Source of the DNA: Marinospirillum alkalitolerans
Lineage (GTDB): Bacteria > Pseudomonadota > Gammaproteobacteria > Pseudomonadales > Halomonadaceae
DNA length: 24,000 bases
Assembly: GCF_045055655.1 (NCBI RefSeq)
Contig: NZ_JBANFI010000003.1
Span: 151,350 to 175,349 of the forward strand
Direction: 5' to 3'
The notes below the pieces were generated by a model that saw nothing but the letters and a program-made list of their open reading frames with translations, was not told where the DNA came from and did no database searches. The position numbers and the translations under genes were made by a program. Within the stretch, counting starts at the first letter, position 1. Every line of letters starts with the position of its first letter. Below, one piece after another: positions 1 through 24,000 of this stretch.

Positions 1-697
1 GCTGCATGACACCAAGATCGACACTGAATGGCGCTCAGATTGGAAATGGCAGCGCGTCGCGCCCCACCTGAGCGATCTGCGCGGACGCTTGATCCTTGAT
101 GTTGGCGGCGGCAGTGGCTATCACGCTTGGCGCATGGCAGGCGCAGGAGCAGCACTGACTCTCTGCATAGATCCTTCCCCCCGTTATTTTGCCCAGTTTG
201 AAGCCGTCAAAAAGCTACTTGGGCCGCAGCTTTGCGAGCAGGTTTACCATCTGCCGCTGGGCATCGAAGACGTCCCGGAACAGCTCGAAGCCTTTGACAG
301 CGTCTTCTCGATGGGCGTGCTCTATCATCGCCGCTCACCGATCGATCATTTATTGGATCTCAAAGCCTGCCTGCGCTCAGGAGGAGAGCTGGTACTGGAA
401 ACACTGGTGGTTGAAGGTGGTGCGCAGCAGGTGCTCCTGCCACAAGATCGCTATGCAGCGATGCGCAATGTCTGGTTCCTGCCCTCTGTCGCGGCCCTCA
501 GCCTCTGGTTAGAAAGAGCTGGCTTTGCTGATGTACGCTGCGTTGATCTGAACCGCACCACAACCGAAGAGCAACGCAGTACAGACTGGATGCGCTTTCA
601 ATCTCTGGCTGACTTTCTTGATCCAGAAGATCCCAGCCGCACGCGTGAAGGCTACCCAGCCCCACTCAGGGCCGTGATGATCGCCCGCAAACCCTAG
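1..697 (+). CDS. cmoB: tRNA U34 carboxymethyltransferase CmoB, 5'-truncated at the window edge
   Basis: The frame is open from nt 2 ([45 protein letters not shown]...) to TAG at 695-697. It carries SAM-methyltransferase motif I (DVGGGSGY) and the CmoB-typical blocks [11 protein letters not shown] and GVLYHRRSP. The TTG/M at 89 in the ORF track is internal. Confidence 0.85.
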
Positions 698-707
698 AGA
701 CTTCCGG

Positions 708-740
708 CCGCTGGCCTCACCAGCGGTCACCCCTCTTTTT
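708..740 (+). terminator. Possible intrinsic terminator after cmoB
   Basis: 7-bp GC-rich stem CCGCTGG (708-714) / CCAGCGG (720-726) with a 5-nt loop. The T-run (736-740) starts 9 nt after the stem, so the geometry is imperfect. A second hairpin follows: CTTCTG 741-746 / CAGAAG 752-757. Confidence 0.35.
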
Positions 741-984
741 CTTCTGCTCAACAGAAGTGCCAACCCAGCGTTTTCCCTGCAACTGGCGAGCTTCACTCTT
801 CGGTGATAAAATCCGACTGTTTCACTCAGGCTTCTATAGCCTTTCGATCTAAAGCAGAAGATATTTTTTTGCATAAGATTATAAAAACAAACCATTTAAC
901 CTCGGCTATAAAAAGCCCTAGCATAGCCATCCTCTGCTTTTTTTATCCTTTATTCCTATTTTCAGGCGCCTTGAGGTCAGTTCC

Positions 985-1773
985 ATGAGCAAGTTTTATG
1001 CAGAAGAAGTTACCCATGTGAGTCACTGGACAGACCGCCTGTTCAGCTTCAAAACCACCCGCAGTGATGGACTGAGATTCAAAAACGGCCAGTTTGTGAT
1101 GATTGGCCTTGAAGTCGAAGGCAAGCCGCTGATGCGTGCCTATAGCATTGCCAGCCCCAACTATGAAGAAGAGCTGGAGTTTTTCAGCATCAAGGTGCCA
1201 GATGGCCCCCTGACCTCGCGCCTGCAACATTTGCAGATCGGCGATTCTTTATTTGTCAGTAAAAAACCGACTGGCACACTGGTATTAGACGATTTAAAAC
1301 CCGGCAAGCATCTCTATCTCTTTAGCACCGGCACAGGCTTGGCACCTTTTTTAAGCGTCATCCAGGATCCAGACACCTATGAGCGCTTCGAAAAGGTCAT
1401 CCTGCTGCATGGCGTTCGCCATGAAAAAGATCTGGCCTACCGTGAGTTCATCACTGGCGACCTGCTTGAACACCCCTATCTCAGTGAACAGATTGCTCAG
1501 CAACTCATCTACTACCCCACTGTCACGCGCGAGCCTTTTGTTTATCAAGGTCGAGCACAGCAGGGCAGAATCACCGAGCGAATGGCCAGCGGCGATCTGG
1601 CACGCGATCTGGGTCTACCTGAACTCAATCCAGAGACAGACCGCGCGATGATCTGCGGCAGCCCGATGATGCTGCGCGATATTTCTGCTGCGCTGGATGC
1701 ACGTGGCTTTCAGATTTCACCACGCATGGGTGAGGCCGGTGATTATGTCATCGAGCGGGCTTTTGTTGATTAA
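985..1773 (+). CDS. fpr: Ferredoxin--NADP+ reductase (bacterial Fpr subclass)
   Basis: 262 aa. FAD-binding RAYSIAS and NADP-binding LFSTGTGLAPF motifs; length and end-to-end resemblance to Azotobacter/Pseudomonas Fpr. GAGG RBS about 9 nt upstream of the ATG. Confidence 0.9.
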   Translation: MSKFYAEEVTHVSHWTDRLFSFKTTRSDGLRFKNGQFVMIGLEVEGKPLMRAYSIASPNYEEELEFFSIKVPDGPLTSRLQHLQIGDSLFVSKKPTGTLVLDDLKPGKHLYLFSTGTGLAPFLSVIQDPDTYERFEKVILLHGVRHEKDLAYREFITGDLLEHPYLSEQIAQQLIYYPTVTREPFVYQGRAQQGRITERMASGDLARDLGLPELNPETDRAMICGSPMMLRDISAALDARGFQISPRMGEAGDYVIERAFVD

Positions 1774-1917
1774 TGCGCCAAGGTGATGCAGAGATCCGTC
1801 AGCCAAGCAGGCGCGGCGGATCTCTGGCTCCAGCTGCTTCAGCGTCTTGTAGCAGAACCCCTCTGCATCTTGATAAAATAGAACAATCAAACTAGCTAGA
1901 AACGATGAGGAACCACT

Positions 1918-2283
1918 ATGAAGCATTCCGCTCTCTGCCGTCCCTTGCAAGGCCTTTTTTTGACCTTGCTGCTGGCCCTGCTCTCCAGTCATGTCTTCGC
2001 ACAAGAAGCCCCACTCACTGAGCGCGAAGCCCTGCAAGCCCAAGTTCTGGCGGGTGTCTGCGCCAGCTGCCACGGCACTGAAGGCCGTTTAAGCGGTGTG
2101 ATCCCAGCCATTGCGCAGCGCCCAGCTTCTGTTTTAGAAAGCCAGCTGCTGGCCTTTAAGCGTGGCGAGACACCGCATACCACGGTAATGGAGCGCCTTG
2201 CGCGCGGCTATACCGATGAAGAGCTGGCCCTGTTGGCCCGCTACTTTGCTCAGCCTCAAGCCTATCGTCCTACGCAGCCTTAA
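1918..2283 (+). CDS. Monoheme c-type cytochrome with signal peptide; likely small subunit of flavocytochrome c sulfide dehydrogenase (FccA/SoxE-like)
   Basis: 121 aa with an N-terminal signal peptide (LLLALLSSHVFAQE) and a single CASCH heme-binding motif. Lies 22 nt upstream of the FCSD flavoprotein gene. GAGGA RBS. Confidence 0.75.
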   Translation: MKHSALCRPLQGLFLTLLLALLSSHVFAQEAPLTEREALQAQVLAGVCASCHGTEGRLSGVIPAIAQRPASVLESQLLAFKRGETPHTTVMERLARGYTDEELALLARYFAQPQAYRPTQP

Positions 2284-2305
2284 TCCGACTTTTCAGGAGA
2301 GTGTC

Positions 2306-3604
2306 ATGTCTCAGTTTTCTCGTCGTCAATTCTTAAAAGCCGGTGGTGCCGCAGGTCTACTTCCTCTGGTGGGTGGGTGTGCTGCTTTAGGTGCTCGTTC
2401 AGGCTCAGCCGGTCGGGTCGTGGTCATCGGTGGTGGCTTTGGTGGGGCCACAGCCGCCAAGTATCTGAAGCGCGGTAATCCACAAGTGGAGGTCACCTTG
2501 GTAGAACCCAAGCGTGTCTTCCACACCTGCCCTTTTTCAAATCTGGTGCTCGCTGGCGAGCGTTCGATGGACAGCATTGCGCACAACTATGATGAGCTGA
2601 AGCAGGTTTATGGCGTGCGCGTCATTCATGCAACAGCCACAGATGTCGATCCGGTTGCACAGCGAGTCGTGCTGTCGAATGGTCAGCGCTTAGACTATGA
2701 CCGTCTGCTGCTGTCACCTGGCATCTCGATGCGCTGGAACGAGATCGAAGGCTATGATGAAGCCGCGGCACAACTGGCTCCCCATGCTTGGCAAGCCGGC
2801 CCACAAACCGAGCTTTTGCGTCGTCAACTCGAAGCGATGGAAGATGGCGGCACCTTTGTCCTCAGCGTACCGGCAGACCCCTTCCGCTGCCCGCCCGGAC
2901 CCTATGAGCGTGCGAGCTTAATCGCGCATTACTTTAGCCAGCACAAGCCTCGCTCAAAGGTTCTGATCCTCGATGCCAAGGACAACTTCTCTAAGCAGGG
3001 CCTGTTTATGCAGGGCTGGCGTGAACTCTATGGTGATCGCATCGAATGGGTTGGCCGTGCTCAGGATGGCGAAGTCACCCGTGTGGATGCGACGCGCTTA
3101 GAAGTCGAAACCGAATTCGGCACGCGTCATCGCGCCAGCGTCCTGAATGTGGTGCCGCCACAAAAAGCAGGCTGGATTGCCGAACGCGCAGGCGTCACCG
3201 ATGCTTCTGGCTGGGTACCAGTGAAGGCCAATACCTTTGAATCTCAGCAGGTTGCCAATATCTATGTTGTTGGCGATGCCACTGTTGCCGCTCCAATGCC
3301 CAAATCTGGTTTTGCCGCCAATGCGCAAGGCAAGGTGGCCGCTGCCGCGATTCTGGCCTCACTGGGTGGCTTTGAGCCAGTTGATCCTTACTGGGCCAAC
3401 ACCTGCTATAGCCTGGTGGGTCCTGAGTATGGCATCACCGTTGCTGGTGTTTATCGTGCCGAAAACCAGCGCGTCATCAGTGTTCCCGGCTCAGGTGGTG
3501 TCAGCCCGATGGAGGCCAGTGCGCAGTTCCGCCGCAATGAGGCAGCCTATGCCGTTGGCTGGTATAATGCGATCAGCCAAGATACCTGGGGCACTCAGCT
3601 TTAA
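2306..3604 (+). CDS. fccB: Flavocytochrome c sulfide dehydrogenase flavoprotein subunit (FccB/SoxF-like), Tat-exported
   Basis: Start chosen at ATG 2306: GGAGAG RBS, and the product begins with a twin-arginine signal (MSQFSRRQFLKAGG). FAD dinucleotide fold VVVIGGGFGGATAAKY, a redox-cysteine region (FRCPPGPYERA) and VGDA near the C-terminus. The longer ORF-track start at 2198 would overlap the cytochrome gene. Confidence 0.85.
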   Translation: MSQFSRRQFLKAGGAAGLLPLVGGCAALGARSGSAGRVVVIGGGFGGATAAKYLKRGNPQVEVTLVEPKRVFHTCPFSNLVLAGERSMDSIAHNYDELKQVYGVRVIHATATDVDPVAQRVVLSNGQRLDYDRLLLSPGISMRWNEIEGYDEAAAQLAPHAWQAGPQTELLRRQLEAMEDGGTFVLSVPADPFRCPPGPYERASLIAHYFSQHKPRSKVLILDAKDNFSKQGLFMQGWRELYGDRIEWVGRAQDGEVTRVDATRLEVETEFGTRHRASVLNVVPPQKAGWIAERAGVTDASGWVPVKANTFESQQVANIYVVGDATVAAPMPKSGFAANAQGKVAAAAILASLGGFEPVDPYWANTCYSLVGPEYGITVAGVYRAENQRVISVPGSGGVSPMEASAQFRRNEAAYAVGWYNAISQDTWGTQL

Positions 3605-3640
3605 TGCACCGGCGTATCTCAGCCTGTTGAGCGGATCAAG

Positions 3641-3672
3641 AGCAAGGGATGGGAAACCATCTCTTGCTTTTT
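3641..3672 (+). terminator. Rho-independent terminator after fccB
   Basis: 12-bp stem AGCAAGGGATGG (3641-3652) / CCATCTCTTGCT (3657-3668) with one G-U pair and a GAAA tetraloop, running directly into TTTTT (3668-3672). Confidence 0.75.
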
Positions 3673-3729
3673 GCTCTTCTGATCAGCAGAAGATCCCAGC
3701 CTTCACCTTTGCTGCAAGTGAGACGCCTC

Positions 3730-4824
3730 ATGTCTGATTGGTTTGCTGACCTCATTGATCAACCGCAAGTGCTGCTGCTTTTGGGCATGGCACTGATCGG
3801 CATCGCCTATGGCCTGATTGCACAATGGAGCCGCTTCTGCCTGCTTCGAGGTCTGCTGCATCGCTGGCAACATCAGGATAGCCGTAAGTTACAAGCCTTT
3901 GCCCTCGCTATGGCGACCAGTCTGCTGTTCACTCAGCTGGCACGGGTTCTTTTTGATCTCGATCTTGATCGCAGCGTCTTTTTTCCACGCGATTTCTCAC
4001 CGCTGCTTGTGTTGCTCGGTGGGGTGATCTTTGGCTATGGCATGACGCTGGCCAACGCCTGCGGTGCGCGCAGTGTGGTCCTGCTGGCAAGCGGCAATCT
4101 GCGCTCGGCCGTCACCCTGCTGGCTCTGGCACTGGGCGCGGGCATGACCCTGTCCGGCATCTTAGCCCCCCTGCGCCTGCTACTGGATGGCCTGCCTCTG
4201 CCACGCCTCAGTGGTGTCACACTACCTGAACTGTTCGGCCTTGCATCCAGCTGGGCGATGGTGGTGTTGATCAGCCTCTTACTTTTGGTATTGCTGGCCT
4301 TCTGCTTTTTAAGCTGTCCCCGCTGCCGCACCTCTGGGCGACGCTTAGCCCTAGATGGACGCGATGCCCTCGGCGGCTTGAGTCTTGGCCTGCTGATCGC
4401 GCTCAGCTGGTGGTGGACAGGCTGGGCAGCGCAAGACCCCTTTCAACCTCAGGCCCCCTCAGCGCTGAGCTTTATCGCTCCCATTGCACAAACCCAGCAG
4501 TACCTACTGCTGTCCACAGGCAGCCGCCTAAATCTGGGGGTGGTCTTGGTTCTGGGTGTCTTCTGCGGCGCGCTGGTGCGGGCGCTGCTGGCGAAGGAGT
4601 TTCGCTGGCAAGGCTTTGATTCCACCCGCCAAACCCATTTTTCTTTGCTCGGTGGATTCATGATGGGTGTAGGCGGGGTACTGGCTTTGGGCTGTAGCGT
4701 GGGGCAAGGGCTGAGTGGCTTTTCCACTCTGGCACTGACCAGCTTCTTTGCACTGGCCGGCATTCTACTGGGTACCCGCTGGGCCATGCGCAGACACCTT
4801 TCTTCTTCTCACCCTTCATCATAG
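3730..4824 (+). CDS. YeeE/YedE-family inner-membrane sulfur (thiosulfate) transport protein
   Basis: About 364 aa, polytopic and hydrophobic. Shows the duplicated YeeE/YedE halves, each with conserved cysteine blocks (WSRFCLLRG, LANACGARS, ALGCSVGQG). Start set at ATG 3730 because the ORF-track ATG at 3649 lies inside the upstream terminator hairpin. Confidence 0.8.
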   Translation: MSDWFADLIDQPQVLLLLGMALIGIAYGLIAQWSRFCLLRGLLHRWQHQDSRKLQAFALAMATSLLFTQLARVLFDLDLDRSVFFPRDFSPLLVLLGGVIFGYGMTLANACGARSVVLLASGNLRSAVTLLALALGAGMTLSGILAPLRLLLDGLPLPRLSGVTLPELFGLASSWAMVVLISLLLLVLLAFCFLSCPRCRTSGRRLALDGRDALGGLSLGLLIALSWWWTGWAAQDPFQPQAPSALSFIAPIAQTQQYLLLSTGSRLNLGVVLVLGVFCGALVRALLAKEFRWQGFDSTRQTHFSLLGGFMMGVGGVLALGCSVGQGLSGFSTLALTSFFALAGILLGTRWAMRRHLSSSHPSS

Positions 4825-4838
4825 ATAGGATGTTGATC

Positions 4839-5612
4839 ATGCGATTGAATCTGCAACACTGGAGTCTTCTCAGCCTGCTTCTGCTGCTGATCTCTACCTC
4901 GGCAGCAGCAGCAACGCGCTTTGCCCCCGTCGAAGCCCTGCTCGAAGGCGCTACGCCTCAAACACAAGGGCTGACACTTGAACTCCCCTTAGTCGCAGAT
5001 AATGGGGCCTCAGTTGATCTGAGCCTCCGCTTTGATGCAGCCTTGGCGGAGGGAGATCAATTAGAATTCATCACCCTTTTTGCCACAGAGAATCCACGCG
5101 CAGATATCCTGCGGGCCAGTTTTTTGGATGCACGGGTTGAACCTCAGCTGTCCACACGGATACGCCTGAACCAAAGCCAAACCGTGATTGCCGTCGCGCG
5201 TAGCCAACAAGGCCAATTCTGGATCGCAGAACAGCAGGTACGAGTGACCGTCAGCGGCTGTTTGATCGGCGGCGATGAAACCCAGATCACCAGTATGCAG
5301 CAACCACGCATCGCGCTGCCGCGTCGTCTGCAAGCAGGCCGCAGCATCGATATCCGCACCCTGATCAACCACCCCATGGAAACAGGGCTCACTCAGGTAA
5401 TCGGCGAACCGCTACGCGCACAAAACCTGATTGAATCCTTCACCCTTGAGCTCGATCAGCAGCCAGCCTTGCATCTGGAGTTACACACAGGCGTCGCGGC
5501 CAATCCCTATTTCCGTTTTGGTCTGATCCTGCCAGCCAGTACGCAAGCTAGCTTTATCTGGCAGGATCAACAGGGCGAAATACTGCGTGAAGAACGCCAG
5601 CTGCAACTCTGA
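4839..5612 (+). CDS. Fused SoxY-SoxZ sulfur carrier protein (periplasmic, Sec signal)
   Basis: The N-terminal half matches SoxY blocks (LELPLVADNGASV, ENPRADI, LSTRIRLNQSQTVIAVA, VRVTVSGC). The C-terminal half matches SoxZ blocks (IDIRTLINHPMETG, AANPYFRFG). Signal peptide LLSLLLLLISTSAAAA. ATG 4839 is preferred (AGGA 8 nt upstream); ATG 4830 is an alternative start. Confidence 0.75.
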   Translation: MRLNLQHWSLLSLLLLLISTSAAAATRFAPVEALLEGATPQTQGLTLELPLVADNGASVDLSLRFDAALAEGDQLEFITLFATENPRADILRASFLDARVEPQLSTRIRLNQSQTVIAVARSQQGQFWIAEQQVRVTVSGCLIGGDETQITSMQQPRIALPRRLQAGRSIDIRTLINHPMETGLTQVIGEPLRAQNLIESFTLELDQQPALHLELHTGVAANPYFRFGLILPASTQASFIWQDQQGEILREERQLQL

Positions 5613-5735
5613 GCCGCGCATGTTTCAGTTAGGAGCAGATAACCAAACGCTCTAAGAAATAGCTTTGTTATAACTCGATCTCGATTTAAGCTGTCCCCTA
5701 TTCTTGAATAGGTCTACTTTTATCGGGGTCGAACC

Positions 5736-6773
5736 ATGCTAAAAACACACGCTCCACAGTCTTCTGCGCCATCACCTTTACAGCGCGTTAAAACCTTGAG
5801 TCTGGCTCTTCTGTTGGCCGGTACAGCCAGTGTGGCTCAAGCCTCTAGCCTGCTCAATTCTTCTTATGATGTTGCGCGTGAGCTGTTTGCCGATTACAAC
5901 GTCCTGTTCGCCGAGCACTGGCAAAACACCACAGGTGAAGCGATCGAAATCCGCCAGTCTCATGGTGGCTCTTCACGCCAGGCACAGGCCATTATTCAAG
6001 GTCTCAGAGCCGATGTGGTGACTTATAACCAGGTCACGGATATCGATATTCTGCATCAGCGCGGCAATCTCCTACCTGCCAACTGGCGTGAACTGCTGCC
6101 CAATGACAGCTCGCCTTACTACTCCACCATGGCCTTTTTAGTGCGTGCCGATAACCCACGCAATATTCAAGACTGGGATGATCTGGCCCGCAGCGATGTC
6201 AGCAGCGTCCTGCCAAACCCCAAAACCTCAGGCAATGGCCGCTACACCTATTTGGCCGCTCTCGGCTTTGCGCAGCAAACCTTTGGCGAGGATCAAGCAG
6301 CGATAGATACTTTTATGCGCGGCTGGCTGAATCGTGTTGCCGTGTTTGATACAGGCGGGCGCGGTGCCACCAATACCTTTGTTGAGCGCAATATCGGTGA
6401 TGTGTTGATCACCTTTGAATCCGAAATCCTCGGTATTATTGAAGCCTTCCCAGAGCAGCAGTTTGAAATTGTGGTGCCTTCGATTAGCTTTCGCGCCGAG
6501 TTTCCTGTCGCCGTTGTAGAGCGCCACGCACAGCGCAATGGCAATCTAGAACGCGCACGCGCTTATCTTGAGCACCTTTATAGCGAGGAAGCCCAGCAGC
6601 TTTTAGCGCGCTTTAACCTGCGTGTGCATCATCCTGAAGTCGCCGCCGCTCACCAAGATCGCTTCCAAGCCTTGCAGCTGCTGGGTATTGAAGACATCGC
6701 CGGTAGCTGGGAAGCCGCCATGCAGCACCACTTTGCCAATGGTGGCCAGCTGGATCAGTATCAGCGCCGCTAG
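5736..6773 (+). CDS. Sulfate/thiosulfate ABC transporter periplasmic substrate-binding protein (Sbp/CysP)
   Basis: 345 aa with a signal peptide. Strong block similarity to E. coli Sbp (LLNSSYDVARELF, QSHGGSSRQA, NPKTSGNGRY, FDTGGRGATNTFVERNIGDVLI, HFANGGQLDQ). First gene upstream of cysTWA. Confidence 0.9.
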   Translation: MLKTHAPQSSAPSPLQRVKTLSLALLLAGTASVAQASSLLNSSYDVARELFADYNVLFAEHWQNTTGEAIEIRQSHGGSSRQAQAIIQGLRADVVTYNQVTDIDILHQRGNLLPANWRELLPNDSSPYYSTMAFLVRADNPRNIQDWDDLARSDVSSVLPNPKTSGNGRYTYLAALGFAQQTFGEDQAAIDTFMRGWLNRVAVFDTGGRGATNTFVERNIGDVLITFESEILGIIEAFPEQQFEIVVPSISFRAEFPVAVVERHAQRNGNLERARAYLEHLYSEEAQQLLARFNLRVHHPEVAAAHQDRFQALQLLGIEDIAGSWEAAMQHHFANGGQLDQYQRR

Positions 6774-6784
6774 GACCCCCCTCC

Positions 6785-7639
6785 ATGCCTACCTTTTTGC
6801 ACAAGCATCTTCGCGTTCAGGGCAAGCAAGTCTTGCCCGGTTTCACCCTCAGCCTGGGGGTGTCACTGCTTTTTATCAGCCTGATTCTTCTGTTGCCGAT
6901 CACGGGTCTGATCGTACAAACCAGTAGCATGAGCTGGCAGGAATACTGGCAGGTGATTTCTGATCCTCGCGTTGTCGCCTCTTATCGCGTCACTTTTTTG
7001 ATGGCGCTCGGAGCGTCACTGATCAACGGGGTGCTGGGATTGCTGCTGGCCTGGGTCTTGGTGCGCTATCACTTTTTTGGCAAGCGCCTGATTGATGCGA
7101 TGATCGACCTGCCCTTTGCGCTTCCTACGGCGATTGCAGGCCTGACGCTGGTCACCTTGTTTGCAGAAAATGGCTGGTATGGCCAGCTGCTGTCTCAAGT
7201 CGGCATTCAGGTCGCCTATGCACCAGCCGGCATACTGGTGGCGATGCTGTTCACCAGCCTGCCGTTTGTTGTTCGCAGTGTGCAGCCTGTTCTTGAAGAT
7301 TTGGCACAAGAGGATGAAGAAGCGGCGCTCAGTTTAGGCGCGTCAGATTTGACTGTCTTTCGACGGGTGCTCTTTCCAGCACTCTGGCCAGCGCTGTTGA
7401 TGGGGGTGAGCCTGTCACTGATCCGCAGCCTGGGTGAGTTTGGTGCGATCATCTTTATTGCCGGCAATATGCCCTATCTGACCGAAGTAACCAGCTTGAT
7501 GATTTTTATTCGTCTCCAAGAGTTTGATTATGCGGCAGCCAGCGCCATCGCCTCGGTGATTTTATTGACGTCACTCACGGCACTGCTGCTGATCAATATC
7601 TGGCAAACCCGCTACTTAAAGCGTATTCAGGGGCGTTAA
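6785..7639 (+). CDS. cysT: Sulfate ABC transporter permease CysT
   Basis: 284 aa. N-terminus VLPGFTLSLGVSLLFISLILLLP resembles E. coli CysT. EAA loop [12 protein letters not shown]. Operon position. Confidence 0.9.
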   Translation: MPTFLHKHLRVQGKQVLPGFTLSLGVSLLFISLILLLPITGLIVQTSSMSWQEYWQVISDPRVVASYRVTFLMALGASLINGVLGLLLAWVLVRYHFFGKRLIDAMIDLPFALPTAIAGLTLVTLFAENGWYGQLLSQVGIQVAYAPAGILVAMLFTSLPFVVRSVQPVLEDLAQEDEEAALSLGASDLTVFRRVLFPALWPALLMGVSLSLIRSLGEFGAIIFIAGNMPYLTEVTSLMIFIRLQEFDYAAASAIASVILLTSLTALLLINIWQTRYLKRIQGR

Positions 7640-7640
7640 T

Positions 7641-8537
7641 ATGGATTCCTCCACTCTCAGCCCACCCAGTGCAAGCAGCGTGAAGCCGCAGAAAAAAACC
7701 AGCAAGGCGCAAGGCCAGCGCGTGGGTGATCAGCCCTGGCTGCGTCGCTTGCTGATTGGCCTGGTCTTGCTGGCTGTTTTTTTACTGCTGGTGATGCCAC
7801 TGATTGCGATTTTTGTGCAGGCATTCAGTGCGGGCTGGTCCGGTTTTTGGACGAACCTCACCGATCACTACACCCTACACGCCATCGGACTGACTCTACT
7901 GGTCGCCGCCCTGACGGTACCGATCAATCTAGTCTTTGGTGTCCTGCTGGCTTGGCTGGTAACCCGCTTTGATTTTATCGGGCGCAAGCTGCTGATGACG
8001 CTGATTGATATTCCCTTTGCCGTCTCGCCGGTGGTCGCTGGTTTGATCTATCTGCTGCTCTACGGCAGTCAAGGCTGGCTCGGTGGCTGGTTGATGGACC
8101 ATGACCTACAAATCATGTTCGCCTGGCCGGGCCTGGTGCTGGTCACGGTGTTTATCACCTGCCCTTATGTGGCACGTGAGCTGATTCCGCTGATGCAGCA
8201 ACAGGGTTCAAGCGAAGAAGAAGCGGCGCTGAGCCTTGGTGCCAGTGGCTGGCAGATGTTTCGCCGAGTCACGCTGCCCAATATCCAATGGGCCTTGTTA
8301 TATGGCGTCATTTTAACCAATGCCCGTGCGGTGGGAGAATTTGGCTCGGTCTCGGTGGTATCAGGCAGTATTCGCGGTGAGACCAACACCCTACCCCTGC
8401 ATGTTGAGCTGTTGTACCAGGATTATAATCTCGTCGGTGCCTTTACCAGCGCCGCCCTGCTCGCCTGCCTCGCGCTGATCACGCTTGCCGCGAAGGCTTG
8501 GCTGGAGCAACGTCAAATGAAAGAGGTCGAGTCATGA
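7641..8537 (+). CDS. cysW: Sulfate ABC transporter permease CysW
   Basis: 298 aa polytopic protein with EAA loop [17 protein letters not shown]. Starts 1 nt after the cysT stop. The 4-nt ATGA overlap with cysA indicates translational coupling. Confidence 0.9.
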
Positions 8538-9667
8538 GCATTCGGATTCAACAAGTCAGTAAATCCTTTGGATCTTTCCAAGCCCTGCATCCACTGAATC
8601 TGGATATCCAGGATGGCGAAATGGTCGGACTGCTCGGTCCTTCTGGCTCAGGCAAAACCACGCTGCTGCGCATGATCGCCGGTTTAGAAAGCTGCGATAC
8701 AGGGAAAATTTTCTTTCAGGATCAAGAAGTCACCCGCCAGCATGTGCGCGACCGCCGCGTTGGCTTTGTGTTTCAGCACTATGCCCTGTTCAAGCATATG
8801 ACCGTGGCCGAGAATATTGCCTTTGGTCTGGATGTGCTGCCCAAATCCCAGCGGCCACCACAGCAGGAGATTCAGCGTCGCGTCAGTGAGCTGTTGGAGC
8901 GCATTCAGCTCCCCCATCTGGCCCAACGCTACCCCACTCAGCTCTCTGGTGGTCAGAAGCAGCGTGTGGCGCTGGCTCGGGCGCTGGCCATGCAGCCACG
9001 CGTGCTGCTGCTCGATGAGCCCTTTGGCGCTTTGGATGCGAAGGTGCGTAAAGAGCTGCGCCGCTGGCTGCGTGAACTCCATGACGAGCTGGGTTTTACC
9101 AGTGTTTTTGTCACCCATGATCAGGAAGAAGCGCTCGAAGTCTCCGATCGTGTAGTGGTGATGAGCCAAGGACGCATCGAGCAGCAGGCTACGCCGCAGG
9201 AACTCTATCATCAGCCAGCCTCACGCTTTGTGTATGACTTTTTAGGTCAGGTCAATATCTTCTCTGGGCAGGTGCAAGGCAAGAAGATGTCTCAGGGCGA
9301 AGCCTGGATCGAACTGCCTCACCCTCTCAAAGCTGAGCAAGGTGAAGTCTTTCTGCGCTCGCATGAGCTGGCCCTCAGCCGCGAGCCAGTGCAAAAGGCC
9401 CATCTGCCCATGCAGATCAATGCCATCAACCTGATCGGTGCCGAAGTCCGCCTTGAACTGCTACCGCAAGGCTGGTCCAGCGCCGAACCCTGGGAAGTGG
9501 CCATCAGCCATCAGGACTTTAATAGCTGGCAGCCACAAAGGGGTGATCGCTGCTTCCTGCGTCCTCTGGCGGGCCAGTTTTTTGCCGCTGCAGAGGCCAG
9601 CGTAACGCCAGCAGGACCTGAGCCGCTGAACTGGTCATCTTCCACAAGAATTTCACTAGCGAGTTAA
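8534..9667 (+). CDS. cysA: Sulfate/thiosulfate import ATP-binding protein CysA
   Basis: Start at ATG 8534 ([12 protein letters not shown]). Walker [13 protein letters not shown] signature LSGGQKQR, Walker B LLLDEPF, H-loop VTHD, and a C-terminal TOBE-like regulatory domain. Confidence 0.9.
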
Positions 9668-9714
9668 CAGGGGATGCGTTAGATTGCCCACTCAGTCTCA
9701 CTTTCTTGAGGATA

Positions 9715-10044
9715 GGCTCAGCGCGTCAACTACCCCAGCCTGAAGGCAGGAGTTTGTGAAAGCAAGCTAGGTTGACCAGGGAAAGCGGCAACCAATCCGC
9801 TACGTTAGCAATAGGTCGTGAAGACCCACCAGCGAATGCTTCCTCAGTTCGCTGCTCTGGAAGAACAGGATCATGCTGGCGCAAGGTAAAACGCCGAAGG
9901 TTCTGTTCGCCACTTCTTTTAAGAAGTGGGAGCCGATTGCTGACTTTCCCGAGGGGAGACAGGGCGTAAGCCCTGCGTCACTAGAACCCGTAAGGGCTGA
10001 ATTTAAAGTTTGAAGGCTTGAAAGTTGAATAGCGGAGAAACAGC
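9715..10044 (+). ncRNA. Candidate IscB omegaRNA (HEARO-type scaffold); the 5' boundary and guide are not resolved
   Basis: 377-nt gap with no credible ORF, directly upstream of and co-oriented with iscB. Densely packed stem-loops: 9784-9801, 9814-9826, 9830-9854, 9863-9908 (enclosing 9878-9895), 9910-9929, 9945-9959, 9961-9974 (GTAA loop), 9987-9996 (GTAA loop). The blocks GACCAGGGAAAGCGGCAACCAATCCGCTAC and TTTCCCGAGGGGAGACAGGGCGTAAGCCCTGCG resemble, from memory, conserved parts of published IscB omegaRNAs. Confidence 0.7.
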
Positions 10045-11400
10045 ATGGCTGTTTTTGTACTGGACAAGCGTAAAACACCACTGATGCCCTGCTCTGAAAA
10101 ACGAGCACGGCAGCTATTAGTGCGTGGGCGTGCAGTGGTACACAAAGTGCGCCCCTTCACGATTCGCTTGAAAGATCGACTGGCCGCTGACTCCACTTTT
10201 CAGCCACTACAGACCAAGATTGATCCAGGCAGCAAAATCACGGGCTTAGCGGTAGTGCGCGAAGATGAACAGCAGCCCGAAAGACAGGTCGTGCTCTGCT
10301 TGTTTGAGCTGATTCATCGTGGATTTCAAATCAAGCAAGCCTTAGAGCAGCGTCGTGCTTTTCGCCGCCGCCGTAGAAATCAGCTCCGCTACCGTGCTGC
10401 GCGTTTTGATAATCGCACCAAGCCCAAAGGTTGGCTGGCTCCAAGCTTACAGCATCGGGTGGATACGACAGTAGATTGGGTGCAGCGGATCATAAAATTA
10501 ACCCCGATCACCAGCATTCAGCAAGAGCTGGTGCGCTTTGATACGCAGAGGCTCGATAATCCCGAGATCAGCGGCGTGGAGTATCAGCAAGGCACTTTGC
10601 TGGGCTATGAAGTGCGCGAGTATCTTTTGGAAAAGTGGGGCCGTGCATGTGCTTACTGCGGCACCCAAGACGTGCCACTCCAGATTGAGCATATTCACCC
10701 GAAAAGCCAAGGTGGATCAAATCGCATCAGTAATTTGACGCTGGCCTGCCACCAGTGCAATCAAGCCAAGAATAATCAGCCGATTGCAGTCTTTTTTGAG
10801 CAGGACAAAGGCTTAAAGCGCCGCTTGAAGAAACAGGGTCTCTCGGCTGAAAAGCAGCTGGGCCGTGTACTGAAGCAATGTAAAAAGCCACTGAAAGATG
10901 CAGCTGCGGTGAATGCGACTCGCTGGGCATTGTTGAATGCACTCAAGCAAATAGATCTACCTGTTTTAACAGGCACTGGCGGCCAAACAAAATTCAATCG
11001 CCAGCGCCTTGGTATACCAAAAACTCACGCGCTGGATGCGGTTTGCGTAGGCCAGATTGAACAGATTGAAGGCTGGCAGCGACCCACCTTAACGATCAAG
11101 GCATCAGGAAGGGGCTGCTATCAGCGCACTCGCTTAGATCGTTTTGGCTTCCCTCGCGGTTACTTGATGCGCCAGAAAAGCGTGCAAGGTTTTCAAACGG
11201 GTGATTTGGTGAAGGCCGAGGTACCATCAGGCAAGAAGGCGGGTATTCACACGGGTCGTGTCGCTATCAGAAAAACAGGCAGTTTTAATATCCAGCTTCC
11301 TGATCAGATTATTCAGGGCATCAGCTGGAAATATTGCCGAATGCTTCAACGTGGTGATGGCTATGGCTACCACCAAACTTCAACAGTTCTAAGAACATAA
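10045..11400 (+). CDS. iscB: IscB: RNA-guided DNA endonuclease of the IS200/IS605 (ISC) family, the Cas9-ancestor type (PLMP + split RuvC + bridge helix + HNH + C-terminal TAM-interaction-like domain)
   Basis: 451 aa. PLMP motif at residues 12-15. RuvC-I IDPGSKITGLAVV (D60). Arg-rich bridge helix QRRAFRRRRRNQLRYRAARFDNR...GWLAPSL. RuvC-II QQELVRFD (E161). HNH with zinc knuckles CAYCG...IEHIHP...SNL...CHQCN (C202/C205, H216, N230, C235/C238). RuvC-III THALDA (H328, D331). C-terminal GFQTGDLV...GRVAIRKTGSFNI barrel. GGAG RBS 7 nt upstream. Confidence 0.9.
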   Translation: MAVFVLDKRKTPLMPCSEKRARQLLVRGRAVVHKVRPFTIRLKDRLAADSTFQPLQTKIDPGSKITGLAVVREDEQQPERQVVLCLFELIHRGFQIKQALEQRRAFRRRRRNQLRYRAARFDNRTKPKGWLAPSLQHRVDTTVDWVQRIIKLTPITSIQQELVRFDTQRLDNPEISGVEYQQGTLLGYEVREYLLEKWGRACAYCGTQDVPLQIEHIHPKSQGGSNRISNLTLACHQCNQAKNNQPIAVFFEQDKGLKRRLKKQGLSAEKQLGRVLKQCKKPLKDAAAVNATRWALLNALKQIDLPVLTGTGGQTKFNRQRLGIPKTHALDAVCVGQIEQIEGWQRPTLTIKASGRGCYQRTRLDRFGFPRGYLMRQKSVQGFQTGDLVKAEVPSGKKAGIHTGRVAIRKTGSFNIQLPDQIIQGISWKYCRMLQRGDGYGYHQTSTVLRT

Positions 11401-11419
11401 AGGAGAAGCGAGAACAGGT

Positions 11420-11453
11420 AAAACGAGACCTCTATCAAGGTTACGTTTTCCAC
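11420..11453 (+). terminator. Hairpin + T-run downstream of iscB (terminator and/or subterminal transposon-end hairpin)
   Basis: Imperfect 12-bp stem AAAACGAGACCT (11420-11431) / AGGTTACGTTTT (11438-11449), 10 of 12 paired, with loop CTATCA. The 3' arm ends in TTTT. Located 20 nt after the iscB stop. Confidence 0.4.
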
Positions 11454-11485
11454 TCTGAGCTAAAGCACGGAGTTTCTCGCGTAAA

Positions 11486-13750
11486 ATGATGAAATTTCGT
11501 TTCCCCGTCATCGTGGTCGATGAAGATTTTCGTTCAGAAAATATTTCTGGTTCCGGTATTCGTGATCTCGCCGAAGCCATAGGTAAAGAAGGCATGGAGG
11601 TCGTGGGCTACACCAGCTATGGTGATCTCACGGCCTTTGCGCAGCAGGCCAGCCGCGCGTCCTGTTTTATTGTCTCCATTGATGACGAGGAATTTTCCGA
11701 TGAGGAAGAGGGTGTCGATCGTGCTTTAGAGCAGATTGGCAGCTTTATTCGTGAAGTGCGCAAGCGCAATCATGATATCCCTATCTTTCTGTACGGCGAA
11801 ACGCGCACCTCGCGCCATATTCCGAATGCCATCCTGCGTGAACTGCATGGTTTTATCCATATGTTTGAGGATACGCCTGAGTTTGTGGCACGGCATATTA
11901 TTCGTGAAGCCAAAAAATACCTTGATGCGCTGGCACCGCCCTTTTTTACTGCGCTGATGGACTATGCCAGCGACTCCTCCTACTCCTGGCACTGCCCAGG
12001 ACATTCAGGGGGGGTGGCCTTTCTAAAAAGCCCCGTCGGGCAGATGTTCCACCAGTTCTTTGGTGAGAATATGCTGCGTGCTGATGTCTGTAACGCCGTC
12101 GATGAACTGGGCCAGCTGCTTGATCACACCGGCCCAGTTGCCGACAGTGAGCATAATGCGGCGCGGATTTTTGGTTGTGATCACCTGTTCTTTGTCACCA
12201 ATGGCACCTCGACTTCAAACAAGGTGGTCTGGCACTCCACTGTCGCCCCTGGAGACGTGGTGGTGGTTGATCGCAACTGCCATAAATCGATTCTGCACTC
12301 CATCATCATGACGGGGGCGATTCCTGTCTTTTTGATGCCCACACGCAACCACTACGGCATTATTGGCCCCATCCCGAAGAGTGAATTTGATCCGGCCACG
12401 ATACGTGCCAAGATCGAAGCCAATCCCTTCGCACGCCATGCCGTCAATAAGGACAAGCCACGGATTCTGACCATCACCCAATCTACCTATGATGGTATTC
12501 TCTACAATGTGGAAGAGATCAAAGCCCAGCTGGGTCAGACCATCGATACGCTGCATTTTGATGAAGCCTGGCTGCCTCACGCTGCTTTTCATCCCTTCTA
12601 CAAGGATATGCATGCCATCGGTGCCGATCGTCCGCGTTCGGAAGAAACACTGGTCTTTGCGACCCAATCGACCCACAAGCTGCTGGCGGGTCTTTCTCAA
12701 GCGTCACAAATTCTGGTCCAAGATAGCCAAACCCGTCAGCTGGATCGCCATCGCTTCAATGAATCCTATCTGATGCACTCCTCCACCAGCCCCCAGTACG
12801 CGATTATTGCTTCCTGCGATGTGGCAGCAGCGATGATGGAAGAACCCGGTGGGCAAGCCCTGGTCGAAGAATCCATTCATGAAGCCATCGACTTCCGCCG
12901 CGCGATGCGCAAGGTCGATGCTGAATTCGGTGATGATGACTGGTGGTTTACTGTCTGGGGTCCAGAAGAACTCGCGGAAGAAGGCATAGGTGATCGAGAT
13001 GCCTGGGTGATTCATTCCGGAGATACCTGGCATGGTTTTGGGGACATCAAAACCGGCTTTAATATGCTCGATCCCATTAAAGCCACCATCATCACCCCCG
13101 GATTGGATGTCGATGGTAACTTTGATGCTCAGGGTATTCCTGCGGCGATTGTCAGCAAGTATCTGGCAGAGCACGGCATTATCATCGAAAAAACCGGCCT
13201 CTACTCCTTCTTCATCATGTTTACCATTGGCATTACCAAAGGCCGCTGGAATTCAATGGTGACTGAGCTCCAGCAGTTCAAAGATGACTATGATCGCAAC
13301 CAGCCGATCTGGCGGGTGATGCCTGAATTTGCCGCGCGCCATCCTCAGTATGAGAAAACGGGGCTGCGCGATTTATGCCATGCGATCCATCAGGTGTACA
13401 AGGAGTACAACCTGGCCCGCATCACCACTGATATGTATCTGTCCAATATCGAGCCTGCGATGCTGCCTGCCGAAGCCTGGGCGAAGATGGCGCACCGTCA
13501 GGTTGAGCGTTGCCCAATCGATGCCCTTGAAGGCCGTGTTACGGCGATGCTGGTCACCCCCTACCCGCCCGGCATTCCACTGCTGATTCCCGGCGAGAAG
13601 TTTAATGCCACCATCGTGCGCTATCTGAAGTTTGTACGTGATTTCAACCAGCGCTTTCCTGGCTTTGAAACCGATGTACATGGTCTGGTGCATGAAGAAG
13701 TCAACGGCGTGGATGGCTACTATGTTGATGTGGTGCAAGAAGCGCCCTGA
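11486..13750 (+). CDS. Orn/Lys/Arg decarboxylase family, PLP-dependent, large wing-domain type (LdcA-like lysine decarboxylase)
   Basis: 754 aa. N-terminal response-regulator-like wing (FPVIVVDEDF), SYSWHCPGHSGGVAF, PLP-lysine motif FATQSTHKLLAG, and C-terminal PYPPGIPLLIPGE. From memory, end-to-end resemblance to Pseudomonas LdcA. Substrate (Lys versus Arg) is not resolvable by eye. Confidence 0.85.
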   Translation: MMKFRFPVIVVDEDFRSENISGSGIRDLAEAIGKEGMEVVGYTSYGDLTAFAQQASRASCFIVSIDDEEFSDEEEGVDRALEQIGSFIREVRKRNHDIPIFLYGETRTSRHIPNAILRELHGFIHMFEDTPEFVARHIIREAKKYLDALAPPFFTALMDYASDSSYSWHCPGHSGGVAFLKSPVGQMFHQFFGENMLRADVCNAVDELGQLLDHTGPVADSEHNAARIFGCDHLFFVTNGTSTSNKVVWHSTVAPGDVVVVDRNCHKSILHSIIMTGAIPVFLMPTRNHYGIIGPIPKSEFDPATIRAKIEANPFARHAVNKDKPRILTITQSTYDGILYNVEEIKAQLGQTIDTLHFDEAWLPHAAFHPFYKDMHAIGADRPRSEETLVFATQSTHKLLAGLSQASQILVQDSQTRQLDRHRFNESYLMHSSTSPQYAIIASCDVAAAMMEEPGGQALVEESIHEAIDFRRAMRKVDAEFGDDDWWFTVWGPEELAEEGIGDRDAWVIHSGDTWHGFGDIKTGFNMLDPIKATIITPGLDVDGNFDAQGIPAAIVSKYLAEHGIIIEKTGLYSFFIMFTIGITKGRWNSMVTELQQFKDDYDRNQPIWRVMPEFAARHPQYEKTGLRDLCHAIHQVYKEYNLARITTDMYLSNIEPAMLPAEAWAKMAHRQVERCPIDALEGRVTAMLVTPYPPGIPLLIPGEKFNATIVRYLKFVRDFNQRFPGFETDVHGLVHEEVNGVDGYYVDVVQEAP

Positions 13751-13780
13751 GCAGCCCCTCTCTGACTCTTAGCCACAAAA

Positions 13781-13804
13781 AAACCCTCGCAAGAGGGTTT
13801 TTTT
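13781..13804. terminator. Bidirectional intrinsic terminator between the convergent decarboxylase and deaD genes
   Basis: AAACCCTC (13781-13788) GCAA GAGGGTTT (13793-13800), flanked by an A-run upstream and a T-run downstream, so a hairpin followed by a U-tract forms on both strands. Confidence 0.8.
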
Positions 13805-13887
13805 ATGACCTATTTTAAGCCTGCTGGGTGGCGAGCTGAACTCCACACCCAGCGCTCAAGGGCAATGATGCCCTTGGCTGACGCCAT

Positions 13888-15618
13888 TTAGGCTGAAGCT
13901 GGGCGACGACGCAGTGGACGACGGCCAGCGTCATCTTCTGCAGCACGTGGCGCACTGCTGCCACCGGCTGAGCTGCTCAGGTTCATCGGTACACCACAGA
14001 TGCGTACGCGGGCCAGCGCCTGGAATACAGCCTTCGGCATGCCTTCTGGCAGATCGACGGTGCTGAAATCCTGTTGAATATCAATACGGCCAATGTTACG
14101 GCTAGAGATATTCGCTTCGTTGGCAATCGCTCCAACGATATTGGCTGGCTTGACACCATGCGAGCGGCCAATCGGCATACGGTAGCGCTTCATGCCTGCT
14201 TCTGGATCACGCGAACGTCCACGCGGGCCAGCAGCATCACGGCGACCACGGCCACCAGCATCATCTTCACGACGAGGACGATCACGCATCGGGCGCGGCT
14301 TCACTTCTTCAACCCACAAAGGCGTGTTGCCTTGGAACATCTTGGCCAAAGCGGCCGCAATGCGCAGCGGATCGGTATCGGTTTCGCTGTGGACTTCTTG
14401 CAGCAGCTTCTCGTACTGTTCGATATCACGAGCTTGCAAAGAGTGAATGATCTGCTCTTTAAAGCGCTCACTGCGCTTGGCATTGATCAGTTCCGCCTTT
14501 GGCAGCTCCATAGGCTCAATGCGCTGACCTGTACTGCGCTCAAGGTTGAACAGCAAACGCTTTTCGCGCTGAGTAACAAAAAGAATCGCCTGACCGCTCC
14601 GGCCCGCACGACCTGTCCGGCCAATACGGTGCACATAAGACTCGCTATCATGGGGCGGATCAAAGTTGATAACGTGGCTGATGCGTTCAACATCCAGACC
14701 ACGCGCGGCCACATCGGTCGCGACCAGAATATCCAACTGGCTCTTCTTTAACTTATCCACAGCCTGTTCGCGCTGCGCCTGTGCCATATCACCATGTAAA
14801 GCACTGGCACGGAAGCCACGGCTATTCAGGAAATCGGCCAGATCAGCACAGCTGGCTTTGGTACGGGTGAAGATGATGATGCCATCTGTGGCTTCAGCTT
14901 CAAGAATCCGCGTCAGGGCTTCAGGCTTCGGCAGACCGTTGACCATCCACACTCGCTGAGTGACGGTATCAGCGGTACGCGCTTTTGCCGCAATACGCAC
15001 TTCTTTAGGATCTTTGAGGTGACGCTGGGCAATGCGGCGGATCATCTCTGGCATGGTCGCCGAGAAGAGCACCACTTGACGCTCAGCTGGCGTCTGCTCA
15101 AGAATCCACTCCACATCATCAATAAAGCCCATACGCAGCATTTCGTCGGCTTCATCCAGCACCAGTGTTTTCAGCTGAGAAATATCCAGGCTGCCACGAC
15201 GCATATGGTCCATCACACGGCCAGGCGTACCGACTACGATCTGTGCGCCAGATTTCAGGGCACGCATCTGCTCGCGGTATTCTGCGCCACCGTAAAGGTT
15301 AGCCACCTTCACGCCTTTCATGTTCGCGCCATATTTTTCAACGGATTCGGCAACCTGCATCGCCAATTCACGCGTTGGTGCCAAAACTAAAACCTGAGGT
15401 GAACGTGCGTTCACATCTAGGCGGGCCAATAAAGGAAGAGAAAAGGCCGCTGTTTTGCCCGTCCCGGTTTGGGCCTGGCCTAATAAATCGTGTCCTTCCA
15501 GCAGCAGAGGAATCGTCTGTGCCTGGATAGGAGAAGGTTGGTTGTATTCAATAGCAGAAAGCAAAAAATCAGGAAGACCCAGCTCGTTAAAAGCGGGCAA
15601 ATTCGCGTCAGTAGACAT
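13888..15618 (-). CDS. deaD: ATP-dependent DEAD-box RNA helicase DeaD/CsdA
   Basis: Start taken at ATG 15618 (MSTDANLPAFNELGL). Q-motif PSPIQ, motif I AQTGTGKT, DEAD, SAT, HRIGRTGRAG. The Arg/Asp-rich linker and the C-terminal DbpA-type RNA-binding domain (GAIANEANISSRNIGRIDI) align well with E. coli DeaD. Confidence 0.9.
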   Translation of the reverse strand: MSTDANLPAFNELGLPDFLLSAIEYNQPSPIQAQTIPLLLEGHDLLGQAQTGTGKTAAFSLPLLARLDVNARSPQVLVLAPTRELAMQVAESVEKYGANMKGVKVANLYGGAEYREQMRALKSGAQIVVGTPGRVMDHMRRGSLDISQLKTLVLDEADEMLRMGFIDDVEWILEQTPAERQVVLFSATMPEMIRRIAQRHLKDPKEVRIAAKARTADTVTQRVWMVNGLPKPEALTRILEAEATDGIIIFTRTKASCADLADFLNSRGFRASALHGDMAQAQREQAVDKLKKSQLDILVATDVAARGLDVERISHVINFDPPHDSESYVHRIGRTGRAGRSGQAILFVTQREKRLLFNLERSTGQRIEPMELPKAELINAKRSERFKEQIIHSLQARDIEQYEKLLQEVHSETDTDPLRIAAALAKMFQGNTPLWVEEVKPRPMRDRPRREDDAGGRGRRDAAGPRGRSRDPEAGMKRYRMPIGRSHGVKPANIVGAIANEANISSRNIGRIDIQQDFSTVDLPEGMPKAVFQALARVRICGVPMNLSSSAGGSSAPRAAEDDAGRRPLRRRPASA

Positions 15619-15901
15619 CAATAATACCTGTGGTACAGAGGGAACGCAGAGGCGGGCGCGGGCCCGATACACAATTAAGGAAGGGCAACGACAGCCTGAT
15701 GCAGGGAATAGCCGTTCAGGGCTATCACATAAGAAGCGGGATTATAGCAGCCTTCTTCACACAAAGCCAAGTAAAGTCGCATTGAAAAAACCACTTCTGT
15801 GCTCGAGCGCAGCACAACAGGTACAGGGCTGCAGAAAAAGGCAAAGAAAAGGCAGCTAGAGGCACCTTCTCAGCCTATCCGTCTCAACAGCGGCGAGTAG
15901 A

Positions 15902-15931
15902 CTTATAAAAACTGCGTTTTTTATGATGCAA
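15902..15931 (-). promoter_or_regulatory. Tentative sigma70 promoter for deaD (implies a leader of about 280 nt)
   Basis: On the minus strand: TTGCAT (15931-15926), 18-nt spacer, TATAAG (15907-15902). Found by hexamer matching only. Confidence 0.25.
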
Positions 15932-16072
15932 ATGATGTTACTTTCGCAACTGCCCCTGTATTATGACGCATCAAGTTGACATGTTTTTGGGCATCCTGCC
16001 ATTGAAGAAAAGGGATTCTTACCCTGTAGCACCCGAATCTTTTCTTCTCTGCTGATCACCAGAGGACTCCTT

Positions 16073-18988
16073 ATGTCTTGGCTTCATACAAGCCGCCATA
16101 CCTTGCTCCTGACTCTTGGCTACCTTTTGACCTTCTGGTGCGCTCTGTCACTGAATGCCGCCTTGCCTGCTTTTTTCTTTTCCGTTTGGTTGCCCAGTGG
16201 GCTGGCTCTGGCCGGTGTCTTGCATTTTGGTTATCGCGCTTTATATGGTATTGCACTGGGGGCCTTGCTTGCCCATTTTTCACTGGCGCTTCTCACTCCC
16301 GCGCCTCTGCTAGAGTGGCCCAACCTGATCAGCGCTTTATTACTCAGTGCAACGGCAACAGGACAGGCCGCAGCCGGTCGGTGGCTGATTCTGCGACTTC
16401 AAGCCCATCCACTGAAAACATCCGAAAAAGGCAGCCTGATCCGTTTTTTTCTGTGGCCAGTCTTGTCACTTGCCGCTATCCACAGCTTGATGGATAGCCT
16501 GATATTGGCCCACCTCTTTGGTGATCCGCAGCTCAACCCGCTGATTTTCTGGTTCGGCTACTGGGCTGGCGAGGTGCTGGGATTGGCCTTGCTCACCCCC
16601 CTGCTGTTGATTGCGCTGCACTGGCGCAGCCAAACCCAGCCTAGCCGCCATCTGCAATCGACCCTCTATCAGCTGGGTGGCAGTCTGGCGTTTATTCTGC
16701 TGCTGCATCAGCTGCTACTGGTGCAGTTCACTCAGCAGGCACAGGAGCGCTTCAATCAGGATGTCGCGCTGCTCGATACCCAGTTACATCGCCTCTTCCA
16801 GCAGAATCTGGCTGATCTGAGCCAACTCGAACGCAGTTTTACCCGCCACTCTTCCGCACTGACCCCTTCTTTGTTTCGTGAGCTGACGCTTCCCATCTTG
16901 GCCAGCAATCCTTCTGTACTCGCCTACTCATGGGACCCTTTGGTGCATCAGCAAGAGCAAGCCGCTTTTGAGCAGCTCACACGCGCACTGCTCGGGCAGG
17001 AAGACTTTGCCATCTATGGTGCAGCACTGGATGAGCGCGACCCGTTAATCGTGGTGCAATTTGTGGAGCCACGTGCCACCAATCAAGAAGCCTTGGGCTT
17101 TAATCTGATGTCACTCGATGATCGGCGCGATTGGATTCTGCTGGCCCAATCCAGCGGACGTCCAGTGAATACCGATATTCTGCGTCTCACTCAGGCACCA
17201 GACGAGCCAGGTTTTCTGATCCTACAACCGGTTTACACCACCCAGTCCACCCAAGATCAGCAGTCGCCTTTAGAAGGCCAAAAAAGCCTGGTGGGTTTTA
17301 TGGCTGGGGTCTTTACCGTCAATCGCATGATTGAAGCCGCGCTGAGCGCCAGCCAACTACAAGCACTCAATCTACAGGCCTATCAAAACCGAGCGACAGC
17401 AGCCTTCTATCAATGGCAAGATTCTCAGGGCGGGTTAGATCGACTTCCCCTGTCATCCAGTCAACGCTTTAGCACCCAGTTCGCCTTACAGCTGGGCGAT
17501 CAGCAATGGCAGCTTCATATCCAATCCACACCTGAATATCTGGCTCTTCAGGCACAACAGCATCTACTGCTTTTTCATGCTTTGTTGTGCCTCAGTGCTT
17601 TTTTAGCCTGTGGCCTTGCCCTGCATCGTTATCAGCGCGAAGGCGAACTGGCAACGCGCGTACAGCAACAAACCCAGAAACTCAGCTTTCAGGCTCACCA
17701 TGATGCGCTGACCGGGCTTCCTAATCGCATCAGCTTAGAAAATGATATTCAACGCCAACTCAGCCAACCCTGCCCCCATCTGGCGTTGATCTTTATTGAT
17801 CTGGATCGCTTTAAACTGATCAATGACAGCCTAGGACATTTAACTGGCGATCATCTATTAATCGAGCTTTCTGCACGCTGGCAACAAGAAACCCAGCAGC
17901 ACTTTGCCCATTCTGCCAGCGAGGTCACCTTTTATCGTTTAGGTGGAGATGAATTCGCCTTGTTACTCAGCGCACCCGCTTTACAGCAGTGCCGTACTGA
18001 AGCCGAACAACTGAGCCTGCGCCTGCTTGAGCTGAGCCGCCACCCCATGCAGATAGATGGCTTGGTCTTACAAACCAGCATCAGCCTTGGCTTGGCGTGG
18101 ACGCCCGATCATGGACTGGATTTCAATAGCCTGGTACGCAATGCCGATACAGCCCTGCATCAGGCCAAGCGTTTGGGCAAGAACACCTACCAGATTTATC
18201 AACAAGCACAAACAGAGCAGATGCTGCGTGATTTTGAGCTAGAGCAGGAACTGCGCTTGGCGCTGAATACGCAACAAATCCAGCTGCATTATCAACCTCA
18301 ATATCACCTGACCACACGCGAACTCTGCGGACTGGAGGCACTGGTGCGCTGGCAGCACCCTGTGCGCGGTATGATTCGACCTGATCACTTTATCCCACTG
18401 GCCGAAGAAACCCAGATGATTATTCCCTTGGGTTGGCAGGTGCTTGATCAGGCTTGTCGTCAAACAGCGCAATGGTTGGAAGAGGGCTATCAAGTGCCCT
18501 GCGTAGCGGTCAATATCTCGCCTTTGCAGCTCTTGCAGGCTGACTTTATCGAGCAGCTGAATCTGCTGGTGGATTCCTATGGCCTACACCGTCAACGCCT
18601 CGAACTGGAAATCACCGAGAACCTGTTGCAGCAAAACCCAGACTTTGCCTTTCAGCAACTCAAATCACTGCGCCTCGCTGGCTATCGCCTTGCGCTGGAT
18701 GATTTTGGTACTGGCTATTCATCGCTGAATCGACTCAAGCTGATGCCACTGGATCGCATCAAAATAGATAAGAGCTTTATTCGTGATATCGGCAAAAACA
18801 CCAAGGATGATGCAATTATCCTCAGTATTATCAACCTGGGTCATAGCCTGGGTGTTGAGGTCTTGGCCGAAGGTGTCGAAACCGCACAACAAGATCGCTT
18901 CCTGCGTCATCATGGCTGCGATACGATGCAGGGTTATCTGCTTGGTCGGCCTGTGGCACAGCCTGAACTGCAGCGCCGCACTGGCTAA
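16073..18988 (+). CDS. Membrane sensor with MASE1 + CHASE + GGDEF + EAL domains (bifunctional c-di-GMP cyclase/phosphodiesterase)
   Basis: 971 aa. Multi-TM N-terminus typical of MASE1. A periplasmic CHASE-like block (AYSWDPLV...FVEPRATNQEALGFNL...ILQPVY) followed by a TM helix. GGDEF domain with an intact RLGGDEF site. EAL domain with EALVRW, ELEITEN, DDFGTGYSS, KIDKSF, EGVET and QGYLLGRP. Confidence 0.85.
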   Translation: MSWLHTSRHTLLLTLGYLLTFWCALSLNAALPAFFFSVWLPSGLALAGVLHFGYRALYGIALGALLAHFSLALLTPAPLLEWPNLISALLLSATATGQAAAGRWLILRLQAHPLKTSEKGSLIRFFLWPVLSLAAIHSLMDSLILAHLFGDPQLNPLIFWFGYWAGEVLGLALLTPLLLIALHWRSQTQPSRHLQSTLYQLGGSLAFILLLHQLLLVQFTQQAQERFNQDVALLDTQLHRLFQQNLADLSQLERSFTRHSSALTPSLFRELTLPILASNPSVLAYSWDPLVHQQEQAAFEQLTRALLGQEDFAIYGAALDERDPLIVVQFVEPRATNQEALGFNLMSLDDRRDWILLAQSSGRPVNTDILRLTQAPDEPGFLILQPVYTTQSTQDQQSPLEGQKSLVGFMAGVFTVNRMIEAALSASQLQALNLQAYQNRATAAFYQWQDSQGGLDRLPLSSSQRFSTQFALQLGDQQWQLHIQSTPEYLALQAQQHLLLFHALLCLSAFLACGLALHRYQREGELATRVQQQTQKLSFQAHHDALTGLPNRISLENDIQRQLSQPCPHLALIFIDLDRFKLINDSLGHLTGDHLLIELSARWQQETQQHFAHSASEVTFYRLGGDEFALLLSAPALQQCRTEAEQLSLRLLELSRHPMQIDGLVLQTSISLGLAWTPDHGLDFNSLVRNADTALHQAKRLGKNTYQIYQQAQTEQMLRDFELEQELRLALNTQQIQLHYQPQYHLTTRELCGLEALVRWQHPVRGMIRPDHFIPLAEETQMIIPLGWQVLDQACRQTAQWLEEGYQVPCVAVNISPLQLLQADFIEQLNLLVDSYGLHRQRLELEITENLLQQNPDFAFQQLKSLRLAGYRLALDDFGTGYSSLNRLKLMPLDRIKIDKSFIRDIGKNTKDDAIILSIINLGHSLGVEVLAEGVETAQQDRFLRHHGCDTMQGYLLGRPVAQPELQRRTG

Positions 18989-18990
18989 GA

Positions 18991-19126
18991 AACCTCTGAT
19001 TAACTACTGTGCTTGGTGATGCTACGTTAAAATTGGTCTCAAAATGCTCATTTACTCCGCGTAAACTCCGCTTTTTCGATCAATTTTGCCTTGCCTGACC
19101 TGCGCTCGTGACGTTGATCAGAGGTT
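18991..19126. repeat. Nested inverted-repeat element (about 136 bp) in the GGDEF-EAL / RND intergenic region
   Basis: Outer inverted repeat AACCTCTGATTAAC (18991-19004) versus GTTGATCAGAGGTT (19113-19126), 13 of 14 complementary. Inner inverted repeat AAAATTGGTC (19029-19038) versus GATCAATTTT (19078-19087), 9 of 10. The core contains TTTAC-TCCGC-GTAAA and a T5 run. Confidence 0.5.
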
Positions 19127-19271
19127 CCCTAAAGTGGAACACCTCGCTCTGGTTTAGGTCAAAGAGTCGGCCACGACACTGACATAGAATCGAGACAAGT
19201 CAATGCTAGACTCGATTCCCAAGCTGCTCGATGCGCCTCTTTTTGTTCTGCTTGCTACAAGGAATGCTGTT

Positions 19272-20396
19272 ATGTCTTTATTGTCTGGTCTGCGCCCTGC
19301 GCGTCACCAAGGCTGGATCTTCTCTTTATTGTCACCGCCACTGGTCTTGTTCTTGTTGTTGTGGACCAGCTTGTTTGCCCCACTGAGCTGGGCGCAGGCA
19401 CCGCGGGTCGCCGTCACACTGACTCAGCCTGAAGTCCGCTCGATTCACCAGCCCTTGTTTGCCAGCGGCCGCTTACAAGCTCAGCAGAGTGTCGACATCA
19501 AAGCCGAAGTCAGCGCGCTGGTCCTGGCCCATCAGCTTGAAGATGGTGCCCAAGTCGAGGCTGGCCAGCTTTTGGTGCAGCTGGATGATCGACGCCTGCA
19601 GGCTCAACAGCGTCAGGTGCAGGCCAACCTGAACGAAGCCACACAGCAGCTGGCACGCTTTGAGCGACTCATCCAGACTCAGGCCATCACCCAAGAACAA
19701 CTCTCTAGCCAGCAAGCACGGGTGGAAAGCCTGCGTGCAGAGCAGCAAGCCCTCAGCGCAGAGCGTGAACGCTATCGCATTCTAGCCCCTTTTCAGGGTC
19801 ATCTCGGCGAGCAGGATCTGGTCGTTGGTCAGCTGGTTGATAACGGAACGCGCCTGACCACGCTCGATCAACTCAACCCACTGCGGGTTGATTTCACCCT
19901 GGCTGAACAGCATCTGGCGCATCTCTACCCAGGGCAGCCTTTTCAGGTGCGCGTTGCGGCCTGGCCAGAAACCGACTTTGAAGGTGCCATCCAAAGTATT
20001 GGCACGCGTGTTGATCCCAGTACCGGACAACTCCAGATACGCGGCCGTCTCGCCAATCCAGACTTACAACTGCGGCCTGGCATGTTCGCCCAGATCCAGC
20101 TGCAGATACGCCCGCGTGAAGCCTTGACCGTGCCCGTCAGCAGCCTCAGTTACAATGGTCCAGAAGTGGCCGTGTTTGTGATCAATGCCAGCCAGCAGGT
20201 TCAGCGTCGTCTGATTCAGGTCGGCCGCATCACCGCCGACTGGGCCGAGGTCATCAGCGGCCTCCAAGCCGATGAGCAGATTATCCACCAAGGCGTCGTG
20301 AAGGTTCGTGATGGCATGTTTGTGCGTCCGGTCACTGCTCCTGATCCCCACCCTGAGACTCTCGCCTTGCAAGCCTCGCCGGCGGAGGGTGTCTAG
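19272..20396 (+). CDS. Efflux RND transporter periplasmic adaptor subunit (HlyD/MFP family)
   Basis: Start set at ATG 19272 (AAGGA 8 nt upstream); ATG 19203 is an alternative. N-terminal membrane anchor, a long Gln/Leu-rich coiled-coil hairpin (QLDDRRLQAQQRQVQANLNEA...), and lipoyl/beta-barrel blocks (ILAPFQG, LNPLRVDF). Directly followed by the RND pump. Confidence 0.85.
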   Translation: MSLLSGLRPARHQGWIFSLLSPPLVLFLLLWTSLFAPLSWAQAPRVAVTLTQPEVRSIHQPLFASGRLQAQQSVDIKAEVSALVLAHQLEDGAQVEAGQLLVQLDDRRLQAQQRQVQANLNEATQQLARFERLIQTQAITQEQLSSQQARVESLRAEQQALSAERERYRILAPFQGHLGEQDLVVGQLVDNGTRLTTLDQLNPLRVDFTLAEQHLAHLYPGQPFQVRVAAWPETDFEGAIQSIGTRVDPSTGQLQIRGRLANPDLQLRPGMFAQIQLQIRPREALTVPVSSLSYNGPEVAVFVINASQQVQRRLIQVGRITADWAEVISGLQADEQIIHQGVVKVRDGMFVRPVTAPDPHPETLALQASPAEGV

Positions 20397-20398
20397 TC

Positions 20399-23300
20399 GT
20401 GAAACTTTCTGAAACGGCGGTGCGCCGCCCTGTTTTCGCCCTCGTCATCAATCTCTTGTTGATTGTTTTTGGTTTGATTGCCTGGTCACAGTTGCCACTT
20501 CGCCAATACCCTGAGGTTGTGCAGCCGCGTATTACCATTTCGACCAACTTCCCCGGTGCCTCTGCCGAGGTGGTGGAGCTGCAGGTCACCACGCCCATTG
20601 AAGATCAGCTCTCAGGGATACAAGGCATTCGCTTTATTGAATCCAACTCGACCCGTGGCGTTTCACGCGTGGCGATTACTTTTGAAGAAGGGCGCGATCT
20701 CGATAGCGCTGCGAATGATGTCCGCGAAGCTGTCGCCCGTGTCACACGCCTGCTGCCAGAGGATGCCACCAGTCCGCTGGTGATGCAGCGCAGTCTGGTT
20801 GCCGATGCCATTTTGTACATTATTCTGGGCAGCGATCGGATGGATAGCCTGCAACTGACCGACTATGCCAAGCGCACTCTGCAAGATCGGCTCAGTCTGG
20901 TGAACGGCGTCAGTAATATCTTGCTGCTGGGCGCACAGGATTATGTGATGCGGGTTGAACTCGATCCACATGCACTGAATGCGCGCGGCCTGACCGCGAC
21001 AGATATCATCCAGCGCCTGCGTCAAGAAAACATTGAACTGCGTGCTGGTGAACTCGAAGGGCCACAACGCACCCTCCAGCTGCAGGTGGCGCGCGATTTT
21101 AATACACCAGAAGACTTCGCACGCTTAGTCTTGCGCACAGAGGATCATGCACAGATACGTCTGGGCGATGTTGCTCAGATCGGGCTTGGCGCACAAAACA
21201 CCAATCAGATCTTCCGCTCCAATGGACGCACTGTTGTGGGGCTGGCGATTGAGCCGATTTCAACCGCCAACCCACTTGAAGTCGTTCAGGCCGTCAAGGA
21301 TGAGCTGGAGCTGATTCGTCCTTTCTTGCCAGAAGGGGCCAGTCTGACCACCACCTTTGATGCCTCCTTGTTTATTGAAAGCGCGCTGACGGAGGTGCAA
21401 ACCACTCTGGTGCTGGCGCTGCTGCTGGTCGTCTTGGTGATCTTTATCTTCCTGGGTACACCACGCGCGACCTTTATCCCTGCCGTCACGGTGCCCGTTG
21501 CACTGATTGCCACTTTTATTGGTATCGATCTTTTTGGGTTCAGCATCAATTTAATGACGTTGCTGGCGCTGGTACTGGCCATCGGCCTGGTGGTCGATGA
21601 TGCCATCGTGGTCCTAGAAAACATCCACCGTCATTTAGATGAAGGCAAGCCCCCGCTGCTCGCGGCCTGGGTTGGGATCAAAGAGGTCGGCTTTGCGGTG
21701 ATTGCCACCACCTTGGTCCTGATCGCCACCTTTGTGCCGATTATTTTTCTAGAAGGCACTGTTGGGCAGTTTTTCCGTGAGTATGCCCTCACACTGGCGG
21801 TGGCCGTGGCTTTTTCCAGCCTGATTGCGCTGACATTAACCCCCGTGCTCTGTTCACAATGGCTGAAAGCCCATCCGCCCAAGGAGAAACAGCGCTGGCT
21901 CGCCCGTGGACTCCATTGGCTGGAGCAGGCCTATCAACGCCTGCTAGAAGGCGGACTCAAACAGCGTTGGATTGCAGCCGTGTTGCTGCTGATCAGCCTT
22001 GGGGGCACAGCCTGGGGACTGATGCAGCTACCGCGTGAGTTCACCCCTCAGGAAGATCAGGGTTCTATTTTTGTTTTTGTTCGCGGACAAGAAGGGGCCA
22101 GCGCAGAAAGAATGCGCGCCAGCATGCTCGAAGTTGAACAGCGCCTACTGCCCTTTTTAGATGGCCCCAATGTCAGCAGCATCACCCTGCGCTCGCCCGG
22201 CTTCTCAACTCAGGGGGATAACTCAGGCTTTTTGATTCTCAGCCTAACCCCCTGGAAGGAAAGGCCACAAAATGCCTTTGATCTGCTGCAAGAGTTGCGC
22301 ACCTTATTCCGTGATCTGCCTGATGTGATGATCTTTCCGCGCATTACCTCACCTCTTGGGCAGGCCAGTGGCAGCCCTGTCCAACTGGTGATCGGTGGCA
22401 GTAGTTATGATGAACTCTTCGGCTGGGCAGAGGATCTGCGTCAAGCCGCCAGTGATTTTGCCGGTATTCAGGATCTGGAGATCGATTTTGATCAAACCCA
22501 ACCTCAGATTCGGGCGCATATTGATCGAGAACGCGCGGCCCAGCTGGGGGTCTCGAGCCAAGCCATTGGCGAAGTGCTGGAAGTCATGCTCAGCGGTCGC
22601 AGCATCACACGCTTTGAAGAAAGAGGCCGCGAGTATGATGTCTTCTTAACCGGCGCGCCGAGTCGCTTTACCTCGATTGATGAGCTGGGCCAGCTCTTGA
22701 TCCAGTCCTCCACCAGCCAGCAGCTGATACGCCTCGATCAACTGGTCAGCTTTACTGAGGTGGGTGAGGCAGCCCGCCTGCCCCACTATAATCGCCAGCG
22801 GGCGGTGACTCTTTCAGGTAGCGTGGGCGAAGGCTATTCGCTCGGAGAAGCGCTCGACTATCTAGAAGCCCTCGCCATTGAGCGCCTGCCTCCCTATGCC
22901 GTCATCGACTACAAGGGTGAATCGCTGGATTTCAGAACCAGCTCCGCAGCCATCGAGTGGATTTTCATCATGGCGCTGATCATCGTTTATCTGGTGCTGG
23001 CAGCCCAGTTTGAAAGCTTTGTCCATCCCTTTGTGGTGCTGCTCACGGTGCCACTGGGGCTGGCAGGCGCCATGCTCGGCCTCTGGTGGTCAGGCAGCAG
23101 TATCAACATCTATACCCAGCTGGCGATGATTATGTTGATTGGCCTCTCGGCTAAAAACGGGATACTGATCGTTGAGTTTGCGAATCAGCTGCGTGATCAG
23201 GGTCTGGCTTTTAATGCGGCGATTGTTGAAGCTGCCCGCCGTCGTTTAAGGCCGATTCTGATGACGGCCACCACGACGCTGATTGGTACACTCCCGCTGA

Positions 23301-23494
23301 TGCTGGCCACCGGGGCAGGCGCGGAAAGCCGCCAAGCCATTGGGTTGGTCGTGTTCTCTGGCGTTGCCTTGGCAACAGTCTTGACGCTGGTGGTGGTGCC
23401 GCTGACCTATAATTTGCTCGCACGCCATACTGGCTCACCAGAGCGCATTGCCAATCAGCTGGCCAGCGAACTCGAACAGCACCCACCAGGCTGA
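20399..23494 (+). CDS. RND efflux permease (AcrB/AcrD/AcrF family, 12 TM)
   Basis: 1031 aa with a GTG start 2 nt after the adaptor stop. N-terminus MKLSETAVRRPVFALVINLLL. Conserved TM4 LALVLAIGLVVDDAIVVLENI and TM10-11 LSAKNGILIVEF. Two large periplasmic loops. Confidence 0.9.
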   Translation: MKLSETAVRRPVFALVINLLLIVFGLIAWSQLPLRQYPEVVQPRITISTNFPGASAEVVELQVTTPIEDQLSGIQGIRFIESNSTRGVSRVAITFEEGRDLDSAANDVREAVARVTRLLPEDATSPLVMQRSLVADAILYIILGSDRMDSLQLTDYAKRTLQDRLSLVNGVSNILLLGAQDYVMRVELDPHALNARGLTATDIIQRLRQENIELRAGELEGPQRTLQLQVARDFNTPEDFARLVLRTEDHAQIRLGDVAQIGLGAQNTNQIFRSNGRTVVGLAIEPISTANPLEVVQAVKDELELIRPFLPEGASLTTTFDASLFIESALTEVQTTLVLALLLVVLVIFIFLGTPRATFIPAVTVPVALIATFIGIDLFGFSINLMTLLALVLAIGLVVDDAIVVLENIHRHLDEGKPPLLAAWVGIKEVGFAVIATTLVLIATFVPIIFLEGTVGQFFREYALTLAVAVAFSSLIALTLTPVLCSQWLKAHPPKEKQRWLARGLHWLEQAYQRLLEGGLKQRWIAAVLLLISLGGTAWGLMQLPREFTPQEDQGSIFVFVRGQEGASAERMRASMLEVEQRLLPFLDGPNVSSITLRSPGFSTQGDNSGFLILSLTPWKERPQNAFDLLQELRTLFRDLPDVMIFPRITSPLGQASGSPVQLVIGGSSYDELFGWAEDLRQAASDFAGIQDLEIDFDQTQPQIRAHIDRERAAQLGVSSQAIGEVLEVMLSGRSITRFEERGREYDVFLTGAPSRFTSIDELGQLLIQSSTSQQLIRLDQLVSFTEVGEAARLPHYNRQRAVTLSGSVGEGYSLGEALDYLEALAIERLPPYAVIDYKGESLDFRTSSAAIEWIFIMALIIVYLVLAAQFESFVHPFVVLLTVPLGLAGAMLGLWWSGSSINIYTQLAMIMLIGLSAKNGILIVEFANQLRDQGLAFNAAIVEAARRRLRPILMTATTTLIGTLPLMLATGAGAESRQAIGLVVFSGVALATVLTLVVVPLTYNLLARHTGSPERIANQLASELEQHPPG

Positions 23495-23513
23495 TCGGCT
23501 TCGCCATTGAAAA

Positions 23514-23535
23514 GGCCACCGCAACAAGGGTGGCC
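23514..23535 (-). terminator. Intrinsic terminator between the convergent RND and aminopeptidase genes (U-tract on the minus-strand transcript)
   Basis: Stem GGCCACC (23514-23520) / GGTGGCC (23529-23535). Read on the minus strand it is followed by TTTTC (23513-23509). There is no T-run on the plus strand. Confidence 0.6.
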
Positions 23536-23552
23536 TCCATCAGCTCGGCTGA

Positions 23553-24000
23553 CTACACAGACGGCTGTATTTTCAATTCCTTCTGCTGCATAAAAACACA
23601 CAGCGCACGATAGAGATACCAAGCATCCAAAGCCCCCGCTGTTTCGCGGATCGAATGCATACCCCACTGGGGCACCCCCACATCTACCACGCGCACACCC
23701 AGTTGAGTGGCACTAATTGGGCCTATCGTGCTACCACAGGCCATATCCGAGCGCACCACAAAGCGCTGCACTGGCACACCTGCCTCACGACAAAAGCCTG
23801 CAAACAAGGCCGCTGTTTCACTGCTGGTCGCATAGCGCTGATTGGCATTGTGCTTGATCACTGGGCCAGCATTGAGTTGGGGGCCATGTTTTTCATCATG
23901 GCGATCTGGATAATTGGGATGGATCGCATGGGCATTATCTGCCGAAACCAGCATCGACTGTGCCATCAAGCGCTGATAAGCCAGCTGATCGCCCGCCAAA
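23553..24000 (-). CDS. M18-family aminopeptidase (aspartyl aminopeptidase/ApeB-like), C-terminal part; the N-terminus lies beyond the window
   Basis: The minus-strand frame is open to the window edge. C-terminal M18 blocks SADNAHAIHPNY, GPVIKHNANQRYAT, ACGSTIGPI and GVPQWGMHSIRE (metal- and substrate-binding His residues). Confidence 0.8.
   Translation of the reverse strand, partial: LAGDQLAYQRLMAQSMLVSADNAHAIHPNYPDRHDEKHGPQLNAGPVIKHNANQRYATSSETAALFAGFCREAGVPVQRFVVRSDMACGSTIGPISATQLGVRVVDVGVPQWGMHSIRETAGALDAWYLYRALCVFMQQKELKIQPSV

Follow-up and report, generated by a model that had tools for sequence, protein, structure and literature searches.

An omegaRNA (HEARO RNA) and its iscB gene in a small ISC/IS605-type transposon inserted before a decarboxylase start codon

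AwaIscB has an ATGA TAM, and the original HEARO paper reportedly placed integration beside ATGA/GTGA. The 5′ spacer of the omegaRNA has proved reprogrammable in published work, which also identifies HEARO as the omegaRNA of IscB (among others, Meers et al., bioRxiv 10.1101/2023.03.14.532601). The same study reports that the HEARO-like region is bounded by RE, that tnpA lies near only ~1.5% of iscB genes, and that the TAM of GstIscB and that of its TnpA are both TTCAT 5′ of LE, which is ATGAA in the iscB orientation. The ISC2 elements of Halomonas and Marinobacter insert without duplication between the N and the ATGA of their target (Kapitonov et al. 2016, PMC4810608). Here, we compare with these systems a locus in a 24,000-nt window, by which we mean the whole stretch of DNA that was analysed. 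Comparative sequence analysis confirms that the structured stretch upstream of iscB in this window is a genuine, intact omegaRNA (HEARO RNA). It belongs to a small IscB transposon of a well-documented, known kind, and nothing in it will surprise a specialist. The element and its immediate flanks have the following parts.

9709-9724, + strand: putative 16-nt guide segment AGGATAGGCTCAGCGC, host DNA directly 5′ of the element boundary
9725-9776, unstranded: transposon end at the omegaRNA 5′ side (RE in the IS200/IS605 convention), placed by the homology break in ~60 loci and by the empty site
9725 to ~9999, + strand: omegaRNA scaffold (HEARO RNA), placed by Rfam match and covariation
10000-10044, + strand: non-conserved spacer and iscB 5′ UTR, no conservation in columns 379-433 of alignment A1 (described below)
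10045-11400, + strand: iscB, 451 aa, with Pfam RRXRR and HNH
11401-11488, unstranded: other transposon end (LE in the IS200/IS605 convention), placed by 68 loci and by the empty-site boundary between 11488 and 11489
11469-11488, unstranded: conserved LE terminal block GGAGTTTCTCGCGTAAAATG, followed by unrelated flank in 68 loci
11489-11493, + strand: TAM and insertion target ATGAA, host DNA, placed by the empty site

In an Rfam scan of the whole window, HEARO (RF02033) matches 9725-9960 on the + strand at 109 bits (E 5.6e-22), and model positions 1-211 are all matched; no other Rfam family reaches its gathering threshold anywhere in the window. The preliminary description had called this region the omegaRNA cognate to iscB, and had named a HEARO covariance-model search and covariation at homologous loci as ways to check it. 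The identification is borne out by the RF02033 match, which exceeds the gathering score of 83 bits, and by the intact iscB downstream on the same strand; the check by covariation comes out the same way, as we describe below. The hairpins that it had read by eye are all found where it had placed them, and each is a covariation-supported helix (helices 6/7, 10, 11, 12, 13, 14/15 and 16). The stems and repeats read in this way, and the helices of the comparative model, are listed here.

9725-9731/9770-9776, + strand: scaffold P1, enclosing hairpins 9735-9750 and 9751-9768
9784-9801, 9826-9860 (with 9830-9854), 9864-9907 (with 9878-9895) and 9911-9928, + strand: internal hairpins of the scaffold
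9961-9974 and 9986-9997, + strand: 3′ hairpins of the scaffold, beyond the Rfam model
9784-9788/9797-9801, + strand: hairpin AGCGG/CCGCT, read in the sequence
9830-9836/9848-9854, + strand: hairpin CAGCGAA/TTCGCTG, read in the sequence
9863-9870/9901-9908, + strand: stem GAACAGGA/TTCTGTTC, 8 bp, one pair G.U
9878-9881/9892-9895, + strand: hairpin GGCG/CGCC, enclosed by the 9863-9870/9901-9908 stem
9910-9916/9923-9929, + strand: hairpin CCACTTC/GAAGTGG, read in the sequence
9961-9974, + strand: GTAA-loop hairpin AGGGC-GTAA-GCCCT, read in the sequence
9987-9996, + strand: GTAA-loop hairpin CCC-GTAA-GGG, read in the sequence
10005-10014 and 10021-10029, + strand: direct repeat copies AAAGTTTGAA and AAAGTTGAA, read in the sequence

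Folding the window sequence by itself yields z scores against shuffles of -2.4 (+ strand) and -2.1 (- strand). Single-sequence folding is therefore weakly informative on both structure and strand, and the case rests on the comparative evidence of covariation and G.U asymmetry. A representative-genome scan supplied 80 loci, mostly from Gammaproteobacteria and Betaproteobacteria, whose encoded IscB proteins are 59-81% identical; alignment A1 contains 72 regions, each running from the scaffold start through the last base before the iscB ATG. Upstream DNA similarity starts at 9725 ± 1 in ~60 loci and stops near 9997-10007, while the flanks to the left of GTCAAC are unrelated between loci. In 71 related loci, as in the window, iscB lies downstream of the scaffold on the same strand. 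Applied to A1, RNAalifold returns 61 pairs, of which 47 show compensatory double changes. With the listed stems that RNAalifold had left out, the structure comprises 71 pairs, and 54 of these have changed on both sides across the 72 loci.

Within this 71-pair structure, 94.3% of the cells from the 72 loci are paired, versus 77.0% after column shuffles and 27-45% with slid partners. The covariation score is 0.493 versus 0.175 for shuffles, and none of 500 shuffles attains any of the observed covariation measures. Two long-range helices are supported, 9779-9783/9946-9950 and 9804-9812/9936-9944. Across the related loci, G.U occupies 441 pair cells and A.C only 79, which assigns the constraint to RNA of the + strand. 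The window copy is a typical member: two of its 71 pairs are non-standard (the family median is three), and it matches the consensus at 112 of the 114 columns with at least 90% conservation, deviating at the other two. Some relatives carry insertions of their own, including a 24-nt hairpin in the second P1 hairpin of one locus (L054) and an extra GCGGTACGCCGCC hairpin within the 9864-9907 helix of several Halomonas/Vreelandella omegaRNAs (L002/L004/L005/L009-L011/L014/L015). The preliminary description had seen no plausible ORF in the region, a statement that needs rewording, since mechanical ORFs of 46-102 aa do overlap it, and that stands in substance, none being conserved. ORFs of 65 aa (+), 46 aa (+) and 102 aa (-) were considered as coding and rejected on the strength of non-triplet indels and paired-site substitutions in the alignment.

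Conservation continues for 38 nt past the Rfam match and spans two more hairpins, the first of which (9961-9974) covaries strongly. RF02033 does not include downstream structural elements, as Meers et al. already noted (bioRxiv 10.1101/2023.03.14.532601), so that this 3′ extension is expected rather than new. In the terminal hairpin (9986-9997; A1 columns 365-376), the CCCGUAAGGG core is invariant across the 72 loci and the outer pairs covary; most other scaffold helices, unlike this core, covary freely. The invariance of the core points to a sequence-specific contact or to some additional role, such as one in the translation of iscB.

Beyond ~10000, the only conserved feature is the Shine-Dalgarno sequence GGAG at 10034-10037, 7 nt ahead of the iscB ATG. 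The window spacer has ~25-30 extra nucleotides, including the AAAGTT(T)GAA repeat, that are missing from the 71 other loci. Here, past the final omegaRNA hairpin and ahead of the Shine-Dalgarno sequence, the window has an imperfect tandem duplication, AAAGTTTGAAGGCTTG / AAAGTTGAATAGC. As the preliminary description had reported, the repeat is present at 10005-10029; the place in the structure that it had implied is lost, because 71 loci do without the repeat, and we rejected it as part of the omegaRNA on that ground. By this comparison, it is a local duplication in the spacer and lies outside the RNA family. Owing to the duplication, the window element is the longest of the 63 that were measured, at 1764 bp versus a median of 1702.

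The protein partner also appears complete. Pfam assigns RRXRR (237 bits, residues 3-183) and HNH (residues 202-245) to the iscB product, and it matches the IscB chains in the PDB, TbaIscB at 4e-43 and OgeuIscB at 1.4e-25. Its motifs are PLMP (residue 12), RuvC-I D60, an arginine-rich helix (~103-120), RuvC-II E161, the HNH motif (C202xxC, H216, C235xxC) and RuvC-III H328/D331. At least 97% of 79 homologs share PLMP, D60, E161, the HNH zinc cysteines, H216, H328 and D331, and conservation of the C-terminal part suggests a TAM-interaction domain there. Judged by these motifs, the ORF is an intact, full-length IscB in which all catalytic motifs are kept. The closest IscB found is that of Nitrincola schmidtii (81% identical), and the elements of Halomonas/Vreelandella, with 67-72% IscB identity, are among the closest relatives. 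Elsewhere in the family, the iscB ORF extends to 698 aa in Acidithiobacillus sp. M4-SHS-6 (L064) and is cut to 32 aa, probably as a pseudogene, in Ca. Aalborgicola (L080). A compact IscB of 451 aa with a defined 5-nt TAM could be of use in editor screening.

An empty allele defines the limits of the element. Contig L081 (Logan assembly of SRR32897251), found by an exact look-up of the decarboxylase protein, carries cysA and, after 57 nt, the decarboxylase gene; iscB is absent. Its positions 1-4000 align to window positions 5725-9724 with 98.75% identity and its positions 4001-6507 to 11489-13995 with 98.76% identity, and the junction is collinear, with no base duplicated or lost. Consequently, the element is exactly 9725-11488 (1764 bp) and was inserted without duplicating its target site. 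The sequence of the empty allele is …CTTGAGGATAGGCTCAGCGC directly joined to ATGAAATTTCG…, so that at its junction the guide segment is followed by ATGAA, and L081 3985-4000 is identical to window 9709-9724. Because these 16 nt before the scaffold are the same in the empty allele and are followed there by ATGAA, we take 9709-9724 as the guide, with the length of 16 nt inferred from the literature, and ATGAA as the TAM. The preliminary description had expected the scaffold to start near 9725-9735 and the guide to lie within 9700-9730. Its lower limit for the scaffold turns out to be the start itself, where the Rfam match, the onset of homology and the empty-site boundary between 9724 and 9725 coincide, and the 16 flanking nucleotides with their TAM in the empty allele fall inside its range for the guide.

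The ATG of the TAM is the start codon of an Orn/Lys/Arg decarboxylase gene (11489-13750), and the guide segment belongs to the 5′ UTR of that gene, including Shine-Dalgarno-like bases (GAGGA/AGG). Where the element is present, GTCAA comes after the guide match and the TAM is thereby destroyed; the element would consequently not target itself. The right end was located in 39 of 81 loci by a first regular expression and in 68 by a relaxed one, and the junction statistics leave out the 13 loci whose right end was not located. After GATG at the right junction, the next base is A in 65 of these 68 loci, and the base after that is A in 46. The empty site and the 68 loci together describe insertion beside a specific 4-5-nt motif without target-site duplication, as in the IS200/IS605 superfamily (ISC).

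At its RE, the element begins with GTCAAC and has a subterminal hairpin at 9735-9750, and this terminus doubles as the first omegaRNA stems. The consensus of the RE hairpin, CCCCGCCCTGAAGGGCGGAG, is near-identical to a hairpin at the LE of related loci, where iscB is followed by this hairpin, by GTTTCTCGCGCAAA…(C)TG, by ATGA(A) and then by unrelated sequence. In the family consensus, the subterminal hairpins are thus near-identical at both ends; the window copy has the RE-side hairpin and a weak LE-side one. The latter (~11452-11473) is imperfect, with -5.3 kcal/mol as DNA, which is no better than shuffles. It is degenerate, CTCTGAGC…GCACGGAG, where the family consensus is CCCCGGCC…GGCCGGGG, and its recognition by TnpA may be impaired. 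There is no tnpA in the element or in the 24-kb window, and an exact look-up of the IscB protein returned no other record, giving no sign of further copies or of recent transposition. Given the absence of tnpA from the window, the weak LE hairpin and the lack of a second copy of the exact IscB, current mobility is uncertain.

We now turn to how such an element would work. At this locus we observe the RNA and protein families, the covarying structure and its strand, the element boundaries, insertion without target-site duplication, and the guide with its TAM in a natural empty allele; we conclude with high confidence that 9725-11488 is a non-autonomous ISC/IS605-family transposon that carries only the omegaRNA gene and iscB and would work as a guided homing system. 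Its transcription and processing, the 16-nt guide, RNP formation, cleavage and homing would then proceed as in published work on relatives. Read-through from the co-oriented cysPTWA operon, which ends 42 nt upstream of the guide, most likely makes the omegaRNA, and the read-through RNA would be trimmed afterwards. The first ~16 nt (9709-9724), which are host DNA outside the transposon end, would act as the guide, and the next ~275 nt (9725 to ~9999) would fold into the HEARO scaffold bound by IscB. The IscB-omegaRNA complex would recognise double-stranded DNA in which a guide match is followed by the TAM ATGAA, a combination predicted to exist only in the empty allele, whether excised or never occupied. 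The RuvC and HNH domains would cut beside the TAM, either at the empty donor joint or in a homologous allele that lacks the element, and recombination with the occupied copy would then restore the element.

A scan of 9300-11700 revealed no sigma-70-like promoter upstream of the guide or between cysA and the scaffold, and terminator-like sites in the same interval were no more than the shuffle expectation; the scan lends no support to a promoter inside the element or in its flank. With the guide located beyond the element end and no promoter-like site separating cysA from the scaffold, transcription probably reads through, and read-through from a co-oriented operon is in keeping with the biased orientation described for iscB elements (Meers et al., bioRxiv 10.1101/2023.03.14.532601). 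As a natural test case the locus is clean: its occupied and empty alleles are ~98.8% identical, and the sequences of the putative guide and of the TAM are exactly known. RNA and protein both look intact, so a homing or cleavage experiment is easy to design.

The most serious objection to a working system accepts both identifications and holds that this copy is a stranded, silent relic, no longer excisable, with an idle guide RNA. The missing tnpA in the window would fit such a history, as would an LE-side hairpin that departs from the family consensus and does no better than shuffled sequence, an exact IscB protein recorded nowhere else, and an extra spacer insertion in the longest of the 63 measured elements. 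Against it stand a full-length IscB ORF with all catalytic motifs and an omegaRNA whose pairing is on a par with the family median and which deviates at only two of 114 conserved columns. The polymorphism between occupied and empty alleles at ~98.8% identity shows a recent gain or loss event, and TnpA could be encoded elsewhere in the genome, as it usually is for iscB elements (Meers et al., bioRxiv 10.1101/2023.03.14.532601). We regard a silent relic as unlikely.

Two other explanations would remove the guide RNA altogether. If the structure were only a cis-acting 5′ leader that governs iscB translation or mRNA stability, with no trans-acting guide, one would understand why it runs on into the iscB 5′ UTR without an intervening terminator, and why the last hairpin, CCCGUAAGGG, is almost invariant, does not covary, and lies 10-45 nt ahead of the Shine-Dalgarno sequence. 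Such a leader leaves unexplained that the scaffold starts at the transposon end and that flank plus TAM rebuild the empty site, and relatives in the same Rfam family are guide RNAs proven by experiment (including Meers et al., bioRxiv 10.1101/2023.03.14.532601); this explanation is very improbable, and a cis role may exist on top of the guide role. Alternatively, the conservation could reflect DNA-level end signals for the TnpA transposase, with no RNA at all. The first ~50 nt do include GTCAAC at the terminus and, subterminally, a hairpin matching the one at the other end, and such ends are expected of IS200/IS605 (Kapitonov et al. 2016, PMC4810608). Ends recognised by TnpA are short, however, whereas conservation at this locus extends over 275 nt and takes in long-range helices and 54 compensatory pairs, and the strand-specific 441:79 ratio of G.U to A.C fits RNA but neither duplex DNA nor DNA of either strand. 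A DNA-end role accounts only for 9725 to ~9776, where it coexists with the RNA role, and as a full explanation we give it next to no credence. We thus retain the guided homing element as our reading of 9725-11488.

The position of the element relative to host genes has a pattern of its own. In the window, its insertion point is the exact junction of the decarboxylase 5′ UTR and ATG. Among the 68 related loci with a located right end, the junction ATG begins an ORF of 80 aa or more in 50, compared with a baseline of 22% for GATGA elsewhere in the same flanks (binomial p 3.5e-19). Ten flank ORFs were tested, and each encodes a full-length housekeeping protein that aligns with its family profile from position ~1 onward (ArgS, Pth, RuvA, FabH, NadD, HisC, RsmE, MoeB, an SDR and a NarL-type response regulator). 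The left flank is enriched for Shine-Dalgarno-like motifs over its final 4-18 nt, inside the guides, at 37% versus 9%. Because the element sits before host start codons, the guides of this clade are built from host 5′ UTR and Shine-Dalgarno sequence. The iscB stop overlaps the host ATG in 26 of the 68 loci (L022, L025, L029, L039 and L048 are examples, at the right element end), 21 times as TGATG and five times as TGA inside ATGA, an arrangement classic for translational coupling that would link the translation of the host gene to iscB. The window has no such overlap, its iscB stop lying 88 nt upstream of the host ATG.

The published reports of ATGA/ATGAA targets (Meers et al., 10.1101/2023.03.14.532601; Kapitonov et al., PMC4810608) do not mention start codons. 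Tentatively, we raise the possibility, itself rather doubtful, that this IscB/ISC2 clade is specialised for a position exactly between ribosome-binding site and start codon in host genes, of which many are essential. The pattern could be a real adaptation, or it could come from simple purifying selection, with intragenic ATGA insertions being lost. If the placement is selected and not a by-product of the ATGA target, it would amount to a safe-harbour or addiction-like strategy in which imprecise loss damages the host gene. Start-codon placement in this clade bears on how such elements avoid harm to their hosts.

The same junction affects annotation. The last three bases of the element (11486-11488) are ATG and in frame with the host ATG at 11489, which leads ORF callers to add an extra N-terminal Met (MMKFRF…); the empty allele gives the native decarboxylase start as 11489 (MKFRF…), not 11486, and the annotated start belongs there. 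A suitable label for the whole region is omegaRNA (HEARO) plus iscB within a 1764-bp ISC/IS605-type element, which leaves no unexplained structured RNA. Upstream of the element, the window encodes a flavocytochrome c sulfide dehydrogenase flavoprotein with a TAT signal (2198-3604), a Sulf_transp protein (3649-4824), a fused SoxY-SoxZ protein (4830-5612) and a sulfate-type ABC transporter, cysPTWA (5736-9667), co-oriented with the element. This sulfur-metabolism neighbourhood (2198-9667) suggests, from gene content, that the host is a sulfur-oxidising gammaproteobacterium. The listed cysA ORF starts at a TTG at 8498, so that its first 40 nt (8498-8537) lie within the upstream permease gene; the cysA call on L081 is 377 aa long, equivalent to an ATG at window position 8534.

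Among described systems, the HEARO/IscB omegaRNAs of OgeuIscB, GstIscB and the MG35 HEARO nucleases are matched by the window RNA in its full-length model match, its location directly 5′ of iscB on the same strand, a 5′ end that is also the transposon end, a guide from flanking DNA, and a multi-helix scaffold with long-range helices. It differs in having a scaffold of ~275 nt, compared with a model of 211 positions, and in its inserted hairpin (9910-9929) and two further conserved hairpins 3′ of the model (9961-9974 and 9986-9997). The ISGst IscB element of Geobacillus stearothermophilus (Meers et al., 10.1101/2023.03.14.532601) has a distant host, among the Firmicutes, and activity demonstrated by experiment, whereas our locus is known from its sequence; the two are alike in their TAM (TTCAT/ATGAA), in an RE-bounded omegaRNA upstream of iscB and in their co-orientation with the upstream host gene, and the homing model applies directly. 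The non-autonomous ISC2 transposons of Proteobacteria, such as ISC2-1_HM of Halomonas meridiana and ISC2-1_MS of Marinobacter (PMC4810608), occupy other hosts and insertion sites, and we liken them to the window element by their published features. Like it, they are ~1.7 kb long and encode only IscB, and they share with it a 5′ terminus that starts GT(CA) and insertion between N and ATGA without target-site duplication; they also have imperfect subterminal hairpins, of which the window copy shows the RE-side one and a weak LE-side one.

Follow-up and report, generated by a model that had tools for sequence, protein, structure and literature searches.

A solo IscB–omegaRNA element inserted at the start codon of a decarboxylase gene in Marinospirillum alkalitolerans, and the start-codon bias of related elements

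Gene organization of the locus

The window analysed here, a stretch of 24,000 nucleotides of the M. alkalitolerans genome, contains an omegaRNA–iscB pair between cysA, the last gene of sbp-cysTWA, and an Orn/Lys/Arg decarboxylase gene (Table 1), as a first-pass annotation had recognized from the sequence. The short gap that it described downstream of the cysA stop was also found, although its exact length is 57 nt rather than about 50 and it consists of host DNA; this native cysA–decarboxylase gap now lies 5′ of the omegaRNA. The element itself occupies 9725–11488 instead of the proposed 9668–11485, reaching 3 nt past the noted end. Elsewhere in the window (4830–5612), SoxY and SoxZ domains are fused in a single ORF, which belongs to a sulfide dehydrogenase/YeeE/sbp-cysTWA cluster.

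Table 1. Features of the cysA–decarboxylase interval (window coordinates).
Feature	Position	Strand	Description	Evidence
cysA (sulfate ABC ATPase)	8534..9667	+	stop 9665-9667	TIGR00968 above cut-off
Promoter-like motif of decarboxylase gene	9657..9685	+	-35-like 9657-9662, 17-nt spacer, -10-like TAGATT 9680-9685	
Former decarboxylase 5′ leader	9692..9724	+	SD-like GAGGATAGG 9708-9716	adjoins ATG in empty allele
Whole ISC element	9725..11488	+	1,764 bp, termini GT...TG	exact empty site in G007 and four runs
omegaRNA scaffold	9725..9960	+		Rfam HEARO RF02033, 109 bits, gathering 83
SD-like GGAG of iscB	10034..10037	+	7 nt 5′ of iscB ATG	sequence
iscB	10045..11400	+	451 aa, intact	NF040563, 449.7 bits against cut-off 175
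Inner imperfect hairpin, right end	11420..11453	+	not the boundary	DNA fold z -2.6
Subterminal right-end hairpin and terminal AAAATG	11452..11488	+		aligns with right ends of related elements
Target motif/predicted TAM ATGAAA	11489..11494	+	first two decarboxylase codons	empty allele and 12/12 orthologues examined
Orn/Lys/Arg decarboxylase, AAT-fold	11489..13750	+	753 aa, intact, single copy	

Model position 1 of RF02033 coincides with the first inserted base, and additional hairpins 3′ of the HEARO match reach about 10000; at gathering level, the window has no other Rfam match than HEARO, and no group I intron match was obtained. The IscB ORF contains the Pfam domains RRXRR and HNH and retains all nuclease and catalytic motifs: PLMP at residues 12–15, RuvC-I D60, the Arg-rich bridge helix at 103–111, RuvC-II E161, HNH E215/H216 with CxxC pairs, and RuvC-III H328/D331. 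Its nearest solved structures are IscB proteins, and Cas9d and Cas9 profiles match it weakly. Both element ends align with the conserved hairpin ends of relatives, the right-end hairpin, with a TAAA loop and GGAG in its 3′ arm (11469–11472), being visibly diverged; for the terminal hairpins the fold is not better than that of shuffled sequences, and no terminal inverted repeats appear among the repeats listed for 9725–11488. Mapping the true ends brought no adjacent tnpA to light, the 1,764 bp enclosing the omegaRNA and iscB only.

An exact empty allele places the insertion at a start codon

Alignment to relatives without the insertion, which the first-pass annotation had recommended, yielded the exact ends, the target motif and the guide. 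The congener G007, 94–96% identical over the flanks, aligns to 8225–9724 and resumes gaplessly at 11489. The same 9724→11489 joint, skipping 1,764 nt with GT..TG ends, is present in Logan contigs of four public runs (three samples from three studies, covering alkali sediment, soda lake and animal gut), and the element is bounded at 9725 and 11488 because congener and runs skip exactly this interval. Carriage of the element at this site is thus not general among relatives: empty alleles exist in a congener and in natural populations. Relative to G007 and the four runs there is no target duplication at the 9724/11489 joint, and the filled and empty alleles are identical across the last 54 nt of the leader. 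No filled-allele contig spanning the locus was found in the four runs. In run X2, a contig in which a related right end is linked to 30 nt from the start of the decarboxylase gene misses the bridging rule by one letter and is a hint only.

The empty site reads leader...CAGCGC|ATGAAA. The element was inserted between the SD-like GAGGATAGG of the decarboxylase gene and its ATG, so that the target motif is the start codon and the leader abuts the omegaRNA. The true host ATG is that at 11489 in 12 of 12 orthologues examined, and the in-frame ATG at 11486, from which the first-pass annotation had measured 85 nt back to the iscB stop, is contributed by the terminal AAAATG of the element; the host ATG is 88 nt from that stop.

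The sequence GTTAGATT stands 45–49 nt 5′ of the decarboxylase ATG in six congener genomes with differing upstream genes, among which only the host genome and G007 have cysA as the upstream neighbour, and a TRGTCA hexamer lies 17 nt 5′ of TAGATT in three of the six. Judged by this conservation, the motif is probably the decarboxylase gene's own sigma70-type promoter, with a leader of about 33 nt whose start at 9692 is inferred from the -10-like motif. The promoter-like motif is now directed into the element, and cysA is a possible second source of read-through transcription.

According to the IscB model as given in the consulted parts of one report (10.1101/2023.03.14.532601), the omegaRNA guide comes from outside the element and transcription must begin outside; by this model, the leader at 9692–9724 is the predicted 5′ guide segment of the omegaRNA. 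The first-pass annotation had expected a guide that matches the empty-site junction, and the left flank followed directly 3′ by the putative TAM ATGAAA does reproduce the empty site. The 8-nt seed plus ATGA is absent from the whole genome, and hence no self-target is predicted.

Comparison with known elements

The closest known elements are ISC2 with the described N|ATGA target (Kapitonov, Makarova and Koonin 2016, PMC4810608; ISC1-1_MA of Microcystis and proteobacterial families). Like them, the element is iscB-only, falls in the 1.3–1.8 kb class, begins with 5′-GT, lies directly 5′ of ATGA without target duplication, has ends that align with the subterminal hairpin ends of relatives and would need a Y1 TnpA in trans; unlike the autonomous ISC2Y (iscB plus tnpA), it is missing tnpA. 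By its sequence, which settles the family, it is a non-autonomous ISC2 (IscB/omegaRNA, IS200/IS605 superfamily) with an N|ATGA target. It is an element of a known, ordinary kind, probably recently inserted, and docking on a start codon is the less ordinary part: the term ‘start codon’ has no occurrence in the ISC2 paper (PMC4810608), whereas the target is a start codon here and in about 70% of relatives.

Several features are shared with ISGst5/GstIscB of Geobacillus stearothermophilus, as far as the consulted parts of Meers et al. (10.1101/2023.03.14.532601) describe it: the measured TAM, TTCAT, reads ATGAA on the opposite strand, as found here, and in both cases the predicted guide is encoded outside the boundary and transcription would have to start outside. 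Retention by cleavage of the donor joint, demonstrated in that work for TnpB, is a further predicted likeness. The passages searched report an orientation bias relative to the upstream gene and contain neither SD–ATG docking nor an effect on the downstream gene; furthermore, GstTnpA is present in the Geobacillus genome, whereas only a deleted tnpA was found here. IStrons (IS605/IS607 TnpB with a group I intron; 10.1101/2023.11.20.567912) likewise reside in transcribed host genes and must limit damage, but the element described here avoids it by its position before the ORF rather than by splicing, and has no group I intron match. With CRISPR-associated IscB/Cas9 (type II) it shares the RuvC, bridge helix and HNH architecture and differs in that iscB has neither an array nor cas genes nearby; the type II locus of the genome lies on another contig.

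Copy number, helper transposase and the question of domestication

The host assembly (99.7% complete, 44 contigs) contains one iscB and one HEARO, and the genome-wide search suggested by the first-pass annotation returned no further copies of either end and no MITE derivatives. As that annotation had stated, there is no Y1 transposase in the 24-kb window; a simple repeat scan gave no CRISPR-like array on this contig, and no cas genes lie near iscB. An intact tnpA was not found in the 44 contigs (an unassembled one could still exist). The only Y1 match in the genome is a tnpA remnant next to tnpB on contig C2, which keeps about 10 N-terminal residues and residues 108–138 (87% to an intact congener TnpA) and is missing the HUH part. 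Since the only tnpA found is internally deleted, the element is non-autonomous and probably stranded. A solo state is itself normal for IscB, given that tnpA is nearby in about 1.5% of iscB genes in the figures available from 10.1101/2023.03.14.532601.

The C2 locus (approximately 427165–428650) is an IS605 element with an intact tnpB of 411 aa and a tnpA that has lost about 95 internal codons in frame; three more tnpB genes in the genome have no adjacent tnpA. Intact Y1 genes occur in four congeners. In genome G006 (L125:1313–1390), an intact IS200-type tnpA has behind it an end that closely resembles the ISC right end but borders on ATCAA instead of ATGA, and this tnpA is a candidate for the helper family.

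Sister elements occupy other sites in G006 and in Nitrincola schmidtii, the sister iscB of G006 being 86% identical over its first 197 aa. One of them (L017:885, contig C167 of G006) apparently lies just 5′ of the stop of an upstream ORF, which now runs six codons into the element; the geometry would fit an ATGA stop or a stop/start overlap as the insertion site, with the right end off the contig. The host genome also carries a CRISPR-Cas9 locus unlinked to iscB (contig C10:30784–36156), with a cas9 of 1,076 aa, then cas1- and cas2-size ORFs, and 13 repeats of 36 nt with 30-nt spacers; it looks type II-C, and none of its spacers matches the window. The host therefore has both Cas9 and IscB.

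The first-pass annotation had allowed two readings of the solo state, non-autonomy or domestication, and only the former agrees with these data. A host-serving IscB, acting for instance in RNA-guided regulation of the decarboxylase gene or the sulfate operon, would suit a single, helperless copy with an intact ORF and a guide that matches a host leader. It is contradicted by a site that is empty in the closest genome and in natural populations, by the failure to find iscB in 11 of the 12 congeners searched and by intact nuclease residues. Nuclease-dead repressors such as the TldR-like ones differ in each respect, as here the catalytic residues are kept, the locus is not fixed and the genome holds no target elsewhere, the seed-plus-TAM sequence being absent; both ends are intact as well, and sister elements lie at other sites. 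Domestication is accordingly very improbable, and the copy is most likely stranded.

Expression of the decarboxylase from the filled allele

The insertion left no host DNA directly 5′ of the decarboxylase gene, its promoter-like motif, leader and SD having been moved 1,764 bp to the left end of the element; the view that the gene has very little upstream DNA of its own was right in direction and understated. A consensus scan of 9500–11600 gave one promoter-like site, located within iscB, where 1.3 would be expected. Between the cysA stop and the decarboxylase gene, no terminator-like site was called on the + strand. A promoter within the right end, one of two routes suggested at first, was rejected since the scan found none there, which makes read-through, the other, the likelier route to the decarboxylase.

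Beyond the iscB stop, the old tail persists in another frame, ending on TG|A. A relay ORF or stop/start coupling was rejected for this copy, as that frame is without ATG, GTG or TTG; most Halomonas- and Chromatiaceae-type ends likewise lack a canonical start in the TG|A frame. What is left for initiation is the extra in-frame ATG in an A-rich context and a GGAG 13–16 nt upstream within the end hairpin. The latter was rejected as a replacement SD, being distant and paired; the anti-SD duplex score, a crude measure, is -5.9 for the element end and -6.0 for the native leader. Five relatives (L010, L012, L013, L014 and L015) natively start the decarboxylase from AAAACTG|ATGAAA, so the context of the window's copy may suffice. 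This native sequence resembles ISC right ends, which could be coincidental or a trace left by an earlier insertion there.

The decarboxylase scores below every NCBIfam cut-off and differs from that of G007 by 86 synonymous codons and one non-synonymous codon; lysA was the only further gene of the Orn/Arg/DAP decarboxylase fold to be found. An intact, single-copy and conserved gene fits continued use, a comparison that does not date this relative to the insertion. In genome G026 (L016), the orthologue is preceded by ORFs whose N-termini we take to resemble spermidine synthase and SAM decarboxylase, and these neighbours suggest a polyamine role with an Orn/Arg substrate.

In an alkali-sediment metatranscriptome (run X6), the omegaRNA bins reach depths of 3,546–21,078 compared with 4–123 elsewhere, and omegaRNA-like depth over 9669–9950 is far above the flanks and the matching DNA run, summed over many organisms. 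The joined contig of this run is the empty allele, which makes the depth uninformative on the window's copy; it hints only that this RNA family is abundant there.

Start-codon bias across related elements

Related elements lie on start codons far above chance. For 80 related elements from named genomes, the ends were placed by the conserved right-end motif and the empty sites rebuilt, giving 71 distinct sites; the elements are kin and the sites separate events, and the genes underlying the null were called with a simple ORF script rather than a gene finder. ATGA is directly 3′ of most of these elements, and the target ATG opens at least 100 codons at 50 of the 71 sites. By a strict rule, 40 of 67 were on a start compared with 10.7% of the ATGA sites in the same flanks (P=3 × 10−22). 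Because insertions into coding sequence are purged, the null was tightened: the proportion was 35 of 46 against 29–34% of non-disruptive (start-or-intergenic) sites and, under the strictest null, 37 of 45 against 46–49% of start-or-co-directional-intergenic sites (P=8 × 10−7 to 5 × 10−6). In a TAM-blind pattern scan of metagenomes, 45 of 52 matches had ATGA next to the pattern or one base further on, and 17 of 25 scorable ends abutted an ATG that opens 100 codons or more; within the host family, six of nine elements were on such start codons.

The ORFs downstream are recognizable genes. Pfam searches of 20 of them returned known families, several from the first model positions, with N-terminal matches to RuvA (1–62), ACP phosphodiesterase (1–179), Pth (from residue 4) and ArgRS (from residue 6). 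The targeted genes include ArgRS, Pth, FabH, UbiA, NAD synthase and RuvA, the first five of which are usually essential. Furthermore, a terminal TG in 56 of the 71 elements forms a TG|A stop across the host ATG. In 29 of the 71, iscB ends with a stop codon that shares 1 or 4 nt with the host start, as is typical of translationally coupled genes. The SD excess in the left flanks of relatives is weak (-4.6 against -3.2, P=0.02, n=45). Derivatives of about 40–430 bp with ISC-type ends and without iscB, mostly followed by ATGA, were also seen (L138, L141, L145, L148, L156, L158 and L195), and at L141 and L145 the upstream ORF terminates on the element's TG|A.

The bias could be a survivor effect, in which the insertion knocks the host gene down or out, start codons are simply the ATGA sites at which an insertion does least harm, and the element end is unadapted. 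The window's copy would fit this, being uncoupled and having a poorly placed, paired SD, as would the lack of a stop/start overlap in about half of the related elements, the failure of the four runs to give a filled-allele contig across the locus, and the few elements without an iscB match that are also on starts. Yet the bias survives a null restricted to non-disruptive, co-directional sites, usually essential genes are among those targeted, and TG|A ends (56 of 71) and iscB stops fused to the host ATG (29 of 71) are frequent; at the locus itself, the decarboxylase is intact and nearly without non-synonymous change relative to G007, a state undated with respect to the insertion, and lysA is the only other gene of this fold found. 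We regard this explanation as unlikely, though of appreciable weight.

Alternatively, the bias could be set at insertion, with TnpA meeting single-stranded ATGA most readily just behind promoters (transcription bubbles or R-loops), regardless of later selection for expression of the guide. Three of five right ends without an iscB match are on an ATG opening 95–140 codons, which points this way, and Meers et al. (10.1101/2023.03.14.532601), in the parts consulted, leave undecided whether the preference lies in generation or retention. Those five are few, however; most have a left end that was not mapped, and they may have arisen from iscB elements by deletion in place. A TnpB control with the same ATGA target was not recovered from 52 metagenome loci and five multi-copy genomes. 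On balance, an origin of the bias at insertion seems rather doubtful.

Discussion

The data are likely to be explained as a whole by a recent, non-autonomous N|ATGA insertion with promoter capture, read-through, retention by cleavage and a stranded copy. A Y1 TnpA acting in trans, either that of the C2 IS605 element before its deletion or an incoming one, would have pasted the element in. The decarboxylase promoter would then transcribe the leader as guide together with omegaRNA and iscB and, by read-through, the decarboxylase gene, which is probably still translated at a reduced level from the A-rich ATG-ATG end without stop/start coupling. Leader-guided IscB would cut the empty allele at the leader plus ATGAAA, and recombination would restore or spread the element; without a helper, the present copy would be stranded.

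For the family, we consider it somewhat more probable than its opposite that ATGA-targeting IscB elements are adapted start-codon parasites, which capture a promoter and leader, leave the host ORF whole and in many cases pass ribosomes on through TG|ATG. As the motif shared by TnpA and IscB would be the start codon itself, each insertion would take over a host promoter together with a 5′ leader that can serve at once as guide. We found no paper noting a start-codon bias of IscB in a literature search whose reach did not extend to Altae-Tran 2021 and Weinberg 2009; the present analysis adds an exact empty allele, counts against selection-aware nulls and a case without coupling.

Such start-codon parasitism, if real, would parallel the IStron strategy without splicing, and it would account for the orientation bias already known for iscB. 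A position between SD and ATG would answer two open issues, how transcription of an outside guide is secured and how hosts tolerate the insertions, and it explains mis-called starts such as 11486 instead of 11489 here. The window's copy, which lacks the overlap and has an exact empty allele, is well suited to a test: with filled and empty alleles that match, promoter capture, expression of the downstream gene and homing can all be tested directly. Native IscB guides are predicted to be mostly 5′ leaders with SD sequences, and such insertions would retune host genes, essential ones included.

Follow-up and report, generated by a model that had tools for sequence, protein, structure and literature searches.

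We found that positions 9725 to 11488 of the window, by which we mean the whole 24-kb (24,000-nucleotide) stretch of Marinospirillum alkalitolerans DNA analyzed here, very probably constitute a 1,764-bp non-autonomous element of the IS200/IS605 type ("ISC"/HEARO) that carries an omegaRNA gene together with an intact iscB gene and would act by the published OMEGA mechanism. An identical protein is present in NCBI/UniRef (WP_405338314.1/MFK7160523.1, "RNA-guided endonuclease IscB," Marinospirillum sp. MEB164/M. alkalitolerans), and at least 8,000 homologs, many of them already named IscB, were recovered at an E value of ≤1e-10 in the protein collection. Thus, the identification of the protein as an IscB is correct but was already known. 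By itself it adds nothing new, as the literature already covers the IscB family, including its omegaRNA, structures, and role in homing. What is new for this copy is the full parts list, i.e., the element ends, the guide, and the target-adjacent motif (TAM), together with the proof provided by the empty site. With this parts list, the copy can be put directly to the test as a compact nuclease that would use an ATGA(A) TAM. All of the features described below lie on the forward strand.

The iscB gene and the domain architecture of its product

The iscB coding sequence extends from 10045 to 11400 (451 codons, with an ATG start and a TAA stop; 451 aa). A Shine-Dalgarno sequence, GGAG, was found by direct reading of the sequence at 10034 to 10037, 7 nt 5' of the ATG, and GGAG or AGGAG is aligned ahead of iscB in most relatives. 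The initial annotation, made from the letters alone, had reported this open reading frame and placed a series of motifs along it, and every coordinate that it gave checked out on the sequence. These are the PLMP motif (P12-L13-M14-P15; nt 10078 to 10089), D60 of RuvC-I (nt 10222 to 10224), an Arg-rich stretch, E161 of RuvC-II (nt 10525 to 10527), the two CxxC pairs of the HNH domain (C202/C205 and C235/C238) with H216 (nt 10690 to 10692) and N230 (nt 10732 to 10734), and H328/D331 of RuvC-III (nt 11026 to 11037); the HNH domain additionally contains N239. The Arg-rich segment ALEQRRAFRRRRRNQLRYRAARF spans aa 98 to 121, and within it the bridge helix sequence RRAFRRRRRNQLRYR occupies aa 103 to 117, inside the region matched by the RRXRR Pfam model. 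The order of the domains is that of a complete IscB, as had been claimed, with the PLMP motif, RuvC-I, the Arg-rich bridge helix, RuvC-II, an HNH domain (aa 202 to 245) inserted between RuvC-II and RuvC-III, RuvC-III, and finally a predicted beta-rich C-terminal region, putatively WED/TI-like.

Profile searches, which had been suggested as the check on this assignment, recovered the IscB, RRXRR, and HNH models. The NCBIfam equivalog NF040563 ("guided_IscB"; "RNA-guided endonuclease IscB") matched aa 3 to 336 with 449.7 bits against a cutoff of 175, Pfam RRXRR matched aa 3 to 183 (E = 1.6e-70; 237 bits against a cutoff of 25), and Pfam HNH matched aa 202 to 245 (E = 1.4e-12). The Cas9 and Cas9d models scored far under their cutoffs (36.6 versus 100 and 44.3 versus 375, respectively). 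In a phmmer search of the Protein Data Bank (PDB), the seven best matches were all IscB chains and the top nine were all IscB or IsrB, with E values of 4e-43 for TbaIscB and 1e-25 for OgeuIscB. [quoted passage not shown]

Alignment with OgeuIscB placed D60, E161, H216, H328, and D331 on D61, E193, H247, H340, and D343 of that protein, which are its RuvC and HNH catalytic residues (Kato et al., PMC9640706). Across 50 homologs with 65 to 95% identity, these catalytic residues, N230, N239, and the four cysteines are invariant, and the PLMP motif, which aligns with the PLMP of OgeuIscB, is conserved at ≥90%. About 130 positions in all are invariant in this set, and the window IscB has the family residue at each of them. 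These results confirm that the frame at 10045 to 11400 encodes a genuine IscB with all of its active-site residues intact, as the initial annotation had maintained.

An AlphaFold2 model built from the homolog alignment was of moderate quality (pLDDT, 71; pTM, 0.57) and contained the expected secondary structure, including a helix at aa 93 to 111 that corresponds to the bridge helix region. The small beta-rich C-terminal domain that had been proposed appears in this model as well: the C-terminal 110 residues are predicted to be beta rich, with eight strands in aa 340 to 445 and a pLDDT that is mostly between 75 and 87 in aa 380 to 440. Matches at the sequence level end by aa 342, and aa 340 to 445 include many positions that are invariant in the 50 homologs. 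When the model was compared with published structures by Foldseek, IscB or IsrB complexes filled the first ten places among the PDB matches (best E = 4.5e-20), with Cas9d and Cas9 next, and the full-length alignments to IscB covered approximately 530 columns.

The upstream omegaRNA

The presence of an omegaRNA upstream of iscB, assumed in the initial annotation from what is known of the family, was borne out by the Rfam HEARO model (RF02033), which matched 9725 to 9960 over its full length (1 to 211 of 211) with 109 bits (gathering score, 83; E = 5.6e-22). HEARO was found in the same place in all 20 of the relatives scanned, with scores of 90 to 125 bits, so that the score of the window RNA is mid-range. 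We then aligned the stretch between the conserved 5' edge and the ATG of iscB in 40 related elements and folded the alignment with RNAalifold. Of the 61 pairs predicted, 43 show compensatory double changes among the 40 sequences. Two further conserved and covarying hairpins were found 3' of the Rfam model, at 9960 to 9975 and at 9986 to 9998, and since they extend the structure past that model, we place the omegaRNA scaffold at 9725 to approximately 9998, beginning at the transposon right end (RE). RF02033 has been noted to lack downstream elements (Meers et al., bioRxiv 10.1101/2023.03.14.532601). The HEARO RNA upstream of iscB is the cognate omegaRNA, and its structure has strong covariation support. 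The window copy has two stem mismatches of its own: the RE/P1 hairpin contains an A.A, and the last hairpin has an A.C at its base.

A promoter and terminator scan of 9500 to 11600 returned counts at the shuffle expectation, with no promoter-like site above chance upstream of the omegaRNA, and hence no transcription start could be proposed for it. In the systems studied previously, omegaRNA synthesis relies on transcription from outside the element (Meers et al. 2023).

Ends of the element, empty site, guide, and TAM

A scan of the genome collection recovered 249 related loci, of which 80, with 59 to 81% amino acid identity, were kept; these come mainly from Halomonadaceae, Chromatiaceae (Allochromatium is among the relatives), and Burkholderiales, often with several copies per genome. 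In essentially all loci (approximately 75), homology has a sharp 5' edge, GTCAAC(T)ACC, corresponding to position 9725, and the sequence upstream is unrelated between copies. Copies within the same genome, compared in six other genomes, have in common a unit of 1.7 to 1.77 kb and nothing beyond it; the unit ends at its 3' side in ...CTCGCGCAAGACTG, which in most copies is followed by ATGA. The left-end (LE) junction in the window reads TTTCTCGCGTAAAATG/ATGAA and thereby matches the LE terminus of the relatives.

Both junctions could be fixed by comparison with empty sites. The empty sites are those of M. celere and three further Marinospirillum contigs, in which the 5' untranslated region (UTR) of an Orn/Lys/Arg decarboxylase gene directly abuts the start codon (...GC/ATGAAATTTCG). 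The window is homologous to this 5' UTR at 9670 to 9724 and, from 11489 on, to the decarboxylase gene (11489 to 13750; host context outside the element), the product of which is 91% identical to the M. celere arginine decarboxylase (753 aa, starting with MKFRFP). The insertion thus separates the 5' UTR of the decarboxylase gene from its ATG, with a precise junction and no target site duplication, and the element is exactly 9725 to 11488. Its RE terminus consists of GTCAA (9725 to 9729) and the RE/P1 hairpin (9733 to 9752). Its LE, named in the TnpA orientation, covers 11401 to 11488, with a predicted subterminal hairpin at 11452 to 11473, which has diverged from the clade consensus, and with TTTCTCGCGTAAAATG as its conserved terminal sequence.

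The host flank just outside the RE, AGGATAGGCTCAGCGC (9709 to 9724), belongs to the decarboxylase 5' UTR and would encode the guide, the nominal length of which (16 nt) was taken from published IscB systems; no other close match to it was found within the 24-kb window. On the other side, the LE abuts the host sequence ATGAA (11489 to 11493), the predicted TAM, of which the ATG is the native decarboxylase start codon. The reverse complement of ATGAA, its form on the transposon top strand, is TTCAT, the published GstIscB TAM, and that of the RE terminus GTCAA is TTGAC, two positions away from TTCAT. An element 93% identical to that of the window (with a 95% identical IscB) was found on a metagenome contig ahead of a trmB-like gene, where it again abuts ATGA. 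The TAM of AwaIscB is reportedly ATGA as well.

The element contains the omegaRNA and iscB only. None of the window open reading frames of ≥120 aa, all of which were scanned against Pfam, gave a transposase family match, including to the Y1 HUH transposase TnpA (PF01797), and since no TnpA is encoded, we classify the element as non-autonomous. This is the usual condition, as about 98% of iscB elements are non-autonomous and only about 1.5% of iscB genes lie near tnpA (Meers et al., 10.1101/2023.03.14.532601). A search for further element ends in the window found none besides those of the element itself, which is present there as a single copy.

As regards the neighborhood, the gene upstream of the element, cysA, is co-oriented with it. 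This neighbor is replaced in the relatives by a response regulator, and the downstream neighbor of the decarboxylase gene also differs. The element was ruled out as the cause of the upstream break in synteny by the homologous 5' UTR of about 50 nt that lies 5' of the insertion; the break must lie further upstream. An orthologous insertion was considered for Nitrincola schmidtii, the closest genome match (81% at the amino acid level), and rejected, since its 3' flank differs and homology stops at the element terminus.

Comparison with known systems

In its layout, the element closely resembles the IS605-like ISGst elements that carry GstIscB in Geobacillus stearothermophilus (Meers et al. 2023). 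These are likewise non-autonomous, have the RE as the boundary of a HEARO RNA/omegaRNA that precedes iscB, take their guide from the host flank, and have the TAM abutting the LE. The wild-type TAM of GstIscB is TTCAT, from which the RE motif differs at two positions (Meers et al., 10.1101/2023.03.14.532601). The hosts differ, being a firmicute in the one case and a gammaproteobacterium in the other, and the activity of GstIscB and its partnership with TnpA have been demonstrated, whereas the window element is known here from its sequence.

OgeuIscB (PDB codes 7XHT, 7UTN, 8CSZ, and 8CTL) has the same domain order, catalytic residues, and PLMP motif as the window IscB. Both systems would pair a long, structured omegaRNA, with the guide at its 5' end, with a TAM on the 3' side; OgeuIscB reads this TAM through a beta-barrel TI domain, for which the C-terminal region of the window protein is a candidate counterpart. 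The two proteins are only about 20% identical in the structural alignment and differ in size (496 versus 451 aa); the reported TAM of OgeuIscB is NWRRNA, and in the aligned stretch its HNH domain lacks the second CxxC knuckle that is present in the window IscB. The best PDB match by sequence, TbaIscB (PDB code 9K30), aligns over the PLMP motif, RuvC, the bridge helix, HNH, and RuvC-III, but its chain has 1,068 residues with the IscB-like part starting at residue 496, and the window IscB has no such N-terminal extension. A RuvC fold split by a bridge helix is common to the window IscB, IsrB, and Cas9 (types II-C and II-D). Cas9 also has an inserted HNH domain, and its models and those of Cas9d give weak partial matches, whereas IsrB is a RuvC-only protein without the HNH insert. 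As for the RNA, the full HEARO model is matched, and the RNA of the window clade goes about 38 nt further, with its two additional covarying hairpins.

Proposed mode of action and alternative explanations

Following the published OMEGA mechanism (Altae-Tran 2021; Meers 2023), we propose that transcription coming in from the host side would yield an omegaRNA with a host flank-derived 5' end of about 16 nt, to which IscB would bind. A TnpA encoded elsewhere would excise the element in trans, and the resealed donor joint, AGGATAGGCTCAGCGC/ATGAA, would then present both a match to the guide and a TAM. Recognition of this joint by the omegaRNA-IscB complex would be followed by cleavage of the target strand by HNH and of the nontarget strand by RuvC, and recombination after cleavage could restore the element. 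The occupied locus is expected to escape cutting, since the guide match there is followed by GTCAA instead of ATGAA, with two positions differing.

The initial annotation had further held that the protein is likely active rather than a relic, and this receives indirect support from the intact active site, the mid-range omegaRNA score, and the substitution pattern of iscB. Comparison with the 95% identical copy at another locus gave a dN/dS of 0.12, and comparison with the Nitrincola copy gave 0.035; these values support purifying selection on the gene. We accordingly regard the protein as probably active. Some natural IscBs work poorly in heterologous cells (PMC12660989), and intact motifs are therefore no guarantee of useful activity.

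Certain homologs are named "5-methylcytosine-specific restriction endonuclease McrA" by JGI or "HNH endonuclease" by NCBI, and the matches to HNH Pfam domains could be read in the same sense, namely, that the protein is a stand-alone HNH or McrA-like restriction endonuclease. This identity, which the initial annotation had named as the outcome that would overturn its own, is ruled out by the Pfam, NCBIfam, OgeuIscB alignment, and Foldseek results: HNH accounts for just aa 202 to 245 of 451 and is flanked by RuvC-I, -II, and -III and the RRXRR/bridge helix region, the fold search gives IscB, IsrB, and Cas9 and not McrA, and a HEARO RNA lies upstream. It might also be supposed that the reading frame is open while the system is dead, because the omegaRNA is defective, because transcription is lacking, or because subtle inactivating substitutions have arisen away from the catalytic motifs. 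The two private omegaRNA stem mismatches, the absence of a promoter signal in 9500 to 11600, and the divergence of the LE hairpin would suit such a decaying relic, which we nevertheless consider extremely improbable in view of the full-length frame, the dN/dS of 0.12 against the closest copy, the HEARO score within the clade range, and the retention of the family residue at all of the approximately 130 invariant positions.

By analogy with the TnpB-derived TldR regulators, the IscB could instead have been immobilized, with no TnpA in the genome to move it, and domesticated, with its nuclease or RNA co-opted, e.g., to regulate the decarboxylase gene. An element sitting between the decarboxylase 5' UTR and the ATG necessarily affects expression of that gene, no TnpA was found in the 24-kb window, and the exact protein occurs in only one cluster member, on one contig. 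We judge such domestication to be very unlikely. Domesticated TldR-type proteins lose their nuclease residues, whereas those of the window IscB are all intact. The 93% identical element lies at an unrelated locus in another sample, and the site is empty in the related Marinospirillum genomes, which indicates that the insertion is recent and not an ancient fixed feature. The missing TnpA, in turn, carries little weight given how few iscB genes lie near tnpA anyway (Meers et al. 2023). A non-autonomous element with an omegaRNA gene and an intact iscB gene remains by far the most probable reading.

Insertion at host start codons

The position of the window element directly ahead of a start codon recurs among its relatives. 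An LE end could be identified in 68 related elements, and in 47 of them (about 70%) the LE-adjacent ATG opens a frame of at least 100 codons; among control ATGA sites taken from the same flanks, the proportion is 21% (binomial p = 3e-17). All 10 of the LE-adjacent frames that were tested are real genes, among them pth, argS, fabH, ruvA, and a nadD-like gene, and in each the Pfam model starts no more than a few residues from the N terminus. The 5' flanks of related elements, which correspond to the guides, often include the host Shine-Dalgarno sequence. In 20 of the 68, all belonging to one mainly betaproteobacterial subclade, the iscB frame reads through the LE, and its TGA stop shares its A with the host ATG (TGATG).

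HEARO elements are reportedly inserted 5' of ATGA/GTGA, as the original HEARO paper of Weinberg et al. in 2009 is said to have noted. We found no description of the start-codon insertion habit in the Meers preprint, where only a bias in orientation relative to the upstream gene is reported (10.1101/2023.03.14.532601), and the habit may be new. The simplest reading is a retention bias, in which, of the ATGA sites that are transcribed and can be occupied without disruption, those formed by a start codon and a following A are the most common, with some subclades having additionally evolved translational coupling. More tentatively, and with the odds somewhat against it, we suggest that a proteobacterial IscB/HEARO clade could be specialized for exactly the interval that separates a host gene's start codon from its Shine-Dalgarno sequence, the window copy being one instance. 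The TAM ATGA would then be the start codon plus one base, the guide would be the host 5' UTR, the omegaRNA and iscB would be driven by the host promoter, read-through would keep the host gene, in many cases an essential one, expressed, and TGATG would serve as a translational coupling motif in the one subclade. If true, this habit would help to explain both the transcription of a guide that starts outside the element and the avoidance of harm to the host.

In the window itself, the LE end supplies a second in-frame ATG for the decarboxylase gene, at 11486.

TAM sites and host start codons

In the window, the ATGA(A) that serves as the TAM of the element (junction at 11486-11493) also provides the downstream host gene, which encodes an Orn/Lys/Arg decarboxylase, with its start codon. 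The same coincidence was found in 47 of the 68 related elements with an identifiable left end (LE), versus 21% of control ATGA sites, and all 10 of the downstream ORFs that were checked proved to be real genes starting at the TAM ATG, pth, argS, fabH, and ruvA among them. Because the TAM is the host start codon, the host Shine-Dalgarno (SD) sequence often falls inside the guide region, i.e., the host flank 5' of the element's right end (RE). The native SD of the decarboxylase (GAGGA, 9706-9710) now lies 1.76 kb from the start, and the closest SD-like sequence to the start codons is a GGAG at 11469-11472, 13 to 16 nt away. The LE terminus, ...AAAATG, places an extra in-frame ATG directly 5' of the native one (11486-11491 for the two together); hence, the annotated decarboxylase would start with MMKF, not MKF.

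In 20 of the 68 elements (loci L022, L023, L025, L029, L030, L032, L033, L035, L039-L041, L044, L045, L047, L048, L053, L059, L061, L071, and L073), the iscB ORF runs on through the LE and stops at a TGA that shares its A with the host ATG (TGATG). This overlap suggests that the host gene is translationally coupled to iscB. The window element is without it, 88 nt separating the iscB stop from the downstream host ATG.

Terminal hairpins and paired elements

Among the relatives, the RE hairpin, which is the first of the omegaRNA, resembles the LE hairpin, both conforming to CCCCGSCC-TGAA-GGSCGGRG; this likeness is the pattern expected if subterminal hairpins are bound by TnpA. The window's own RE hairpin (9733-9752) carries an A.A mismatch, and its LE hairpin (11452-11473) has diverged to CTCTGAGC-TAAA-GCACGGAG. 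On contig 18 of Allochromatium humboldtianum, two complete IscB/HEARO elements of the same orientation stand about 2.5 kb apart (marked by 244-482 and 2713-2952 of L038).

Neighborhood of the decarboxylase gene

The genes flanking the decarboxylase on both sides differ between the window and related Marinospirillum genomes that have the gene without the element (9660-9724 versus 2415-2500 in L082-L085). Upstream, a cysPTWA-type sulfate ABC transporter in the window stands against an OmpR-type response regulator in the relatives; downstream, DeaD stands against cysN/cysD-like genes. The upstream synteny break lies about 50 nt 5' of the insertion point, within the apparent decarboxylase promoter region, and the element was rejected as its cause on account of this position. 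Upstream of the sulfate transporter genes, as genomic context only, is a sulfur-oxidation gene set (985-5612) comprising flavocytochrome c sulfide dehydrogenase (FCSD), a Sulf_transp permease, and a fused SoxY-SoxZ protein.
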